NCBI GenBank assembly: GCA_035708265.1
Contig: DASSSV010000347.1
Location: 1-56,630, forward strand
Direction of reading: 5' to 3'
Length of the DNA stretch: 56,630 bases
DNA from: Thermomicrobiales bacterium
GTDB lineage: Bacteria > Chloroflexota > Chloroflexia > Thermomicrobiales > CADCWN01
In this document: in pieces, positions 1-56,630 of the stretch
Numbering within the stretch: the first letter of the stretch is position 1
Layout of the letters: the number at the start of each line of letters is the position of its first letter
Position numbers and translations under genes: made by a program
Notes under the pieces: model-generated
Databases searched by the model: none
Told to the model about the DNA's origin: nothing
Seen by the model: only the letters and a program-made list of their open reading frames with translations

Positions 1-804
1 GCCGAGCGTCACGGCCGCGCGCTTCCAGTCGACGATGTAGGGCGCGCAGCCGGCCGGGTCGCGCGGGAAGAGGAAGTTGCCGCGGTGGACGTCGCCGTGC
101 GTCAGGGTCAGGTGGCGCCGGCGCGCCTGCCGCCCCACCACCCGCGCCGGCACGCGCGCGCCGAGCGTGGCGTAGAGCGCGCGCCGATCGGCGGGGAGTT
201 GGTCGCCCAGCTCGGCGAGGAAGCGGGGCACCGCCTCGTCCGCCCAGGCGACGAACCCGGCGGTCGCCATGCCGGTGTGGCGCTCCGCCGCCCGCGCGTC
301 CTGGAGCGGCCCCGCCAGCCGCGCGTCGTCCCAGTAGCGGGCGTGGACCCGCGCCAGGGTATCGATCATCAGGTGGCACTCCGCCAGTGTCGGCGGGACC
401 GCGGAGTAGGGGCGGGCGACGTGGGTGGTCGCCGCGGGGTCGGCCAGCAGCAGGTGGAACCGGTCGACGTCGCCGCCGGCGTAGGCGGCGTCGTAGCAGC
501 GGACGAACGGGAGGTCGCTCGCGTCGCCGGCGACCGCCCGGTAGAAGGCGATCTCCGCCCGGTTGCGTCGCGGCATCCGCCGCTCCAGGTCGGGGTCGGC
601 GATCTTCAGGAAGAGGTGCGCCGGCGCGTCGGGCGGGGCATCGGCCGAGTAGCGCACGGCGAGGTGCGCGACCTGCGACGAGGCGCCGACTTCCCGGGCC
701 TCGATCGCGACCACGCTCCCCCGGGTGAGAGCACCGGCGCTGGCGAGCGTCGCGGTCAGCCAACTCGGCGTCGCCTGCGCGAGATCGTCCAGCGCCTCGG
801 ACAT
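1..804 (-). CDS. Phosphotransferase-family kinase (APH/choline-kinase-like); C-terminus runs off the window
   Basis: Reverse-strand frame starting at ATG 804 reads MSEALDDLAQ... It is absent from the ORF track because there is no stop in the window. It contains HGDVHRGNFLF and IVDW motifs typical of this kinase fold. Confidence 0.7.
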   Translation of the reverse strand, partial: MSEALDDLAQATPSWLTATLASAGALTRGSVVAIEAREVGASSQVAHLAVRYSADAPPDAPAHLFLKIADPDLERRMPRRNRAEIAFYRAVAGDASDLPFVRCYDAAYAGGDVDRFHLLLADPAATTHVARPYSAVPPTLAECHLMIDTLARVHARYWDDARLAGPLQDARAAERHTGMATAGFVAWADEAVPRFLAELGDQLPADRRALYATLGARVPARVVGRQARRRHLTLTHGDVHRGNFLFPRDPAGCAPYIVDWKRAAVTLG

Positions 805-902
805 ACATCCCCCCTTCGCCGCTCGATCCCATCCACGAAGCAGGCCACCGGCGATCATCGTCGCCGGTGGCCTGCTCCGCGTCCAGCCGGGGATCGCGCC
901 GC

Positions 903-1952
903 TCAGCCCGCGGTCGCCGCGGCGGGCGCGCCGGCCAGGTAGCGCGCCTCCCACTCGTCCAGCTCGGGCGTGAAGTAGCGCAGGCGCGTCTTCTTGAACT
1001 CGGTCGAGCTGTAGAGCGTGGCGTACTCGCGGATGCCGGTGCGCTCCTCGATCGCGTCGATCACCGCCTGGCACTCATCGGGCGTGCGGCCGTGGATCAT
1101 CGTGAAGACGCTGTAGGGCCAGTCCTCGTAGGTCGGGCGCTGGTAGCAGTGGCTGACCGAGCGGAAAGAGCCGAAGACCGGTCCGAGGTCGTCCATCCGC
1201 TCGTCCGGCACCTTCCAGACCGCCATCGCGTTGGCCTTGAAGCCGGCCTTGCGGTGGTAGAGCACCGCGGCCATGCGCCGGAAGTGGCCGATCTCCTTCA
1301 ACTCGGCGAGGCGCGCGAAGAGCGCGTCGAGGTCGAGTCCGAGGCGCGCGGCCATCGGCGTGAAGGGCTCCGCGACGAGCGGCAGGTTCTCCTGCAGCTC
1401 GCGGATGATCGCGATGTCGCCCTCGCCGAGGGCCTTCGGGCCGAGGTCGGTGCGCCTGGCGTCGCTGTAGTGCGGCTGCGCCTGCGCGCCAGCCGCCCGT
1501 TTGCCGGTCAGGTCCAGGTCGACGCCGATCTTGAAGAGGCGCAGCGTCGGCAGCATTCGCGCCTGCTCCGCGCCGGCCAGCTCCTTCAGCCGCTCGACCG
1601 TGCCGGCGAGGTCGTGCCCGGGCGGGACGGCGACGGTGAACCAGAGGTTGTACTCGTGGTTGCGCTTGTAGTTGTGCGTCACGCCCGGGTGGGTGTTGAC
1701 GACGAGCGCGCCCTCGACCAGCCGGTCGGCCGGGATGCGCATGGCCACCAGGCAGCTCTGGTAGCCGAGGCTGCGCGTGTCGAAGATCGCGCTGATCTGG
1801 CGGATGATGTTCCCGCGCTCCAGCCGCGCGACCCGCGCGATGACTTCGTCCTCGCCGATGCCGAGCTGCTCGCCGAGCGCCGCGAAGGGCCGCCGCATCA
1901 GCGGGAAGTCGTTCTGGATGATGTTGAGCAACTGCTGATCGAGTTCGTCCAT
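903..1952 (-). CDS. Siroheme decarboxylase, fused AhbA/AhbB (NirD/L-like, Lrp/AsnC-type) protein
   Basis: 349 aa with two tandem halves. Each half has the pattern FP..RPF..L...G..E.EV, then GYQS/FKANAMA, then PGVTHNY.R...YNLWFT, characteristic of AhbA/AhbB/NirDLGH proteins. Confidence 0.75.
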   Translation of the reverse strand: MDELDQQLLNIIQNDFPLMRRPFAALGEQLGIGEDEVIARVARLERGNIIRQISAIFDTRSLGYQSCLVAMRIPADRLVEGALVVNTHPGVTHNYKRNHEYNLWFTVAVPPGHDLAGTVERLKELAGAEQARMLPTLRLFKIGVDLDLTGKRAAGAQAQPHYSDARRTDLGPKALGEGDIAIIRELQENLPLVAEPFTPMAARLGLDLDALFARLAELKEIGHFRRMAAVLYHRKAGFKANAMAVWKVPDERMDDLGPVFGSFRSVSHCYQRPTYEDWPYSVFTMIHGRTPDECQAVIDAIEERTGIREYATLYSSTEFKKTRLRYFTPELDEWEARYLAGAPAAATAG

Positions 1953-1970
1953 CCCTGTCCCCTTGTAGTC

Positions 1971-2104
1971 GGCAGACGGCAGACGGCAGACGGTAGTACC
2001 GGCTTACGCTTGCCGACCGTGTCGGCTTACGGACGCCGCCTCTTCCATCCTCCGGCGTCCGACTGCCGTCTCCTCACTGCCGTCTGCCGTCTGCCGTCTG
2101 CCGC
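1971..2104. repeat. Inverted heptad arrays: GGCAGAC x3-4 (1971-1998) and CTGCCGT-type x6 (2063-2104)
   Basis: Tandem 7-nt units read directly. The two arms are reverse complements separated by about 64 nt. The right arm lies inside the 3' end of the HemQ ORF. Confidence 0.9.
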
Positions 2105-2885
2105 CCCCGTCCAGCGCGTCGAGCGCCACGCGGATCTCCTGCGCGATGCCGGTGAAGATCGGCACGTCCCGCTCGGTGTAACTGCTCGACCGCGAGCCGC
2201 GCAGTTCCTCGACCAGATCGAGGAAGTCCTCGGGGTAGTCCGACTCGAACGCGACGACGAATTCCTGGTCGTCCAGGCCGAACGAGTAGGACGTGTTGAT
2301 CTTCACTGTCGGGTAGCGGTGCCCGAGCTTGATGTGCTCGCGCATCGCCGAGTTGCGCTCCTCGAAGGGGAGCGAGTACCAGGGGCGCGCCTTGACCATC
2401 GGGTAGACGAAGAGGTACTTCGCCTCGCCCGGCACGACCGTCAGCCGCGAGCCCTCCTGCCCCTCGTGGACGTGGTCGCGGACGTACTGCGAGCGCTTGG
2501 TCATCGCCAGGTAGGAGTGCGTCACCGTCAGGTAGGCGCCCAGGCCGGTCCCGTAGATGTGCGAGAGGAGCGCGCTCTGCTCCTCCAGCGTGTCGGTCAC
2601 CGACCAGAGCATCAGGTCGGCCGCGGTGTGCATCCCGACGAGGTTGTAGGAGCGCAGCACGTAGCAGCGCGTCGCCTCTTCCTCGATCGTCGCGGCCAGT
2701 TCCGCCTTCTGCCGCGCGCGCTCCTCGGCCGGCAGGCGCCGCCAGACCGGGTCGGCGGCGAAGATCGTGTACTTGACGACCTGCCGCCGCTCGCGCGGCT
2801 CGCGACCCAGCCGCGCCTGCAACCCGTGGTCCACCTCGTCGCCGGCGTCCCCGCGCCCGTTCTCGCCGGCCCGATAGTCGCTCAC
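2004..2885 (-). CDS. hemQ: Coproheme decarboxylase HemQ/ChdC (chlorite dismutase family)
   Basis: 293 aa with a GTG start. It shows KYLFVYPMVKARPWYSLPFEERNSAMREHIKLGHRY and YSFGLDDQEFVVAFESD, matching actinobacterial-type HemQ. The last ~45 aa are translated from the heptad repeat region, so the true C-terminus is uncertain. Confidence 0.8.
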   Translation of the reverse strand: MSDYRAGENGRGDAGDEVDHGLQARLGREPRERRQVVKYTIFAADPVWRRLPAEERARQKAELAATIEEEATRCYVLRSYNLVGMHTAADLMLWSVTDTLEEQSALLSHIYGTGLGAYLTVTHSYLAMTKRSQYVRDHVHEGQEGSRLTVVPGEAKYLFVYPMVKARPWYSLPFEERNSAMREHIKLGHRYPTVKINTSYSFGLDDQEFVVAFESDYPEDFLDLVEELRGSRSSSYTERDVPIFTGIAQEIRVALDALDGGGRRQTADGSEETAVGRRRMEEAASVSRHGRQA

Positions 2886-2907
2886 CGTCCCCCTCCTCGG
2901 GTCCCAT

Positions 2908-2935
2908 CTGCCGTCTGCCGTCTATCGTCTACCTC
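2908..2935. repeat. Heptad array CTGCCGT CTGCCGT CTATCGT CTACCTC
   Basis: Four tandem 7-nt units lie between the HemQ start and the aldo/keto reductase stop. The stop codon complement CTA (2929-2931) is inside the last unit. Confidence 0.85.
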
Positions 2936-3975
2936 GCCGCCGGCACCGGCGTCCCTAGCGTGCCGGCGTCCGCCAGCTCGGCCGTCAGGCGGGCAACATC
3001 GACGTCGAAGTCGCGCGCGTGGAGGTCCGCGATGCGCCGCAGGTCGTCGGCGGTCAGGTCCGGGCAGTCGGGCGCGGCGGCGAACTCGACCAGTTGCGCC
3101 TCGTCGTAGATGTTCGGCTGGGCGGAGACGACGGTCGGCTCGGCCAGGACGAACTTGAGCGCGGCCTGCCCGATCGTCATCCCGCGCCCGGCGGTCAGCC
3201 AGTCGAGCGCCTTCAGTTTCTCCAGGCCGACGATCAGCCACTCGCGCTTGCGGTGGCGGCGGTGGTCGTTCTCGGGGAAGGTCGTCTCGGCGGTGTAGCG
3301 CCCTTCGAGCAGCCCCGACGAGTGCGGCACGCGGACGAGGACACCGGTCCCGGTCTCGCGCGCGACCGGGAAGAAGCGCCGGCCGGGGTCCTGCTCGAAG
3401 AGGTTGTAGATGATCTGGAGGGCGGTCAGCGGGCGGCGGCGCATGTCGCGGTCGCCGTCCTCGGTGCCGCCGATCGCCGGGCCGAGCGAGGCGCCGTAGT
3501 GGCGGATCTTGCCCTCCTGCTTCAGCCGGTCCAGCTCCTCGAAGGTCGCGTCGGCCTCGAACGCGGCGTGGCGCGGATTGTGGAGTTGATAGAGGTCGAT
3601 GTAATCGGTGCCGAGGCGGCGCAGGCTCTGCTCGAGCGCGAAGCGGATGAAGGTCGGTGAGAAATCCTGCGGGCGCTCCTGCTGGCCGCGGCGCTCGGTG
3701 TGGTGGTAGAAGTCGTAGCCGAACTTCGTGGCGATGACGACGTCGTGGCGGCGGCCGTGCTTCGTGAAGGCGTCGGCCAGGAGGGTCTCGCCGCGGCCGT
3801 CGCCGTAGGTGTCGCCGGTGTCGAAGAAGGTGACGCCGAGGTCGGCCGCGCGGCGCAGCAGGCCGACGGCGTCGTCGTCGCCGTAGTGGCCCCACCAGCC
3901 CGCGCTGACGGTCCAGACGCCGAAGCCGACCTCCGAGACGGTCAGGTCGGTCCCCGGGAAGGTACGGTACTTCAT
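2929..3975 (-). CDS. Aldo/keto reductase
   Basis: Start chosen at internal ATG 3975 ([22 protein letters not shown]...), preceded by a GGAGAGGGGGG Shine-Dalgarno. Typical AKR motifs are present ([25 protein letters not shown]). The longer track ORF (to 4227) is probably an upstream extension. Confidence 0.85.
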
Positions 3976-4314
3976 CGTGGCTGCTCGCCCCCCTCTCCTG
4001 CCGTGTCCGCGGGCGCCGGCCGCGCCCGATGCACGATCGTACCATTGCCCGCCGACGTTTGCCAAACTACACCCAGGTTTGCCCAGATTCGGCGGGCGCC
4101 GTCTACCCCATACTCTACCGAGGGTCGCGTCTGGAGACACGGGCCGATCCCGACTACCGCCCGGCGGTACTCCTGTCCCAACCCCGTAGGTAATCGGTCC
4201 CGGTTCGCCCCACGGGCGCGCCACCATGCGCTACATTGGTTTCGGCAGGGAGCCGTAGCCCGCGGGGGCGATACGGCGGGACGGCGGGGCGCGAGGACCG
4301 GAGAGCGAGCCCAG

Positions 4315-6033
4315 GTGGACACCGCGACTGACGCCTTACTCGGCCAGACGATCGGCCGATATCGCCTCGAAGCCTTGATCGGGCAGGGCACGAGCGCGGC
4401 CGTCTACCGGGCGCGCGACCTCGTCGGCGGCGACCCGGTGGCACTGCGCGTCTTCGCCCGCGACGCGGCGGCCGACCAGGCATTCGGCGCCCGCTTCCGC
4501 AACGCCGCCGCCGCGGCCGCCGCCCTACGCCACCCCCACATCCTCCCGATCCTCGACTTCGGCGAGGACGGGGGCCGCGCCTACATCGCCCGCCCTTACC
4601 TCGCGGGGGGCTCGCTGCGCGGCCTGCTGGGGGCGCCGCTCCCGCTCGACCGGGTCGTCGGGCTGCTCCGCCCGATCGCCGACGCGCTCGACGACGCGCA
4701 CGCGCACGGCGTCGTCCACGGCGACCTCAAGCCCGGCAACCTGCTCCTCGCCGACGACGGCCGCCTGCTCCTGGCGGACCTCGGCACCGCCCACGCGCTG
4801 GCCGCGCGCAACAGCGTGGTCGCCGGCGCGCGGGGGCGCCACACCGGCACGCCGGAGTACCTGTCGCCCGAGCAGGCGCTCGGGCTGCCGCCGGACGGCC
4901 GGACCGACCTCTACGCGCTGGCGGTCATCGCCTACGAGGCGCTCACCGGCCGCCCGCCCTTCCGCGCGGCGGGGCCCGCCGACACGCCGCGGGCGCTCCT
5001 CCTGCGCCACCTCGACACCGCCCCGCCCCCGCCAAGCGCCCTGAACCCGGCCGTCGGCCCGGCGCTGGAGGCGGCGCTGCTGCGCGCGCTGGCCAAGGAC
5101 CCCGGCGCGCGCTTCCCTTCCGGCGCCGACTTCTTCGCGGCCCTGCTCGAGGCGCAGGCGGACGACGCCGCGGCCGCCCTCGCGGCGCTGACCAGCCAGC
5201 CGGCAGAGCCCAATTGCCGCGCGCGGGAAGAGCGAGACGCCGCCGCGGGACCGGGGAGCGGCGAGGACAGCGACGCCGCGCCGGTGGAAGGAGCGAGCGA
5301 CGTACCCCTCGGGGCCGGGGCGCACCGCGACGCGAGCGCCCCGGGCCGGCCCGGCGACGCCCGCCTCGCCGTCGCGCCGGCCGCGGCGCCCCATCCAGCC
5401 CGGGACGGCCGCCGGGGCGCCGAGCGGGCGCGCCGGACCTGGACGCCGTCGCGCTGGTGCTGGTGGGCGCTCGTCGCCTACGCGCTGGTCATGACCGCGC
5501 TGGCCATCGGTCGGGGGCCGGACGCGCTGGCCGGCGGGCGGCGCGACCCCGCGCCCGCGGCCGCCGTCCAGTCGAGTCCGGTCGCCAGCCCTGTCACCCC
5601 GACATCCACACGCGCCGCCACGGCCACGGCCACGGCGACATTCGCGCCGGTCGTCGCCCCGCCGACGGCGACCGCGACCCCGCGCCCGTCGCCCTCGCCC
5701 ACCGCGACGGCGACGGCCACCGCGCGCCCAGCGCCGTCGCCCACTACGACCGCGGTCCCGCCCACGGCCACACCGTCGCCCGTCCCGCCCACGCCGACGG
5801 CCACGGCGCCCCCCTTCGCCGCGACCGACCGCATCGGCGCGGGGCTCGTGGTCAACTTCCGGGCCGGGCCGGGCACCGACTACGCCATCGTCACCACCCT
5901 CGCGCCCGGCACGCCGCTCCGCGCCACCGGCGAGACCGCGACGGCCGACGGCGTCCTCTGGCGCCAGTTCGTCCTGGCCGACGGCCGCCCCGGTTGGGTC
6001 CGCGACCTCGACGTCGTGCCGGCCGGGACGTGA
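4315..6033 (+). CDS. Ser/Thr protein kinase with a TM segment, Pro/Thr/Ala-rich linker and C-terminal SH3b-like domain
   Basis: GTG 4315 follows GGAGAG. Kinase motifs are present: GQGTSAAVYRA, HGVVHGDLKPGNLLL, DLGTA, GTPEYLSPE. The TM segment is WWALVAYALVMTALAI. The tail GLVVNFRAGPGTDYAIVTTL...GWV resembles bacterial SH3. Confidence 0.85.
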   Translation: MDTATDALLGQTIGRYRLEALIGQGTSAAVYRARDLVGGDPVALRVFARDAAADQAFGARFRNAAAAAAALRHPHILPILDFGEDGGRAYIARPYLAGGSLRGLLGAPLPLDRVVGLLRPIADALDDAHAHGVVHGDLKPGNLLLADDGRLLLADLGTAHALAARNSVVAGARGRHTGTPEYLSPEQALGLPPDGRTDLYALAVIAYEALTGRPPFRAAGPADTPRALLLRHLDTAPPPPSALNPAVGPALEAALLRALAKDPGARFPSGADFFAALLEAQADDAAAALAALTSQPAEPNCRAREERDAAAGPGSGEDSDAAPVEGASDVPLGAGAHRDASAPGRPGDARLAVAPAAAPHPARDGRRGAERARRTWTPSRWCWWALVAYALVMTALAIGRGPDALAGGRRDPAPAAAVQSSPVASPVTPTSTRAATATATATFAPVVAPPTATATPRPSPSPTATATATARPAPSPTTTAVPPTATPSPVPPTPTATAPPFAATDRIGAGLVVNFRAGPGTDYAIVTTLAPGTPLRATGETATADGVLWRQFVLADGRPGWVRDLDVVPAGT

Positions 6034-6162
6034 GAGCGTGGGAGAGTGGGACCGTGGAGCGTGAGGGCGTGCTGAGAGTGCGCTGACCGCCTCGCTCTCG
6101 TAGGGGCCTGCGCCTACGAACCACGGCCCGCGGCCCTCGCTCTCGCGCTCCCACGCTCCCAC
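6033..6162. repeat. Long imperfect palindrome (GAGAGCGTGGGAGAGTGGGA... / ...GCGCTCCCACGCTCCCAC)
   Basis: A purine-rich left arm and a pyrimidine-rich right arm are partly complementary, and it sits intergenically after the kinase stop. It is weaker than the other palindromes. Confidence 0.4.
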
Positions 6163-6308
6163 CCCCCGCCCGCTCGCACGACCTGGCCCGCTTGTCCCTC
6201 CCGCCCGGGCCCTTTTTCCCATTGGCACGGCCTGGATGGGCCTGTACCCTGTGATGAGGCTGGCGCGGTGCCCAGCCCCGACACGCACGCGGAGAGCGAG
6301 AGCCCGAG

Positions 6309-8654
6309 GTGTATCGTCGACGCCCCACCCGGCCTTGCGCGCCACCCCCGGAGCGCGCCGACCGCGCCGGGGCCGGCGCGGCCACGTTGGATCACCACCT
6401 GCGGCGCAGTTCAGCCATCCTCTACGCGGTCGGCCTCGCCGTCGGGCTCTTCGTCAACAACACCCCCCTCGGCCGGGGCTTCAACCGCCTCGGCATCAAC
6501 CTCCTCGCCGTCTGCGCCCTGCTGTCGATCCTGGCCGTCTGGTACGTCCCCTGGCGCCGCTACCACCGCGACTGCTTCGCGCTCGTCACCGGCAGCGCCA
6601 TCGCCATCGTGGCCGTGCTCGTGCCCTGGAGCGGCGGCTGGCAGAGCCCCTTCACCGCCTATTACTTCTTCATCGTCGTCTTCGCCGCCCTCTACTATCG
6701 CCCGCCCCTCGCCCTGGCGCTCGGCCTGGCCGTCACCTTGGCCTGGCTGTCGCCGCTGCTCGGCGGGTATGCGCCGCCCGCGGGCCCCTACGCGCTGCCC
6801 CGGCTCCTGCTGATCGTCGGCGCGACCTCCCTGGCCATCGTCGTCGTCGCACAGGTGATGGCCGGGGAGATCCTGCGGCTCTACGGCGAGACGCTCGCGC
6901 GCCTCGAGGAGCGGGATCGGGTCAAGCGCGCGCTCGCCGAGAGCGAGCAGCGCTACCGCTCCCTGTTCGACCACAATCCCGACGCCGTCTTCTCCCTCGA
7001 CCCGGCCGGCCGCATCGTGAGCGCCAACGCCGCCATCGAGGCCCTCACCGGCTACTCCGTCGCCGAGGCCCTGGCGCTCGAGACGGCGCACCTCGTCGCG
7101 CCGGACGACCACGAGCGGATCCGGCGGCACTTCGCCGAGGCGCTCGCCGGCCGCGCCCAACACGTCGAGCTGGCGCTCCGCCACAAGCGCGGGCGGCCCG
7201 TCGACGCGCAGGTGACCCTGCTGCCGATCCGCGTCGACGGGCGGCTGGTCGGCGTCTTCGGCATCGCCAAGGACATCAGCGCCCGCCGCGCCTACGAGGA
7301 GCAGCTGCAGCACCAGGCGTTCCACGACCCGCTGACCGGGCTGCCCAACCGCGCCCTGTTCCTGGACCGCCTCGGGCACGCGCTCGACCACGCCCGGCGG
7401 CGGGGGGAGGGGGTCGCGGTCCTCTTCGTCGACCTCGACCGCTTCAAGGTCATCAACGACAGCCTCGGGCACGAGGCCGGGGACCTGCTGCTCATCGCGG
7501 TCGCCAACGCCCTCAAGGGCTGCCTCCGGCCGGAGGACACCGCCGCGCGGCTGGGCGGGGACGAGTTCACGGTCCTGCTGGAGCGGGTCGCCGACATCAC
7601 CGCGGCGGTGGCGGTCGCCGAGCGCATCCTGCGGGCCCTCCAGGCGCCGCTCGCGCTGAGCGGCTACGACCTCGTCGTCACGGGCAGCCTGGGGATCGCC
7701 CTCAGCACCCCCGAGCGGAATGACCCGGTCGAGCTGATGCGCCAGGCCGATGTGGCGCTCTATCGCGCCAAGGCGCAGGGGCGGGGCTGCTACCAGGTCT
7801 TCGACGCCACAATGAATGCCCGCGTGCTGGAGCGGCTGGAACTCGAGGCCGAGCTGCGGCGGGCGCTGGAGCGGGAGGAGTTCGTCGTCCACTACCAGCC
7901 GAAGGTCGCGCTGGCGACCGGCCGCCTGGAGGGGGTCGAGGCCCTGGTGCGCTGGCAGCACCCGGAGCGCGGCCTCCTCCCCCCGGCCGCGTTCATCGCG
8001 TTGGCAGAAGAGACCGGGCTGATCCGCCCGCTCGGGCGCTGGGTGCTCGTCGAAGCCTGCCGACAGGCGCGCGCCTGGCAGGCGCGGCACCCGGCCGGCC
8101 CGCCGCTGGTGATGGCGGTCAACCTGACCGCGCCGCAATTCCAGCAGCCGCACCTCGCGGCGGACATCGCGGCCATCCTGGCGGAGACGGGCCTGCCGCC
8201 GCACCTCTTGCAGTTGGAGATCACCGAGAGCGTGCTGATGGACGACGCGGCGGCCACGCTGGCGACGCTGGGGGCGCTCAAGCGCCTGGGGGTGCAACTC
8301 GCGATCGACGACTTCGGCACCGGCTACTCCAGCCTGGCCTACCTCAAGCGCTTCCCGGTCGACTGGCTCAAGGTCGACCGACGCTTCGTCGAGGGCCTGG
8401 GGACGGACGCCGAGGACACGGCGATCGTGCAGGCCGTGGTCAACCTGGCGGCGGCGCTCAAGCTGGCGGTGACCGCCGAGGGCGTGGAGACGGCCGACCA
8501 GGTGGCGCGCTTGCAGGCACTGGGCTGCGCCCTCGGGCAGGGCTTCTACTTCGCCCGGCCGCTCCCGGCCGCGGCGGTCGACGCGCTCCTGGCCGCCGGC
8601 CGCGACTGCTCGCCCCTGGCGAAGTACGAAGTACGAGTGGCGAGCGACGAGTGA
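6309..8654 (+). CDS. Membrane-anchored PAS-GGDEF-EAL protein (c-di-GMP cyclase/phosphodiesterase)
   Basis: Multi-TM N-terminus and a PAS-like region (SEQRYRSLFDHNPDAVFSLD). RLGGDEFTVLL gives the GGDEF motif; EALVRWQHP and QLEITES give the EAL motifs. The start is uncertain (GTG 6309 or downstream). The stop TGA 8652-8654 lies inside the heptad array. Confidence 0.85.
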   Translation: MYRRRPTRPCAPPPERADRAGAGAATLDHHLRRSSAILYAVGLAVGLFVNNTPLGRGFNRLGINLLAVCALLSILAVWYVPWRRYHRDCFALVTGSAIAIVAVLVPWSGGWQSPFTAYYFFIVVFAALYYRPPLALALGLAVTLAWLSPLLGGYAPPAGPYALPRLLLIVGATSLAIVVVAQVMAGEILRLYGETLARLEERDRVKRALAESEQRYRSLFDHNPDAVFSLDPAGRIVSANAAIEALTGYSVAEALALETAHLVAPDDHERIRRHFAEALAGRAQHVELALRHKRGRPVDAQVTLLPIRVDGRLVGVFGIAKDISARRAYEEQLQHQAFHDPLTGLPNRALFLDRLGHALDHARRRGEGVAVLFVDLDRFKVINDSLGHEAGDLLLIAVANALKGCLRPEDTAARLGGDEFTVLLERVADITAAVAVAERILRALQAPLALSGYDLVVTGSLGIALSTPERNDPVELMRQADVALYRAKAQGRGCYQVFDATMNARVLERLELEAELRRALEREEFVVHYQPKVALATGRLEGVEALVRWQHPERGLLPPAAFIALAEETGLIRPLGRWVLVEACRQARAWQARHPAGPPLVMAVNLTAPQFQQPHLAADIAAILAETGLPPHLLQLEITESVLMDDAAATLATLGALKRLGVQLAIDDFGTGYSSLAYLKRFPVDWLKVDRRFVEGLGTDAEDTAIVQAVVNLAAALKLAVTAEGVETADQVARLQALGCALGQGFYFARPLPAAAVDALLAAGRDCSPLAKYEVRVASDE

Positions 8655-8742
8655 CGAGCGATGAGTGGGGGGCGGGGGCTTCGCCGGGGCGACTCGTCGC
8701 TCATCGCCCATCGCTCGACACGCATTCGTCATTCGTACTTCG
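8621..8742. repeat. Heptad hairpin element: GAAGTAC/GAGCGAC/GAGTGAC/GAGCGAT arm and complementary CTCGTCG/CTCATCG/TTCGTCA/TTCGTAC arm
   Basis: Seven tandem 7-nt units (8621-8669), a G-rich loop, then a pyrimidine-rich arm (8691-8742) that is partly reverse-complementary. Confidence 0.85.
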
Positions 8743-8960
8743 GACGGGACGAACGGCCCGGCGCCGCAGGCCGTTCGTCGCGGCCGGAACGGGCAGAAAT
8801 CCCCTGGCCGGCGGGTGGGGGAAGTACTAGCCAGACGCGGCGGAATGGGGCATTGTGCCGGGGCATCGCACTCCCTATCGTAGGAGGGGCGGACGAACGG
8901 AATCCCGGCCGCGGCGGCGCCAAGGGCGGGTCGCGGCGGGACAGCGATAGGGCCAGACCG

Positions 8961-9962
8961 ATGGCACAGGCGACGCTCGCGCCGGCGACCCCGTGGAGCG
9001 GACTGCGCAGCCAGTTCCTCGAATCCCGCGACCCCGCGGACCAGGTCCACATCTTCGACCTGAGCGCCCGCGCCGCGCAGGTGCTGCACCGCTGGGCCGC
9101 GCGCTACCCCCTGATCCGCCGCGTGCGCGTCTGGCCGCTGGCGCTCTCGGTCGCCGCGGCCGCCCCCTACAGCAGCGTCGAGGCGCTGATCGCCACGGCC
9201 CGGCTGAGCCTGTGGGTCTTCACGCTCGACGACCTCTTCGACGAGGAGCGCGTGCCGCGCGCCGAGTTGATGCGCCGCGCTGAACGCTACCGCGCCATCG
9301 CCCGCGGGCGCCCGACGCCGGCGACCCGCGACAGCCTGGCCACGGCACTCGCCGAGGTGCGCGACGACCTGGCCCGCTACCCGCTCTTCGCCGCCCTCGG
9401 CGAGGAGTGGGCCGAGGCGCTCTGCGGCACGATCGACGGCATGACGCACGAGTACGAGTGGCGGCTCTCCTACCGGCAGGACCACGGCGCGCCGCTGCCG
9501 ACCTACGAGGAATATCTGGTCCCCGGCCGGTTCAGCATCGGCGGCCCGCCGCACGTCTGGGCCGCCCTGATCGCGACCGACGACCCCTCGACGCCGCGCC
9601 ACCTCGACCACCTGCGGCCGATGGAGCGGATCGCCTCGACCTGCATCCGCCTGGCCAACGACCTCCAGAGCCACGCCAAAGAGTTGGGCGAGAGCAAGAT
9701 CAACGCGCTCGTGCTGCTCACGCGGGCCTATGGCCGGCTCGGGCTACCCGCCGCCGAGGCGGCGCAGCGGGCCGAACGGCGCGTCCGGGTGGACATCGCC
9801 AGCGGGCTGACCGCGCTGGCGGAGCTCCAGGTGGACGCGCGGACGCAGACGCGGCGGCCGGAGGCGGCCATCGCCGACATCGCCCGCTTCGTCTGCGATT
9901 TCTACCGCACGCACGACTACCACACCTTCGTGATGGGCCGCACGTCGGAGACGGGGGCATAG
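8961..9962 (+). CDS. Class I (ionisation-dependent) terpene synthase
   Basis: ATG 8961 (MAQATLAPAT...). It carries the DDLFD (DDxxD) motif and NDLQSHAKE (NSE/DTE metal-binding motif). The upstream part of the track ORF (8661-8960) crosses the repeat element and is likely non-coding. Confidence 0.75.
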   Translation: MAQATLAPATPWSGLRSQFLESRDPADQVHIFDLSARAAQVLHRWAARYPLIRRVRVWPLALSVAAAAPYSSVEALIATARLSLWVFTLDDLFDEERVPRAELMRRAERYRAIARGRPTPATRDSLATALAEVRDDLARYPLFAALGEEWAEALCGTIDGMTHEYEWRLSYRQDHGAPLPTYEEYLVPGRFSIGGPPHVWAALIATDDPSTPRHLDHLRPMERIASTCIRLANDLQSHAKELGESKINALVLLTRAYGRLGLPAAEAAQRAERRVRVDIASGLTALAELQVDARTQTRRPEAAIADIARFVCDFYRTHDYHTFVMGRTSETGA

Positions 9963-9966
9963 CGCG

Positions 9967-11526
9967 ATGGTGGCGATCGCGACGGCGCCGGCCTCGAGCG
10001 TCCTCGGCGCGCCCGGCGCGCGCCCCGGCATCGCCGGGACGGCCTACGACACCGCCTGGCTGGCGGGCGTGCCCGACCCGGCCGACCCCGGCGCGCCGCG
10101 CTTCCCGGCCGCGCTGGCCTGGCTGGTCGAGCACCAGCGGCCGGACGGGAGTTGGGGCGGCGCGGTGCGCTACGAGCACGACCGCGTCCTCGGCACGCTG
10201 GCCGCGCTCGGATCGCTGGCGGCCTTCGGCCGGCGCGCGGAGGACCGCGAGGCGGTGGCGCGCGGCACGCGCTACCTCTGGCAGCGCGGGCACCTGCTGG
10301 CCGGCGAGCCGGTCGAGCCGGTCGGCTGCGAGCTCCTGCTCCCCGCGCTGGTCGAGCGGGCGCGACACGCGGGGGTGCCGGTGCCGCCGCACCTGGACAT
10401 CTACGGCCGCGAGCGGGCGGAGAAGTTGCGGCTGCTCCCGCCCGACGCGCTCTACTCGCCGCGCGTGACGGTCGTCCACTCGCTCGAATTCCTCGGCGAC
10501 GCGGGGGACCTCGCGGGGCTGCGCGCGGCGCGGGGCGCCAACGGCGCGCTCGGCAATTCGCCCGCCGCGACGGCCTACTACCTCGCCCGCACCGACGACC
10601 CCCGCGCGCTGGCCTACCTGGAGGACTGCCTGGCGCGCAACGGCGGCGCGACCGCGCCGGTGCTGCACCCTTGCGAGACCTTCGAGCTCCTCTGGGCGGC
10701 GTATCACCTCTTCCTGGCCGGGGCGCCGGCCGCGCGACTGCTCGGCCGCGCCGACCGCGCGACGCTCGCCGCCGCGCTGCGGGCCGACGGCGTCAGCCTG
10801 TCGCCGACCTTCCCCATCGCCGACGCCGACGACACGGCGGTGGCGCTGCTCCTCCTGCACGAGTTGGGCGAGCCGGTCGCCCCCGGCGTGCTGGCGCGCT
10901 TCGCGCTGGGGCCGGGCGGCTGCTTCGCCAGTTTCCCGCACGAGCGGCACGCCTCGGTCGGGGTCAACCTGCACGCCCTGCACGCGATCGCGCGGGTGCC
11001 GGGCTACCGCGACCGCGAGCGCACAATGGCACGCCTGCTCGACTACCTCGCCGGCGAACAGCGCGGCGGCCTCTACTGGCTCGACAAGTGGCACATCTCG
11101 CCCTTCTACGCCACCGCGCACGCCCTCTGCGTCCTGGCCGACCTGCCGCCCGACCTGGCCGCGCGGGCCGCGCCGCTGGCCGACCGCGCGCGCGAGTGGG
11201 TGCGCCAGACGCAGAACGCCGACGGCTCCTGGGGCTTCTACGGCGAGCCGACCGCCGAGGAGACCGCCTACGGCGTGCTGGCGCTGGCGCGCGGGGCGGC
11301 GGACAGGCCGTCGGCACGCGACCGGCGGCGCTGCGCGGCCGGGCTGCGCTACCTGCGCACGCTCGACGCCGCCACCGCCGGCACGGAGGACTACCCACCG
11401 CTCTGGATCGACAAGTGCCTCTACACGCCGACGCTGGTCGTGCGGGCGACGATCGCGGCGGCGCTGGCCGTCGCCCGGGGCGGGCGCACGACGCTCGATG
11501 GGGAAGCGAAGGGAGCGGGCCGATGA
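9967..11526 (+). CDS. Class II (protonation-dependent) diterpene cyclase, copalyl/kolavenyl/terpentedienyl-diphosphate-synthase-like
   Basis: The DxDD motif appears as IADADDTA. QW-like repeats are QRPDGSWGG and QNADGSWGFYG, and NSPAATAYYL is also present. It starts 4 nt after the class I synthase stop. Confidence 0.75.
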   Translation: MVAIATAPASSVLGAPGARPGIAGTAYDTAWLAGVPDPADPGAPRFPAALAWLVEHQRPDGSWGGAVRYEHDRVLGTLAALGSLAAFGRRAEDREAVARGTRYLWQRGHLLAGEPVEPVGCELLLPALVERARHAGVPVPPHLDIYGRERAEKLRLLPPDALYSPRVTVVHSLEFLGDAGDLAGLRAARGANGALGNSPAATAYYLARTDDPRALAYLEDCLARNGGATAPVLHPCETFELLWAAYHLFLAGAPAARLLGRADRATLAAALRADGVSLSPTFPIADADDTAVALLLLHELGEPVAPGVLARFALGPGGCFASFPHERHASVGVNLHALHAIARVPGYRDRERTMARLLDYLAGEQRGGLYWLDKWHISPFYATAHALCVLADLPPDLAARAAPLADRAREWVRQTQNADGSWGFYGEPTAEETAYGVLALARGAADRPSARDRRRCAAGLRYLRTLDAATAGTEDYPPLWIDKCLYTPTLVVRATIAAALAVARGGRTTLDGEAKGAGR

Positions 11527-11951
11527 TTGAACGGACGGACGAGCCGGCGGGGCGGGATCGCATCCTCCTGGTGGACGACGAACCCTACATCCTGAGGTCG
11601 CTGAGTTACCTCCTCACCCGCGAGGGCTACGCGGTGGCGACCGCCAGCAACGGCGAGGAGGGCCTGGCGCGGCTGCGCGCGGTGCGGCCGCGCCTGGTCT
11701 TCCTCGACATCATGATGCCGCGGATGAATGGCTACGAGGTCTGCGAGCAGATCAAGCAGGACCCGGCGACGGCCGATACCTACGTCATCATGCTCAGCGC
11801 GAAGGGCCAGCAGATCGACCGCGAGCGCGGGCTCCTGGGCGGCGCCGACGAGTACATGACCAAGCCGTTCAGCCCGCGCGAGGTCGCCCAGCGCGTCCGG
11901 GAGATTTTCGCGCGCGACGGCGCGGCGGCCGCGCCGGTGGCGGGCCCGTGA
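11523..11951 (+). CDS. Stand-alone response regulator receiver domain (CheY-like)
   Basis: ILLVDDEPYI...FLDIMMPRMNGYEV...MLSAKG...YMTKPF. Its ATG overlaps the stop of the cyclase gene (ATGA). Confidence 0.85.
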   Translation: MIERTDEPAGRDRILLVDDEPYILRSLSYLLTREGYAVATASNGEEGLARLRAVRPRLVFLDIMMPRMNGYEVCEQIKQDPATADTYVIMLSAKGQQIDRERGLLGGADEYMTKPFSPREVAQRVREIFARDGAAAAPVAGP

Positions 11952-13801
11952 TGTCGACCTATCAGCGCTTGCTGGCCGCCGGCATCCGGTTGTGGCAGGG
12001 GCCGCCGGCCTTCCCGCGGTCGTTGCAGCTCGAGTGGCGCTTCGTGATCGTCCGCTGGCTGGGCATCGGCATCATGACGCCGGGCCTCCTGCTGGCGCAC
12101 CTCGGCTCGGGGCGGACGGTGGCGGGGTACGCGGTCCTCCTGCTGGCCGCGGTCTACAACGCCGTCGTACAGGTCGTGCTGTTGCGGCGCCCGGCGATCT
12201 TCGCCAGCGGCTACATCACCGTGATCGGCGACGCCCTGCTCAACATCGCCATGATCAACATCGGCGGGGGCTTCGACTCGCCGTTCTACTATCTCCTCTT
12301 CACCGCGACGATCTCGGCCGCGATGCGCTACGGCTACGGCCCCTCGCTGGCGACGGTGACGATCTTCGTCGCCCTCGACGGCGTGGAGGGGCGGCTGGGC
12401 CGGCACGCGCTCGACGGCATCTACGTCTTCCGCTCCGGCTTCCTCTTCATCACGGTGGTCCTGGCCGGCTACCTCAGCGAGCAGGCGCGGCGCGCCGAGG
12501 CGGCGCTGCAGGAGCGCCTGCGCCAGGCCGACCTCCTCAATCGCTCCACCGCGCTGCTCGGCGCGAGCCTTGAGTTCGAGCGGGTGCTGCACGCCGTCGC
12601 CGCGGCCGCCTGCCGCCTCTTCGACGGCGCGAGCGTCGCCCTGCGCCCGGCCGCCAACCTGGCCGAGCGCGCAGGCATCGAGGCGGCCGCCATCGAGCAC
12701 CCCTGCCCCGGCACCGGCGAGGCGGCGCGCGCGGGGCTGGTCGCCCTCTGCGACCGCTACGCAGGCGCAGCCTATCGACCGCGCGAGGCGCGCGACCGGC
12801 TCGGCGCACGCGAGCGGCTGCCCTCGGGCGAGCAGGCGCTGGTCTTCAACCTGGCCTTGCCGACCCGCCCGACCGCGCTGGCGACGCTCGCGGTGGGCCT
12901 GCCGGCCGGGCGACCGGCGCCCGCGCTCGACCCCGACATCCTCGACTCCTTCGTCGAGCGGACGACGCTGGCGCTCGAGAACGCCGGACTCTACCGCACG
13001 CTCGCCAGCCGCACCGACGACCTCCAGCGCGCCTACAGCGACCTGGCGATCGCGCACCAGGAGCTCCTCAGCGTCGACGAGATGAAGACCAATTTCCTGG
13101 CGAACGTGTCGCACGAGCTGCGCACGCCGCTCAGTTCGATCCGCTCCTTCTCCGAACTCCTCCTCTCCTACGACGACGACGTCAGCGTCCAGCAGGAGTT
13201 CCTGGGCATCATCAACCAGGAGAGCGAACGCCTGACCCGGCTGGTCAACGACGTGCTCGACATCACCAAGATCGAGGCGGGCCAGTTGCATTGGGACATG
13301 CAGGCGCTCGACGTGGCGACCCTCCTGCACGATAGCGCCCGCACCTACGCCCCCCTGATCCAGGAGCAGGGGCTGACCTTCCGGCGGGAGATCGCCGACG
13401 ACCTCCCAGCGATCTGCGCCGACCGCGACCGCCTGCAGCAGGTGATCGCCAACCTCCTGGTCAACGCGATGAAGTTCACCCCGGCCGGGACGGTCCGGCT
13501 CGCCGCGCGGGCCGGCGGCGGGGAGGTCCGCATCGCCGTGTCCGACACCGGCATCGGGATCGCGCCGCAGGACCGCGAGCGCATCTTCGAGAAGTTCCAG
13601 CAGGTCGGCGAGACGCTCACCGGCAAGCCCAAGGGGACGGGCCTCGGCCTGGCGATCTGTCGGGACATCGTCGCCCATCACGGGGGCCGCCTCTGGGTGG
13701 AGTCGCGCCTCGGCGCCGGCAGCACGTTCATCGTCGCGCTGCCGGCCCTCCCCGTCGCGATCCCGACAGCGGAGGCGGCCCTGATCAGTGCCGAGCGATG
13801 A
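11948..13801 (+). CDS. Membrane sensor histidine kinase (multi-TM, GAF-like, HisKA, HATPase_c)
   Basis: The H-box is FLANVSHELRTPLSSI and the G-boxes are DTGIGI and GTGLGLAI. The start GTGATG overlaps the receiver stop. The stop TGA 13799-13801 is inside the heptad array. Confidence 0.85.
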   Translation: MMSTYQRLLAAGIRLWQGPPAFPRSLQLEWRFVIVRWLGIGIMTPGLLLAHLGSGRTVAGYAVLLLAAVYNAVVQVVLLRRPAIFASGYITVIGDALLNIAMINIGGGFDSPFYYLLFTATISAAMRYGYGPSLATVTIFVALDGVEGRLGRHALDGIYVFRSGFLFITVVLAGYLSEQARRAEAALQERLRQADLLNRSTALLGASLEFERVLHAVAAAACRLFDGASVALRPAANLAERAGIEAAAIEHPCPGTGEAARAGLVALCDRYAGAAYRPREARDRLGARERLPSGEQALVFNLALPTRPTALATLAVGLPAGRPAPALDPDILDSFVERTTLALENAGLYRTLASRTDDLQRAYSDLAIAHQELLSVDEMKTNFLANVSHELRTPLSSIRSFSELLLSYDDDVSVQQEFLGIINQESERLTRLVNDVLDITKIEAGQLHWDMQALDVATLLHDSARTYAPLIQEQGLTFRREIADDLPAICADRDRLQQVIANLLVNAMKFTPAGTVRLAARAGGGEVRIAVSDTGIGIAPQDRERIFEKFQQVGETLTGKPKGTGLGLAICRDIVAHHGGRLWVESRLGAGSTFIVALPALPVAIPTAEAALISAER

Positions 13802-13906
13802 GCGACGAGGGGAGTGACGAGTGACGAGTGACGAGTGACGAGGGGACTGGGGGAACGCTCGTCCGTCCTCCGTCCTCCGTCTCGCTCATCGCTCATCGCT
13901 CATCAC
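13793..13906. repeat. Heptad hairpin element (GAGCGAT, GAGCGAC, GTGACGA x4 / CCTCCGT x2, CTCATCG x3)
   Basis: Tandem 7-nt units are read directly. GAGCGATGAGCGACGAG pairs with CTCGCTCATCGCTCATCGCTC. Confidence 0.85.
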
Positions 13907-13926
13907 CGGAGTGGGAGGGAGCGGAG

Positions 13927-15846
13927 ATGGCCGCGGTGATGGTGGCGAACGGCCTGGCGGCGGACGTGGAGCCGAACGAGTGCGGCACGTGGGCCTGCCC
14001 GCTGACGGCGGCGCAGGTGCGCGAGATCCTGGCGCCGGGGCTGGCCGGGCCGGTCGTCGCGCTCGGACTGGCGTCGCCCGACGGGCCGGTGTACGCGCGG
14101 GCCGCGCGGGCGCATGGCGAGCGCGGCCCGGCCGTCGAGGTGGTCGCGCCGGTGGTGGTGCAAGGCACCGCGGTCGCGGCCGTGCGGGTGACGGGGGCAG
14201 GCGCGGAACGCGAGCGCGTCGAGGCGGTGGCGCGCCTGACCGCGGCGTACGTCTCGGCCGCCTGGCAGGCCGCCCGCGAGATCGACAGCCTGGCCGGCGA
14301 GGTCGTCCACGCCTACGAAGAACTCCACCTCCTCTACGAGCTCGGCGCTGCCCTGACGGGCCAGCTCACCGTCGCGCGGGCGGCGGACCTGATCCTGGCG
14401 AAGATCCTGAACGTGCTGCACGCGACCGACGCCGAGCTGGTCGTGGACGACCCGGCCGGGCCGGTGCGCGTCCGGCGCGGCGCGGGGCCGGCCGGCGCCG
14501 GCGCGCAGCGCCTGGAGGCGCCGCTGCAGAACAACGGTCAGCGCCTCGGCGCGATCGTCCTGGCGCGCCCGCGCGACGCCGCGCCCTTCTCCTCGGCCGA
14601 CGGCAAACTCCTCGACGCCGTCGGCGCCTTCGCCGGCAGCGCGATCCGCAACGCGCAGCTCTACCCGACGCTGCGCCGGCAGGCCGACACCGACGCACTG
14701 ACGGGCCTGGCGAACCACCGCGCGATCCAGGAGCGGCTCGACGAGGAGCTGGCGCACGCCGCCGCGGCCGGGCAACCGCTCGCCGTCCTGATGATCGACG
14801 TGGACGACTTCAAACTCTTCAACGACACCTACGGCCACTTGGTCGGCGACCAGATCCTGCGCCTCGCCAGCCGCACGCTCAAGGAGGCGTGCCGCGACAC
14901 CGACGTCATCGGCCGGTACGGCGGCGACGAGTTCATCGTGCTCCTGCCGGGGGCCGATCGGGCGGGAGCGAGCGACGCCGCGCACCGCATCCTGGCGCTG
15001 ATGGCCGCGCGCAGCGTCCGCGCGGCCGGGCAGGACCCGTTGCCCATCGCGCTCTCCATCGGGGTCGCGCTCTACCCCGACGACGCGACGCTCAAGCACG
15101 ACATTTTGAGCCACGCCGACGCCGCGCTCTACGAGACGAAGCGCAGCGGCGGCAACGGCGTGCGCCACCACCAGGGGATCGACGAGGTCGCGTACGCGCC
15201 GGTCGCCGAGGGCGCCTGCACGACCTTCAGCGCGCTCCAGGGCCTCGTCAACGCGGTGGACGCCAAGGATCGCTACACGCGCGACCACTCCGATGCGGTG
15301 ACCGAGGGGGCGCTGCTGCTGGCCGAGCGGCTGGGGCTGTCGCCCGAGGCGTGCGGGGCGCTCCGCATCGCCGGCCTCCTGCACGACGTCGGGAAGATCG
15401 GCATCCCCGACCGCATCCTGCGCAAGCCGGGGCGCCTCACCGACGAAGAATACCGGATCATGCAGCAGCACGTCTCGCTGTCCGAACTCATCATCAAGGA
15501 AGTGCCCTCGCTGGTGGACGTGCTGGGCGCGGTCGCCAGCCACCACGAGCGCTACGACGGCCGCGGCTACCCGCGCGGGCTGCGCGGCGAGGCGATCCCC
15601 CTCCTGGGCCGGATCATGGCGCTGGCCGACGCCTGCGCGGCGATGCTGCTCAATCGCCCCTACCGGCGCGGGCTGGGGTGGCCGGAGGTCGCCGCCGAGT
15701 TGCGGCGGGGGGCCGGCACGCAGTTCGACCCGGCGCTGGTCGAGCCGTTCATCGAGGCGATCGAACACTCAACCTACCTGACCGCCATCGCCCCGCAGCC
15801 GCCGGCCGGGCCGGCGCACAATCGGCAACTGGATAGGGAGCGCTAG
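13927..15846 (+). CDS. GAF-GGDEF-HD-GYP protein (c-di-GMP turnover)
   Basis: ATG 13927 follows GGGAGGGAGCGGAG. RYGGDEFIVLL gives the GGDEF motif. LLHDVGKIGIP and HHERYDGRGYPRGL give the HD-GYP motifs. Confidence 0.85.
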   Translation: MAAVMVANGLAADVEPNECGTWACPLTAAQVREILAPGLAGPVVALGLASPDGPVYARAARAHGERGPAVEVVAPVVVQGTAVAAVRVTGAGAERERVEAVARLTAAYVSAAWQAAREIDSLAGEVVHAYEELHLLYELGAALTGQLTVARAADLILAKILNVLHATDAELVVDDPAGPVRVRRGAGPAGAGAQRLEAPLQNNGQRLGAIVLARPRDAAPFSSADGKLLDAVGAFAGSAIRNAQLYPTLRRQADTDALTGLANHRAIQERLDEELAHAAAAGQPLAVLMIDVDDFKLFNDTYGHLVGDQILRLASRTLKEACRDTDVIGRYGGDEFIVLLPGADRAGASDAAHRILALMAARSVRAAGQDPLPIALSIGVALYPDDATLKHDILSHADAALYETKRSGGNGVRHHQGIDEVAYAPVAEGACTTFSALQGLVNAVDAKDRYTRDHSDAVTEGALLLAERLGLSPEACGALRIAGLLHDVGKIGIPDRILRKPGRLTDEEYRIMQQHVSLSELIIKEVPSLVDVLGAVASHHERYDGRGYPRGLRGEAIPLLGRIMALADACAAMLLNRPYRRGLGWPEVAAELRRGAGTQFDPALVEPFIEAIEHSTYLTAIAPQPPAGPAHNRQLDRER

Positions 15847-15858
15847 AGGAGACACGAT

Positions 15859-16440
15859 ATGCCCGCGATAACCCTGCTCGTAGAGTGCCCGGCCGCCACC
15901 GAAGAGTCCCCCGCCGCGCCCGTCATCTCACCCGCCAGCCCACCTGTGGAGGTGGCCCGCGCGACCGGCGACTTCGCCGTCCACGGCGAGACCTTCTCGC
16001 TCGTCACGGGCGGCGACACGCCCGCGTACCACGACCTGACCGAACTCGTGCGGGCGGTCGTCGCGCGCGCCGGGGTGGCGGCAGGGACGCTCCTGGTCAG
16101 CACGCGACACACCACCTGCGCGGTCGTGGTGCAGGAGCACGAGCCGCTGCTGTTGCGCGACATGGCCGACCGCCTGCGGCGCTACGCCGGCGCGCACGAG
16201 GACTACCGGCACAACGACTTCGCGGTGCGCACGGTCAACATGTGCGACGGCGAGTGCGCCAACGGCCACGCCCACTGTCAGCACCTCCTGCTCGGCGCCG
16301 CTGTAACCCTCCCGGTGCTCGACGGCCGGCCGGTGCTCGGCCTCTGGCAGCGCGTCTTCCTGGTCGAGCTGGACCGCCCCCGCCTGCGACACTACTCGGT
16401 GCAGGTGATGGGCGTGCGGGACGGAGACGATAGACGATAG
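15859..16440 (+). CDS. YjbQ/UPF0047 family protein (secondary thiamine-phosphate synthase-like) with an N-terminal extension
   Basis: STRHTTCAVVVQEHEP...DYRHND...GHAHCQHLLLG...LGLWQRVFLVELD matches the YjbQ family. The stop lies inside the CGATAGA heptads. Confidence 0.7.
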   Translation: MPAITLLVECPAATEESPAAPVISPASPPVEVARATGDFAVHGETFSLVTGGDTPAYHDLTELVRAVVARAGVAAGTLLVSTRHTTCAVVVQEHEPLLLRDMADRLRRYAGAHEDYRHNDFAVRTVNMCDGECANGHAHCQHLLLGAAVTLPVLDGRPVLGLWQRVFLVELDRPRLRHYSVQVMGVRDGDDRR

Positions 16441-16449
16441 ACGATAGAC
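16421..16449. repeat. Heptad array ACGGAGA CGATAGA x3
   Basis: Tandem 7-nt units at the yjbQ-like 3' end. Confidence 0.8.
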
Positions 16450-16633
16450 AGGCGGACTCGTACCGTTACGCACCTTCTGGATCCTTCTCGCACCTCTCGC
16501 CGGTAGGGAGATGTGCTGCGCGACGGCGCGGCGGGGAACGCCCCCGCCGCGCCGTTCGGTGTATAGTGGGACGCGTCGGCCGGCCACGCCGCCGACGGCC
16601 GGCCCGGCGCTGCGCGAGATGAGGAGGTGCGCG

Positions 16634-18004
16634 ATGGTCTTCCGCTCGATCAATCCCGCGACCGAAGAGGTGCTCGCCACCTACGAGCCGACCCCGCCCG
16701 ACCAGGTCGACGCCGCCCTCGCCGCGGCCCGCGACGCCTACGGCCACTGGCGCGAGCGCTCCTTCGCCGAGCGCGCCGCCCTCATGCGCCGCGCCGCCGA
16801 GGTGCTGCGCGCCGGCAAGGCCCGCTACGGCGGCCTCATCACCGCCGAGATGGGCAAGACGATCGGCGAGGCGGAGGCCGAGGTCGAGAAGTGCGCGCTC
16901 AACTGCGACTTCTACGCCGCGCGCGCCCAGCAATTCCTGGCCGACGAGCACGTCGCCTCGGCCGCGCGCGAGAGTTTCGTCGCCTTCGAGCCGCTCGGCG
17001 TGGTCCTCGCGATCATGCCCTGGAACTTCCCCTTCTGGCAGGTCTTCCGCTTCGCCGCCCCCGCGCTGATGGCCGGCAACACCGCCGTCCTCAAGCACGC
17101 CAGCAACGTCTCCGGCTGCGCGCTGGCGATCGAGGAGGTCTTCCGCGAGGCCGGTTTCCCGAAGGGTGTCTTCCGCACACTCCTGCTCGAGAGCAGGGAC
17201 GTCGACAAACTGATCGAGGACCCGCGCATCGCCGCCGTGACGCTGACCGGCAGCGACGCCGCCGGCAGCCAGGTCGCCGGGAAGGCCGGGCAGATGCTCA
17301 AGAAGACGGTCCTCGAACTCGGCGGCTCGGACCCCTTCATCGTCCTCGACGACGCCGACCTCGCGGCGGCCGCGGACGTCGCGGCGCGGGCGCGCTACCA
17401 GAACGCCGGGCAGAGTTGCATCGCCGCCAAGCGCTTCATCGTGGTCGAGTCCGTGGCCGACGAGTTCGCGGTGCGCCTCAAGGCCGCGGCCGAGGCGATC
17501 CCGGTCGGCGACCCGACCGACCGCGCGACCCGGATGGGCCCGCTGGCCCGCGCCGATCTCCTGGACGCGCTCGAACGGCAACTCGCCGCCTCCGTGCAGC
17601 GGGGCGCGAAGGTCATCGCCGGCGGCGAGCGCCTGCCGCGCCGGGGCTACTTCTTCCCGCCGACGATCGTCACCGACGTGACCGAGCGGATGCCGGTCTT
17701 CCGCGAGGAGACCTTCGGCCCGCTCGCCGCGGTGATCCGCGTGCCCGACACCCACGCGGCCATCGCCACGGCCAACGACTCGCAATTCGGCCTCGGCGGC
17801 AACCTCTGGACGCGCGACGTCGAGCGCGGCAAGGCGCTGGCGCGGCAGATCGAGTCGGGCTCGGTCTTCATCAACGGCATGACCGCCTCGAATCCGCTCC
17901 TGCCGTTCGGCGGCGTCAAGCGCAGCGGCTACGGCCGCGAGCTGTCGAGCTTCGGCATCCGCGAGTTCACCAACGTGCAGACGATCTGGGTCGAGCAGGG
18001 GTAG
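16634..18004 (+). CDS. NAD(P)-dependent aldehyde dehydrogenase (succinate-semialdehyde dehydrogenase-like)
   Basis: ATG 16634 follows GAGGAGG. FRSINPATEEV..., the FPFWQV motif, ELGGSDPFIV and EETFGPL are typical of the ALDH superfamily. Confidence 0.85.
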   Translation: MVFRSINPATEEVLATYEPTPPDQVDAALAAARDAYGHWRERSFAERAALMRRAAEVLRAGKARYGGLITAEMGKTIGEAEAEVEKCALNCDFYAARAQQFLADEHVASAARESFVAFEPLGVVLAIMPWNFPFWQVFRFAAPALMAGNTAVLKHASNVSGCALAIEEVFREAGFPKGVFRTLLLESRDVDKLIEDPRIAAVTLTGSDAAGSQVAGKAGQMLKKTVLELGGSDPFIVLDDADLAAAADVAARARYQNAGQSCIAAKRFIVVESVADEFAVRLKAAAEAIPVGDPTDRATRMGPLARADLLDALERQLAASVQRGAKVIAGGERLPRRGYFFPPTIVTDVTERMPVFREETFGPLAAVIRVPDTHAAIATANDSQFGLGGNLWTRDVERGKALARQIESGSVFINGMTASNPLLPFGGVKRSGYGRELSSFGIREFTNVQTIWVEQG

Positions 18005-18054
18005 CGCCCGCCGGGCCGAGAAGGGTTCCGCGATATCTCGCCAGACATGGCGAC

Positions 18055-18102
18055 GGGGGACAGCGAGGTGGACGGCGGCTAACGTCCACCTCGCTGTCCC
18101 CC
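18055..18102 (+). terminator. Perfect 20-bp stem hairpin after the aldehyde dehydrogenase gene
   Basis: GGGGGACAGCGAGGTGGACG, loop GCGGCTAA, then CGTCCACCTCGCTGTCCCCC. There is no U-tract, so its function as an intrinsic terminator is inferred only. Confidence 0.45.
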
Positions 18103-18155
18103 GTGGGGTATACTCTTCGGCAGGACGGTAGGCACGACGTGAGACAAGGTGAGCC

Positions 18156-18713
18156 ATGAGCACGGCGCTGGCGCGCTACCGGATCTCGGCCGCGGAGTTC
18201 GCGCGGATGGGGGAGGCGGGCGTCTTCCCCGCCGAGCGGCGGCTGGAACTCGTGGACGGAGAGGTCGTCGAGATGAGCTCGATCGGCCCGCGCCACGGCA
18301 ATAGCGTGGCCAGCGCGACCGACGTGCTGGCCGGGCACCTGGCCGGGCGCTGGACTCTCCGCGTGCAGAGCCCCCTCCAGCTCGGACCGCACGACGTACC
18401 GCAGCCCGACTTGGCCCTCGTCACCCGTCGGAACTACGGCGACGCGCACCCCACGGCGGCTGATGCCCTGTTGGTGATCGAGGTAGCGGATACCTCGCTC
18501 CTCACCGACCGGCGGGACAAGTTGCCCCGCTACGCCGCCGCCGGCATCCCCGAAACCTGGCTCTTGGACCTTGCGGGCGGACGGTTAGAGCGGCACAGCG
18601 AGCCAGGGCTGGCCGGCTACCAGCAGGTGCAATCGGCCCGCCGCCGCGAGACTCTAGGCTCGACTGTACTGCCGGGCCTAACCTTCGATGTCACCGGACT
18701 ACTCGGCCCGTAG
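18156..18713 (+). CDS. Uma2 family (DUF820) putative endonuclease
   Basis: AEFARMGEAGVF....RLELVDGEVVEMS..G.RH...PDLALV...LVIEVADTS...D...K...YA.AGIPE.W is the typical Uma2 pattern. Confidence 0.75.
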   Translation: MSTALARYRISAAEFARMGEAGVFPAERRLELVDGEVVEMSSIGPRHGNSVASATDVLAGHLAGRWTLRVQSPLQLGPHDVPQPDLALVTRRNYGDAHPTAADALLVIEVADTSLLTDRRDKLPRYAAAGIPETWLLDLAGGRLERHSEPGLAGYQQVQSARRRETLGSTVLPGLTFDVTGLLGP

Positions 18714-18807
18714 TCACGCCATGGCCAAGCATCGCTAAGAGTGACGGGACCCCGGATCTCGTTGTCGGAGATATGCCACGGGGCGGCCGCCGCTTAGCGC
18801 TACGCCG

Positions 18808-19641
18808 CTACACCGGCAGGTGCCCGACGAAGAAGAGCACCTTCGCCACGATCTCGCCCGCCAGCACGACGCCGACGCCGACGTAGAGGAGGCCGGTCGC
18901 CGAGCGCATCGCGCGGATCCGCGTGGTGTGCCAGGCCAGCACCGCCAGGACGATCGGGAAGGCCAGCCCCATCGCGACGCGCACGCCGAGGATCAGGCCG
19001 TACTTGTGCAACAGGTCCGCGCCCTGCTGCGCGGCGGCCGGGAAGCCGACCTGCCCGAGATACACCGGTAGCGAGAGGAGCTGCCAGGCCAGCGCGGCGA
19101 AGAAGACGATCGTCATGTGCCGCAGCGGGCGCGGCGAGAGTTTCGGCGAAACGAGATACCAGTGGCCGAGCAGCATCCCGGTCATCGCGCCGCCGAGGAC
19201 GAGGCTGGCCGCCAGGAAGTTGACCACCGTGCCGAGCCCCGCCCACGGCGCCTGCCCGTAGGCCAGCCCGCCGCAGACGAGCGTCGCCACGCCGGCCGCC
19301 GCCGCCAGCCCGCCCGTTGCGCGCCGCCCGGCCCGCCAGCCGAACCAGGTCAGCGGGTTGTAGAGCCCCAGGAAGATCAGGAAGAACGTAAAGGCGCGTC
19401 CCTCGCGCCCGAGCCAGTCGAGGCGCACCCCGTACCCCGCCAGGGTCACATTGGCCGGGTACTGCGCGCGGATCCAGGCCGCGAAGAGCGCGAAGCCGAC
19501 GAAGATCAGCGCGCTCACCCCGAGGAACGCCCCGCTGACCTCGCCCTCGACGTCGCTGAGGAGCAGCACGAGGAACGAGCCGACGACCAGCTCGACCGTG
19601 AGGATGAAGAGCGCCAGCGGCAGTGCCTGGACCAGCGTCAT
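18808..19641 (-). CDS. Integral membrane protein (about 8 TM), function unknown
   Basis: Hydrophobic throughout. ATG 19641 (MTLVQALPL...) is preferred over the TTG at 19659. I recognise no family. Confidence 0.6.
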   Translation of the reverse strand: MTLVQALPLALFILTVELVVGSFLVLLLSDVEGEVSGAFLGVSALIFVGFALFAAWIRAQYPANVTLAGYGVRLDWLGREGRAFTFFLIFLGLYNPLTWFGWRAGRRATGGLAAAAGVATLVCGGLAYGQAPWAGLGTVVNFLAASLVLGGAMTGMLLGHWYLVSPKLSPRPLRHMTIVFFAALAWQLLSLPVYLGQVGFPAAAQQGADLLHKYGLILGVRVAMGLAFPIVLAVLAWHTTRIRAMRSATGLLYVGVGVVLAGEIVAKVLFFVGHLPV

Positions 19642-19679
19642 GGTGGTGTGCCTCAGCAATGCCCGATCGGTGTTGCCGA

Positions 19680-20002
19680 CTACGTGATTACAACGCGCAC
19701 GATCTCACCGGGCCGGAGCGTCGGCAAGACGGCCAGGATCTCCGCCGCGCATCGCCGCAGCGTGTCATGCCGGTTGTCCGGGGCGTCCAGCACGATCACC
19801 CCGAGAGACCTGTCCGCGACCCGCTGCTGATGCGGGAGGTTCTGATCGACCGTGATGAATGCGTCGAATTGGGCCTCGGCGAGCCGGAGCAATGCGCCAT
19901 TCTTCGTGCCCGCCCAGCCCATCTCCGCCACCGTCGCCACTTCATGACCGAGAAGATCGCGCTTGAACGGCCGCGGTGGCACTCGTCAAGCAGCACTCTC
20001 AT
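19680..20002 (-). pseudogene. DUF5615 PIN-like toxin gene with a frameshift at codon 7-8
   Basis: ATG 20002 gives MRVLLDE, and then the family-like sequence VPPRPFKRDLLGHEVATVAEMGWAGTKNGALLRLAE...FITVDQNL continues in another frame. The length of 323 nt is not a multiple of 3. This is consistent with loss of one G in GACGAG(G)TGCCA. Confidence 0.6.
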
Positions 20003-20210
20003 GGTACCCAGCAACGAGTTCCTTCAGTAGCGCGAGCACCGCCTGGGACTGCTGTCTCGTGACCGTCGGAAAATCGTCGAGAAACTCATCGAGGCTCTAC
20101 CCCGCAGCCAGGTAATCCAGCAACATCCGCACCGGGACGCGCGTGCCGGGGAATACCGGCACGCCGCCAAGGATCTCCGGATCGCGCGCGACGACCGCTT
20201 GCTCGTCCAT
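19986..20210 (-). pseudogene. DUF433 antitoxin gene interrupted by an in-frame TAG
   Basis: MDEQAVVARDPEILGGVPVFPGTRVPVRMLLDYLAAG, then TAG (20097-20099), then SLDEFLDDFPTVTRQQSQAVLALLKE... in the same frame. Family members usually have Glu at that position (from memory). Confidence 0.6.
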
Positions 20211-20324
20211 GGTACCTCTGCCTCGCCGTGAGCGGACGTCCGACACCGCAATACTAGCAAAAATCGCCGCGGCGCGCCGGAAACGGCAAGGGGCCGTATA
20301 ATAGCCACCAAGGAGGGGGGAGCG

Positions 20325-20510
20325 GTGTCGGAGCGCGCGCGCATCCTGAGCTGGTGGGTCTACGTGGCGGCCGTCGTCGCCATCTTCGAGATCACCTTCC
20401 TCAGCACCAACTTCGCCTACGCCGTCGGCGCGGCGCTCGCCAGCATCGTCGTCCTCGGCCTCGTGCTCAAGGCGGTCATCCGCGGCCTGACTCGCGGGCG
20501 GCCGCGGTAG
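20325..20510 (+). CDS. Small (61 aa) two-TM membrane protein, unknown function
   Basis: The GTG start is preceded by AAGGAGGGGGGAG, the same Shine-Dalgarno string as nuoA. A TATAAT at 20297-20302 lies upstream. Two hydrophobic segments. Confidence 0.5.
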   Translation: MSERARILSWWVYVAAVVAIFEITFLSTNFAYAVGAALASIVVLGLVLKAVIRGLTRGRPR

Positions 20511-20544
20511 CGATCTTGCGGCGCGGTCCCCGACGGCGCGGCGG

Positions 20545-20574
20545 TTGACACCCCCGCGCGAGATAGTAGATAAT
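20545..20574 (+). promoter_or_regulatory. Sigma-70-type promoter candidate for the nuo operon
   Basis: TTGACA (20545-20550), an 18-nt spacer, then GATAAT (20569-20574), about 54 nt upstream of the nuoA ATG. Confidence 0.5.
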
Positions 20575-20627
20575 TTCACAAGTTGGCCCCGGCCGCGCCG
20601 CGGCCGCCGGGCGGAAGGAGGGGGGAG

Positions 20628-20984
20628 ATGCTGGCGAGCTTCGTCCCGGTGGGGATCCTCTTCCTCATCGCCGCGGGCTTCGCCGCGCTGGTCCTCTGGC
20701 TCACCAGTTTCATGGGCCCCAAGGGGCTCAGCCCCGGCGCCGAGGAGACCTACGAGAGCGGCATCGTCCCCGAGGAGCCGGCCATCCGGCGCTTCCCCGT
20801 CCGCTTCGCGCTCATCGCCATGCTCTTCCTGGTCTTCGACATCGAGGCGGTCTTCTTCTACCCCTGGGCCGTCGTCTACAAGCAACTCGGCTGGTACGGC
20901 CTCGCCGAGATGCTGCTCTTCATCGCCATCCTGCTGATCGGCTACTTCTACGCCTACAAGAAAGGGGCGTTGAATTGGGAATAG
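20628..20984 (+). CDS. nuoA: NADH-quinone oxidoreductase subunit A
   Basis: ATG 20628 follows GGAAGGAGGGGGGAG. YESGI..., RF.V.F...A.LF.VFD.E..F.YPW is the NuoA signature. Confidence 0.9.
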
Positions 20985-21520
20985 AGGCCCGACTCGCGAA
21001 ATCCGGCGCGCCCGGCGTCCTGCTCAGCAAGCTCGCCGACTGGGGCCGCGCCAACTCCCTCTGGCCGATGACCTTCGGCCTGGCCTGCTGCGCGATCGAG
21101 ATGATGGCGACCAGCGCCTCGCGCTACGATATGGCGCGCTTCGGCTCCGAGGTCTACCGCGCCTCACCGCGCCAGGCCGACCTGATGATCGTCTCGGGTC
21201 GCGTCTCGCAGAAGATGGCCCCGGTCATCCGCCAGCTCTACGACCAGATGCCCTCGCCCAAGTGGGTCATCGCCATGGGCGACTGCGCCTCCTGCGGCGG
21301 CATCTTCAACAACTACGCGATCGTCAACGGCGTCGACAAGGTCGTGCCGGTCGACGTCTACGTGCCGGGCTGCCCGCCGTGCCCCGAGGCGCTGCTGGAC
21401 GGCATCATCAAACTCCAGGCGAAGATCGCCACCGAGAGGCTGGGGGATCATGACCGCACCGACGGGGTCGCCGACGCCGGCGCCACCGAGCGAGACCTCG
21501 AGCGCGCCGCTACCGAATGA
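20975..21520 (+). CDS. nuoB: NADH-quinone oxidoreductase subunit B
   Basis: [25 protein letters not shown] and [10 protein letters not shown]. It has a TTG start and a ~25-aa C-terminal extension overlapping nuoC. Confidence 0.9.
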
Positions 21521-22139
21521 CGCCGCGGGCGACGTCGCGGCGATCGAGGGCGCGCGCGCCGCGCTCGGCGACGCCCTGCTCGACGCGATCGTCTTCCGCG
21601 GCGAGACGACCCTCGTCGTGGCGAAGGAGCGTATCCTCGACGCGCTGGTCTACCTGCGCGACGCCCCCGCCCTCCGCTACGACCGCCTGGCCGACCTGAC
21701 CGCGGTGGATTATCTGGACCTCGGCCGCGAGCCGCGCTTCGCCGTCGTCTACCACCTGATGTCGCGGCAGAGCTACCGGCGGCTGCGCCTGCGCGCCCCG
21801 GTGCCCGAGGACGAGCCCTTCATCGAATCGTGCGTCCCGCTCTACCCCTCGGCGAACTTCCTGGAGCGCGAAGCCTACGACATGTTCGGGATCGGCTTCC
21901 TCGGCCACCCGAACCTCACGCGCATCCTGACGCCGGAGGATTGGGTCGGCCACCCGCTGCGCAAGGACTTCCCGCTCGGCGGGGAGGAGGTGACCTTCTC
22001 CTTCAACCTCGCCGCGAAGGAGGAGGAGCGGCAAGTCCCGATCGAGGTCGGCGAGCCGCGCTATGGGGTGAGCGTGGAGACGCTCTTCCGCGGCGGCTAC
22101 GAGCCGGACGACAAGACACCGGGCGGGCGCGAGGAGTGA
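21450..22139 (+). CDS. nuoC: NADH-quinone oxidoreductase subunit C
   Basis: [31 protein letters not shown] and LRKDFPL. The start is uncertain: as drawn it overlaps nuoB by 71 nt. Confidence 0.85.
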
Positions 22140-22176
22140 CGCGCCGGGGCGACCCCGGAGCGAGGAGCCGGCGACG

Positions 22177-23385
22177 ATGGTGCAACAACTGACGAGCAAC
22201 GGCACGCAGGTGATGCTGACCGGCGACACCATGACGCTCAACATGGGGCCGCAGCACCCCAGCACGCACGGCGTCATGCGCCTGGTGCTCGACCTGGAGG
22301 GCGAGACGGTCGTCGGGTGCCGCCCGGTGATCGGCTACCTGCACACCGGGTTCGAGAAGACCTACGAGGCGAAGACCTACCTGCAGGGCGTCGTCCTGAC
22401 CGACCGAATGGACTACCTGGCGCCGCTGTCGAACAACCTCGGCTACGCGCTGACGGTGGAGAAGCTGCTCGACTGCCCGATCCCCGAGCGCGCGACGGTG
22501 ATCCGCGTGCTCCTGGCCGAGCTGACGCGCCTCAACAACCACCTGATCTGGCTCGGCACCCAGGCGCTCGACCTCGGCGCGATGAGCGTCTTCCTCTACT
22601 GCTTCCGCGAGCGCGAGGTGATCCTCGACCTCTTCGAGCTGATGAGCGGCGCGCGGATGATGACCAGCTTCATCCGCCCCGGCGGCCTGATGGCCGACCT
22701 GCCGCCCGGCTGGGTCGAGATCTGCGACCGCTTCATCCGCACCTTCCCCGAGCACATCGACGAGTACGAGTCGCTGCTGACGGAGAACGAGATCTTCCGC
22801 GAGCGGACGATCGGCGTCGGCAAGATTTCCACCGAGCAGGCGATCGCGCTCGACCTGACCGGGCCGAGTCTCCGCGGGTCGGGCGTGGAGTGGGACCTGC
22901 GCAAGCTGACGCCCTACTGCGGCTATGAGACTTACGACTTCGCGGTGCCGGTGCTGCATGGCGGCGACGTCTACGACCGCTACCTGGTGCGCATCGCGGA
23001 GATGCACGAGAGCACGCGGCTGGTGCGCCAGGCGCTCGACCGCCTGCCCGACGGCCCGGTGATGACGCCCGACCGCAAGGTCGCGATCCCGCCCCGCGCC
23101 GAGCTCGCCACCAGCATGGAAGCGCTGATCCACCATTTCAAGCTCGTCAGCGAGGGCTTTCGGCCGCCGGAGGGCGAGGTCTACGTCGGCATCGAGTCGC
23201 CCAAGGGCGAGATCGGCTACTACATCGTCAGCGACGGGGGCGGCAAGCCCTACCGGGTCCACGTCCGCGCGCCCTCGTTCGTCAACCTGCAGTCGCTACC
23301 GGTGATGGCGCAGGGCGACCTCGTCGCCGACCTCGTCGGGATCATCGGCAGCATCGACCCGGTCCTCGGGGAGATCGACCGGTGA
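22177..23385 (+). CDS. nuoD: NADH-quinone oxidoreductase subunit D
   Basis: NMGPQHPSTHGV.RL...L.GE, RIAEM.ES and GE.GYYIVSDGG.KPYR...RAPSF.NL. Confidence 0.95.
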   Translation: MVQQLTSNGTQVMLTGDTMTLNMGPQHPSTHGVMRLVLDLEGETVVGCRPVIGYLHTGFEKTYEAKTYLQGVVLTDRMDYLAPLSNNLGYALTVEKLLDCPIPERATVIRVLLAELTRLNNHLIWLGTQALDLGAMSVFLYCFREREVILDLFELMSGARMMTSFIRPGGLMADLPPGWVEICDRFIRTFPEHIDEYESLLTENEIFRERTIGVGKISTEQAIALDLTGPSLRGSGVEWDLRKLTPYCGYETYDFAVPVLHGGDVYDRYLVRIAEMHESTRLVRQALDRLPDGPVMTPDRKVAIPPRAELATSMEALIHHFKLVSEGFRPPEGEVYVGIESPKGEIGYYIVSDGGGKPYRVHVRAPSFVNLQSLPVMAQGDLVADLVGIIGSIDPVLGEIDR

Positions 23386-23452
23386 CGCGGCGCGCCGCCC
23401 GTAGCATGGCCCGGCCACCCACCGGTGGGTCGCCGGCAGGAGGAGCGCGGCG

Positions 23453-23725
23453 ATGATGAAGAACGGCGCCGATGGGCGCACACGGATTATCCGCGACCCC
23501 GAGACCATGGCTGGCAAGCCGGTCGTGAAGGGGACGCGGATCCCGGTGGCGTTGGTGCTCGGCCAGTTGGCACACAACCCGGATCTGGACGAGTTGTTCG
23601 CGGCCTACCCTCACCTGACGGTCGAGGACGTCAAGGCTTGCCTGGCCTACGCGCATGATTTGGTGGAGAGCGAATACAAACGCGCGGGGCGTGAGGCAGC
23701 CTCGGCAGCACCCGCGCAGGGATGA
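23453..23725 (+). CDS. DUF433 family antitoxin-like protein
   Basis: IIRDPETMAGKPVVKGTRIPVALVLGQLA......ELFAAYPHLTVEDVKACLAYA is the DUF433 pattern. A GGAGGAG Shine-Dalgarno is present. It sits inside the nuo operon between nuoD and nuoE. Confidence 0.75.
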   Translation: MMKNGADGRTRIIRDPETMAGKPVVKGTRIPVALVLGQLAHNPDLDELFAAYPHLTVEDVKACLAYAHDLVESEYKRAGREAASAAPAQG

Positions 23726-24078
23726 AGTTCCTGTAGGATGAGAGCGCCGATGCGCGCCTCGCGCCGTACCTGCGAGAGCAAGGGCACGACGTCGCCAGGC
23801 TGGCGACGGACTATCCCGCGGGCCTCGCCGATCCCGATGTCCTTCGCATCGCCGCTGCGGAGCAGCGTATCCTCATCACCAACGATCGGGATTTCGGAGA
23901 ACTCGTCTTCCGTCGGCGTCAGCCGCACACCGGTGTCATCTTGTTGCGACTGGGCGACTTCACCGACATCGCGGACGCGATCGAGCGGCTCGCCTACGTG
24001 CTCAGCCGCTACGCGGAGCAACTGGACCAGTTCCTGGTGGTAACGAGGCAGCGCGTACGAATCCGCCGAGCCTCGTGA
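23722..24078 (+). pseudogene. DUF5615 PIN-like toxin gene with an in-frame TAG at codon 5
   Basis: The ATG overlaps the antitoxin stop (ATGA). The frame reads MKFL-TAG(23734-23736)-DESADARLAPYLREQGHDVARLATDYPAGLADPDVLRIAAAEQRILITNDRDFGELVF..., 119 codons to TGA 24076-24078. The ORF track misses it because of the early stop. Confidence 0.6.
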
Positions 24079-24112
24079 GCCGGGACACAGGGCCGGCGTC
24101 ACAGGCACGGCC

Positions 24113-24121
24113 TGTTACAAT
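24113..24121 (+). promoter_or_regulatory. Possible extended -10 element (TGTTACAAT) upstream of nuoE
   Basis: A TGnTACAAT-like string lies 54 nt upstream of the nuoE ATG, just after the TA cassette. There is no convincing -35 element. Confidence 0.25.
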
Positions 24122-24174
24122 GTTCACAGAGTAGGGCGAGGCACCCGCCGCGCACCTGCGATGCGCCGATCGAG

Positions 24175-24789
24175 ATGAGGGACGACATGCCACTCGCGCC
24201 GGAGACCGTGGCGGAGATCGAGCGGATCAAGGCGGCGCTGCCCGAGCGCCGCTCGGCGCTGCTGCCTGCGCTGAAGGCGGCGCAGCGCGAGCGCGGCTGG
24301 CTGCCGCGCGAGACGATGGCCGAGGTGGCGGGCCTGCTCGACCTCGACCCGAACGCCGCCTACATGCTGGCGACCTTCTACACGATGCTGCACACCGAGC
24401 CGGTCGGCCACTACACGCTGGAGGTCTGCCGCAGCATCGTCTGCTACCTGCACGGCTGCGACGCGGTGATCGCGAAGATGCAGGAGGAACTCGGCGTCGA
24501 GGTCGGCGGCACCAGCGACGACGGCGTCTTCTCCCTCTTCACCGGCGAGTGCCTGGGCGACTGTCCGCACGCGCCGATGATGCGCGTCAACGAGGACTAC
24601 GTCGGGCCCCTCGCGCCTGAGACGGTCGGCGAGGTGCTGGACATCCTGCGCCGCCGCGCCGAGGAGGGCGGCGGCCGGCGCGTCGTGGGGCTGATGGCCG
24701 ACCCCGCGGCCGGGTCGCCGCCGAACGAGGGCCCGTTGACCTTCTCCGATAGTATCCGCGCCGAGCCGAAGAGCCGGGCGCGGGAGTAG
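24175..24789 (+). CDS. nuoE: NADH-quinone oxidoreductase subunit E
   Basis: LLPAL..AQ...GWL, EVC.S..C...G and the four 2Fe-2S Cys (CRSIVC...CLGDC). It has a C-terminal extension. Confidence 0.9.
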   Translation: MRDDMPLAPETVAEIERIKAALPERRSALLPALKAAQRERGWLPRETMAEVAGLLDLDPNAAYMLATFYTMLHTEPVGHYTLEVCRSIVCYLHGCDAVIAKMQEELGVEVGGTSDDGVFSLFTGECLGDCPHAPMMRVNEDYVGPLAPETVGEVLDILRRRAEEGGGRRVVGLMADPAAGSPPNEGPLTFSDSIRAEPKSRARE

Positions 24790-24797
24790 GGGCGACG

Positions 24798-26111
24798 ATG
24801 GCCGAGACGACGACAGAGCGCGGCGACGCACCGGTCCGCATCCTCACGCGCAACAGCGACGTGCCGAACATGGCCGACATCGAGGTCGCGGTGGCGCACG
24901 GCGCCTACCAGGGGCTCGCCAAGGCGCTGCGCGAGTACGAGCCGGCCCAGGTCACCGAGATCGTCAGCAACGCGACCCTCCTGGGGCGCGGCGGCGCCGG
25001 CTTCCCGGCCGGGCGCAAGTGGTCCTTCATCCCGAAGGCGCCGGGGCAGAAGTACCTGACGGTCAACGCCGACGAGAGCGAGCCGGGCACCTTCAGCAAC
25101 CGCGAGCTGATGGAGACCGACCCGCACCTCTTGCTGGAGGGCATCGCGCTCTGCTGCTACGCCGTCGGCATCTCGCAGGCGTTCATCTACATCCGCGGCG
25201 AGTACGCCTTCGCCGCCGCGCAGCTCGAGCGCGCCATCGCCGGCGCGACCGCGCAGCACTACCTCGGCGACAAGATCCTCGGCAGCGACTTCAGTTGTGC
25301 CGTCTTCGTCTTCCGCGGCGCGGGCGCCTACATCTGCGGCGAGGAGACGGCGCTCTTGGAGTCGATCGAGGGCAACCGCCCGATGCCGCGCTCCCGCCCC
25401 CCTTTCCCGGCCGTCGCCGGCCTCTACGGCAAGCCGACGGTGATCAACAACGTCGAGACGATCGCCAACGTGCCGCAGATCGTGCTCCACGGCGCCGACT
25501 GGTACAAGTCGTTCGGCACGCCGACGAGCCCGGGGACGAAGGTCTACTCGCTCAGCGGCCACGTCCGCCGGCCGGGCAACTACGAGCTGCCACTCGGCGT
25601 GCCGCTGCGCGAGCTGATCTACACCTACGGCGGCGGGGTGCCGGGCGACCGCCGGGTCAAGGCGGTGCTGCCGAGCGGCGCGGCCGCGCCGTGGGTGCCG
25701 GGCGACCAGCTCGACCTGCCGATGGACTACGACGCGCCGAAGAAGATCGGCACGATCCTCGGCTCGGCCTCGGTGATCGTGATGGACGAGTCGACCTCGA
25801 TCCCGCACGCGACGCTGCGCCTGATCGAGTTCTTCAACCACGAGTCCTGTGGCAAATGCACGCCCTGCCGCGAGGGCACGCTCTGGCTGGTCAAGACGAT
25901 GCGCCGCATTTGCGCGGACGAGGGCCTACCGGAAGACCTCGACCTCCTGGAGCGGGTCTGCGGCAACATCGGCGGGCGCGTTCTCTGCGCGCTGGGCGAC
26001 TTCGCGATCAGCCCGATCCTGAGCAGCCTCAAATACTTTCGCCACGAGTACGAGGCGCTGATCCCGGGCCTCGCCGCGGCCGAGCCCATCGCCGTCGCGG
26101 CGGACAAGTAA
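24798..26111 (+). CDS. nuoF: NADH-quinone oxidoreductase subunit F
   Basis: GRGGAGFPAGRKW, NADESEPGTF, ICGEETALLESIEG and ESCGKCTPCREG. Confidence 0.95.
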   Translation: MAETTTERGDAPVRILTRNSDVPNMADIEVAVAHGAYQGLAKALREYEPAQVTEIVSNATLLGRGGAGFPAGRKWSFIPKAPGQKYLTVNADESEPGTFSNRELMETDPHLLLEGIALCCYAVGISQAFIYIRGEYAFAAAQLERAIAGATAQHYLGDKILGSDFSCAVFVFRGAGAYICGEETALLESIEGNRPMPRSRPPFPAVAGLYGKPTVINNVETIANVPQIVLHGADWYKSFGTPTSPGTKVYSLSGHVRRPGNYELPLGVPLRELIYTYGGGVPGDRRVKAVLPSGAAAPWVPGDQLDLPMDYDAPKKIGTILGSASVIVMDESTSIPHATLRLIEFFNHESCGKCTPCREGTLWLVKTMRRICADEGLPEDLDLLERVCGNIGGRVLCALGDFAISPILSSLKYFRHEYEALIPGLAAAEPIAVAADK

Positions 26112-26121
26112 GGGAGACGAT

Positions 26122-26223
26122 TTCACCGCAGAGACGCAGAGAACGAGAGGGAGGACGAGGAGAGAAAAATGAAGAACATTGCTCTGCGTCCTCTCCTTCG
26201 TAACTCTGCGCCTCTGCGGTGAA
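26122..26223. repeat. Long palindromic element with TTCACCGCAGAG...CTCTGCGGTGAA termini
   Basis: The left arm TTCACCGCAGAGACGCAGAGAACGAGAGGGAGGACG pairs with the right arm CGTCCTCTCCTTCGTAACTCTGCGCCTCTGCGGTGAA. It fills the nuoF-nuoG gap. Confidence 0.85.
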
Positions 26224-26235
26224 TAGAGGGGAGCA

Positions 26236-28500
26236 ATGGTCGACGCGACGAAGCCCGCGGCGCCGCCCGACACGGTGACGCTGACGATCAACGGGCAGCA
26301 GGTGACGGTGCCGAAGGGCACGCTGTTGGTGGAGGCGGCGAAGGCCGCCGGGATCGACATCCCGGTCTTCTGCTACGAGCCGCGGATGGCGCCGGTCGGC
26401 GCCTGCCGCATGTGCCTCGTGCAGATCGAGAGGATGCCGAAGCTGCAGACGGCCTGCACCACGCCGGTCGCCGACGGTATGGTCGTCAACACCGTCTCGG
26501 AGCAGGCGCGCGACGCGCAGCGCGACGTCCTGGCCTTCCTGCTCTCCAACCACCCGCTCGACTGCCCCGTCTGCGACAAGGGCGGCGAGTGCCCCCTGCA
26601 GGACACGACCTTCAACTTCGGGCCGGGCGTCAGCAACTTCTACGAGCCGAAGCGCCAGTTCGTCAAGCCGATCCCGCTCAGCCCGCTGATCGCGCTCGAC
26701 CGCGAGCGCTGCATCATGTGCTACCGCTGCGTCCGCTTTCAGCGCGAGATCGCCTGCGACGAGGCCCTCACCGTGATCGACCGCGGCTCCTACAGCGAGA
26801 TCGCCGTCAGCGAGGGGCGCACCTTCGACTCGCCCTTCTCCGGCAACACGATCGAGCTCTGCCCGGTCGGCGCGCTGACCTCGATCCCCTTCCGCTTCCG
26901 CGCCCGCCCGTGGGATCTGACCAAGGTACCGAGCGTCTGCAACGAGTGCGCGGTCGGCTGCAACATCAACGTCGAGTACCGCAATAACCAGGTACTCCGC
27001 CTGACCGCGCGCGCCAACCCGCCGGTCGATGACGGCTGGCTCTGCGACTATGGCCGCTTCACCTACGATTACGTCAACTCGACCGAGCGCCTGCGGCAGC
27101 CGCTGATCCGCCGCGGAACCCAACTGGTGCCGGCGACCTGGGACGAGGCGCTCGACGCCGTCGCGGCCGGCTTCCGGCGCATCCGGGACGAGGCCGGGGC
27201 GGACGCGCTCGCCGGGGTGATCTCGCCGCGCGCGACCAACGAGGAGCTCTACCTCTTCGGCAAGCTCTTCCGCGGCGCGCTCGGCACCAATAACGTCGAC
27301 CACTGGCCGCGCATCCCGGCGCTTGACGGGCCGTTCGGCGTCGACGCGCTCCACGGCTCGATCGAAGCGCTGGAGCGCGCCAGGACGATCCTGCTGGTCG
27401 GCGTGAACCCGATCGCCGAGCAGCCGGTCCTCGACCTGCGGCTGAAGAAGGCGGCCAACCGCGGCGCGCGCCTGATCGTCGTCGGGCCGGAGGAGACCGA
27501 CCTGGACATCCACGCGGCGCACGCGCTGCGCGTCGCGCCGGCCGCGCTGCCGGACCTCCTGGCGGCCTGGACCGGCCTGCTGGCGAGCGAAGGCGGCTAC
27601 GACCAGGTGTTCGTCGCGCACCGCACGACCGGCTTCGAGGCGGCGCGCGCGGCGCTGGCGGGCAACACGCCGGTGCAGGCCGCCGCCGCGACCGGGCTCG
27701 CCGAGGGTGTGATCGCGGCGGCCGGGCGCGCGCTGGCGGGGGATGGCCCGGTGGCGATCCTCTACCGCCGCGACTACGCGACCGGCCGGCCCGACGACCC
27801 CTATCTCGCCGCGCTGACGGACCTGGCGCTCCTCACCGGCGCGCTCGACGAGGACGGCGTCTTCGGCGGCCTCGTCCATGAGAGCAACGCGCAGGGCGCG
27901 CTCGACCTCGGCATCCTGCCCGACCGCCTGCCCGGCCACCGCTTCGTCGGCACGCCGAACGGCCTCGGCGAGACCTGGCACACCGCGCTGCCGGCGCGGC
28001 CGGGTCGCGGCTGGCGCGAGATCGCCGGCGGCCGGAGCGGCGTGCGCGCGCTCTACGTCGCCGGGATCGACCCGCTGGCGCCGCCCGCGGGCGAGGCGCC
28101 CGCGCGGCCGGAGGGCGTGGACTTTCTGGTCGTGCAGGATCTCTTCCTCACCGCGACGGCGCGCGCTGCCGACGTCGTCCTGCCGGCCGTCTCCTGGGCC
28201 GAGAAGGACGGCACGCTGACCAACCTGGAGCGCCGCGTGCAGCGCATCCGCCCGGCCGTCCGCCCGCCCGGCGAGGCCCGGCCCGACTGGCGCGTCTACC
28301 GCGACCTCGGCCGGCGCCTGGCGGAGAGCGGCTTCGGCTTCAGCTCGCCGCTGGCGGTCTGGCAGGAGCTGGCCGCGGCGGTGCCGGCCTACGGCGCGCT
28401 GGCCTACGGGGCGCTGGCGCGCGGCGGCCGGCAATGGCCGCTGCCGGAGCACGCCGGCCCGTTCGCCTTCGCCGCCGGGCGCGGGGGGGGCGCGGCATGA
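26236..28500 (+). CDS. nuoG: NADH-quinone oxidoreductase subunit G
   Basis: N-terminal 2Fe-2S and 4Fe-4S Cys motifs (CRMCLV, HPLDCPVCDKGGEC.LQD, RCI.C.RCVRF) plus a molybdopterin-oxidoreductase-like body. Confidence 0.95.
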   Translation: MVDATKPAAPPDTVTLTINGQQVTVPKGTLLVEAAKAAGIDIPVFCYEPRMAPVGACRMCLVQIERMPKLQTACTTPVADGMVVNTVSEQARDAQRDVLAFLLSNHPLDCPVCDKGGECPLQDTTFNFGPGVSNFYEPKRQFVKPIPLSPLIALDRERCIMCYRCVRFQREIACDEALTVIDRGSYSEIAVSEGRTFDSPFSGNTIELCPVGALTSIPFRFRARPWDLTKVPSVCNECAVGCNINVEYRNNQVLRLTARANPPVDDGWLCDYGRFTYDYVNSTERLRQPLIRRGTQLVPATWDEALDAVAAGFRRIRDEAGADALAGVISPRATNEELYLFGKLFRGALGTNNVDHWPRIPALDGPFGVDALHGSIEALERARTILLVGVNPIAEQPVLDLRLKKAANRGARLIVVGPEETDLDIHAAHALRVAPAALPDLLAAWTGLLASEGGYDQVFVAHRTTGFEAARAALAGNTPVQAAAATGLAEGVIAAAGRALAGDGPVAILYRRDYATGRPDDPYLAALTDLALLTGALDEDGVFGGLVHESNAQGALDLGILPDRLPGHRFVGTPNGLGETWHTALPARPGRGWREIAGGRSGVRALYVAGIDPLAPPAGEAPARPEGVDFLVVQDLFLTATARAADVVLPAVSWAEKDGTLTNLERRVQRIRPAVRPPGEARPDWRVYRDLGRRLAESGFGFSSPLAVWQELAAAVPAYGALAYGALARGGRQWPLPEHAGPFAFAAGRGGGAA

Positions 28501-29507
28501 GCGTGACGGCGGTCATCGAGGCGATCGTCAAGAGCGTCATCATCCTGGTCTTCCTGCTGACGGCCTTCGCCTACATGACGCTCTACGAGCGCAAGGTGCT
28601 CGGGCGCGTGCAGGTGCGCTACGGCCCCAACCGGGTCGGGCCCTTCGGCCTGCTGCAACCGCTGGCCGACGGCATCAAGCTGGCCTTCAAGCAGGCGATC
28701 ACGCCGCGCGGCGTGGACAAGCCGCTCTACCTGCTGGCGCCGGCGATCTCGATGGTCGCGGCGGTCGTCACCTTCGCGGTGATCCCGGTCGGGCCGACCT
28801 ACAACATCTTCGGCTACCCGGTCAACTTCTGGCTGTCGGACTTCAACGTCGCCCTCCTCTACGTCCTGGCGATGAGTTCGCTCGGCGTCTACGGCATCGT
28901 GCTGGCGGGCTATTCGTCCAACAATAAGTATTCGCTCCTGGGCGGGCTGCGCTCGGCGGCGCAACTGATCTCTTACGAGCTGGCGCTGGGGCTGTCGCTG
29001 GTCGCGGTGCTGCTGCTGACCGGCTCGCTCAGCCTGAACGACATCCTGAATCACCAGGGCGGCGACTGGTGGGGCTTCTGGCCGCGCTGGCACATCTTCG
29101 TCGCGCCGCTCTCGTTCATCATCTACATCATCAGCGCGATCGCCGAGACGAACCGCGCGCCGTTCGATTTAGTCGAGGCGGAGCAGGAGTTGGTCGGCGG
29201 CTATCACACCGAGTACACCGGCCTGCGCTTCGCGCTCTTCTTCATGGCCGAGTACATCAACATGGTCACCGTCAGCGCGCTGGCGGCGACGATCTTCTTC
29301 GGCGGCTGGTATGGGCCGATCGTCGGCGGGCCCTGGTGGCTGCTGTTGAAGATGGCGATCATCCTGACGATCTACGTGCTGCTGCGCGCGACGCTGCCGC
29401 GCCTGCGCTACGACCAACTGATGCGCCTGGGCTGGCGCGTCCTGCTGCCGCTCGCCCTGCTCAATATCGTGCTGACGGCGATCGGCGTCGCCCTGTGGGG
29501 GAGCTAG
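28497..29507 (+). CDS. nuoH: NADH-quinone oxidoreductase subunit H
   Basis: ATG 28497 overlaps the nuoG stop (ATGA). ERKVLGR.Q.R.GPNRVGP.GLLQP.ADG.KL and AETNR.PFDL.EAE.ELV.G. Confidence 0.95.
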   Translation: MSVTAVIEAIVKSVIILVFLLTAFAYMTLYERKVLGRVQVRYGPNRVGPFGLLQPLADGIKLAFKQAITPRGVDKPLYLLAPAISMVAAVVTFAVIPVGPTYNIFGYPVNFWLSDFNVALLYVLAMSSLGVYGIVLAGYSSNNKYSLLGGLRSAAQLISYELALGLSLVAVLLLTGSLSLNDILNHQGGDWWGFWPRWHIFVAPLSFIIYIISAIAETNRAPFDLVEAEQELVGGYHTEYTGLRFALFFMAEYINMVTVSALAATIFFGGWYGPIVGGPWWLLLKMAIILTIYVLLRATLPRLRYDQLMRLGWRVLLPLALLNIVLTAIGVALWGS

Positions 29508-29538
29508 CGCGGCGGGCGCGCGGGGGGAGAGAGACCAG

Positions 29539-30003
29539 ATGGCGAGCGTGATCGAGGACCTGGGGGCCTTCGTCAAGGGCTTCCGCACGACGATCGGCCA
29601 CATCTTCAAGAAGCCGGTCACGATCCAGTACCCGGAGGCGACCAAGCCGATGGCGCCGCGCTTCCGCGGCCGCCACATGCTGATGCGCTACGACAATGGG
29701 CTGGAGCGCTGCATCGGCTGCTCGCTCTGCGCGGTCGTCTGCCCGGCCGAGGCGATCTACGTCGAGGCGGCGGAGAACAGCGACGCGGCGCGCTACTCGC
29801 CGGGCGAGCGCTACGCCCGGCGCTACGAGATCAACATGATCCGCTGCATCTTCTGCGGCTACTGCCAGGAGGCGTGCCCGGTCGAGGCGATCGTCCTGGG
29901 CCACGAGTACGCCTTCTCGTCCTACACGCGCGACGGCATGATCTATACCAAGGAGATGCTGCTCGTGCCCGACCCGCGCCAGGCGGGCGCCGCGGCGGAC
30001 TGA
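29539..30003 (+). CDS. nuoI: NADH-quinone oxidoreductase subunit I
   Basis: Two 4Fe-4S motifs: CIGCSLCAVVCP and CIFCGYCQEACP. Confidence 0.95.
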   Translation: MASVIEDLGAFVKGFRTTIGHIFKKPVTIQYPEATKPMAPRFRGRHMLMRYDNGLERCIGCSLCAVVCPAEAIYVEAAENSDAARYSPGERYARRYEINMIRCIFCGYCQEACPVEAIVLGHEYAFSSYTRDGMIYTKEMLLVPDPRQAGAAAD

Positions 30004-30008
30004 GGACG

Positions 30009-30136
30009 TTCACCGCAGAGGCACAGAGACACGGAGAACGAGGAGAGAAGACGGAGAAAATACGAGGGACGAAGGACGAACTCAATTCCGTCTCCCCTCT
30101 CTTCGTCTCTCTGTGCCTCTGTGCCTCTGCGGTGAA
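30009..30136. repeat. Long palindromic element, same family as 26122-26223
   Basis: TTCACCGCAGAGGCACAGAGACACGGAGAACGAGGAGAGAAGACGGAG pairs with CTCCGTCTCCCCTCTCTTCGTCTCTCTGTGCCTCTGTGCCTCTGCGGTGAA. It lies in the nuoI-nuoJ gap. Confidence 0.9.
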
Positions 30137-30246
30137 CATCCCCCGCACGGCGAGATTGTGTGCCGCTGCACAAGCGGCGCGGGATGTGGTAGGCTAGCGG
30201 GCGGCCTTGAGGGAGGCCGGGGGCGACGCGGGGAGTTCGGGGGGAC

Positions 30247-30795
30247 ATGATCTTCTTTCTGATCATCGCGGTGATCGCCGCCGTCGCGGGCATCGCGATG
30301 GTCGCGGCGCGCAACCCGGTCCACAGCGCCCTCTTCCTCGTCCTCAACTTCTTCTGTCTGGCGATCCTCTACCTCACCCTCAACGCCCAATTCCTGGCCG
30401 CCATCCAGATCTTCGTCTACGCCGGCGCGATCATGGTCCTCTTCCTCTTCGTCATCACGCTGCTCAACCCCGGCCGGGAAGCCTACGGCACGCGCCTCCC
30501 GGCCCAGCGGCCGCTGGCGGTGGTGCTCGGGCTGGCGCTGCTGGCCGAGGTCGTGCTGCTGCTCCAGTCCGGCACGGTGAGCGCGCTGCTCGGCAAGTTC
30601 CCGCCGGCGCGCCCCTTCGTCGAGCAATTCAGCCAGCCCGGGCTCATCAGCAACGCGCCGAGCGGCCTCGGCAACACCCAGGCGCTCGGGGCGGAACTCT
30701 TCACCGCCTACCTGCTGCCGTTCGAGATCACCTCGGTGTTGCTGCTGATCGCCGTGGTCGGCGCGGTCGTGGTCGCCAAGCGCCAGCTGCGCTGA
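30247..30795 (+). CDS. nuoJ: NADH-quinone oxidoreductase subunit J
   Basis: A hydrophobic 182-aa protein with [10 protein letters not shown]...[20 protein letters not shown]. Confidence 0.9.
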
Positions 30796-30826
30796 GGCCG
30801 AGTCGGGAGGGGGGACAGGAAGCGCG

Positions 30827-31129
30827 ATGGCTCCGCTTTCGTACTACTTCATCCTCAGCGCGGTGCTCTTCACCACCGGCGTCGTCGGCGTGCTGGTGCG
30901 CAAGAACCCGCTGATCATCTTCATGTCGATCGAGCTGATGCTCAACGCCGCCAACCTCTCCTTCGTCTCCTTCGCGCGCTTCCGCAACCTCCTCTCCGGC
31001 CAGGTGATCGCCTTCTTCGTGATCACGGTCGCCGCGGCGGAGGTCGTCGTCGGGCTGGCGATCATCGTCGCGATCTTCCGCACCAAGGCGACGGTCGACG
31101 TCGACGAAATCACCACATTGAGGGGCTGA
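30827..31129 (+). CDS. nuoK: NADH-quinone oxidoreductase subunit K
   Basis: A 100-aa protein with three TM segments: G..G.L.R.N....[14 protein letters not shown] and AAAE..VGLAI. Confidence 0.9.
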
Positions 31130-31132
31130 CGC

Positions 31133-33043
31133 GTGAACTACGTCTGGCTCGCGCTGCTCTTCCCGCTGGCCGGGTTCGCGATCAACGCCCTGCTCGGTGC
31201 GTGGCTGCCGCGCCGCGCGCACGGGATCGTCGCCTCCGCCGCGGTCGGCCTGGCCTTCCTGACCTCGCTGGCCGTCTTCTTCGACCTGCTGAGTCTGCCC
31301 GCGGCCGACCGCCACCGCGACCTGGTCCTCTACCAGTGGGTCGCGGCGGGCGACTTCCACGCCGCGCTCGGCGCCTGGCTCGACCCGCTCTCGGCGCTGA
31401 TGCTCCTGATCGTGACCGGCGTCGGCTTCCTGATCCACGTCTACGCGACCGGCTACATGGCCGACGACGAGGGGCAGCGCCGCTTCTTCGCCTTCCTCAA
31501 CGTCTTCGTCCTGGCGATGCTCATCCTGGTCCTGGCCGACAACTTCATGCTCCTGCTGGTCGGCTGGGGCGGCGTCGGCTTCGCCTCCTACGCCCTGATC
31601 GCCCACTACTACTGGCGACCGGCAGCGGCCGCCGCGGCGGTCAAGGCGTTCGTGGTCAACACGATCGGCGATGTCGGGATGATGCTCGGCATGTTCCTGA
31701 TGTGGCGCACCTTCCGCTCACTCGACTACGCCACCGTCTTCGCCGCCGCGCCGTCGCGGCTGGCCGGCGCCGGCGGCACGGCGACCGCGATCACGCTGCT
31801 GCTGCTGGTCGGCGCGCTGGCGAAGTCGGGCCAGCTCCCGCTGCACGTCTGGCTGCCCGACGCGATGGAGGGCCCGACGCCGGTCTCCGCCCTGATCCAC
31901 GCCGCCACGATGGTCACCGCCGGCGTCTACCTGCTGGCGCGCGCCTGGCCGCTCTACGAGCAGGCGCCGGCGACGTTGACCGTGATCGCCTGGATCGGCG
32001 CGATCACCGCGCTCTTCGCCGCGACCGTCGGGATGGTCCAGCCGAACATCAAGCGCGTGCTGGCCTACTCCACGATCAGCCAGCTCGGCTACATGTTCCT
32101 GGCCGCGGGCGTCGGCGCCTACAGTGCCGGCATCTTCCACCTGATGACCCACGCCTTCTTCAAGGCGCTCCTCTTCCTCGCGGCCGGCGCGGTGATCCAC
32201 GCGATCGGCGGCACCGAGGACCTGGCGGGGATGGGCGGGCTGCGTCGCGCACTGCCGGTCGCCTACGCCGGCTTTCTGGTCGGCGGGCTCGCGATCTCCG
32301 GCATCCCGCCCTTCTCCGGCTTCTTCTCGAAGGACGAGATCATCTGGGCCTCGCTCACCAGCGGGCGGGGCAACGGCGCCCTCTGCGCCATCGCGCTCGT
32401 CACCGGCGGGCTGACCGGCTTCTACGTCTTCCGCGCCTTCTTCCTCGCCTTCCACGGCGAGTCGCGCGTCGCGCCGGGCGTCCACATCCACACGCCCGGC
32501 GCCGCGATGCGCGTCCCGATGATCGTCCTGACCGTCTTGGCGTTCGCCGGCGGCTTCGTGTTGATCCCGAACGTCACCTACGCCTTCGACGACTACCTGG
32601 AGCCGGCCTTCGCCTACCCGGTCGCGCTGCACGCGCCGACCGTGGTCGCCTCGGGCGCGGGCTACTGGGGGCTGGCGATCCTGGCCGCGGTGCTCGGCGC
32701 GATCGGCGTCGGCACGGCCTACCTGATCTACGTCCGCCGCCCGGTCCTCGCCACCGACCTCGCGGAGCACTACCGCGGTGCCTACCGCTTCCTGCTCAAC
32801 CGCTACTACATCGACAACCTCTACGACGCCGTCTTCGTCCGCCCGTTCGGCGCGCTGGCGCGCTTCCTCGGCGACGGCGTGGACCGCGGGATCAACAGCA
32901 TCGTCGACGGCATCGGCGTGGTGCTGCGCGAGGCCAGCTTCGGCATGCGCGACCTCCAGAGCGGCTACGTCCGCAACTACGCGCTCGTGATCCTCGGCGG
33001 CGTGGTCCTCCTCGTCGCCTACGTCATCTACGCGGGCATCTGA
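31133..33043 (+). CDS. nuoL: NADH-quinone oxidoreductase subunit L
   Basis: GTG start. WDPLS, GWGGVGFASY.LI, KSGQLPLH.WLPDAMEGPTPVSALIHAATMV.AGVYL. The stop TGA overlaps the first heptad of the downstream array. Confidence 0.95.
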   Translation: MNYVWLALLFPLAGFAINALLGAWLPRRAHGIVASAAVGLAFLTSLAVFFDLLSLPAADRHRDLVLYQWVAAGDFHAALGAWLDPLSALMLLIVTGVGFLIHVYATGYMADDEGQRRFFAFLNVFVLAMLILVLADNFMLLLVGWGGVGFASYALIAHYYWRPAAAAAAVKAFVVNTIGDVGMMLGMFLMWRTFRSLDYATVFAAAPSRLAGAGGTATAITLLLLVGALAKSGQLPLHVWLPDAMEGPTPVSALIHAATMVTAGVYLLARAWPLYEQAPATLTVIAWIGAITALFAATVGMVQPNIKRVLAYSTISQLGYMFLAAGVGAYSAGIFHLMTHAFFKALLFLAAGAVIHAIGGTEDLAGMGGLRRALPVAYAGFLVGGLAISGIPPFSGFFSKDEIIWASLTSGRGNGALCAIALVTGGLTGFYVFRAFFLAFHGESRVAPGVHIHTPGAAMRVPMIVLTVLAFAGGFVLIPNVTYAFDDYLEPAFAYPVALHAPTVVASGAGYWGLAILAAVLGAIGVGTAYLIYVRRPVLATDLAEHYRGAYRFLLNRYYIDNLYDAVFVRPFGALARFLGDGVDRGINSIVDGIGVVLREASFGMRDLQSGYVRNYALVILGGVVLLVAYVIYAGI

Positions 33044-33193
33044 CGAATGACGAAGGACGAAGGACGAAGGACGAAGGACGAGTTGGTGCGACGGGCGGCT
33101 ACTCCCGCCACCGCCTCTCGCCCCTCGTCACTCGTCACTCGTCACTCGTCACTCGCCATTCGTACTTCGTACTTCGTACTTCGTACTTCGAGG
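33042..33193. repeat. Heptad hairpin element: GACGAAG-type x6, then CTCGTCA x4 and TTCGTAC x4
   Basis: 16 tandem 7-nt units in two arms (33042-33083 and 33124-33193) fill the nuoL-nuoM gap. The last degenerate unit, TTCGAGG, provides the only Shine-Dalgarno-like GAGG before the nuoM GTG. Confidence 0.9.
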
Positions 33194-33195
33194 TA

Positions 33196-34836
33196 GTGGT
33201 GGGCGGCTTCCCGGTCCTCACGATCCTGATCTTCTTGCCGGTCGTGGCGGCGCTCGTCTGCCTGGCGGTGCCGGGCGACGAGGCGGCGCGCGCGATCGTG
33301 CGGCCGCTGGCGCTCGCCGTCACGGTCGTGACGCTGATCCTCGGCGCGCTGATGCTGGCCAACTTCCCAGGCGGCGCGACCGGGCTACGCTACGAGGAGC
33401 AGGCGGCCTGGATCCCGCAACTCGGCGTGAGCTACCACCTCGGCGTGGACGGGCTGAGCGTCCTCTTGGTCGCGCTGACGCCGCTCCTGGCGACGGTCGC
33501 GGTGCTGGCGTCGTGGGACGCGATGGCGGAGCGGCCGCGACTCTTCGCCGCCTTCATCCTGCTCCTGGAGGGCGCGGTGATCGGCGCGCTCTGCGCGCTC
33601 GACCTGATCCTCTACTTCGTCTTCTGGGAAGCGATGCTGGTGCCGCTCTACCTCTTGATCGGCGCCTTCGGCGGGCCGCGTCGCGGCGCCGCCGCGCTGA
33701 AGTTCTTCATCTACACCAGCGTCGGCAGCCTGCTGATGTTCCTGGCGATCCTCACGCTCGCCTTCCTCCACGCCGACCGCGTGCCGGGCGCCTCGACCAG
33801 TTTCGCGCTGAGCGACCTGATCGGGACGCCGATGTCGCCGGCGCTCCAGACCTGGCTCTTCCTCGCCTTCGCGCTCGCCTTCGCGATCAAGCTGCCGCTC
33901 TTCCCGCTGCACTCCTGGCTACCCGACGCCTACACCCAGGCGCCGGTGACGATCCTGGTGCTGGCGACGATGCTGGTCAAGGTCGGGGCGTACAGTTTCC
34001 TGCGCTTCGCCGTGCCGCTCTTCCCGCGCGCCGCGGCCGATGTGATGCCGATCCTCGGCATCCTCGCGGTGGTCGGCATCATCTACGGCGGCTGGGTCGC
34101 GGCGCGGCAGCGCGACATGGTCCGCCTCCTGGCCTACTCCAGCGTCGCGCACCTCGGCTTCATCGCCCTCGGCATCTTCGCGCTCGACCAGCAGAGCGTG
34201 CAGGGGAGCGTGCTGCAGATGGTCAACCACGGCCTCAGCAGCGGCGCGCTCTTCCTGATCGCCGGGATGCTGGCGACCCGCGCCGGCAGTTACGACCTGG
34301 CGCACCTCGGCGGCCTGCAACGCCGCTGGCCGATCCTCTTCGGCTTCTTCATGCTGGCGGCCTTCTCGTCGCTCGGCCTGCCCGGGCTCAACGGCTTCGT
34401 CGGCGAGTTCCTGATCCTCCTGGGCGCGTTCCAGACGCAGCGCGTCATGGCGATCGTCGCCACCTTCGGCGTGCTGATCGCCGCGATCTATCTGCTGCGC
34501 CTCTTCGGGCGGTCGATGCACGGCCCCGAGCGCCTGCCCGCCGGCCAGGGGCCACTCCTCGGCGACCTCTCCCTGCGCGAGATCCTGGCGCTGGCCCCGC
34601 TGGCGATCATGATCGTCTGGCTCGGCGTCTATCCGGCGCCGTTCCTGCGGCGGACCGAGGGCGCGGTGCGCCAGACGCTCGCGGCGGTGCAGGCGGCGCG
34701 GCCGGCCCCGGCCGCGGACCAACCGGTCATCCGCCGCGGCGCGGCGCCCGTCGCCTGCGACGCGGCCGGCGCGACCCCCGACAGTGCCGCGGCGGCGGCG
34801 AGGAGTGAGGCGTGCGCATCAGCGCTCCACCGATAG
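33196..34836 (+). CDS. nuoM: NADH-quinone oxidoreductase subunit M
   Basis: GTG at 33196 or 33199. GVDGLS, FVFWEAMLVP.YLLIG..GG, KLPLFP.H.WLPDAY. The track ORF 31201-34836 is the same frame extended upstream through nuoL in an alternate frame. Confidence 0.9.
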   Translation: MVGGFPVLTILIFLPVVAALVCLAVPGDEAARAIVRPLALAVTVVTLILGALMLANFPGGATGLRYEEQAAWIPQLGVSYHLGVDGLSVLLVALTPLLATVAVLASWDAMAERPRLFAAFILLLEGAVIGALCALDLILYFVFWEAMLVPLYLLIGAFGGPRRGAAALKFFIYTSVGSLLMFLAILTLAFLHADRVPGASTSFALSDLIGTPMSPALQTWLFLAFALAFAIKLPLFPLHSWLPDAYTQAPVTILVLATMLVKVGAYSFLRFAVPLFPRAAADVMPILGILAVVGIIYGGWVAARQRDMVRLLAYSSVAHLGFIALGIFALDQQSVQGSVLQMVNHGLSSGALFLIAGMLATRAGSYDLAHLGGLQRRWPILFGFFMLAAFSSLGLPGLNGFVGEFLILLGAFQTQRVMAIVATFGVLIAAIYLLRLFGRSMHGPERLPAGQGPLLGDLSLREILALAPLAIMIVWLGVYPAPFLRRTEGAVRQTLAAVQAARPAPAADQPVIRRGAAPVACDAAGATPDSAAAAARSEACASALHR

Positions 34837-36296
34837 ACTACGCGGTCCTCGTCCCGATCTTCGTCGTGCTGGTCGGCGCGGCGCTCACGCTGCTGCTCGA
34901 ACTCTTCCTGCCGCCGACGCGCCGGGCCGTGCTCGGCTGGCTGGCGCTCCTGGCGACGATCCTGAGCCTGGTCGCCTGCGGGTTCCTCTGGAATACCAGC
35001 CGCCTCGCCTTCGGCGACGCCATCGCGCTCGACGGCTTCAGCCTGCTGATGAGCATCATCATCCTGGTCGCCACGGCGCTCGCGATCCTGATGTCCTTCG
35101 ATTTCCTCGGCCTGCGCGGCATCGACTACGGCGAGTACTACCCGCTGCTGCTCTTGACCGTCTCGGGGATGCTGCTGCTGGCGATCGCGAACGACCTCCT
35201 GGTCCTCTTCCTTGCGCTGGAAGTGCTCTCGCTCGGGCTCTACATCCTCTCGGGCTTCGCGCGCGGCCGCGAGACCTCCGAGGAAGCGGCGATGAAATAC
35301 TTCCTGCTCGGCTCGTTCTCGCTCGGCTTCCTCGTCTACGGCATCTCGCTCGTCTACGGCGCGACCGGCACGACCAACTTCACGCGGCTGGCGGCGGCGC
35401 TCCAGGGCGGGCAGTTGCTCGGCAACCCGCTCCTCCTCGCCGGTGTCGTCCTGATCCTGGTCGGGCTGGCGTTCAAGCTGGCGCTGGTGCCCTTCCACAT
35501 GTGGACGCCCGACGTCTACGCCGGCGCGCCGACCACCATCACCGCGTTCATGTCGGTCGCGACGAAGGTCGCCACCTTCGCGGTGCTGATCCGGCTGGTC
35601 GTGCGCTCGGTGCCGTCGCTGCAGGCCGATTGGTCGCTGATCCTCTGGACGCTGGCGGTCATCACCATGCTGGTCGGCAATCTGGCGGCGGTGACGCAGC
35701 GCAACATCAAGCGGCTGCTGGCCTATTCCAGCATCGGGCAGGCCGGCTACGTGCTGGTCGGCGTCGTCGCGGCCGGCAGCCCGTCGCCCTCGGTGCGCAA
35801 CGAGGCGCTGAGCGGCGTCCTCTTCTACCTGCTGGTCTACACCTTCATGAACCTCGGCGCCTTCGCGGTCGTCGTCGCGCTGGCGCGGCCGGGGTACGAG
35901 CGGCTCGACATCGACAAGGACTTCGCCGGCCTCGGCCGCGAGCGCCCCTGGCTGGCCGGCGCGCTCTCGATCTTCATGCTCTCCCTCGCCGGCATCCCGC
36001 CGACGGCCGGCTTCATGGGCAAACTGAGCCTCTTCCGCGCGGCCGTGGACGCCGGCTACTGGCCGCTGGTCCTCGTCGGCGTGCTGACGAGCATGCTGGC
36101 GCTCGGCTACTACCTGCGCGTCATCGTCATCATGTACACGCGCGAGACGGTCGTCTCCGAGGCCACGATACCCCTCGTCCCGATCGCGCTGATCGTCGTG
36201 CTGGCGATCTGCATCGTCGCGACGATCGAGTTCGGCATCATCCCCGGCGGCCCGCTCGACCTGGCCCAGCAGGCGCTCGCGGCGAGCATCCCCTGA
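34812..36296 (+). CDS. nuoN: NADH-quinone oxidoreductase subunit N
   Basis: LE.LSL.LY.L.G, KY.LLG.F, FK.A.VPFH.WTPDVY.GAPT and AYSSI.QAGY. Confidence 0.95.
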   Translation: MRISAPPIDYAVLVPIFVVLVGAALTLLLELFLPPTRRAVLGWLALLATILSLVACGFLWNTSRLAFGDAIALDGFSLLMSIIILVATALAILMSFDFLGLRGIDYGEYYPLLLLTVSGMLLLAIANDLLVLFLALEVLSLGLYILSGFARGRETSEEAAMKYFLLGSFSLGFLVYGISLVYGATGTTNFTRLAAALQGGQLLGNPLLLAGVVLILVGLAFKLALVPFHMWTPDVYAGAPTTITAFMSVATKVATFAVLIRLVVRSVPSLQADWSLILWTLAVITMLVGNLAAVTQRNIKRLLAYSSIGQAGYVLVGVVAAGSPSPSVRNEALSGVLFYLLVYTFMNLGAFAVVVALARPGYERLDIDKDFAGLGRERPWLAGALSIFMLSLAGIPPTAGFMGKLSLFRAAVDAGYWPLVLVGVLTSMLALGYYLRVIVIMYTRETVVSEATIPLVPIALIVVLAICIVATIEFGIIPGGPLDLAQQALAASIP

Positions 36297-36304
36297 CGAA
36301 ACGA

Positions 36305-36327
36305 GCCGCCAGCTGATGGCTGGCGGC
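36305..36327 (+). terminator. GC-rich hairpin after nuoN
   Basis: GCCGCCAGC, loop TGATG, then GCTGGCGGC, 9 nt after the nuoN stop. No U-tract. Confidence 0.4.
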
Positions 36328-36507
36328 CGAAGCCGCGCCTTGGGGCGCCTCACGGCGCACGAAGCCCCCCTCCGCGGGCTGGGGCCCGCACGACACCCCG
36401 GTCCGGCTGGCCGGCATTACTGCATTCCAGCGCTGCGAGGCGCACATCAGCCGCGAGCGGCTAATCCGCCCCACAACTCGGACGCCGATCCGTCGCCAGC
36501 GCCCGAA

Positions 36508-36536
36508 TTGACGCTTTCCCTGGCCCGGTCTATACT
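36508..36536 (+). promoter_or_regulatory. Sigma-70-type promoter candidate for tRNA-Pro/tRNA-Gly
   Basis: TTGACG (36508-36513), a 17-nt spacer, then TATACT (36531-36536), ending 9 nt before the tRNA 5' end. Confidence 0.55.
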
Positions 36537-36545
36537 TCTGGCTGC

Positions 36546-36620
<75 letters not shown>

Positions 36621-36633
36621 CGTATCCTGTCGC

Positions 36634-36709
36634 GCGGCGGTAGCTCAACTGGTAGAGCGCGGGCCTTCCAAGCCTGAGGTTGAGGGTTCGAGCCCCTTTC
36701 GCCGCTCCA
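36634..36709 (+). tRNA. tRNA-Gly (anticodon TCC)
   Basis: Acceptor stem GCGGCGG/TCGCCGC, D-arm TAGCTCAACTGGTAGAGC, anticodon loop CTTCCAA, T-loop GGTTCGAGCCC, CCA encoded. Confidence 0.9.
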
Positions 36710-36769
36710 TCCCGCCATCCAGCAGCCTCACACCAGATCCAAAGCGCAGCGCACTGTCTCGGCATCAGT

Positions 36770-36798
36770 TCGACAGTGGGGGCGCTTGTTGCTACACT
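36770..36798 (+). promoter_or_regulatory. Promoter candidate for the Phd/PIN pair
   Basis: TCGACA, a 17-nt spacer, then TACACT, about 48 nt upstream of ATG 36847. Confidence 0.35.
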
Positions 36799-36846
36799 GG
36801 TAGCCACACGTATCGCGAGGTGGGAGTTGCACGAGGAGATCTGGTC

Positions 36847-37098
36847 ATGCGTCGCGTCGGAGTGCGCGAATTCAAGGACAATGCGCCGAGTCTGTTGAGC
36901 GCCGGGGAAACCCTCATCGTCGAGCGGCGCGGGGAGACCATCGGCTTCTACTTCCCGGTCGTGGCTAAGGATCGCGCAGCCGGGCGCGTGGCCCTCGACC
37001 GATTGGGCGAGGAAGTTGAGGCGTTTCTTGCCAGCACGGGGCTGACCGAGGACGAACTGGTCGCCGCGCTGACCCTTCCGGACGATGACGAGCGCTGA
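36847..37098 (+). CDS. Type II antitoxin (Phd/YefM-like)
   Basis: MRRVGVREFKDNAPSLLSAGETLIVERRGETIGFYFPV is the typical antitoxin N-terminus. A GAGGAG Shine-Dalgarno is present. It overlaps the PIN gene by 14 nt. Confidence 0.65.
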   Translation: MRRVGVREFKDNAPSLLSAGETLIVERRGETIGFYFPVVAKDRAAGRVALDRLGEEVEAFLASTGLTEDELVAALTLPDDDER

Positions 37099-37546
37099 CA
37101 ACCCGCTCTGCTTGGTGGTGGACGCGAGTGTGCTGGTCGCCGAGTTACTGCGGGCTCGCGGGCGGGCACGACTGGCAAACCCAGCCCTGGAACTCTTCAT
37201 CCCGGAGCAGACATGGGGCGAGGTTCGGCACGAACTCCCGGCGCGTGTTCGGCACGTCGCGGCGCGGGCTGGCCTGTCGCCGCACGCTGGCGACGCGCTA
37301 CTGACGGCGTGCCTCGCCGCCGCCGAGGCGAATCTCGCGATCGTCCTCGCGGCGACATACATTCCGCTTGAGGCTGAGGCGCGCGGACGGATCCCTCGCG
37401 ACCCACGCGACTGGCCGACCGTGGCGCTGGCGCTAGCCCTCGAAGCCGGTATCAAGACCGAGGACGGTGACTTCCTCGGCTGTGGCCTCCCCACTTGGAC
37501 GACCGCATCTCTCGCCCGGCAGATCGGTGAAACGCCTCATCCCTGA
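37085..37546 (+). CDS. PIN-domain toxin (VapC-like)
   Basis: LVVDASVLVAELL at the N-terminus and DWPTVALALALEAGIKTEDGDF near the C-terminus carry the conserved acidic residues of PIN domains. Confidence 0.65.
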   Translation: MTSADNPLCLVVDASVLVAELLRARGRARLANPALELFIPEQTWGEVRHELPARVRHVAARAGLSPHAGDALLTACLAAAEANLAIVLAATYIPLEAEARGRIPRDPRDWPTVALALALEAGIKTEDGDFLGCGLPTWTTASLARQIGETPHP

Positions 37547-37862
37547 GCAGCCAGCCGTCTCCACGGGCCGCGATATCGCGGCGCGGCTACATCGAATCGC
37601 AGCACTCCGAACTGCAAGTTCTGTTGACGAGTGTATGTGAGCCGGATGCCGGTGCCGGCGCAGTGGACGAAGCGCGGTCGCGGCGGGCATACTGGTCGCG
37701 GCGCGAGCACACCCGCCTGCAGCATTGCCGGCAGATCCGGACCACCGAGGCATGCCCGGCATAGGGCGGGCACGCGCGAGGTCGCCGGAGGTGGGCGGTG
37801 ATGCGGTGGCGGCGCGCCGCCGCCTCTTCGTCGGGCAGAGGCGAGCAGGAGGGGAGCTGGCC

Positions 37863-38378
37863 GTGATCCTCCCGAAAGACCGCGACCCGCGTTTCGTGAC
37901 GATCCGCCGCGGTGGGATCCTCACCGATGCGGATCACCGGCTCCTCGCCCTGTGGGCGGCGGCGTGCGCGGAGCACGTCCTCGACCTCTTCGAGTCGGCG
38001 CAGCCCGATGACCCGCGGCCGCGTCAGGCGATCGAGCAGGCCCGCGCCTGGGCGCGCGGCGAGATCACGATGACGCAGGCCCGCGCGGCGGGCGGCCATG
38101 CCATGGGCGCGGCCAGAGACCTGCGTGGGGCGCCTCGATATGCCGCGTACGCTGCCGGCCAGGCCGCGGTCGTCGCCCACGTCGCCGCGCACGAGCTCGG
38201 CGCGGCCGCCTATGCGATCAAGGCCGCCCGCGCCGCCGCGCCGGCGGGCGAGGGCGAGCGCGCCGGGCGGCGCGAGTGCCGGTGGCAGCGCGACCGGCTC
38301 CCGGAGGCGATGCGCTCGCTCGTCCTCGACGACCAGCGGTTACGGAACGACCTCTGCTGGTCGGTGTTCGACTGCTGA
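37863..38378 (+). CDS. Putative immunity-like protein (Imm5-like family, often mislabelled as exonuclease SbcC)
   Basis: GTG 37863 follows AGGAGGGGA. KDRDPRFVTIRRGGILTDADHRLLALWAAACAEHVL...ARAWARGE...AAHELGAAAYAIKA...LRNDLCWSVF. The family assignment is from memory and needs an HMM check. Confidence 0.5.
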   Translation: MILPKDRDPRFVTIRRGGILTDADHRLLALWAAACAEHVLDLFESAQPDDPRPRQAIEQARAWARGEITMTQARAAGGHAMGAARDLRGAPRYAAYAAGQAAVVAHVAAHELGAAAYAIKAARAAAPAGEGERAGRRECRWQRDRLPEAMRSLVLDDQRLRNDLCWSVFDC

Positions 38379-38468
38379 GCGCGCGTCGGGGCGCCGGCAC
38401 GGCGTGGGAGACGCGCCGCCGCGGCGCCAGCCCACCGCCGGGCCACGGTCGCCGGTAGAGAGTCCGGG

Positions 38469-38921
38469 CTACCTGTTCATGAAGACGATGATCAGGAAGC
38501 CGAGGACGGCGCCGAAGATAGCGTGGGCGAGGCCGAAGGCGACCGGGGGCATCCGCTCGGCCATCAGCGGGTCGGCCCAGCGCAGGATGCCGAACTGGTT
38601 GATCGCCCAGATGATGAGGGCGTAGATCAGGCCGAAGACGAGCGCCTGGCCGGCGTCCGAGTGCAGCCGCGGCGTGCTGAAGCCGCTCAGGATGGCCGCG
38701 AGGAAGACGCCCAGCAGCACCGACATCCCGAAATGCAGGACGACGCCGAGCGCGGGCGCCGTGACGCCCTCTAGGGCGGCGTTGCGCTCGACGAACCCGG
38801 CCGTGAGGCGCAGCGGGTAGAGGAACCCCTTCCCCACCAGCCAGGTGAACCACATCGCCAGGATCGCCATCACCAGCCCGGCGATCAGCCCGGCGAATAT
38901 CCCCGCCAGCCAGAATGGCAT
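38469..38921 (-). CDS. Small integral membrane protein (4 TM), unknown function
   Basis: ATG 38921 follows GGAGGGA. The product, MPFWLAGIFAGLIAGLVMAILAMWF..., is hydrophobic. Confidence 0.6.
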   Translation of the reverse strand: MPFWLAGIFAGLIAGLVMAILAMWFTWLVGKGFLYPLRLTAGFVERNAALEGVTAPALGVVLHFGMSVLLGVFLAAILSGFSTPRLHSDAGQALVFGLIYALIIWAINQFGILRWADPLMAERMPPVAFGLAHAIFGAVLGFLIIVFMNR

Positions 38922-38983
38922 CGGTCTCCCTCCGACGTAGACGGCCCAGCACCTGCCGCGGGCACTGCAAATCGCGTGCCGCG

Positions 38984-40387
38984 TCACCCGGCCGGTGCGA
39001 GGAGCCCCTGCGCCACCGCGTAGTCTGCGTCGAGCGACTTGTAGCCGACCTGGTCGAAGAGGACGGTCACTTTGCCGCCCTCATGGCGCTGCACCAGGCC
39101 CTCGCCCCACGACTCGTGGACGACGCGGCTGTTGAGCGGGAAGCGCTGCGCCGCCTCGTCCTCCGCGACGGCCACGCCCGCGTCGCAGTTGTCGCAGTTG
39201 CAGCAGGGGTCGTCGTACTCCTCACCGAAATAGTTGAGCAGGTACTCGCGGCGGCAGTCGCGCACCTCGGCATAACCGCGCATCATCTCGACGCGCGAGC
39301 GCTCGAACTCGCGGCGCGCCTCATCCTTCCCGCCCGCGGCGAAGTAGCGCCGCAGGCCCAGATCCTCCGGGCGGTAGAAGAGGATGGCGCGCGCCGGCTC
39401 GCCGTCCCGCCCGGCCCGACCGATCTCCTGGTAGTAGGCGTCGACCGAGTCGCTGACGTCGTAGTGGAAGACGAAGCGGACGTTCGGCTTGTCGATGCCC
39501 ATGCCGAAGGCGGTCGTCGCGACGATGACCGGGCACTCGTCCTCCATGAAGGCGCGCTGCGTCTCCTCGCGCTCCGCCGCCTTCATCCCGCCGTGGTAGT
39601 GGCGCGCGGGGATGCCCTGCTCGCGCAGCGCCGCGGCCAGGTCCTCGGCGCGCCGCCGCGTCGCGGCGTAGATGATGCCCGGTTGCGGCTCGGCCGCGAC
39701 GCGCTCCAGCAACGCCCGCTGCTTGGCCGGCTCGTCGGCGAACCGCTCGACGCCGAGCCAGATGTTCGGGCGGTCGAAGCCCCGGACGACGACGCGCGGC
39801 TCGCGCATCCCCAGCCGGGTGACGATCTCCTCGCGGATGGGCGGCGAGGCCGTGGCGGTGAGGGCGAGGACGGTCGGGTGGCCCAGCTCCTCGATCACCC
39901 GGCCAAGTTCCAGGTATTCGGGCCGGAAATCGTGCCCCCACTCGCTGATGCAATGCGCCTCGTCCACGACGACGAGCGTCGGCTGCGCCTCTGTGAGCCG
40001 CGCCAGCGTGTCGCCGTGCGCGAACTGCTCGGGCGCGAGGAAGATGAAGTCGAGGTCCCCGGCGCGGAGATCGGCGAAGACGTCGCGGCGCTCGCCGGCC
40101 GAGATGGTCGAGTTGACCAGCGCGGCCTCGCCCGCGTCCAGTTCCTCCACCGCCTCGACCTGGTCCCGCTGGAGCGCGATCAGCGGCGAGACGACGACGA
40201 CCGGGCCGCCCTCCAGCGCCGCCGCGATCTGGTAGATCGCCGACTTGCCCGAGCCGGTGGGCATCACCGCGAGCGTGTCGTGGTCGTCCAGGATGGAGCG
40301 GATCGCGGCCGCCTGGCCCGGCCGCAGGGCGTCGAACCCGAAGTCGTCGCGCGCGATGCGCGCGATCCGCGAGCGTTTCACGATCAT
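38984..40387 (-). CDS. recQ: RecQ-family ATP-dependent DNA helicase
   Basis: FGFDALRPGQ, MPTGSGKS, VVDEAHCISEWGHDFRPEY, LALTATA, YQE.GRAGRDG and a Zn-binding CCNCDNC. Confidence 0.9.
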   Translation of the reverse strand: MIVKRSRIARIARDDFGFDALRPGQAAAIRSILDDHDTLAVMPTGSGKSAIYQIAAALEGGPVVVVSPLIALQRDQVEAVEELDAGEAALVNSTISAGERRDVFADLRAGDLDFIFLAPEQFAHGDTLARLTEAQPTLVVVDEAHCISEWGHDFRPEYLELGRVIEELGHPTVLALTATASPPIREEIVTRLGMREPRVVVRGFDRPNIWLGVERFADEPAKQRALLERVAAEPQPGIIYAATRRRAEDLAAALREQGIPARHYHGGMKAAEREETQRAFMEDECPVIVATTAFGMGIDKPNVRFVFHYDVSDSVDAYYQEIGRAGRDGEPARAILFYRPEDLGLRRYFAAGGKDEARREFERSRVEMMRGYAEVRDCRREYLLNYFGEEYDDPCCNCDNCDAGVAVAEDEAAQRFPLNSRVVHESWGEGLVQRHEGGKVTVLFDQVGYKSLDADYAVAQGLLAPAG

Positions 40388-40445
40388 CGGTGTTTCCTCA
40401 TATGGCAGCGATGGTCACGATAACGAGTGGCGGGCCTTACGCCGC

Positions 40446-41354
40446 TCAGGCGTGCTCGAAGGTCAGCCGCTCGCCGTAGGCCGCCGCGGTGAACGCCTCG
40501 ATCGCCTCGCGGAGACTCAGCGCCGGGAAGGTTATGCGCTTGACGTCGGTCTCGCCGAGGCCGAGCCGGCCGGCCTCCCAGAGATGGCGGACCGCCTGCG
40601 GACCGAACCCGAGCAACTTCGCGCCGACGACGTCGGCGGCGACCGCGTCGGTGCTGGCGATGACCAGGCCGGTCTCGACGGCGTGCCCGCCGAGCGGGCC
40701 GGTGCCGACCATCGCCGGGTGGCCGACGGTGACGGCGAGGTCGATCGGGAAGCGCCGCGCCATCGCGGCGATGAACGAGTGCATGTCGTCGAAGAAGCAA
40801 TGCTGATGATGCTGGCTGGCGCGCGGGTGGCCGTAGTAGTCGGCGGCCGGGAAGGACATCGCGATGTTCTTGAGCGCGAGCGTCACCGTCGCCGTCTCGT
40901 GGAGTTTGAGCTGGTTGAGCGCGATCAGCGTCTCGTACTCCAGCACGCGCGGGTTGACCATCACCGCCTCCTGCGGCCCGACCACGTCGCGGTCGGGCGC
41001 GTAGGCGAGGTCCACGCGCGTGAAGGGCGGGCGGTTGTGGTCGAAGAAGGTCGCGCCCTCCTGTTGCACGACGTCCATCAGGCCGGCGATGCGGAAGACT
41101 TCATCGGTCTCGGCGGCGCCCGCGCCGCCGGTGACGACCAGTTCGCGTGGCCCGTGGCGCTTGACCGCGCGCAGCACGGCGCGCAGCGTGTCCGGCTGCG
41201 TCACGCCGGTCGTGTCCTCGGGCGAGGCCCAGGTGTCGTTCGGCTAGACGGCGACGAGTTTGCCGCGCACCAGCCCGTCCAAGTCGATCCGCCCCAGCGC
41301 GTCCTCGATCGCCCGCTCGATCGCGCCGTCGCGCGTAATGACCACCGCGACCAT
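40446..41354 (-). pseudogene. DUF362 domain protein interrupted by an in-frame TAG at codon 37
   Basis: ATG 41354 gives MVAVVITRDGAIERAIEDALGRIDLDGLVRGKLVAV, then TAG (41244-41246), then PNDTWASPEDTTGVTQPDTLRAVLRAVKRHG... in the same frame (303 codons total). The track ORF 40446-41204 is the downstream fragment. Confidence 0.6.
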
Positions 41355-41497
41355 CGCGCCCCCCTGATCTCACGACACACGGGCGACCGCGCCCGCGTCA
41401 CGCGAGCGGGTGCCGTCCGGGGGCCGCGAACGCGCCGACCGGTCGCGCCACGGCCCATTTCGTGCCGGGATGCAAACGGCGTGCCAGGAGACGGGGC

Positions 41498-42289
41498 TCA
41501 CGCCCCGCGGGCGAACCAGTAGACCGAGGTGCTGTAGGCGCGGTCGGCGTTGCGGGTCAGGCCGTGGCGCGCGAGGTCGCGCAGCGATTCGCCGCGCCAG
41601 GGGGGCGGCGCGGCGAAACTGGCCGGCGTGCCGGTGCAGCCGCCCGGCCCCTCGCCGATCAGGAGGTAGTGGCGGACCGAAGGGCAGGCCCGGAAGGCGG
41701 GCGTCCAGTCCTCGCCGAGCGGCATCCAGGAGCAGACGACGACCGCGGGCCGGTAGCGCGCCAGCGCCGCCTCGTACCCGAACAGGAGGACGTCATCGGC
41801 GAGGCCGCGCGGCCAGTCGAGCCGGCCGTCGAGCCAGGAGCCATCGTCGGTCGCGACGATCGGGACGCCGCGCCCGCGCAGCCAGCGGCTCAACTCGCCG
41901 CGCCCCGCGCCGACCTCGAGCAGCGGACCCGCCGCCAGCCCGCCGAGGAACGCCGCCAGCGCATCGACGAACTCGCGCGTCCAGAACTGGTGGACGAAGC
42001 GGGCGCGCGCCCACGCGAGCGGCGCGAGTTGCGCCGCCCCCGTCCCGCACGCCGCGAGCGCCGCGCGCACCTCGGCGTCGCCCGGCAGCCGCCCGCCGCC
42101 ATAGAGGAACGCCAGCAACCGACCGAAGCGCTCCTCCACCTCGGCACGCGCCCCGGCGACCTCGTCCCTGCCGCCGGCGCCGTCGAGCGTTCCGACCGCC
42201 ATGCGCAACCTGCGCAGCAGCCACTCTCGTCGCGCCTCGTTGTCGGCGGCTACCCGACCGGCTACTTCACGGTCCACAGCCATACGCAT
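41498..42289 (-). CDS. Hypothetical protein, possibly a class I SAM-methyltransferase fold
   Basis: Start at ATG 42289 or 42283. The LLEVGAGRGELSRWL motif resembles a SAM-binding glycine loop. The upstream part of the 394-aa track ORF overlaps the cyclophilin gene in another frame and is rejected. Confidence 0.45.
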   Translation of the reverse strand: MRMAVDREVAGRVAADNEARREWLLRRLRMAVGTLDGAGGRDEVAGARAEVEERFGRLLAFLYGGGRLPGDAEVRAALAACGTGAAQLAPLAWARARFVHQFWTREFVDALAAFLGGLAAGPLLEVGAGRGELSRWLRGRGVPIVATDDGSWLDGRLDWPRGLADDVLLFGYEAALARYRPAVVVCSWMPLGEDWTPAFRACPSVRHYLLIGEGPGGCTGTPASFAAPPPWRGESLRDLARHGLTRNADRAYSTSVYWFARGA

Positions 42290-42443
42290 CGTACGGGTCT
42301 TCCCCCGTACCTGCCCACGATCCCCGGACGACCGCCGCGCGCAGCGCCTCGCGACGCCGGGAACGGACGGCCTTCGGACCGCTGGCCGGCGCGGGGGCCG
42401 GAAGGGTGTTGAGGGAATCGGAGACTCGGCACGCAGCCGACCC

Positions 42444-42977
42444 CTACCCCTCGTTGATGTCCACCGACTCGATCCGCACGTCCTCGCTCGGCACGGAGTT
42501 CTCGCCGCGCGCGCTGCGGCGCGTCGGGATGTTGGCGATCGCGTCGACCGTGTCCAGGCCGTCGGCGACGTTCCCGAAGATGGTGTAGTTCGGCGGCAGC
42601 CCCTCGGAGTGGAGGCCGTGGCAGATGAAGAACTGCGAGCCGTTCGTATTCGGGCCGGCGTTCGCCATCGCGACGATGCCACGCCCGTAGCCGCGGCGCG
42701 GCTTCTCGTCGGCGAAGCGGTAGCCCGGCCCCCCGGTCCCCGTCCCCGTCGGGTCGCCGCCCTGGATCATGAAGCCCTTGATGACCCGGTGGAAGGGCGA
42801 GTTGTCGTAGAACCCCTCGCGCGCCAGGAAGACGAAGTTGTTGACCGTCTTCGGCGCCTCGTCGGCCAGCAGGTCGACGGTGATGTCGCCCTTGGTGGTG
42901 TGCAGCACCGCGCTGTAGTGCTTCGCCGGGTCGATCTGCATCGCCGGCGGCGTCTTCCACTGCTTCATACCGGACAT
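42444..42977 (-). CDS. Cyclophilin-type peptidyl-prolyl isomerase (cytoplasmic)
   Basis: ATG 42977. VNNFVFLAREGFYDNSPFHRVIKGFMIQGGDPTGTGTGGPGY and MANAGPNTNGSQFFI. Confidence 0.9.
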   Translation of the reverse strand: MSGMKQWKTPPAMQIDPAKHYSAVLHTTKGDITVDLLADEAPKTVNNFVFLAREGFYDNSPFHRVIKGFMIQGGDPTGTGTGGPGYRFADEKPRRGYGRGIVAMANAGPNTNGSQFFICHGLHSEGLPPNYTIFGNVADGLDTVDAIANIPTRRSARGENSVPSEDVRIESVDINEG

Positions 42978-42997
42978 GTCGCACTCCTTCCACTCGC

Positions 42998-43624
42998 TCA
43001 CTGTTCGGTGATCACGATCGTCTTGATCCGCACATCCTCGGTCGGCTTCGAGGGCGCGCCGTCGGCGCCGATCGTCACCGGGACCGCGGCGATCTTGTGG
43101 ACGACGTCGATCCCCTCGACGACCTGGCCGAAGAGGTTGTACTGCTTCGGCAGGCTCTTGCACTGGTCGCCCTCGCAGATGAAGAACTGCGAGCCGTTGG
43201 TGTTCGGGCCCGAGTTGGCCATCGCCACGCTGCCGACGCCGTAGTTGCTCTTGGGCGTCTCGTCCTTGAAGGTGTAACCGGGCCCGCCCATGCCGGTGCC
43301 GGTAGGGTCGCCGCCCTGGATCATGAAGCCCTTGATGACCCGGTGGAACGGCGTGCCGTCGTAGAAATGGTCGCGCGCCAGGAAGACGAAGTTGTTGACG
43401 GTGATCGGCGCGTCCTTCGCGTCGAGCTGGACCTTGATGTCGCCCATCGTCGTCTCGATCGTCGCGAAGTACTGCTTGCTGGTGTCGATCGTCATCGGCG
43501 GCGGGGCGGCGTAGTGCTTAACCGCGGTCGTCGCGGTCGGGCGCGGGCCGGCGCCGCAGGCGGCCAGCAGCCCGGCGGTCGCGACGGCGGCCAGGAGGAC
43601 GAGCCAGGCGCGGGGGAGGCGCAT
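42998..43624 (-). CDS. Cyclophilin-type peptidyl-prolyl isomerase, lipoprotein
   Basis: The signal peptide carries a lipobox (LLAAC). The same cyclophilin motifs are present: FHRVIKGFMIQGGDPTGTGMGGPGY and MANSGPNTNGSQFFI. Confidence 0.9.
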   Translation of the reverse strand: MRLPRAWLVLLAAVATAGLLAACGAGPRPTATTAVKHYAAPPPMTIDTSKQYFATIETTMGDIKVQLDAKDAPITVNNFVFLARDHFYDGTPFHRVIKGFMIQGGDPTGTGMGGPGYTFKDETPKSNYGVGSVAMANSGPNTNGSQFFICEGDQCKSLPKQYNLFGQVVEGIDVVHKIAAVPVTIGADGAPSKPTEDVRIKTIVITEQ

Positions 43625-43627
43625 CCT

Positions 43628-44248
43628 TCAGGCCCCTTCCTGCCCGGCCAGGCCGAGGTCGTCCGCGATGCCGGTCATCGCCTCGACGATGACCTCGATG
43701 TGCTCCTCGAACGGCACGCCCAGGAGTTCGGCCCCGTGCAGCATATCCTCGCGGCTGACCGCGCGCGCGAACGCCTTGTCCTTCATCTTCTTCTTGAACG
43801 ACTGCGGCGTGACGCTGGCGATGCGCTTGTCCGGCCGCACCAGCGCGACCGCGGAGGCGAAGCCGGTCGCTTCGTCCACCGCGTAGAGCGTCTTCTGCAA
43901 GGCCGTCTCCCGCGCGAGCTCCAGGTGATCGGCGTGCGTGAGGATGTCGTGGATGAGGTCTTCGCTGTAGCCGCGCTCGCGCAGGATCGGCGCGCCGTCC
44001 TGCGGGTGCTGATCGAGCGTGGGATGGATCTCGTAATCGAAGTCGTGCAAGAGCGCGACGACGCCCCAGCGCTCCTCGTCCTCGCCGAACCGCCGCGCGT
44101 AGGCGCGCATCGCCGCCTCGACCGCCAGCATGTGCCGCCGGAGACTCTGGCTCTGCACGTACTCTGTCATCAGCGCCCACGCCTCGTCGCGCGTCGGCCA
44201 CCGTCCATCCGTGGCCGCTGCGCTGCGCTGCGCCTCACTCTGCTCCAT
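43628..44248 (-). CDS. HD/HDIG-domain metal-dependent phosphohydrolase
   Basis: H...VE..MR, ALLHDFDYE and a downstream His/Asp pattern. Confidence 0.75.
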   Translation of the reverse strand: MEQSEAQRSAAATDGRWPTRDEAWALMTEYVQSQSLRRHMLAVEAAMRAYARRFGEDEERWGVVALLHDFDYEIHPTLDQHPQDGAPILRERGYSEDLIHDILTHADHLELARETALQKTLYAVDEATGFASAVALVRPDKRIASVTPQSFKKKMKDKAFARAVSREDMLHGAELLGVPFEEHIEVIVEAMTGIADDLGLAGQEGA

Positions 44249-44271
44249 GCCCCACCTCCTACTTCAGTGCC

Positions 44272-44400
44272 GAGCGATGAGCGATGAGCGATGAGTAGCA
44301 GTCAGCCATCAGCAGTCAGCCATCAGCGTTCAATGGTGCGGCTGATGACTGATCGCTGACGGCTGATAGCCCACTCGTCGCTCATCGCTCATCGCTCGCT
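44272..44400. repeat. Nested heptad/14-mer hairpin element
   Basis: The outer arms are GAGCGAT x3 and CTCATCGCTCATCGCTCG. The inner arms are AGTCAGCCATCAGC x2 and the complementary GCTGATGACTGATCGCTGACGGCTGAT. It lies between the XPB stop and the HD-gene start. Confidence 0.85.
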
Positions 44401-46183
44401 AATGGTTGCCGGCCGCGGTCGCGGCGTGCTCGATCAGTTCGGTCGCGTCGAGGATCGTGTAGCGGTAGCCCTGCTCGGTCAGGAAGAGCTGGCGGCGCGC
44501 GGCGTAGTCCTGGTCGATGGTGTCGCGCGTCACGACCGAGTAGAAGTGCGCCAGCGCGCCGTCCTCCTTCGGCCGGAGGATGCGCCCGAGCCTTTGGGCC
44601 TCCTCCTGCCGCGAGCCGAAGGTGCCCGACACCTGGATCGCCACGTTGGCGTCGGGCAGGTCGATCGCGAAGTTGGCGACCTTCGAGACGACCAGCCGCT
44701 TGACCTCGCCGCGGCGGAAGGCGTCGTACAGTTTCTCGCGCTCGCGGTTCACCATCTTACCGGTGATCAGCGGCGCGTCGAGCCGCTCGGCGATGCTCTT
44801 GAGCTGGTCGAGGTATTGCCCGATCACGAGGACGTTGTCGTCGCGGTGCATCGCCATCAGCCGGTCGAGGACGTCCAGTTTCTCGGGGTTCTCGGCGGCG
44901 ATGCGGTACTTGATCCGGTTGTCCTCGGCCGTGGCGTAGACCAACCGGTGCTCGGTCGGCAGCGCCACGCGGACTTCCCAGCAGTCGGCCGTGGCGATCC
45001 AGCCCTGGCTCTCGAGCGTCTTCCAGGGCAGGTCGTAGCGCTTGGGGCCGATCAGCGAGAAGACGTCGCTCTCGCGGCCGTCCTCGCGCACCAGCGTCGC
45101 GGTCAGGCCGAGGCGGCGGCGCGCCTGGATCTCGGCGGTCACCCGGAAGACCGGGGCGGGGAGCAGGTGGACTTCGTCGTAGACGATCAGGCCCCAGTCG
45201 CGGCTGGTGAAGAGGCCGAGGTGCGGGAACTCCTCCTCGATCGGCAGCGAGCCGGCCGGCGCCGGCTCGTCGTACTCGCCGTCCGCGCCGTTGTCGCGCG
45301 CGCGCTTGCGGCGACTCGGGTGGTAGGTCAGCACCTGGTAGGTCGTCACCGTGATCGGCCGGATCTCCTTCAGGTCGCCGGTGTACTCGCCGATCATCTC
45401 CGGGTCGAGCGTCGTCTTGTCGAGGATCTCGGCGATCCACTGGTGGACGGCGTTGGTGCCGAAGCAGACGATCAGCGCGTGGCACTGGGCCTCGGCGAGC
45501 GCGCCGAGCGCCACGACCGTCTTCCCGGCGCCGCACGGCAGCACGACGACCCCGCTGCCGCCCCGACTGCCGCCGCCGGCCCAGAAGACGTCGACCGCCT
45601 CGCGCTGATACTCGCGCAAACCGAACTCGCGCCCCGAGCGGGCGACATCGCGCAGATCGAGCGTGAGCGGACTGCCCTCGACGTAGCCGGCGAGGTCTTC
45701 GGCCGGGTAGCCGAACTCGACCAGCGCGTGCTTGAGGTGCCCGCGCATCCCCGGCAGGACGTCGAGCGTGCGCGCGTCGAGCCGCCGGATGATGTACGGG
45801 GCGACCTTGCGCGCGTGGGTGATCTCGGTGATCAGCAGCGGGTCCTCCGACTGCAGCACCAGGCGATCGCCCTGGCGCAGCAGTTTCAGCCGCCCGTAGC
45901 GCGACATGTAGTCGCGGATGTCGTGGACGATATTGCCGGGGAGGTCGTATTTGCTGAAGCGCTCCAGGTCGGCCAGCGCGCGCTCGGCGTCGAGGCCGGC
46001 GGCGGCGGCGTTCCAGAGCGACAGGGGGGTGATGCGGTAGGTGTGGACGTGTTCCGGGCTCTTCTCCAGCTCCGCGATCGCCGCCAGGACGTCGCGCGCC
46101 TCCTCGTAGCGCGGGTTCGCCGCTTCGAGGAGGACGGTACGATCGCCCTGCACGATCATCGGGTTGTCCGGGACATAGGGCAT
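44399..46183 (-). CDS. XPB/Ssl2 (ERCC3/RAD25)-type SF2 DNA helicase
   Basis: N-terminal damage-recognition-like region (IVQGDRTVLLEA...YRITPLSLWNA). Helicase motifs are VVLPCGAGKT, YDEVHLLPA, GLTATLVRED and QE.QR.GR.LR. Confidence 0.85.
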   Translation of the reverse strand: MPYVPDNPMIVQGDRTVLLEAANPRYEEARDVLAAIAELEKSPEHVHTYRITPLSLWNAAAAGLDAERALADLERFSKYDLPGNIVHDIRDYMSRYGRLKLLRQGDRLVLQSEDPLLITEITHARKVAPYIIRRLDARTLDVLPGMRGHLKHALVEFGYPAEDLAGYVEGSPLTLDLRDVARSGREFGLREYQREAVDVFWAGGGSRGGSGVVVLPCGAGKTVVALGALAEAQCHALIVCFGTNAVHQWIAEILDKTTLDPEMIGEYTGDLKEIRPITVTTYQVLTYHPSRRKRARDNGADGEYDEPAPAGSLPIEEEFPHLGLFTSRDWGLIVYDEVHLLPAPVFRVTAEIQARRRLGLTATLVREDGRESDVFSLIGPKRYDLPWKTLESQGWIATADCWEVRVALPTEHRLVYATAEDNRIKYRIAAENPEKLDVLDRLMAMHRDDNVLVIGQYLDQLKSIAERLDAPLITGKMVNREREKLYDAFRRGEVKRLVVSKVANFAIDLPDANVAIQVSGTFGSRQEEAQRLGRILRPKEDGALAHFYSVVTRDTIDQDYAARRQLFLTEQGYRYTILDATELIEHAATAAGNH

Positions 46184-46198
46184 GGGCTCACTCCGTTC

Positions 46199-46310
46199 GC
46201 GGTCGTCGGTCGTCAGTTTAGACGGCAGGCGGCAATACCGGCTTCCCCTCGCTTGCCATGTTGCCGCGCAGAAGCCGTCACTGACGACTGACGACTGGCG
46301 ACTGACGACC
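46199..46310. repeat. Heptad hairpin element (GGTCGTC x2 / TGACGAC x4)
   Basis: The arms GCGGTCGTCGGTCGTCAG (46199-46216) and CTGACGACTGACGACTGGCGACTGACGACC (46281-46310) are reverse-complementary. This is the only locus with the pyrimidine-rich arm first. Confidence 0.8.
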
Positions 46311-46312
46311 CT

Positions 46313-49081
46313 TCACTCCTCGGCCACCGCGACGCCGACGATGTTGCTCAGGCGGAAGTCGCGCTCCTCCTGGCGCAGGTGGCAGAAGGCATGCAGGTAG
46401 TACGACCCGCCGCGGACTTCCAATTCGCGCGGCTCGATCACGCGGCGGGTCGAGCGGCGCTCGTTCGGCTTGCGGTACTCGATCACGAGGGTCTGCTCGG
46501 CGTCGAGCGCTTCCTCGATGAAGTCGGTCAGGGTCCGGCCGCTCAGGCGCAGCAGCGGCACGTCCCGCCGCGCCAGGTGCTGCCGCGACTTCCCGGCCAC
46601 GAGGTCGCGCCCGGTGGTCATGCCGGCGCGCTCGGCCGCGCGCTGCGCGCCGGCGCGTTTGGCGCCCGCGGCCGGCGCGCCGAGCCCGGGCTTCAGCGCG
46701 ATGCCGCGCGCCGTGAGCGCGGCCTCGAACTCCGGCCAGTGGTCCTCGCGGATCAGCGCCAGGCTGGCGCTGAGGATGCGCAGGATCAGCGGGCGGAGCG
46801 CCTTCACCCGGTTCAGGTCGCCCCAGTTGACCGTCGGCGGCAACTCGACCGCGCGCACGCCCGCGTAGCGGAAGGGCGTGTAGTAGCCGGCCCAGCCGCG
46901 CAGTGTCACGATGTCGTCGGGCGAGAGGCCGACGCGCGCCTTGTAGCCGAGGAACGAGAGGATCTCGTCGATCGTGACGCCGTTCTCGCGCGCCCGCGCC
47001 AGCGATTGCTGGTCCACGCGGTAGGTCGCCCCCGCGGAGCGGCCGTCGGCCGGCGCACCCCGGTCGGCGAAGCGCGCCAAGCGGTAGTCGAGATAGGGCT
47101 CGTCGTCCCAGCGCGAGACGACGATCTCGCCCGGGCCGTTCAGGTCGAGGATCTGCGGCTCGTCGACCGCGTAGTCTACGACCTGCGCCATCGCCCCCGC
47201 CGCCTCGATCGCGTCGGCCAGCGCGGCCGGGACGTCGGCGCGCAGGAGCGCGACGGTCGGCGCGAGGCGGCGGTCGACGTACCCGGCGACGGCCGGGCGG
47301 GCGAGCAGGCGGTCGAGCGTGGCGGCGTCGGGTGTCTCCAGCAGCGCGGCCGCGCGGCGCAGGTGGACGCGCTCGTACTCGCGCGCCCAGTCGCCGAGCG
47401 TGTGGCGGACGTTCTGCGGCAGCGGCGCGCCCGCGCCGCCCTCCAACATCGCGACGATCCGCTCCTCGGTCCAGCCGGCCGCCAGGCCGCGCACGAAGGC
47501 CGGTCGCGTCAGCGTGTAGACGGCGGCGCGGTCGAGGCCGCGCGCCTCCGCGAAGGCGTCGAGACTGGCGAGCAGGTCGAGGTGCGCCAGCGCGTCGAGC
47601 ACCAGCACCTCGAAGTTCGGCTGGACCACCAGCGTGGTGCCGGCCGCGACCGGCTCGTCCGTCGCGGCGGCCGGCGCGAAGAGGCGTGCGCCGAGGTCGG
47701 TCAACCGCACGGCGACCGGGCGCTCCGCACCCGACTCGTAGCCGGCGTCCACCAGCCCCAGCCAGACCAGCGGCTCGCCGCAGACCTGGGCGACGTACGC
47801 GCCCTCGACCTCGCCCCAGTCCCGCTCCTTGTGCAACCGCCGCTCGCGGCCGCGACTATCGGCGCGGACCAGCCCGCGGTAGAAGCCCTGCTCCTGCGAC
47901 TGCCAGCTCTGGTAATAGCCGCCGTAGTAGCCGTAGTAACCGTGGTAACCGGGCGGCGTCTCCGACAGCCGCGGGATCAGGAACTCGGGGTCGGTGCGGC
48001 GCAGCGCGCCGGCGAGCGCCCCCACGCCGACCCAGGGCCGCTGCGCCCCGGCGCCGGGGCGGGCCAGCCGCGGCAGCAGCGCCCCGATCGCCGCGCGCGC
48101 CGCGGCGAGTTGATCGGGCGTGGGGTGGTCGGTCGCCCCGCCGTAGGTCCACGGCTCGGTCGTCAGGTGGGAGAGGCGGGCGAACTCGTCCCAATCGAGC
48201 GTGAGCCAGGTGTCGTAGAGCCGGCGGGCGGCGGTCGTCTCCGAGGCGTTGAGAAATTCGTCGGCCTGCTCGTCCGTGCGCAAAAGGCCCTGATCCTCGC
48301 GCGCCAGGCCGGTCGCCAGCAGCAGCCGCAACTCGAAGAGCAGCCGGCCGTCGAGCTGCGCGGCGCCCGCGCCGCGCGGCGGCGGGGCCTGGCCCGGCTG
48401 GAGGGCCGCGAAGAGTTTGCGGAGGTCGGTGCGGTGCGGCTCGCCGGTGCGCGTCAGGCGGAGGCCGCTGCTCTTCAGGAAGCGCAGCGCCAGGTAGAGG
48501 TCGCGCCGCAGTTCGGCGAAGGAGCCGGCCTCGACGCGCGACGGCTCGCCGGCAAGAGGCGGCAGCAGGCCCGCCTCCGCGGCGTCGGCGGGGAGCGCGT
48601 CCAGGATCGCCTGTGGCGCCGTGACCCAGCGCAGCCGGCTCGCCTGGTCGGCGAGGTCGAGCGACGCCTTGTGCCCGCTGTCCCGCTCCTCGACGAGGAG
48701 GAGGCCGGCGCGCAGCAGCCGCTCCAGCTCGCGACGCGCCTCGGCCTCGCCGGCGTCGGCGCTCGCCGCGAGGAAGAGCGCCGCCAGCGAGGTCCGCCCG
48801 GCGCGGCGGACGATGCCGAGCGCGCGGCGCCCGAGCGGCGAGAGCGCCGAGACGGCGCGCCGCGCGAAGGCGGGGTCCACGAGCAGTCGGGTGAGTTGGT
48901 CGATGCGCTCGGACTTGCGCCGCACAGCCCCGGCGCCGGGGCTGTGCCCTTCGAGCATCGCCCGGATGTCGTCGGCGGCGTAGCCGTCAAGCGCGGTCCG
49001 GAGGCGTTCGCGTTCGGTCAATGCCCCGGTCAATGCCTCGGAGTGCGGCGCCAGTGCCGTGGCTCCATCGCGGTCGCGCAC
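46313..49081 (-). CDS. XPB-associated helicase-associated-domain protein (p52/Tfb2-like Helicase_C_3) with a C-terminal WYL domain
   Basis: 922 aa. TLVVQPNFEVLVLD is typical of the helicase-associated domain found next to bacterial XPB. The C-terminus TLVIEYRKPNERRSTRRVIEPRELEVRGGSYYLHAFCHLRQEERDFRLSNI matches the WYL pattern. Confidence 0.7.
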   Translation of the reverse strand: MRDRDGATALAPHSEALTGALTERERLRTALDGYAADDIRAMLEGHSPGAGAVRRKSERIDQLTRLLVDPAFARRAVSALSPLGRRALGIVRRAGRTSLAALFLAASADAGEAEARRELERLLRAGLLLVEERDSGHKASLDLADQASRLRWVTAPQAILDALPADAAEAGLLPPLAGEPSRVEAGSFAELRRDLYLALRFLKSSGLRLTRTGEPHRTDLRKLFAALQPGQAPPPRGAGAAQLDGRLLFELRLLLATGLAREDQGLLRTDEQADEFLNASETTAARRLYDTWLTLDWDEFARLSHLTTEPWTYGGATDHPTPDQLAAARAAIGALLPRLARPGAGAQRPWVGVGALAGALRRTDPEFLIPRLSETPPGYHGYYGYYGGYYQSWQSQEQGFYRGLVRADSRGRERRLHKERDWGEVEGAYVAQVCGEPLVWLGLVDAGYESGAERPVAVRLTDLGARLFAPAAATDEPVAAGTTLVVQPNFEVLVLDALAHLDLLASLDAFAEARGLDRAAVYTLTRPAFVRGLAAGWTEERIVAMLEGGAGAPLPQNVRHTLGDWAREYERVHLRRAAALLETPDAATLDRLLARPAVAGYVDRRLAPTVALLRADVPAALADAIEAAGAMAQVVDYAVDEPQILDLNGPGEIVVSRWDDEPYLDYRLARFADRGAPADGRSAGATYRVDQQSLARARENGVTIDEILSFLGYKARVGLSPDDIVTLRGWAGYYTPFRYAGVRAVELPPTVNWGDLNRVKALRPLILRILSASLALIREDHWPEFEAALTARGIALKPGLGAPAAGAKRAGAQRAAERAGMTTGRDLVAGKSRQHLARRDVPLLRLSGRTLTDFIEEALDAEQTLVIEYRKPNERRSTRRVIEPRELEVRGGSYYLHAFCHLRQEERDFRLSNIVGVAVAEE

Positions 49082-49253
49082 CAGTCCCTGCCTGTCCCCT
49101 GTACGATCGTCCCGCCGAACCGGGCCGCGCGCCGCGCGCCGCGCGCCCCCCGCGCGGTCCCAATTCGGCCGGCAAGCCTGATCCCGACTATTGTACCGTC
49201 CGGCCGGGAGTTTGCCAAATGCGGCGGGCGCCCGGTGAGGGCCGCGCGCCGGG

Positions 49254-49282
49254 TCGACAGCGGCCCGGCGGCGTGCTATACT
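49254..49282 (+). promoter_or_regulatory. Promoter candidate for the tRNA-Ser pair
   Basis: TCGACA, a 17-nt spacer, then an extended -10 TGCTATACT, ending 12 nt before the tRNA 5' end. Confidence 0.5.
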
Positions 49283-49294
49283 CGCAATCCGTGA

Positions 49295-49377
49295 GGAGAG
49301 GTGGCCGAGCGGTCGATGGCGGCTGTCTTGAAAACAGCAGAGCGCAAGCTCCGGGGGTTCGAATCCCTCCCTCTCCG
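49295..49377 (+). tRNA. tRNA-Ser (anticodon TGA)
   Basis: Acceptor stem GGAGAGG/CCTCTCC, D-arm GCCGAGCGGTC, anticodon loop CTTGAAA, a long variable arm, T-loop GGTTCGAATCC. CCA is not encoded. Confidence 0.85.
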
Positions 49378-49389
49378 TCGCGAGTCCCT

Positions 49390-49481
49390 GGGAAGGTGCC
49401 AGAGAGGTCGAATGGGGCCGCCTGCTAAGCGGTTAAGGTGGTGTAGAACCTCCTTCGAGGGTTCGAATCCCTCCCTTCCCG
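49390..49481 (+). tRNA. tRNA-Ser (anticodon GCT)
   Basis: Acceptor stem GGGAAGG/CCTTCCC, anticodon loop CTGCTAA, a long variable arm, T-loop GGTTCGAATCC. CCA is not encoded. Confidence 0.85.
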
Positions 49482-49490
49482 CCTCAACCG

Positions 49491-49595
49491 AGGACTCAGG
49501 ACTCAGGACTCAGTAGGCTCGGTGCATGGGGTATGCCAGACGGCTAGCCCCGAGCACCGGATCACTGAGTCCTGAGTCCTCAGTCCTGAGTCCTG
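49491..49595. repeat. Heptad hairpin element (AGGACTC x3 / GAGTCCT x4)
   Basis: Complementary arms flank a 50-nt spacer that itself contains GCTCGG...CCGAGC. It sits between the convergent tRNA-Ser and rpoN genes, so it is a likely bidirectional terminator. Confidence 0.85.
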
Positions 49596-49599
49596 CGCG

Positions 49600-51039
49600 C
49601 TAGCGCATCGTCGAGGGGAGGATGCCGAGTTCCGCGCGGTACTTGGCGACCGTGCGGCGCGCGATGCGGATGCCCCGCTGCAGGAGCCGGCTGCAGATCT
49701 CGCGGTCGGTCAGCGGCTGCGCGCGGTCGCGCTCCTTCAAGATGATCTCCTTGATCACGTCCTTGATCGACAGCGACGGCGTGAAGAAGTCGCTGAAGGG
49801 GATCACCTTGCGCGAGGGGAGCATCACGTACTTGTTGGCGGTGGCGCGGCTCACCGTCGACTCGTGGACGCCGACCTGCTGCGCGACGACCGCGCGGGTG
49901 AGCGGCCGCAGTTCGCGGACGCCGCCGCGCAAGAAGTCCTCCTGCAACTCGACCAGGCAGAGCGCGATCTTGCGCAGCGTCTCGCGGCGCTGGTTGATGT
50001 TGGCGATGAAGAGCTTGGCGCGCGAGGAATACTCGCGGATGTGCTGGCGGTCGGCGTCGCTGGCGTTGAGAATCGTCGCGCCCTTACGCCCCAGTTCGGT
50101 CGCCATCTCCTCATATAAGGGGCTCATGCGCAGGAAGAAGTGGCGCGCCTCGACGACCTCGACGCTGAACTCGTCGCCGCGCAGCGCGATCAGCACGTCC
50201 GGCGCGACGAACGGGGAGCGCGTCGGGCTCTTCCACGAGCGCGCCTCCTGCGTCTGGAGCGGGAAGGGGCTCAACTGCGCGCGGATGAAGTCGCGCGCCG
50301 CCTCGACCTGGTCGGCGGTGATGCCGAGGACGCCGGCGATGTAGCCGTACTTGTGCGCGCCCAGGTCCTCCAGGTGCTCCTCGACGATCGGCCGCACGGC
50401 CGGGGGAACCTCCGCCCCGTTGTGCTCGAGGTAGGCGAGCTGGAGGAGGAGGCATTCGCGGATATCGCGCGCCGCCACCCCCACCGGCGCGACCTGCTGG
50501 ATCAGCGCCAGGACCTCCTCGACCATCTCGACCGGCACGCCGAGCGCCGCGGCGGCGTCGTCGGCGGTGCCGGTGAGGAAGCCGCGCTCGTCCAGCGACT
50601 CGACCAGCCACTCGGCGATCGGCATCTCGTCGTCGGCCAGCAGGGTGTGGACGTCGGCGAGGATCTGCTCGTGCAGGCTGGTCTCGGCGGCGATGAGCGT
50701 CATCGGGTCGAAGTCGTCGTCGGCGATGCCGTTGGGCGACTGCTGGACCATGACCTCGGGGTAGTCCTCGTAACTCTTCTCGGGCGGCGTGTCGTCCTGG
50801 CTGACCAGGCAGTTCGGGCAGTACGAGCCCTCAATGATGCCGCCGCAGACCGGGCAGACCTCGCGGTCGTCCATCTCCAGCGCCGGGTTGGCGGTCAGTT
50901 CCTCGCGGATGACCTCCTGGAGTTCCTGCCGCGAGAGGCTCAGGATGTAGTTGGCCTCGATCAGACTGGGCGAGACCCAGGTCCGCATCTCCGGAGACAT
51001 CTCCATCGAGGCATCCATGCTCATCGCTCTCTCCTCCAT
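49600..51039 (-). CDS. rpoN: RNA polymerase sigma-54 factor
   Basis: The RpoN box ARRTVAKYR is present, as are HESTVSRA (HTH) and the region I tail LSLSRQELQEVIREELTANPALE. The true start may be ATG 51024, preceded by GGAGGAGAG. It contains an unusual CPVC...CPNC insertion. Confidence 0.85.
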   Translation of the reverse strand: MEERAMSMDASMEMSPEMRTWVSPSLIEANYILSLSRQELQEVIREELTANPALEMDDREVCPVCGGIIEGSYCPNCLVSQDDTPPEKSYEDYPEVMVQQSPNGIADDDFDPMTLIAAETSLHEQILADVHTLLADDEMPIAEWLVESLDERGFLTGTADDAAAALGVPVEMVEEVLALIQQVAPVGVAARDIRECLLLQLAYLEHNGAEVPPAVRPIVEEHLEDLGAHKYGYIAGVLGITADQVEAARDFIRAQLSPFPLQTQEARSWKSPTRSPFVAPDVLIALRGDEFSVEVVEARHFFLRMSPLYEEMATELGRKGATILNASDADRQHIREYSSRAKLFIANINQRRETLRKIALCLVELQEDFLRGGVRELRPLTRAVVAQQVGVHESTVSRATANKYVMLPSRKVIPFSDFFTPSLSIKDVIKEIILKERDRAQPLTDREICSRLLQRGIRIARRTVAKYRAELGILPSTMR

Positions 51040-51211
51040 CCTCAGACGGGCGCGATTCGCGCGGCAGGCGATTACCCGCCGGTCGGGCTCATATGCGGGT
51101 CCTCGCGGGGGGCCGGGCGAAGCCGATGGAGTGGCGGGATTCGGCTCCGCTATCGAGTATAGCGCCGTCCGAGAAGCATGGCAAGGAACTTGCTGTGACT
51201 CGGCGGCCCGA

Positions 51212-52036
51212 CTAGACGACCCGCGGTAGCCAGGCGACGATCGCCGCCGCCAGCGCCGCCGGGCGCACCTGCGGGACCAGGTGCCCCACCCCCGGCAGCT
51301 CCACCAGCGTGCAGTCCGGGATCAGCGCGGCAACTCGCGCCGCCTCCTCGCGGCTCAACACGTCGCTGCGCCCGCCGCGCACCAGCAGCACCGGCACCCC
51401 GATCGCAGCGGCGGCCGCGCTGAAGTCGCGCGGGCGGCCAAGCCGCAGCGTGGCGACCGCGGCGTCGAGGTCGTAGCGCCAGGCGAGCCGCCCGTCGCCG
51501 GTGGGGCGCAGGTTGTAGGCGACGTAGCGCCGGGTGGCGGCGTTCGGCGCGCGGCCGGGGCCGACCAGCGCCGCGACGGCGTCCTCCACGGTGCCGAACG
51601 GCCCGTAGCCGTCGCGCAGGCGCGCCACGTCCGCGGCGAGCACGCCGGCGTCGCCGCGCGCGCCGACATCCACTATGACGTAGCCGCGCGCCAGGCCTGG
51701 TCGCAGTCCGGCGAGCGTCAGCGCCGTCCGCCCGCCGAGCGAGTGCCCGACGATCACGGGGCGGCGCAGGTCGAGCACGGCGCAGAACGCGGCGACGTCG
51801 GCCGCGAAGTCCTCCGGCGCGTAGCCGGCTGGCGGGCGGTCGCTGCCGCCGTGGCCGCGCTGGTCGAGCGCGAGGACGCGCCCATGGGGCACGAGCAACG
51901 GGGCCACCTCGTCCCAGCCGTGCGCCTGGTCGCGCAGGCCGTGCAGGAGGACGAGCGGCGGCCCGGCGCCGCCCCAGTCGAGGTAATGCAGCGTCAGGCC
52001 GTTGGCGGAGACGAAACCATCGCGCGGCGTCGTCAT
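51212..52036 (-). CDS. Alpha/beta hydrolase
   Basis: ATG 52036. LVLLHG, the nucleophile elbow GHSLGG and a C-terminal GH. Confidence 0.8.
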   Translation of the reverse strand: MTTPRDGFVSANGLTLHYLDWGGAGPPLVLLHGLRDQAHGWDEVAPLLVPHGRVLALDQRGHGGSDRPPAGYAPEDFAADVAAFCAVLDLRRPVIVGHSLGGRTALTLAGLRPGLARGYVIVDVGARGDAGVLAADVARLRDGYGPFGTVEDAVAALVGPGRAPNAATRRYVAYNLRPTGDGRLAWRYDLDAAVATLRLGRPRDFSAAAAAIGVPVLLVRGGRSDVLSREEAARVAALIPDCTLVELPGVGHLVPQVRPAALAAAIVAWLPRVV

Positions 52037-52160
52037 GGCCGGGGCGCGACGGGGGCCGCGAGACGACAGCGGGGCACGGCGCTCCTCCGGGACGCGGCGA
52101 ATGGCGCGGCGCGTCAGGTCGCGCGCCGCGCGCATTCTACACCGCGCGGCGGGGATACGT

Positions 52161-52302
52161 GACCAAAACACAGAGGCACGGAGGCACGGAGAGACGAGGA
52201 GAGAGGACGAAGAAGGAAGGACGAAGCATGAGGTACGAAGGACGAATACATATCGTCCTTCTCTCTTCGTTCTCTACGTCTCTGCGTCTCTGTGTTTTGG
52301 TC
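52161..52302. repeat. Long palindromic element related to the nuo-operon palindromes
   Basis: GACCAAAACACAGAGGCACGGAGGCACGGAGAGACGAGGAGAGAGGACGAAG pairs with CGTCCTTCTCTCTTCGTTCTCTACGTCTCTGCGTCTCTGTGTTTTGGTC. It shares the CAGAGGCAC.GAG and ACGAGGAGAGA strings with 30009-30136. Confidence 0.9.
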
Positions 52303-52345
52303 CCTTTCCGGGCCGGCTGGGGCGTGGGGCGGCCGGGTCGGCGCG

Positions 52346-53089
52346 TCAGCGGAGGATGGTGATGTCCTGTGCGGTGTCGCCGCCCGGCGCGGTGCAGCGC
52401 ACGCGGATCGGCGTGCCGACGCCGAGGTCCGCCAGCGTGCCGGTGCGTCCGTCCGCCAGGTGGACGACGGTGTTCCGCGTGATCGTCAGCCAGTGGTCGC
52501 CGCTATCCTGCAGCAGCGTCACTACCAGACGGCCGTCGGACACGTAGACGACGCGGACGGTCCCGACCAGGACGGCGTCGCGCCCGGCGCTGTCGTCCGA
52601 CTCACCGGCACTCAGGCGCGCCGACTCGTTGAGCGAGGCGATGGCGCGGGTGGGGTTGACGGTGAGGAAGGTCGCGGTCAGCGGCTGGGCGAAGACGCTG
52701 CCGCTCGCCTCGACGGTGGCGGTCGGCATGCCTGCGGGCCCGCCGAGGCGGGAGGCGAGCATGCTCGCGCAGAGCATCAGCGCGAGGGTCGCCACCGCGG
52801 CGCCCGCCGCGGCCTGCCGCCAGGCGGTCGCCCGCGCGTAGGCCGGCACGGACGCCGCGGTGATGTGGTCGAGGACCACGCAGCGGGCATGGGTCTCCAG
52901 CTCGATCGCCGGGAGGCCCCGCACTTCGCGATCCTGCCGCCGGTACTCGTCCAGGAGGGCCAGGCAGCCGGGGCAGCGCAGCAGATGGGTACTCAGCAGG
53001 ACGCGCTCGGCCTCCGTGAGGTCCGCGTCGCGATACCGCGCGAGAAGCGGCGCGACTTTGCGGCACTCGCCGCGGGGCGGGGTCGGCAT
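52346..53089 (-). CDS. Anti-sigma factor (zf-HC2 type) with a TM segment and extracytoplasmic domain
   Basis: An N-terminal C...H...C..C pattern (ECRKVAPLL...HLLRCPGC), a single TM segment (AAAGAAVATLALMLCASMLA), and a position 4 nt downstream of the ECF sigma gene. Confidence 0.75.
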   Translation of the reverse strand: MPTPPRGECRKVAPLLARYRDADLTEAERVLLSTHLLRCPGCLALLDEYRRQDREVRGLPAIELETHARCVVLDHITAASVPAYARATAWRQAAAGAAVATLALMLCASMLASRLGGPAGMPTATVEASGSVFAQPLTATFLTVNPTRAIASLNESARLSAGESDDSAGRDAVLVGTVRVVYVSDGRLVVTLLQDSGDHWLTITRNTVVHLADGRTGTLADLGVGTPIRVRCTAPGGDTAQDITILR

Positions 53090-53093
53090 ACCG

Positions 53094-53660
53094 CTAGCTT
53101 CCCCCCTCGCCGTAGGCGGCCCGGAATGCTTCGCGCGCCCGGAAGAGGCGCGTCTTGACCGCGCCGGGCGAGATGCCGAGGATCTCCGCGATCTCGTTGC
53201 AGGAGAGCCCCTCGTGGCTGTGCAGCAGGAGCGGCGCGGCGTACTTCGCCGGCAACTTCGCCAGCGCCCGCTGCACCGCCTCCGCCTCCACGACCGCGCT
53301 GTCGGCGCTGCTCGCCTCGATGCCGTCGTTGAGGAGCGGCAGCCAGCGGATCAGTTTGCGACGCCGCAGCGCGCTGAAGGCCGTGTTGCCGGCGATCCGG
53401 TAGAGCCAGGGCGCCAGCCGGAGGTCATCGCCCATCCGCGGCAGCGCCTTGTACGCCTTGAGGAAACTATCCTGGGCCAGGTCATTCGCCAGTTCCCGGT
53501 CGTGGACGAGCCCATAGATATAGTTGACGATGCGGTGGTGATACCGCTCGAAGATCTCGGTGAACGCGGCGGCGTCGCCGCGCCGGGCGCGCGCCACCAA
53601 TAGATCGTCGACAGTCTGGACCGCTGCGGCCGGTGCCGCCCCTAGCGCATGTTCGATCAT
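53094..53660 (-). CDS. ECF-type RNA polymerase sigma-70 family factor
   Basis: Region 2 (FTEIFERYHHRIVNYIYGLVHDRELANDLAQDSFLKAY) and region 4 (LSCNEIAEILGISPGAVKTRLFRAR) are present. ATG 53660 follows a G-rich Shine-Dalgarno. The ORF can be extended to 53699. Confidence 0.85.
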   Translation of the reverse strand: MIEHALGAAPAAAVQTVDDLLVARARRGDAAAFTEIFERYHHRIVNYIYGLVHDRELANDLAQDSFLKAYKALPRMGDDLRLAPWLYRIAGNTAFSALRRRKLIRWLPLLNDGIEASSADSAVVEAEAVQRALAKLPAKYAAPLLLHSHEGLSCNEIAEILGISPGAVKTRLFRAREAFRAAYGEGGS

Positions 53661-53830
53661 AGCGCCCCCATCGCGCATCACAGCGATGTTCCACAACACA
53701 TTAACGCACCGGCTCGGGCCGTGGTTCCCGCCACCCCGCCGCGCGCCTCATTGAGGCGGATGTTGAGGCGCGTGTGCCATGCTGAGGGTATCGGCGGCTA
53801 CAGCATTCGCGTTCGGAGGGGGGTAGGACC

Positions 53831-54664
53831 GTGGCGGTAGACGTGTTGACGCCGGCGGCCCTCACCCCCCGGCCCCCCCGCCCAATGCTGGGAGAGGGAG
53901 AGTGGCCGGGAGAAGCGGCGGGAATCTTCCTGGCCGGCGCTCTCGAAGAGCAGCACCCTGTTCAATGCAGAGCCTCCCCCCTCGCCCGGGATTGGGAGAG
54001 GCGGGTGCCCTCTGAGCGCGGGGGGAGGGCCGCCATCTTCCCGGCCGGCGCGCTCGACCCGGCACGGGTGGTCCTGCCGGACGGCGGCACGCCGGATGCC
54101 AGGGCGTGGCGCCGGGAGGCGGGGCGCGCCGACGGCCTGACGCTCATCGCCGCGCTCCCCGCGGGCGACCGCTGGCGGGTCTGCGGCGAACTCACCCTCA
54201 GCCTGCGCCCGGGCGGGCGGGGTAGCCTGGACCGGGTCTACGTCGCGCCGGCGGCGCGGCGGCTGGGCGTCGGGACGGCGCTCGTCCGCGCGGCGCTCCG
54301 CCACGCCCGCGCGGCCGGCCTCGCCACTCTCGAGGAGTACATCCCCAACCTCTATGCGGTCACCGGAGGCGCCGTGACGCGCTACGAGCCGATCGGGGCG
54401 GAACTCGGCGGCGTCCGCTCGCTCGGCACGGCCGCGCGGGCCTGCGCGGCGGAGCGGCAGGTCTGCCGGGTGGCGCGGATCGCGCGCGCGTGGCACACTG
54501 GGGAGTGGGGGCGCGAGGGGCGCATCGGCGCGGCGCTGGAGATGCCCCTGGCCGCGCCGCTCGCGCCGCCGCGCACAGGCGACGCACGGCTGGCCGATCT
54601 GGAGGCGGCGATCGTCGCGGAGATATACGCGACGATCGGCGCGGCCAGCCTCGCGGCCCTCTGA
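53831..54664 (+). CDS. GNAT-family N-acetyltransferase-like protein (start uncertain)
   Basis: LDRVYVAPAARRLGVGTALVRAALRHARAAG resembles the acetyl-CoA-binding motif A. The first ~80 codons consist of GGGAGAGG-type hairpin and duplicated sequence and may be non-coding. GTG 54068 is an alternative start. Confidence 0.45.
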   Translation: MAVDVLTPAALTPRPPRPMLGEGEWPGEAAGIFLAGALEEQHPVQCRASPLARDWERRVPSERGGRAAIFPAGALDPARVVLPDGGTPDARAWRREAGRADGLTLIAALPAGDRWRVCGELTLSLRPGGRGSLDRVYVAPAARRLGVGTALVRAALRHARAAGLATLEEYIPNLYAVTGGAVTRYEPIGAELGGVRSLGTAARACAAERQVCRVARIARAWHTGEWGREGRIGAALEMPLAAPLAPPRTGDARLADLEAAIVAEIYATIGAASLAAL

Positions 54665-54811
54665 CGAAGTACGAATGACGAAGTACGAAGTACGAATAGG
54701 CGCGAGGGGGCGTCCTGCCTGTTCGTCAGCCCCTCGGCGGTGAACGATCGCCCCGCTCATCACTCGTCATTCGTCATTCGTCATTCGTACTTCGCACCTC
54801 GTACTTCGTCG
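54663..54811. repeat. Heptad hairpin element (GACGAAG/TACGAAT x5, then CTCGTCA/TTCGTCA/TTCGTAC x8)
   Basis: Tandem 7-nt units in two partly complementary arms (54663-54697 and 54756-54811). The upstream TGA stop overlaps the first unit. Confidence 0.85.
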
Positions 54812-54825
54812 TTGGGGGTGGCCGG

Positions 54826-56630
54826 GTGCGGAGAGGGCTCGGCAAGGTCTTCCGGCGCAGCAGCATCGTGGCCGATCTCGCCCTGCTGATCGTCGTCACG
54901 CTGCTGCCGCTCATCGTGCTCGGCGGCTACCTGTCGTACCGCACGATGCACGAGGAGCGCGCCGCCATCTACGCGGCGGCGCTCAGGCAGGCGCAGGAGA
55001 CCGCGCAGCGCGCCGACAGCCTCATCACCGACACGCAGGGGAACCTGACGATCCTGGCGCAGACGACGACGCTGCGGCAGGGCGACCCGGCCACGACCCG
55101 CGCCCTCCTCCTCGAAGTGAAGGCCCGCTTCCCCTACTACGACGATCTCTTCGCCGCCGACGCGACCGGCAACGTCTACGCCTTCGCGGCGCAGAGCGCG
55201 CGGCCGGACGGCACGCGCGTGGACGTCGGCGACCAGCCCTACTTCCAGTCGCTCCTGCAGAACGACAAGCCGGTGATCAGCGATGTGGTGATCTCGAAGG
55301 TCACCGATCGCCCGGTGGTCGTCGTGGCGGTGCCGGTCCACCGGACCGGCGACAGCGGCCCGCCGACCGGCACGGTCGCCGCGACGCTCGACCTCGTTCG
55401 GCTCCAGCAATGGCTCGACAGCCGCACCCTCCCGCCGCGCACGACGATCACCGTCGTGGACGACCAGGGGCGCGTCCTCGCGCGCAGCCTCGACCCCGAC
55501 CAGTGGGTCGGCAAGACGATCGCGGATCTGCCGGTCGTGCGCACGGCCATTCGCCAGCACCAGGGAATCTTCGACGGCCGCACCGACGAGGGCGTCCAGC
55601 AACTCGACGGCTTCGCGACGGCGCAGACGGTGCCCTGGGTGGTGCTCGTCGGCATCCCCAGCGACGCGGTCTACGCGCCGCTGCGCGCCGAGATCCGGCT
55701 GATGATCGTACTGCTGGTGCTCGTCGCCTTCGCCACCACCGTCCTCGCGCTCGTCGTCGGGCGGCGGGTGGTCCGCCCGATCCGCCAGTTGACGGACGGC
55801 GCGACGACAATCGCCGACGGCGACCTCTCGCACCGGATCGCGCTCCGTCGGCGCGACGAGCTGGGGCGGCTGGCGACGGCGATGAACCGCATGGCCGATA
55901 CGCTGGTCGGCTACATCGTCGCGCTGCGCGGCGCGCAGGAGCAGTTGGAGACGGCGGTGGGCCAGGTGGGCCGCGCCCTCACGTCGGCGGTGGAGCCGGC
56001 CGCCCTGCTGACGCCACTCGTCGAGGCCGCGGTCGGGCTGACGCGCGCCGACGCCGGCCTGCTCGCCTTCCACGACGACGGCCCGCCGGTCGTGGCCGGC
56101 GCGCTCGACCCGCCCGAGCCGGCGCGGCTCGCGGCGCTGCTGGCGCGCTGCGCGGCGGCCGGCGATCGCCCGTCCGCGCTCGACCCGGCCGACCCCGCGT
56201 CGCTCGGGATGCGCGGCTGCCTGGCGGCGGCGGTCGTCGCGCGCGGGGAGGCGCTCGGCACGCTGGTCGTCTTCCGGCAGCGGGAGGGCGCCTTCAGCGA
56301 GGCCGAGGCCCGCCTGCTGCGCATCTTCGCCGACCAGGCGGCGGTGGCGGTCGAGCAGGCGCGGCTGCGCACGGCGGTCTCGGAGGCCGAGGCGCTGCGC
56401 GAGTTGCACCGGCTGCAATCCGACTTCGTCGCGACCGCCTCGCATGAGTTGCGCGCGCCGATCGCCGGGATCAAGGGCTACGCCGAGGTGCTGCTGCGCG
56501 ACGACCTCGACCTCGACGCGACGACGCGCCGCGACTGCCTGGCCGGCATCAATCGCCTGGCCGACCGCCTGGGGGCGCAGGTGCGCGCCTTCTTCGACGC
56601 GATGCGCGCCGGCGAGCGCCGCCTGGGGCT
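54826..56630 (+). CDS. Sensor histidine kinase (TM, Cache-like, HAMP, GAF, HisKA), 3' end off window
   Basis: The frame from GTG 54826 is open to the window end, so it is absent from the ORF track. A TM segment is followed by a periplasmic domain, a second TM segment and HAMP (RPIRQLTDGATTIADGDLSHRI). GAF-like LGTLVVFRQREGAFSEAEARLL and the H-box FVATASHELRAPI follow. The 554-aa reverse ORF 54781-56445 is its antisense shadow. Confidence 0.8.
   Translation, partial: MRRGLGKVFRRSSIVADLALLIVVTLLPLIVLGGYLSYRTMHEERAAIYAAALRQAQETAQRADSLITDTQGNLTILAQTTTLRQGDPATTRALLLEVKARFPYYDDLFAADATGNVYAFAAQSARPDGTRVDVGDQPYFQSLLQNDKPVISDVVISKVTDRPVVVVAVPVHRTGDSGPPTGTVAATLDLVRLQQWLDSRTLPPRTTITVVDDQGRVLARSLDPDQWVGKTIADLPVVRTAIRQHQGIFDGRTDEGVQQLDGFATAQTVPWVVLVGIPSDAVYAPLRAEIRLMIVLLVLVAFATTVLALVVGRRVVRPIRQLTDGATTIADGDLSHRIALRRRDELGRLATAMNRMADTLVGYIVALRGAQEQLETAVGQVGRALTSAVEPAALLTPLVEAAVGLTRADAGLLAFHDDGPPVVAGALDPPEPARLAALLARCAAAGDRPSALDPADPASLGMRGCLAAAVVARGEALGTLVVFRQREGAFSEAEARLLRIFADQAAVAVEQARLRTAVSEAEALRELHRLQSDFVATASHELRAPIAGIKGYAEVLLRDDLDLDATTRRDCLAGINRLADRLGAQVRAFFDAMRAGERRLG

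Follow-up and report, generated by a model that had tools for sequence, protein, structure and literature searches.

Does the close packing of two terpene synthase genes with a two-component system on a contig of a Thermomicrobiales bacterium (Chloroflexota) reflect a functional connection, and if so, is the terpenoid produced in response to a signal or does it constitute the signal itself? The preliminary description of the window, i.e., the whole analysed stretch of 56,630 nucleotides, had recognised a core of four genes encoding a class I terpene synthase (TS1), a class II cyclase (TS2), a receiver and a histidine kinase, and the corresponding ORFs and gene junctions were recovered as described. 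The TAG stop codon of TS1 is followed by a 4-nt gap (9963-9966) and the ATG of TS2 at 9967, while the TS2 stop codon overlaps the receiver start within the ATGA at 11523-11526. The receiver stop codon TGA (11949-11951) likewise overlaps the kinase start; however, the latter had been placed at GTG 11948, and ATG 11951 is the likelier start because the NCBI protein comprises 616 aa and the orthologue calls in L045 and L048 feature the same 1-nt overlap. No terminator-like site was found inside 8961-13801. The end of the unit had to be revised, since the conserved block is larger than four genes and reaches 16440. Hence, the conserved module (8961-16440) consists of TS1, TS2, the receiver, a histidine kinase with six transmembrane helices and a GAF domain (6TM-GAF), a GAF-GGDEF-HD-GYP enzyme and a YjbQ protein.

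Phmmer searches against the PDB, Pfam and motifs place TS2 (9967-11526, forward strand, 519 aa) in the Rv3377c family of class II diterpene cyclases. The best solved relative of TS2 is Rv3377c/6VPT (4.5e-53, residues 17-502), the halimadienyl-PP (tuberculosinyl diphosphate) synthase of M. tuberculosis (PMC9814783, PMC9585517), which takes the place of the Herpetosiphon and actinomycete enzymes named earlier as comparators; other class II diterpene cyclases such as Tpn2/7XKX (5e-41) and PtmT2/5BP8 (1e-36) as well as plant CPS (1e-29 to 1e-32) were also matched. This full-length homology, together with an intact DADD motif (10822-10833, residues 286-289, with D288 as the middle Asp), bears out the class II assignment. 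Moreover, QRPDGSWG lies at 10135-10158 and QNADGSWGF at 11212-11238; alignment A1 shows no variation at H336, D373-K374-W375 and Y486 (20 homologues for the His and the DKW), and FPIPDADDTAV, or a variant of one or two residues, is kept in all TS2 orthologues of the clade comprising the window (window clade). D295, H341 and Y479 of Rv3377c, i.e., the middle-Asp acid, the activating His and the catalytic-base Tyr, correspond to D288, H336 and Y486 of TS2, and the (D/E)KW motif is shared, the roles of the DxDD acid, the activating His and the (D/E)KW motif in class II cyclases being those given in PMC9585517. In contrast, Rv3377c features DCDT instead of DADD and Y328 instead of F323, and a Y328F mutant of Rv3377c forms mixed labdadienyl and halimadienyl products (PMC9585517). 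Cyclisation of GGPP to a bicyclic diphosphate by TS2 is inferred from these sequence features. TS2 also matches the Pfam domain SQHop_cyclase_C (3.2e-17), but the profile searches did not group it with squalene-hopene cyclases (SHC), an outcome that would have refuted the initial assignment: alignment to SHC covered only ~95 residues (about 320-425, 1e-8), the scores for TIGR01787 (squalene/oxidosqualene cyclases, 56.9 bits) and TIGR01507 (hopene cyclases, 50.6 bits) remained below the cut-offs of 322.7 and 431.1 bits, and 519 aa compare with 631 aa for SHC.

The class I assignment of TS1 (8961-9962, forward strand, 333 aa) proved equally sound, as DDLFD (9228-9242) and NDLQSHAKE (9657-9683) are present and Terpene_syn_C_2 (PF19086) is matched with 3.7e-22 and 79.5 bits, above the gathering score of 23.7 bits. 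In support of the start at 8961, TS1 aligns with L002 over its entire length (q1-333). The full-length orthologues scanned have retained both metal motifs, with DEVLE in L023, while the TS1 fragments in L019 and L036 are devoid of the second motif. Among solved structures, Stt4548 and Sat1646 are the closest to TS1 (2e-15 and 6e-15), both being class I diterpene synthases acting on copalyl-PP (PMC9814573). The matches to these two and to the labdane-related 6OH6 are weak, with E-values of only 1e-15 to 4e-3, and the inference that TS1 accepts the TS2 product as a synthase of the labdane-related subtype draws mainly on its adjacency to TS2. A partner of the Rv3378c type was also considered: unlike in the Rv3377c-Rv3378c locus, where Rv3378c adopts a cis-prenyltransferase fold, the cyclase partner in the window has the canonical alpha fold of class I synthases, and Rv3378c homologues of a more distant clade show no similarity to TS1 (BLASTP E > 0.1).

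Both components of the signalling pair were confirmed by matches to Response_reg, HisKA and HATPase_c and by the presence of the two-component motifs. The stand-alone receiver (11523-11951, forward strand, 142 aa; Response_reg 8.7e-30), a single-domain response regulator, features the acidic-pocket motifs DDE, D62 and K114, and Pfam detected no output domain. The sensor histidine kinase (11951-13801, forward strand, 616 aa), delineated by Pfam, an AlphaFold2 model and orthology, starts with an N-terminal helix and six membrane helices connected by short loops only (11951-12535), followed by a GAF-like domain (about 12536-12950) and the HisKA/HATPase_c core with a SHELRTPL H-box (13109-13132) as well as N, G1 and G2 boxes. 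Pfam recognised HisKA and HATPase_c only; the GAF domain claimed earlier is nevertheless supported by the AlphaFold2 model (pLDDT 84), for which Foldseek returned the GAF domains of PDE5, PDE2 and PDE6 as best matches. No Pfam model matches the 6TM domain, and only 163 relatives (E<=1e-3) were retrieved among 1.84 billion representatives. R35, W36, Y69, N70, D94 and GGGFDSPFYY are conserved as intramembrane or interfacial polar residues, which together with the short loops fits an intramembrane sensor. Phosphotransfer from the kinase to the receiver is inferred from the overlapping genes and their conserved pairing.

C-di-GMP enzymes had been reported on both sides of the core, and both are indeed present, but only the downstream one is conserved with the block. 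This GAF-GGDEF-HD-GYP enzyme (forward strand, up to 15846) most likely starts at 13927 and not at 13828, and is matched by GGDEF (5.5e-46), HD_5 (3.1e-36) and, weakly, GAF. Its motifs are intact, encompassing GGDEF at 14920-14934, an RDTD I-site five residues before it (14893-14904), the HD motif at 15382 (HDVGK) and GYP at 15565-15573. The N-terminal domain of this enzyme recurs beside the module, fused to GGDEF-HD-GYP, PAS-GGDEF-EAL or a kinase core. The YjbQ/UPF0047 gene (15859-16440, forward strand; UPF0047 7.2e-29) is frequently the last gene of the module and lies 3' of it in L011, L012, L015, L045, L046, L050, L057 and L085. Upstream, the multi-TM PAS-GGDEF-EAL protein (6309-8654, forward strand; Pfam) is a neighbour outside the conserved module, and its TM region exhibits only weak similarity of the GGxxSPF type to the kinase (pairwise E 0.009).

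Whether the adjacency of synthases and signalling genes is fortuitous was addressed by synteny. In a cyclase-first sample of genome contigs, the same 6TM sensor directly follows TS2 in 19 of the 21 window-clade loci with enough flank, with the receiver in between in 16 of these 19, and sensor-first look-ups revealed an adjoining TS1-TS2 pair in 3/3 cases. These loci span MAGs of Chloroflexia, Caldilineaceae, Dehalococcoidales-like lineages and Anaerolineae, at cyclase identities of 46-68% and GC contents of 0.40-0.71; the kinases are orthologous over their full length (45-63% identity), and the receivers are 64-88% identical. Independent gene calls of the relatives yielded TS2-receiver gaps of 2-72 nt, a receiver-kinase spacing between a 4-nt overlap and a 14-nt gap, and a distance from the kinase to the c-di-GMP gene between a 4-nt overlap and a 102-nt gap. 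Each relative examined has different genes outside the block, including those upstream of TS1. The linkage of the synthases to the two-component system is thus conserved in related Chloroflexota genomes and not fortuitous. Two window-clade loci lack the 6TM sensor: in L026 a kinase is missing from the vicinity, and L019 features a different hybrid kinase. Furthermore, the 6TM-GAF portion is fused to PAS-GGDEF-EAL in place of the kinase core in L009, and a direct junction of the 6TM domain with HisKA is found in L006 and L008. The sensor is accordingly the constant part, while the output varies; likewise, the c-di-GMP protein retains its N-terminal domain with an output that alternates between HD-GYP, EAL and a kinase core. 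No cultured carrier was present among 44 genome loci, all carriers found being MAGs or metagenome contigs.

A comparable linkage exists in a more distant Chloroflexota clade, where a Rv3378c homologue (7e-88) precedes the class II cyclase and a TM-PAS kinase directly follows this pair in 9/11 loci, with the linkage recovered in 3/3 sensor-first look-ups. The membrane domain of this kinase is not homologous to that of the window kinase (hhalign probability 0.9%), and the link between cyclase and kinase therefore looks convergent. Kinase and receiver were seen beside the second-clade pair, and its gene calls contained no GGDEF, EAL or HD-GYP gene. Rv3378c homologues occurred only in this more distant clade of Chloroflexota and archaea.

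Among known systems, bacterial class II/class I pairs for labdane-related diterpenes (for example, those with PtmT2 or Tpn2, and Sat1646/Stt4548 with their CPP synthases) resemble the window pair in that the DxDD motif and the DDxxD/NSE motifs are carried by separate genes lying side by side. In contrast to these labdane-related pairs, no GGPP synthase, P450 or other tailoring gene was found near the window pair, which instead shares its operon with genes of a two-component system and a c-di-GMP enzyme, a linkage conserved across the phylum. Literature searches returned no report of such an arrangement. With respect to signalling, rpfF-rpfC-rpfG (DSF), cqsA-cqsS (CAI-1) and lqsA-lqsR-lqsS (LAI-1) are cassettes of a synthase and its cognate membrane sensor, whose signals are fatty-acid or hydroxyketone molecules and whose output in the rpf case is a HD-GYP c-di-GMP phosphodiesterase. 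The module resembles these cassettes in outline: the synthase of a hydrophobic molecule adjoins a receiver and a multi-TM sensor kinase whose periplasmic domain is small or missing, and the HD-GYP phosphodiesterase of rpf has its counterpart in the conserved c-di-GMP neighbour, which carries GGDEF-HD-GYP or GGDEF-EAL. Conservation of a synthase beside a multi-TM kinase and a receiver holds for both clades by the above counts (19/21 and 3/3; 9/11 and 3/3). Nevertheless, the synthases of the window are terpene synthases, its 6TM domain is not represented in Pfam and has merely some 160 relatives among 1.84 billion representatives, its receiver and HD-GYP domain reside on separate proteins, and the analogy is not supported by data on a ligand, density dependence or a phosphorelay.

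Conservation of the linkage across the phylum suggests that a self-made terpenoid is used as a signal or membrane cue. In the proposed sequence of events, TS2 would protonate GGPP via D288 of DADD to yield a bicyclic diphosphate of the halimadienyl or labdadienyl type, which TS1 would ionise at the metal sites of DDLFD and NDLQSHAKE to give a diterpene hydrocarbon or alcohol. This lipophilic product may partition into the membrane and act as the cue of the kinase, whose six membrane helices and cytoplasmic GAF domain could sense it directly or via an effect on the bilayer. The kinase would subsequently phosphorylate the single-domain receiver, whose target might be the neighbouring GAF-GGDEF-(HD-GYP or EAL) enzyme, with a change in c-di-GMP as the result. 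Substrate, product, perception of the product by the kinase and action of the receiver on the c-di-GMP enzyme are all inferred, and since genomic context is the sole support, with no product, ligand or phosphotransfer data, belief and doubt are evenly balanced for the claim that the diterpenoid is a cue for the membrane kinase, signalling via the receiver to c-di-GMP turnover. The more far-reaching proposal, that the Chloroflexota diterpenoid is a self-produced, membrane-diffusible signal read by a dedicated and hitherto undescribed 6TM-GAF kinase acting on c-di-GMP, is put forward only tentatively and remains doubtful. If true, it would be the first description in bacteria of a cell signalling circuit that relies on a terpenoid and a cognate receptor, one which apparently arose twice on two different scaffolds of cyclase partner and kinase.

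The preliminary description had left undecided whether the terpenoid is signal-gated or a signal, and both possibilities are still live, the second being favoured without being demonstrated. The first would imply reverse control: an external stimulus or a general one of the membrane (temperature, fluidity or envelope stress, for example) would be perceived by the 6TM-GAF kinase, which together with the receiver and c-di-GMP would gate the synthesis of an end-product diterpenoid serving as membrane-ordering lipid, protectant or allelochemical. A sensor-first metagenome scan bears on this question, since only 14 of the 40 sensor loci with 1.5 kb or more of upstream sequence contained TS2. The 26 remaining loci, as far as their architecture was resolved in the domain tree, mainly represent paralogues from two clades, one of GAF-less 6TM-HisKA proteins (about 476 aa) and one of 6TM-GGDEF-EAL proteins, while L055 and L058 are devoid of TS2 though inside the TS-linked sensor clade. 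The 6TM domain is therefore not exclusive to terpene operons and could sense a general membrane property, and paralogous sensors without terpene genes are to be expected of a general membrane sensor. In addition, a loop-less multi-TM design is also that of membrane-state sensors such as DesK, and co-transcription of the enzymes with their regulators, as indicated by gene packing, fits autoregulated production. However, the receiver has no DNA-binding domain and the block lacks a conserved transcription factor, so that gating would need a post-translational route or c-di-GMP effectors elsewhere; moreover, the convergence of two unrelated sensor families on the same cyclase family is accounted for more readily by detection of the cyclase product. 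Reverse control thus remains possible, if rather unlikely.

The link to signalling would stand even if the product were not a labdane-related C20 diterpene. FPP, GFPP or another prenyl donor might be used, or YjbQ might aid formation of a prenylated conjugate, as the product is not readable from sequence and both proteins share little identity with characterised enzymes (class I ~1e-15; class II ~1e-53 to a DxDT enzyme). YjbQ accompanies TS1-TS2 even in the kinase-less L026 and lies directly 3' of TS2 there as well as in L009; its staying with the synthases suggests an extra chemical step. A non-C20 product is nonetheless improbable, given that, for both proteins, the nearest homologues of solved structure are diterpene enzymes with GGPP or copalyl-type diphosphates as substrates, and that the acid, the activating His and the catalytic-base Tyr of Rv3377c are all conserved in TS2. 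Least credible, to the point of being nearly dismissed, is an adjacency without function, in which inherited synteny or a selfish co-transferred block persists in the absence of any interaction between terpenoid and signalling. Shared ancestry does contribute to conservation, as most carriers belong to one phylum, and the sensor is missing from L026 and L019; yet the block alone is conserved between flanks that differ on both sides in every relative, it is retained at GC contents between 40% and 71% and at cyclase identities as low as 46-50%, stop/start codon overlaps are maintained, and an unrelated kinase family exhibits the same linkage in the second clade.

Further features concern transcription and substrate supply. 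Both spacers bracketing the four-gene core contain hairpins of heptamer repeats, namely palindromes without strand assignment at 8635-8720, 5' of TS1 (-58.5 kcal/mol, z -4.7), and at 13793-13905, between the kinase and GGDEF-HD-GYP genes (-64 kcal/mol, z -2.35); the strong hairpin at the latter position could uncouple transcription of the two genes in this genome. In line with the preliminary description, no GGPP (prenyl-diphosphate) synthase, P450 or methyltransferase was detected among the 36 window proteins scanned. The Pfam scan, which left a few ORFs without any match, omitted 20.3-36.3 kb, taken for an NADH dehydrogenase operon from translations alone. Substrate supply is hence undocumented in the window, with no GGPP synthase among the proteins scanned, and this was counted against the best explanation. 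In some relatives, accessory isoprenoid genes reside in the block, i.e., a DXP synthase gene in L048 and a Nudix gene in L046.

The class I terpene synthase gene TS1 (8961-9962) and the class II diterpene cyclase gene TS2 (9967-11526) are separated by a gap of 4 nt and followed by a stand-alone receiver of 142 amino acids (11523-11951), which overlaps TS2 by an ATGA, and by a sensor histidine kinase gene, which overlaps the receiver stop with its start and ends at 13801. This four-gene core is succeeded by a GAF-like-GGDEF-HD-GYP gene (13927-15846, 13927 being the best start) and a YjbQ/UPF0047 gene (15859-16440), which closes the block in the window. The open reading frames and junctions of the preliminary description proved to be real, its coordinates, 4-nt gap and overlaps being confirmed, and the packing of synthase and signalling genes is operon-like. 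Intrinsic terminators were not found within the block, and a sigma-70 promoter scan returned zero sites; the GC content of the window is about 72%. An RNA-family scan placed only four tRNAs of the window above threshold. Beyond these, no known riboswitch or other known RNA was detected, the leader of 306 nt included, where miRNA models matched hairpins spuriously and nothing else was hit. The 36 window proteins scanned include no prenyl-diphosphate synthase, P450 or methyltransferase; this set leaves out 20.3-36.3 kb, which was taken for an NADH dehydrogenase operon on translations alone.

TS1 matches the class I family Terpene_syn_C_2 of Pfam with 79.5 bits (cut-off 23.7) and features the motifs DDLFD (9228-9242) and NDLQSHAKE (9657-9683). 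Its closest solved relatives are Stt4548 and Sat1646, two diterpene synthases of class I, which produce isopimaradiene from copalyl diphosphate (PMC9814573). TS2, which carries DADD (10822-10833) and the QW-like repeats quoted in the preliminary description (10135-10158 and 11212-11238), matches class II diterpene cyclases from bacteria along its entire length. The top PDB match is 6VPT (4.5e-53), which is not the Herpetosiphon kolavenyl-PP synthase, an assignment that is wrong, but Rv3377c of Mycobacterium tuberculosis, the halimadienyl (tuberculosinyl) diphosphate synthase (PMC9814783, PMC9585517). A squalene-hopene cyclase identity, by which the earlier claim would have fallen, was rejected: no more than about 95 residues match such an enzyme, and the scores of the curated cyclase models remain far under their cut-offs. 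Of the residues with assigned roles in Rv3377c (PMC9585517), the general acid D295 corresponds to D288 of TS2, invariant in 20 homologues, and the activating histidine H341 and the catalytic base Y479 to H336 and Y486, which are likewise invariant, as is D373-K374-W375 at the position of the conserved (D/E)KW motif. The helper residue Y328 is replaced by F323 in TS2. Since the Y328F mutant of Rv3377c yields a mix of labdadienyl and halimadienyl products (PMC9585517), the product class is plausible yet not specifiable, and the active-site residues of TS2 permit no product call beyond halimadienyl- or labdadienyl-type. Window-clade orthologues of TS2, defined below, keep FPIPDADDTAV or a variant differing by one or two residues, and full-length TS1 orthologues keep the DDLFD-type and NDLQSxxKE-type motifs. 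TS1 and TS2 are enzymes under selection and not relics. With their catalytic sites intact, the two represent a minimal diterpene pathway of one class II and one class I enzyme, the product of which is inferred.

Regarding the signalling genes, the receiver lacks an output domain according to Pfam, and the kinase comprises HisKA and HATPase_c domains preceded by 370 residues to which no Pfam family could be matched, even at E = 1. An AlphaFold2 model of the kinase based on 37 homologues (pLDDT 84) displays an N-terminal helix, six membrane helices whose connecting loops are very short, then a long connector helix and finally a GAF-like domain, the top Foldseek matches of which are the GAF domains of PDE5, PDE2 and PDE6. 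The six-helix part, here termed the 6TM domain (11951-12535), constitutes an unannotated sensor domain without a Pfam match. The product of 13927-15846 combines divergent GAF-like N-terminal domains with a GGDEF domain, whose I-site is intact, and an HD-GYP domain; homology between its GAF-like N-terminus and the GAF domain of the kinase was not detectable. The gene upstream of TS1 encodes a multi-TM PAS-GGDEF-EAL protein, the membrane region of which (6309-6960) has GG(W/F)xSPF...AA(L/M)(Y/R)Y in common with the 6TM region of the kinase (11951-12520) and may, by this motif, be a distant paralogue of the sensor domain. The likeness is weak and confined to the motif level (pairwise E 0.009), and it is not relied on.

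A cyclase-first scan, in which each GTDB species was represented by one genome and the patterns were derived from an alignment of TS2 homologues, retrieved 44 loci, which were annotated with the window's own proteins; because short conserved peptide patterns were used, the counts cover close to moderately distant relatives only. The window clade, characterized by a canonical TS1 and a TS2 of 46-68% identity, comprises 21 loci with enough downstream sequence, in 19 of which a 6TM-domain protein directly follows TS2. Hence, the linkage of terpene synthases to two-component genes, as proposed from the window alone, is kept in relatives. In 16 of these 19 loci a receiver is located between TS2 and the 6TM protein, and the kinases share 45-63% identity with the window kinase over their full length, which identifies them as orthologues. 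The two exceptions are locus L019, where a different hybrid kinase takes the place of the 6TM protein, and L026, which consists of TS1-TS2-YjbQ only. A c-di-GMP enzyme adjoins the block in 13 window-clade loci. In twelve of these, the enzyme shares its N-terminal domain with the product of 13927-15846 or, in L036, is left as a degraded HD-GYP copy of that gene; it is encoded either downstream of the kinase, as PAS-GGDEF-EAL or GGDEF-HD-GYP, or ahead of TS1, as GGDEF-HD-GYP. In the thirteenth, L009, it is the 6TM-GAF sensor itself that carries PAS-GGDEF-EAL, in a fusion that replaces the kinase core. L006 and L008 encode a 6TM domain joined directly to HisKA, with no receiver gene in between. 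In this clade, the sensor is thus constant and the output variable. Four further contigs with independent gene calls and Pfam labels, three of them picked via the kinase and not via the cyclase, exhibit the same order and tight spacing amid entirely different flanking genes.

The YjbQ/UPF0047 gene is frequently the last gene of the block. It is kept with the synthases in the absence of the kinase in L026 (8791-9288) and directly follows the cyclase in L009 (9659-10192), and its product might take part in the terpene pathway itself. Weak thiamine-phosphate-synthase activity, a diphosphate-displacement reaction, has been reported for YjbQ proteins. In some relatives, the 3' end of the block has an inserted gene for DXP synthase, the first enzyme of the MEP pathway (L048, 12377-14383), or for a Nudix hydrolase (L046, 12454-12891), for both of which isoprenoid accessory functions are plausible.

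The 6TM domain is rare: an exhaustive phmmer search of 1.84 billion representative sequences retrieved 163 with E <= 1e-3, of which 77 reach E <= 1e-10. A metagenome scan with an alignment of this domain only gave 69 loci, 40 of which provide at least 1.5 kb of upstream sequence; receiver and TS2 are present in 14 of these 40 and TS2 is absent from 26, where the resolved architectures are mainly 6TM-HisKA without GAF (about 476 aa) or 6TM-GGDEF-EAL. Exclusiveness of the domain to terpene operons was therefore rejected. A neighbour-joining tree built on the domain places 6TM-HisKA and 6TM-GGDEF-EAL proteins in clades of their own, separate from those of the terpene-linked sensors; L055 and L058, which lack synthases, are exceptions that fall inside the terpene-linked clade. 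Taken together, scan and tree indicate that the orthologue group of the window kinase is tightly tied to synthases, but the domain itself is not. Among the remaining relatives (L064, L071, L072, L088, L092 and others) are orphan 6TM-HisKA kinases, neighboured by an ArsR-AHSA1 regulator and an aldolase-SDR fusion, as well as 6TM-GGDEF-EAL proteins.

More distant cyclases (32-44% identity) of Anaerolineae, other Chloroflexota and two archaeal MAGs constitute a second clade, in which the cyclase (2.2e-62 against 6VPT) is preceded by a protein of about 305 amino acids. This protein has no Pfam match but is a clear homologue of Rv3378c, as judged against PDB 3WQK by profile (7e-88) and single sequence (8.6e-64). 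Such adjacent Rv3378c/Rv3377c-like pairs occur in L024, L025, L027, L028 (700-1653 and 3710-5185), L030, L034 (9023-9940), L035, L037-L041, the archaeal L042 and L044, and L121-L123, in what we take to be the transcriptional order of M. tuberculosis. There, the Rv3377c-Rv3378c pair underlies the virulence lipid 1-TbAd, so that adjacent homologues in environmental Chloroflexota and archaea bear on the origin of that locus. Efforts to find orthologues outside mycobacteria had failed according to a PLoS Biology paper of 2024 (PMC11476799). A TM-PAS-HisKA-HATPase kinase immediately follows the cyclase in 9 of 11 second-clade Chloroflexota loci with enough flank, some of these kinases being hybrids with two receiver domains. 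Moreover, a lookup starting from the second-clade membrane domain found the Rv3378c-like gene, cyclase, sensor, kinase core and receiver in a row on all three long contigs. The membrane domains of these kinases and of the window-clade kinases show no homology to each other (no hmmsearch match; hhalign probability 0.9%), and hence two unrelated membrane kinases have each been wedded to an operon with an Rv3377c-family cyclase.

The linkage to intramembrane sensor kinases is accordingly both conserved and convergent, and in the window clade a single-domain receiver and a c-di-GMP enzyme are linked as well. A fortuitous adjacency of synthases and signalling genes is very unlikely. All carriers are MAGs or metagenome contigs, and the module is found in soil and sediment samples, such as those of L046, L050, L057 and L085. 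The window-clade carriers range from 40 to 71% GC and are labelled Chloroflexia, Caldilineaceae, Anaerolineae and Dehalococcoidales; selection therefore maintains the adjacency. Concerning the purpose of the linkage, the lipophilic product might be the cue read by the kinase, directly or through the bilayer, upon which the receiver would modulate c-di-GMP turnover; product, ligand and phosphotransfer are inferred, and we give this reading about an even chance. The main rival, a kinase that responds to another cue and gates the production of the terpenoid, remains possible but appears less probable, since no DNA-binding regulator exists anywhere in the block and two sensor families converge on one enzyme family. 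On the other hand, the non-exclusive 6TM domain is the main caveat for a dedicated terpenoid receptor.

The design of the module parallels rpfF-rpfC-rpfG, cqsA-cqsS and lqsA-lqsR-lqsS, where the gene for the enzyme that makes a hydrophobic signal lies next to that for a multi-TM kinase, the output of rpf being an HD-GYP enzyme. No description of a linkage of terpene synthase, two-component and c-di-GMP genes, in Chloroflexota or elsewhere, was found in the literature searched. We are not aware of any receptor described in bacteria for a terpenoid of their own making, and most bacterial terpenoids have no known biological role. In the phylum-wide operon, a minimal diterpene pathway is tied to a membrane kinase, a receiver and a c-di-GMP enzyme of its own, which offers a concrete candidate ligand-receptor pair, amenable to testing by heterologous expression of the two enzymes and reconstitution of the kinase. 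The analysis in addition defines the six-helix membrane sensor as a small domain without annotation.

Intergenic elements of tandem heptamers (e.g. GAGTGAC, CGATGAG, CGAAGTA) occur at 8635-8720, 13793-13905, 33044-33190, 44249-44398 and 54756-54786, the first two bracketing the four-gene core. The heptamer pattern has 16 matches against 0.3 expected. Long hairpins are formed at four of the five sites (up to -101.5 kcal/mol, z -10.6), and the fold around 54756-54786 is no better than shuffles (z 0.44). The elements look like a REP-like family with heptanucleotide periodicity, to which no function is assigned. Finally, on the minus strand at 903-2885, a siroheme-decarboxylase-like (NirDL/AhbAB-type) gene adjoins a chlorite-dismutase-family (HemQ-like) gene, which suggests that the pair is part of an alternative or coproporphyrin-dependent haem pathway.

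Follow-up and report, generated by a model that had tools for sequence, protein, structure and literature searches.

Heptanucleotide-repeat hairpins between stop codons and ribosome-binding sites in a Thermomicrobiales genome

Introduction

An excess of heptanucleotide repeats has been recognized in bacterial genomes since 1990–2007. PMC4692102 cites Mrazek et al. (2007) for the finding that heptanucleotide SSRs are, in general, over-represented in prokaryotes. In cyanobacteria, hairpins consisting of 7-bp STRR repeats separate genes that are transcribed together, hupS and hupL being an example, and transcript stabilisation or translation coupling has been proposed as their role (PMC2670836). 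In Xanthomonas, the GGGAATC heptamers form 70–75 convergent inverted pairs per genome near stop codons, and from one species to another the arrays hold their position but differ in length and sequence (PMC4692102). About 90% of the Xanthomonas GGGAATC and Nostoc GGGGAYT arrays are intergenic, and these arrays are transcribed (Rehm et al. 2015, PMC4692102). Chloroflexus aurantiacus carries (GATAGRA)n satellites (PMC6749651), and the TAACTGA arrays of Beggiatoaceae are located mainly just upstream of start codons (PMC4679880). This group of reports on heptanucleotide SSRs has put forward slippage of the polymerase as an explanation (PMC4692102, PMC6749651, PMC4679880). Small intergenic palindromes of another type, the REPs, consist of near-identical copies of 20–40 bp with a GTAG or CGTC head and are mobilised by RAYT transposases (PMC3733652).

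The window analyzed here is a stretch of DNA of 56,630 nt. Its host is an uncultured, soil-type, high-GC member of the Thermomicrobiales (Chloroflexota). In the literature on Thermomicrobiales, no paper dealing with repeats was found, and none is mentioned in the paper on the Thermomicrobium roseum genome. An earlier note on this DNA, which described tandem heptamers at intergenic sites, could not assign them to a described repeat family; the cyanobacterial STRR and the Xanthomonas heptamers had in fact already been described.

Results

Period-7 arrays in the window

Tandem arrays were counted as exact repeats of at least 2.5 copies, and the expectation was obtained from 100 dinucleotide shuffles. 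The window contains 18 such arrays with a period of 7, versus 5 with a period of 5, 5 with a period of 6, 1 with a period of 8 and none with a period of 9, and the shuffled sequences gave a mean of 0.39 period-7 arrays (maximum 2). The intergenic enrichment of the arrays was confirmed: 15 of the 18 are located in non-coding DNA, which accounts for only 14.5% of the window (binomial p = 1.4e-10), and the three others each overlap an ORF at its 3' end. A period of 7 had been called incompatible with coding repeats, but arrays can be translated: the HemQ-like ORF enters one of them by 33 codons, and the GGDEF-EAL ORF terminates within another.

Tandem Repeats Finder gave a period-7 array at every position listed in the earlier note, from which three hairpins (26112–26225, 30004–30140, and 52160–52300) and a period-8 relative (6020–6175) were missing. 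CRISPR arrays consist of 24–48 bp repeats and unique spacers of similar length. The units found here are 7 nt long and arranged head to tail with no spacers, which agrees with the previous statement that they are not CRISPR arrays. The 14 elements identified are listed in Table 1. Their association with operon boundaries had been overstated, since a hairpin is present in only 12 of the 32 gaps of at least 40 nt and in none of the three divergent gaps, and several of the gaps carrying a hairpin fall within the nuo operon.

The possibility that the arrays are assembly artefacts was answered by an independent Logan assembly, in which E01 and E02 are present with equal copy numbers. In another member of the Thermomicrobiales, recovered from two different samples (L084 and L210), the arrays are identical, which also argues against an artefact. 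A scan of the whole window at the Rfam gathering thresholds gave four tRNAs and nothing else. No exact-protein record was found for the NuoL protein of the window.

Table 1. Elements identified in the window, with their arms or units, folding z-scores and genetic context.
Element	Position	Strand	Arms or units	z	Context
E01	1965..2108	.	(GGCAGAC)3.4 / (CTGCCGT)6	-11.5 and -9.2	Between HemQ-like and AhbAB-like genes, both on minus strand; HemQ-like ORF 33 codons into the element
E02	2907..2923	.	Solo (TCTGCCG)2.4, no partner arm	Not significant	Starts from aldo-keto reductase stop codon
E03	6020..6175	.	Period-8 relative, (GGGAGCGT)n / (CCCACGCT)n	-3.7 and -4.3	Start is the stop codon of Ser/Thr kinase gene
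E04	8615..8745	.	5' arm GAAGTAC x2, then GAGYGAC-type units; 3' arm CTCRTCG-type units, then TTCGTCA and TTCGTAC	-6.4 and -8.4	Overlaps last 11 codons of GGDEF-EAL gene
E05	13785..13910	.	(GAGCGAY / GAGTGAC)n and (TCCGTCC)(TCGCTCA)n	-3.7 and -4.4	Between histidine kinase gene and GGDEF/HD-GYP gene
E06	16425..16449	.	Solo (AGACGAT)3.6		Across UPF0047 gene stop codon
E07	26112..26225	.	CACCGCAGAGACGCAGAGAACGAG... / ...CTCTGCGCCTCTGCGGTG	-9.2 and -11.3	nuoF-nuoG
E08	30004..30140	.	Hairpin, period 7-8, like E07 and E13	-9.3 and -12.6	3' of nuoI
E09 (focus)	33041..33195	.			Between nuoL stop (33041-33043) and nuoM start (33196)
E10	44265..44400	.	(GAGCGAT)3 + 14-mer x2, mirrored by (GGCTGAT-type)4 + (CTCATCG)3	-11.6 and -12.6	Between XPB helicase stop and HD-domain gene start, both on minus strand
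E11	46195..46312	.	(GGTCGTC)2 / (ACTGACG)4	-6.1 and -4.0	Between WYL/Helicase_C_3 gene and XPB gene, minus strand
E12	49484..49599	.	(AGGACTC)3.3 / (CTGAGTC)4.4	-10.0 and -8.1	Convergent: tRNA-Ser 3' end (49483, plus) and rpoN stop (49600, minus)
E13	52160..52300	.	Hairpin like E07 and E08	-8.9	Between anti-sigma (zf-HC2) gene and alpha/beta hydrolase gene, minus strand
E14	54660..54815	.	(GAAGTAC / GAATGAC)5 and (TCGTCAT)(TTCGTAC)n	-5.3 and -6.5	Between GNAT gene stop and histidine kinase gene

Folding of the elements

Long imperfect hairpins are formed on both strands at 12 of the 14 loci, with z-scores ranging from -3.7 to -12.6. These loci fold better than shuffled sequence, as had been predicted, and their arms hold the 7-nt register. 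The two-armed layout proposed for the arrays applies to these 12 loci; E02 and E06 (2907–2923 and 16425–16449) are single arrays with no partner arm.

In the focus element E09, three arrays were detected by Tandem Repeats Finder: GACGAAG x5.7 (33042–33081), CTCGTCA x5.7 (33124–33163), and TTCGTAC x4.6 (33159–33190). The 5' arm reads (TGACGAA)2(GGACGAA)4 and is followed by a GC-rich central mini-hairpin, and the 3' arm consists of (CTCGTCA)5 and then (TTCGTAC)4.6. The z-score of the fold is -5.70 as RNA and -5.59 as DNA, and none of 200 shuffles was as stable. The partner of the 5' arm is the CTCGTCA array in the minimum-energy fold of the RNA and the TTCGTAC array in that of the DNA.

Position and polarity of the hairpins

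At the 33 co-directional junctions analyzed, the stem starts at a median distance of 2 nt (IQR 0–3) past the stop codon and ends at a median distance of 14 nt (IQR 8–26) ahead of the next start codon. The ribosome-binding site is located in the tail or in the stem base, and at about 8 of these 33 junctions it lies inside the stem or at most 8 nt away from it.

Since the stems are stable and immediately follow stop codons, it might be asked whether they are terminators or attenuators of a type needing no U-tract, especially as the ordinary post-gene hairpins of this host (840–875, 18055–18102, and 36305–36327) also lack T-tracts. We consider this role, which was among the candidates put forward in the earlier note, to be highly improbable. 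No T-tract follows any of the stems, and the terminator consensus scan was blank at E07–E09. In an intrinsic terminator, the transcription unit ends with a compact, GC-rich stem and a U-tract behind it, which is not how the present stems look, as they span 80–130 nt with a mismatch every 7 nt. In addition, the 14-gene nuo operon contains three of the elements in the window and as many as eight in a related genome (L002), and a stop to transcription at these sites would deprive the host of the subunits encoded further downstream.

The G-rich arm is the 5' arm in 35 of the 37 hairpins found in six Thermomicrobiales genomes, where 5'G:3'C pairs outnumber 5'C:3'G pairs (593 versus 362), and among metagenome hairpins 44 show the G-first order and 6 the reverse order. 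The 5' polarity previously attributed to the purine-rich arm is real, but a G-rich 5' arm is the more general rule; the polarity is identical on either strand, as had been stated. The sense strand shows no gain in stability (15 hairpins more stable in the sense orientation versus 22 in the antisense orientation; Wilcoxon p = 0.29) and no G·U signature (111 G·U pairs in the sense versus 135 in the antisense orientation), and these data thus provide no positive evidence for selection on the sense RNA.

The idea that the arrays supply stop codons behind a gene in all three frames was rejected: the number of stopped frames was 2.03, versus 2.19 in the shuffles, and 1.30 versus 1.18 when the first 45 nt were considered.

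Conservation and turnover in related genomes

The expectation that related genomes would show the same 7-nt architecture was borne out: five other Thermomicrobiales nuo operons share it at many junctions, and the units are always different. In the six Thermomicrobiales loci (152 kb), 53 period-7 arrays were found, versus 10, 10, 2, and 1 for periods 5, 6, 8, and 9, respectively, and 27 distinct units were recorded. The nuo operon of the window carries elements at the nuoF-G, nuoI-J, and nuoL-M junctions, and that of L002 carries them at up to eight junctions. The F-G junction has a hairpin in all five full nuo operons and the L-M junction has one in four genomes, but none in L084 and L085; the H-I junction of the window has no hairpin. 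The operons of more distant Chloroflexota are compact. A conserved promoter-like motif located 20 nt downstream of E08, upstream of nuoJ, is invariant in all six genomes.

The units present at a given junction are replaced at about 85–91% identity. The nuoL-nuoM gap contains GACGAAG-type units in the window and GAGCGAT-type units in a relative with 91% NuoL identity, and the hemQ junction at about 85% DNA identity cannot be aligned, while the flanking genes align. Every shared junction differs between L084 and L085 and between L002 and L003. At one junction in L213, the two arrays are not mutually complementary.

In the all-against-all BLAST comparison of the elements, likeness was found only in the arm repeats and never in the loops: E05 and E09 share 100% identity over 34 nt, E09 and E14 90% over 50 nt (in the 3' arm of E09), and E08 and E13 89% over 44 nt. 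These common arm sequences, along with the recurrence of the GAAGTAC and GGCAGAC units at non-orthologous sites of related genomes, would be compatible with non-autonomous MITE- or REP/BIME-like mobile elements moved by a transposase encoded elsewhere in the genome, and a single palindromic ancestor would account for the uniform polarity. MITEs have fixed-sequence terminal inverted repeats, target duplications, and full-length copies that are nearly identical. The window elements have no shared termini, loops or flanking duplications, and they lack the features of REPs, being 115–156 nt long and resembling each other only in the arrays. Almost every locus has its own mixture of units, and at orthologous junctions the units are replaced in place instead of showing simple presence or absence. 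The search among the 40 window proteins (Pfam) yielded no RAYT, Y1, IS200/IS605 or other transposase. A mobile origin is therefore very unlikely in our opinion.

The arrays evolve faster than their flanks. When the window was compared with a 99.9%-identical strain (L212), three mismatches were found in 3078 nt, all of them confined to a single arm of E01 and hitting equivalent positions of heptamers 14 nt apart; in L212, the fold of E01 is weaker by about 10 kcal/mol, and no other change compensates for it. No indels were detected in the arrays between these two strains or between L084 and L210 (99.9% identity). L085 and L211 are identical over 22 kb and are thus uninformative as to copy number.

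Tandem repeats are classic slippage substrates, and each unit of a heptamer array can accommodate one cold-shock domain (PMC4679880). That the elements might be contingency (phase-variation) tracts or sequence-specific protein-binding arrays, as was previously envisaged, is nevertheless hardly credible. Copy number was equal in the two strain pairs at 99.9% identity. The arrays come after stop codons, outside promoters and the 5' parts of coding regions, and the three divergent gaps are empty. Recognition by a single sequence-specific protein is unlikely because 27 distinct units occur in the 152 kb of Thermomicrobiales DNA.

Distribution in other phyla

Similar hairpins are present in the nuo loci of Thermoanaerobaculia and Planctomycetota, and (GTACGAA)3 arrays occur on at least 120 metagenome contigs, the GC content of which ranges from 31 to 69%. 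The control set, which was obtained using back-translated NuoL peptides (universal ones) as the query, consisted of 80 NuoL-homologue loci from other phyla with at most 50% identity; no Thermomicrobiales were among the matches listed.

Discussion

The anatomy, enrichment, position, polarity, turnover, and taxonomic spread of these elements are probably best explained, albeit with a confidence only slightly above even, in terms of heptanucleotide-SSR palindromes which are locally generated and tolerated between the stop codon and the ribosome-binding site, and which would give intercistronic stem-loops when they are transcribed. Judging from the sequence comparisons, their origin looks local and sequence-independent, since only the arm repeats are shared and orthologous junctions carry different units. 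As regards the generating mechanism and the RNA-level effect, we infer the following scheme. A short array located beside a stop codon would grow by replication slippage in 7-nt steps and would then be copied in inverted orientation. Template switching within the palindrome would keep the arms roughly mirrored, and the arms would afterwards drift and re-homogenise independently. Elements would persist only past the last gene or in the space that separates a stop codon from the ribosome-binding site after it, as the positions recorded here partly show, because a period of 7 breaks reading frames and because promoters and ribosome-binding sites must stay. In polycistronic mRNAs, these palindromes would form imperfect stem-loops of 80–130 nt, the base of which would bring the upstream stop codon beside the downstream ribosome-binding site. 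The most likely consequences would be the protection of mRNA segments and the coupling of downstream translation to upstream termination, whereas the stem-loops would not terminate transcription.

Some points weigh against an origin by slippage and template switching: no intermediates were observed, and the two strain pairs at 99.9% identity show no change in copy number. The strict G-first polarity is not predicted by neutral slippage alone, and the recurrence of hairpins at the same nuo junctions could reflect selection for the hairpin rather than tolerance. The hairpins might accordingly be selected intercistronic stabilisers, RNase III sites or translational couplers, the structure of which is kept while the sequence is free to change by slippage. 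This explanation, which we regard as possible but rather doubtful, fits with the finding that five or six genomes carry hairpins at identical nuo junctions while the operons of distant Chloroflexota are compact, with the stem base joining the stop codon to the ribosome-binding site, and with the strong z-scores of the folds. The same roles have been proposed for the STRR hairpins (PMC2670836), and the G-first polarity could be a constraint at the RNA level, since a C-rich arm coming first would presumably meet Rho. Selection on the RNA is not easily reconciled, however, with the lack of any excess of stability or G·U pairs on the sense strand, nor with the occupancy of the junctions, which varies from one genome to another (L-M is empty in L084 and L085, and H-I is empty in the window). 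Elements are also present after unrelated genes, beside a tRNA, and between convergent genes, the weakening of E01 in L212 is uncompensated, and the two arrays at the L213 junction are not complementary.

A broader possibility, which is speculative and in our opinion unlikely, is that a sequence-independent process at work in many bacterial phyla builds palindromes in 7-nt steps that exactly occupy the space between a stop codon and the ribosome-binding site following it, that the G-rich arm invariably comes first, a polarity enforced at the RNA level (by Rho, for example), and that these palindromes are used for translational coupling or for stabilising mRNA segments in long operons such as nuo. 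If this were true, the hairpins would be a widespread, unrecognised form of operon punctuation and not junk repeats.

The present data provide a clean and dense example of heptamer hairpins in a new phylum, as well as four quantified regularities: the distance from the stop codon, the end of the stem before the ribosome-binding site, the almost constant 5' location of the G-rich arm, and the replacement of the units. Should the hairpins serve to couple translation or to protect segments of mRNA, they would bear on how high-GC bacteria set stoichiometry in their long operons. Should they be neutral, they would lend themselves well to studies of slippage and of how palindromes are maintained. 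Gene callers are misled into extending ORFs into the arrays, and short-read assemblies may break at these elements.

Comparison with known systems

REP/BIME and MITE sequences resemble the present elements in that they are small intergenic palindromes, often located within operons, and effects on mRNA stability are known in their case. Reports on heptanucleotide SSRs in general, including those on C. aurantiacus and Beggiatoaceae, have in common with our data the period of 7, the intergenic location, and the occurrence in Chloroflexota and scattered phyla; they deal mostly with direct repeats and are not centred on two-armed hairpins that span the distance from stop codon to ribosome-binding site.

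The Xanthomonas and Nostoc heptamers resemble the present elements in that they are intergenic, form inverted pairs able to fold into stem-loops, and are located very near or over the stop codon. They differ in that a single dominant G3-containing unit, read as quadruplex-forming (PMC4692102), is present in Xanthomonas, whereas many types of units occur here, and most of them have no G3 run, unlike GGGAATC. Runs of at least three G in at least four units, as required for a quadruplex, are lacking: GACGAAG, GAGTGAC, GGCAGAC, GAGCGAT, and AGGACTC contain no GGG, and among the window units tested, only the period-8 element E03 (GGGAGCGT) has a GGG run. The paired form also dominates here, and it takes up all of the space that separates the stop codon from the ribosome-binding site.

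With the cyanobacterial STRR, the present elements share the 7-bp tandem units, the dispersed intergenic sites, and the hairpins between co-transcribed genes. STRR-related heptamers are also present in these Thermomicrobiales: the L002 arms (GTTATCA)n / (TAACTGA)n match the TAACTGA repeat (PMC4679880), and TTGTCAG-type units resemble Nostoc csR1.1 (PMC2408588; PMC4679880). The host, however, is a high-GC member of the Thermomicrobiales and not a cyanobacterium, none of the named STRR1–3 sequences is among the window units (GACGAAG, GAGTGAC, GGCAGAC, and others), and mirrored blocks with more than one unit variant make up almost every locus. Values are given here for the strict G-first polarity and for how closely the stem abuts on the stop codon; no statement of either was found in the STRR literature examined. 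If STRR are defined narrowly by their named units and cyanobacterial host, the present elements are therefore outside the family, and only the L002 arms match the TAACTGA repeat already published. In the broad sense of heptanucleotide SSR or STRR-type repeats, they belong to it by virtue of their 7-nt excess, dispersed intergenic sites, and inverted pairs. The best reading of these likenesses is that the elements are of the same kind as the cyanobacterial STRR hairpins and the inverted heptamer pairs of Xanthomonas.

Heptanucleotide arrays and hairpins of the window

The heptamer feature of the window is real and strongly non-random. When exact repeats of at least 2.5 copies were counted, 18 arrays of period 7 were obtained, as against 5, 5, 1, and 0 for periods 5, 6, 8, and 9–15, respectively, while 100 dinucleotide-preserving shuffles of the window gave a mean of 0.39 period-7 arrays and a maximum of 2. 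On a gene map based on codon log-odds and checked with Pfam, 15 of the 18 arrays fall in non-coding sequence, which makes up 14.5% of the window (p = 1.4e-10), and the remaining three overlap the 3' ends of ORFs. In the focus element E09, which occupies the nuoL-nuoM gap, the TGA stop codon of nuoL is the first triplet of the run TGACGAA TGACGAA GGACGAA x4, and the 3' edge lies 5 nt upstream of the GTG start of nuoM. The earlier note described this locus in agreement with the sequence, and Tandem Repeats Finder returned a period-7 array at each site it had listed; its inventory was incomplete, three elements and a period-8 relative having been missed (see table).

Of the 14 loci examined (E01–E14), 12 form long imperfect hairpins whichever strand is folded, z relative to dinucleotide shuffles being -3.7 to -12.6 (E09: -5.70 as RNA, -5.59 as DNA), and the other two (E02 and E06) are single arrays. 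Blocks of unit variants mirror each other across the arms: in E04, E09, and E14, the outermost units are of the GAAGTAC type and the inner ones of the GAGYGAC type. The mirroring is inexact for individual variants, and the copy numbers of the arms may differ (6 units vs. about 10 in E09). Perfect GC-rich hairpins showing neither a T-tract nor 7-nt periodicity sit 3' of several genes, including nuoN; they are probably the ordinary 3'-end hairpins of this genome and constitute a separate class.

Coordinates of the features discussed (positions in the window unless another locus is named)
Feature	Position	Strand	Remarks
Non-periodic GC-rich hairpins	840-875, 16518-16558, 18055-18102, 36305-36327		
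E01 hairpin	1965-2108		beside HemQ-like gene
HemQ-like ORF	2004-2885	-	HemQ/chlorite-dismutase family
E02	2907-2923		single array
Period-8 relative	6020-6175		missed earlier
E04	8615-8745		3' end of GGDEF-EAL gene
E06	16425-16449		single array
Near-consensus sigma-70-type promoter match	20545-20574		TTGACA-18-GATAAT, 11/12 positions; just upstream of first nuo gene
DUF433 gene and small downstream ORF	23453-24043		between nuoD and nuoE
Element	26112-26225		missed earlier
E08	30004-30140		after nuoI; missed earlier
nuoJ-upstream motif	30154-30195		20 nt downstream of E08
nuoL stop codon	33041-33043		
E09 interior			GC-rich central piece after 5' run, then (CTCGTCA)5 and (TTCGTAC)4.6
nuoM start codon	33196		
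DNA-repair helicase cluster	38984-49021	-	
RecQ-like gene	38984-40387	-	
XPB/ERCC3 gene	44399-46183	-	flanked by E10 and E11
Helicase_C_3 + WYL protein gene	46313-49021	-	
Almost GC-only array (GCCGCGC)3.4	49124-49147		single; no partner arm; upstream of tRNA-Ser pair
Element	52160-52300		missed earlier
E14	54660-54815		
L001 single array	6728-6762		
L208, L209 (GTACGAA)3	6132-6152, 6812-6832		viral or giant-virus contigs (IMG/VR)
L213 junction	5257-5385		orthologous to E01

Position of the elements relative to genes

At 33 junctions of co-directional genes, the outermost stem begins at a median distance of 2 nt (IQR 0–3) past the stop codon and ends at a median of 14 nt (IQR 8–26) upstream of the start codon of the following gene; the leftover tail or the stem base contains the GGAG-type ribosome-binding site. 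Elements are present in 12 of the 32 gaps of at least 40 nt in the window and in none of its three divergent gaps. Stable stems directly following stop codons are also what transcription terminators would look like, but the elements occur inside operons and no T-tract (U-tract in the RNA) was found 3' of any stem, which makes this explanation very unlikely. Since they are located inside operons and lack T-tracts, the elements must be transcribed as intercistronic stem-loops.

Some arrays are read as coding sequence. The HemQ-like ORF continues for 33 codons into E01, giving a protein of 293 amino acids, as compared with 230–270 in most homologs, the last ~33 residues of which are encoded by E01; the GGDEF-EAL ORF terminates within E04. 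Here, the repeat elements give rise to new C-terminal tails or supplant existing ones, and gene callers will be misled by them.

Distribution among relatives and other phyla

The best match of NuoL (91% identity) comes from a Thermomicrobiales MAG, all the others showing 72% identity or less, and the closest named matches belong to Thermomicrobiales and Chloroflexota. In the nuo operons of five other Thermomicrobiales (L001, L002, L003, L084, and L085), many of the junctions 80–160 nt long are hairpins in which both arms consist of tandem heptamers (GTTGTCG/GTTATCA with ACTGATA/ACCGACA, GAAGTAC with TTCGTAC, TTGCGGA with ATCCGCA, TCGTCGG with CGACGAC, and GCGGTAG with CTACCGC). The six loci, including the window (152 kb), carry 53 period-7 arrays built from 27 distinct units, vs. 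10, 10, 2, and 1 arrays of periods 5, 6, 8, and 9. No arrays were detected in the compact nuo operons of two more distant Chloroflexota (L086 and L087, NuoL 55–56% identical). Only 36 period-7 arrays, mostly in six loci, were found in 80 control nuo loci of other phyla (1.4 Mb), where several in Thermoanaerobaculia and Planctomycetota share the two-armed architecture. Exact matches to (GTACGAA)3 occur in at least 120 metagenome contigs, the GC content ranging from 31 to 69% among the matches listed, and these contigs also carry other heptamer arrays. Two further matches lie in viral or giant-virus contigs (see table). Taken together, the relatives, the control loci, and the metagenome matches indicate that heptamer hairpins are dense in this clade and widely scattered among bacteria.

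The nuo operon of this Thermomicrobiales clade tolerates foreign insertions: L084 and L085 have a Uma2-family gene inserted at the nuoI-nuoJ junction, and the DUF433 gene and small ORF inserted in the window are possibly a toxin-antitoxin pair.

Polarity of the arms

In 37 hairpins, 593 pairs have G in the 5' arm and C in the 3' arm, vs. 362 in the reverse orientation, and in 35 of them the G-first pairs are at least as numerous as the reverse ones. All but one of the arrays with a downstream partner are G-rich, and all those with an upstream partner are C-rich or neutral. Among the metagenome (GTACGAA)n arrays, 44 have the complementary arm downstream and 6 have it upstream (32 and 1, respectively, in high-GC contigs). 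The proposal that the purine-rich arm comes first thus holds within the window, but the general rule is G-first, because the arms of L002 and L003 are G+T-rich. The four single arrays located just past stop codons (E02, E06, and those in L001 and L213) are all G-rich on the sense strand, which hints at a link between polarity and transcription direction, although a sample of four is too small to conclude.

Evolutionary behavior of the elements

The window and the Logan contig L212, an independent assembly (SRR26663020; 99.9% identity), show three differences in 3078 nt and no indels. All of these differences (positions 2072, 2086, and 2087) affect a single arm of E01, where they occupy the same offset within heptamers spaced 14 nt apart; they cost the fold about 10 kcal/mol and also alter the C-terminal tail of the HemQ-like protein. 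Their cause could be a hot spot of mutation, a conversion, or an error in short-read assembly. Over 16 kb, 17 SNPs and no indels separate L084 from its near-identical partner L210, and the four hairpins are free of SNPs. At ~85–91% identity, the junctions keep arrays, but the units and lengths differ: the nuoL-nuoM gap is 152 nt long and of the GACGAAG type in the window, vs. 201 nt and the GAGCGAT type in L001. When the window was compared with L213 (GCA_017884215.1), the hemQ junction was the only stretch failing to align; in L213, it carries a G-rich (GAGCGAC)6 past the stop codon and a C-rich (CGACCTT)3 upstream of the ribosome-binding site, which are not mutually complementary.

By contrast with the hairpins, a motif within the nuo operon, just upstream of nuoJ, TTGTG-N5-CTGCACAA-N8-10-GATGTGnTAGGCT, is invariant in all six Thermomicrobiales loci, and sequence-specific intergenic signals are therefore kept at this divergence, whereas hairpin sequences are not. 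The motif resembles an internal promoter combined with an operator-like inverted repeat, which suggests that nuoJ-N may be transcribed separately.

The arm sequences common to several loci might point to MITE- or REP-like mobile elements, but in the window only the arm repeats are shared, never the loops or termini, and there are neither target duplications nor a transposase; a mobile origin is accordingly improbable. Tandem repeats are also slippage substrates, as expected of contingency tracts, or might serve as sequence-specific binding arrays; with arrays lying downstream of genes, stable copy numbers, and 27 different units, such roles seem extremely unlikely.

Proposed origin and effect

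We lean, by a modest degree of confidence, toward locally generated heptanucleotide-repeat palindromes transcribed as intercistronic stem-loops that contribute to coupling or mRNA protection, a reading whose support is stronger for the origin than for the function. An array beside a stop codon would lengthen by slippage, 7 nt per step, and gain an inverted copy; template switching within the palindrome would then hold the arms roughly mirrored, before they drift. Selection would let the elements persist only in the interval separating a stop codon from the next ribosome-binding site, since a period of 7 anywhere else would disrupt reading frames or interfere with promoters. The stem-loop geometry would bring the upstream stop codon beside the downstream ribosome-binding site, and a ribosome terminating upstream would melt the stem base. 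Translational coupling classically relies on a stop codon beside a ribosome-binding site at a stem base, and the protection of an mRNA segment on a stable 3' stem.

That the hairpins are instead selected functional RNA elements would fit their recurrence at the same junctions and the polarity rule, but their presence varies between genomes and they are found in unrelated contexts; we regard this as rather unlikely. No signal of selection on the sense RNA emerged either from stability, which favored the sense strand in 15 hairpins and the antisense strand in 22 (p = 0.29), or from the G·U pairs (111 sense vs. 135 antisense).

Comparison with known repeats

The nearest published systems are the following. 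The 7-bp repeats of the cyanobacterial STRR family make up hairpins located between genes that are co-transcribed, and those between hupS and hupL have been proposed to mediate translational coupling or the protection of mRNA segments (PMC2670836). The Xanthomonas GGGAATC repeats, amounting to 70–75 convergent pairs per genome, lie near stop codons, their position being conserved and their length and sequence variable (PMC4692102). (GATAGRA)n satellites occur in Chloroflexus aurantiacus (PMC6749651), and the TAACTGA repeat published for Beggiatoaceae and cyanobacteria (PMC4679880) makes up the arms of L002. Our literature search yielded no published description of such elements in Thermomicrobiales. 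Most units lack G3 runs, so the elements are not of the quadruplex type. The earlier note was largely right in its description; the novelty it claimed and the roles it favored are borne out only in part. Narrowly defined, by named units and a cyanobacterial host, STRR does not include these elements; by architecture, they belong to the STRR and Xanthomonas-heptamer kind, which is already known and poorly understood. Their value lies in the quantitative regularities (stop-codon abutment, G-first polarity, in-place unit replacement, and cross-phylum spread), which make the question as to why heptamer hairpins exist more testable.
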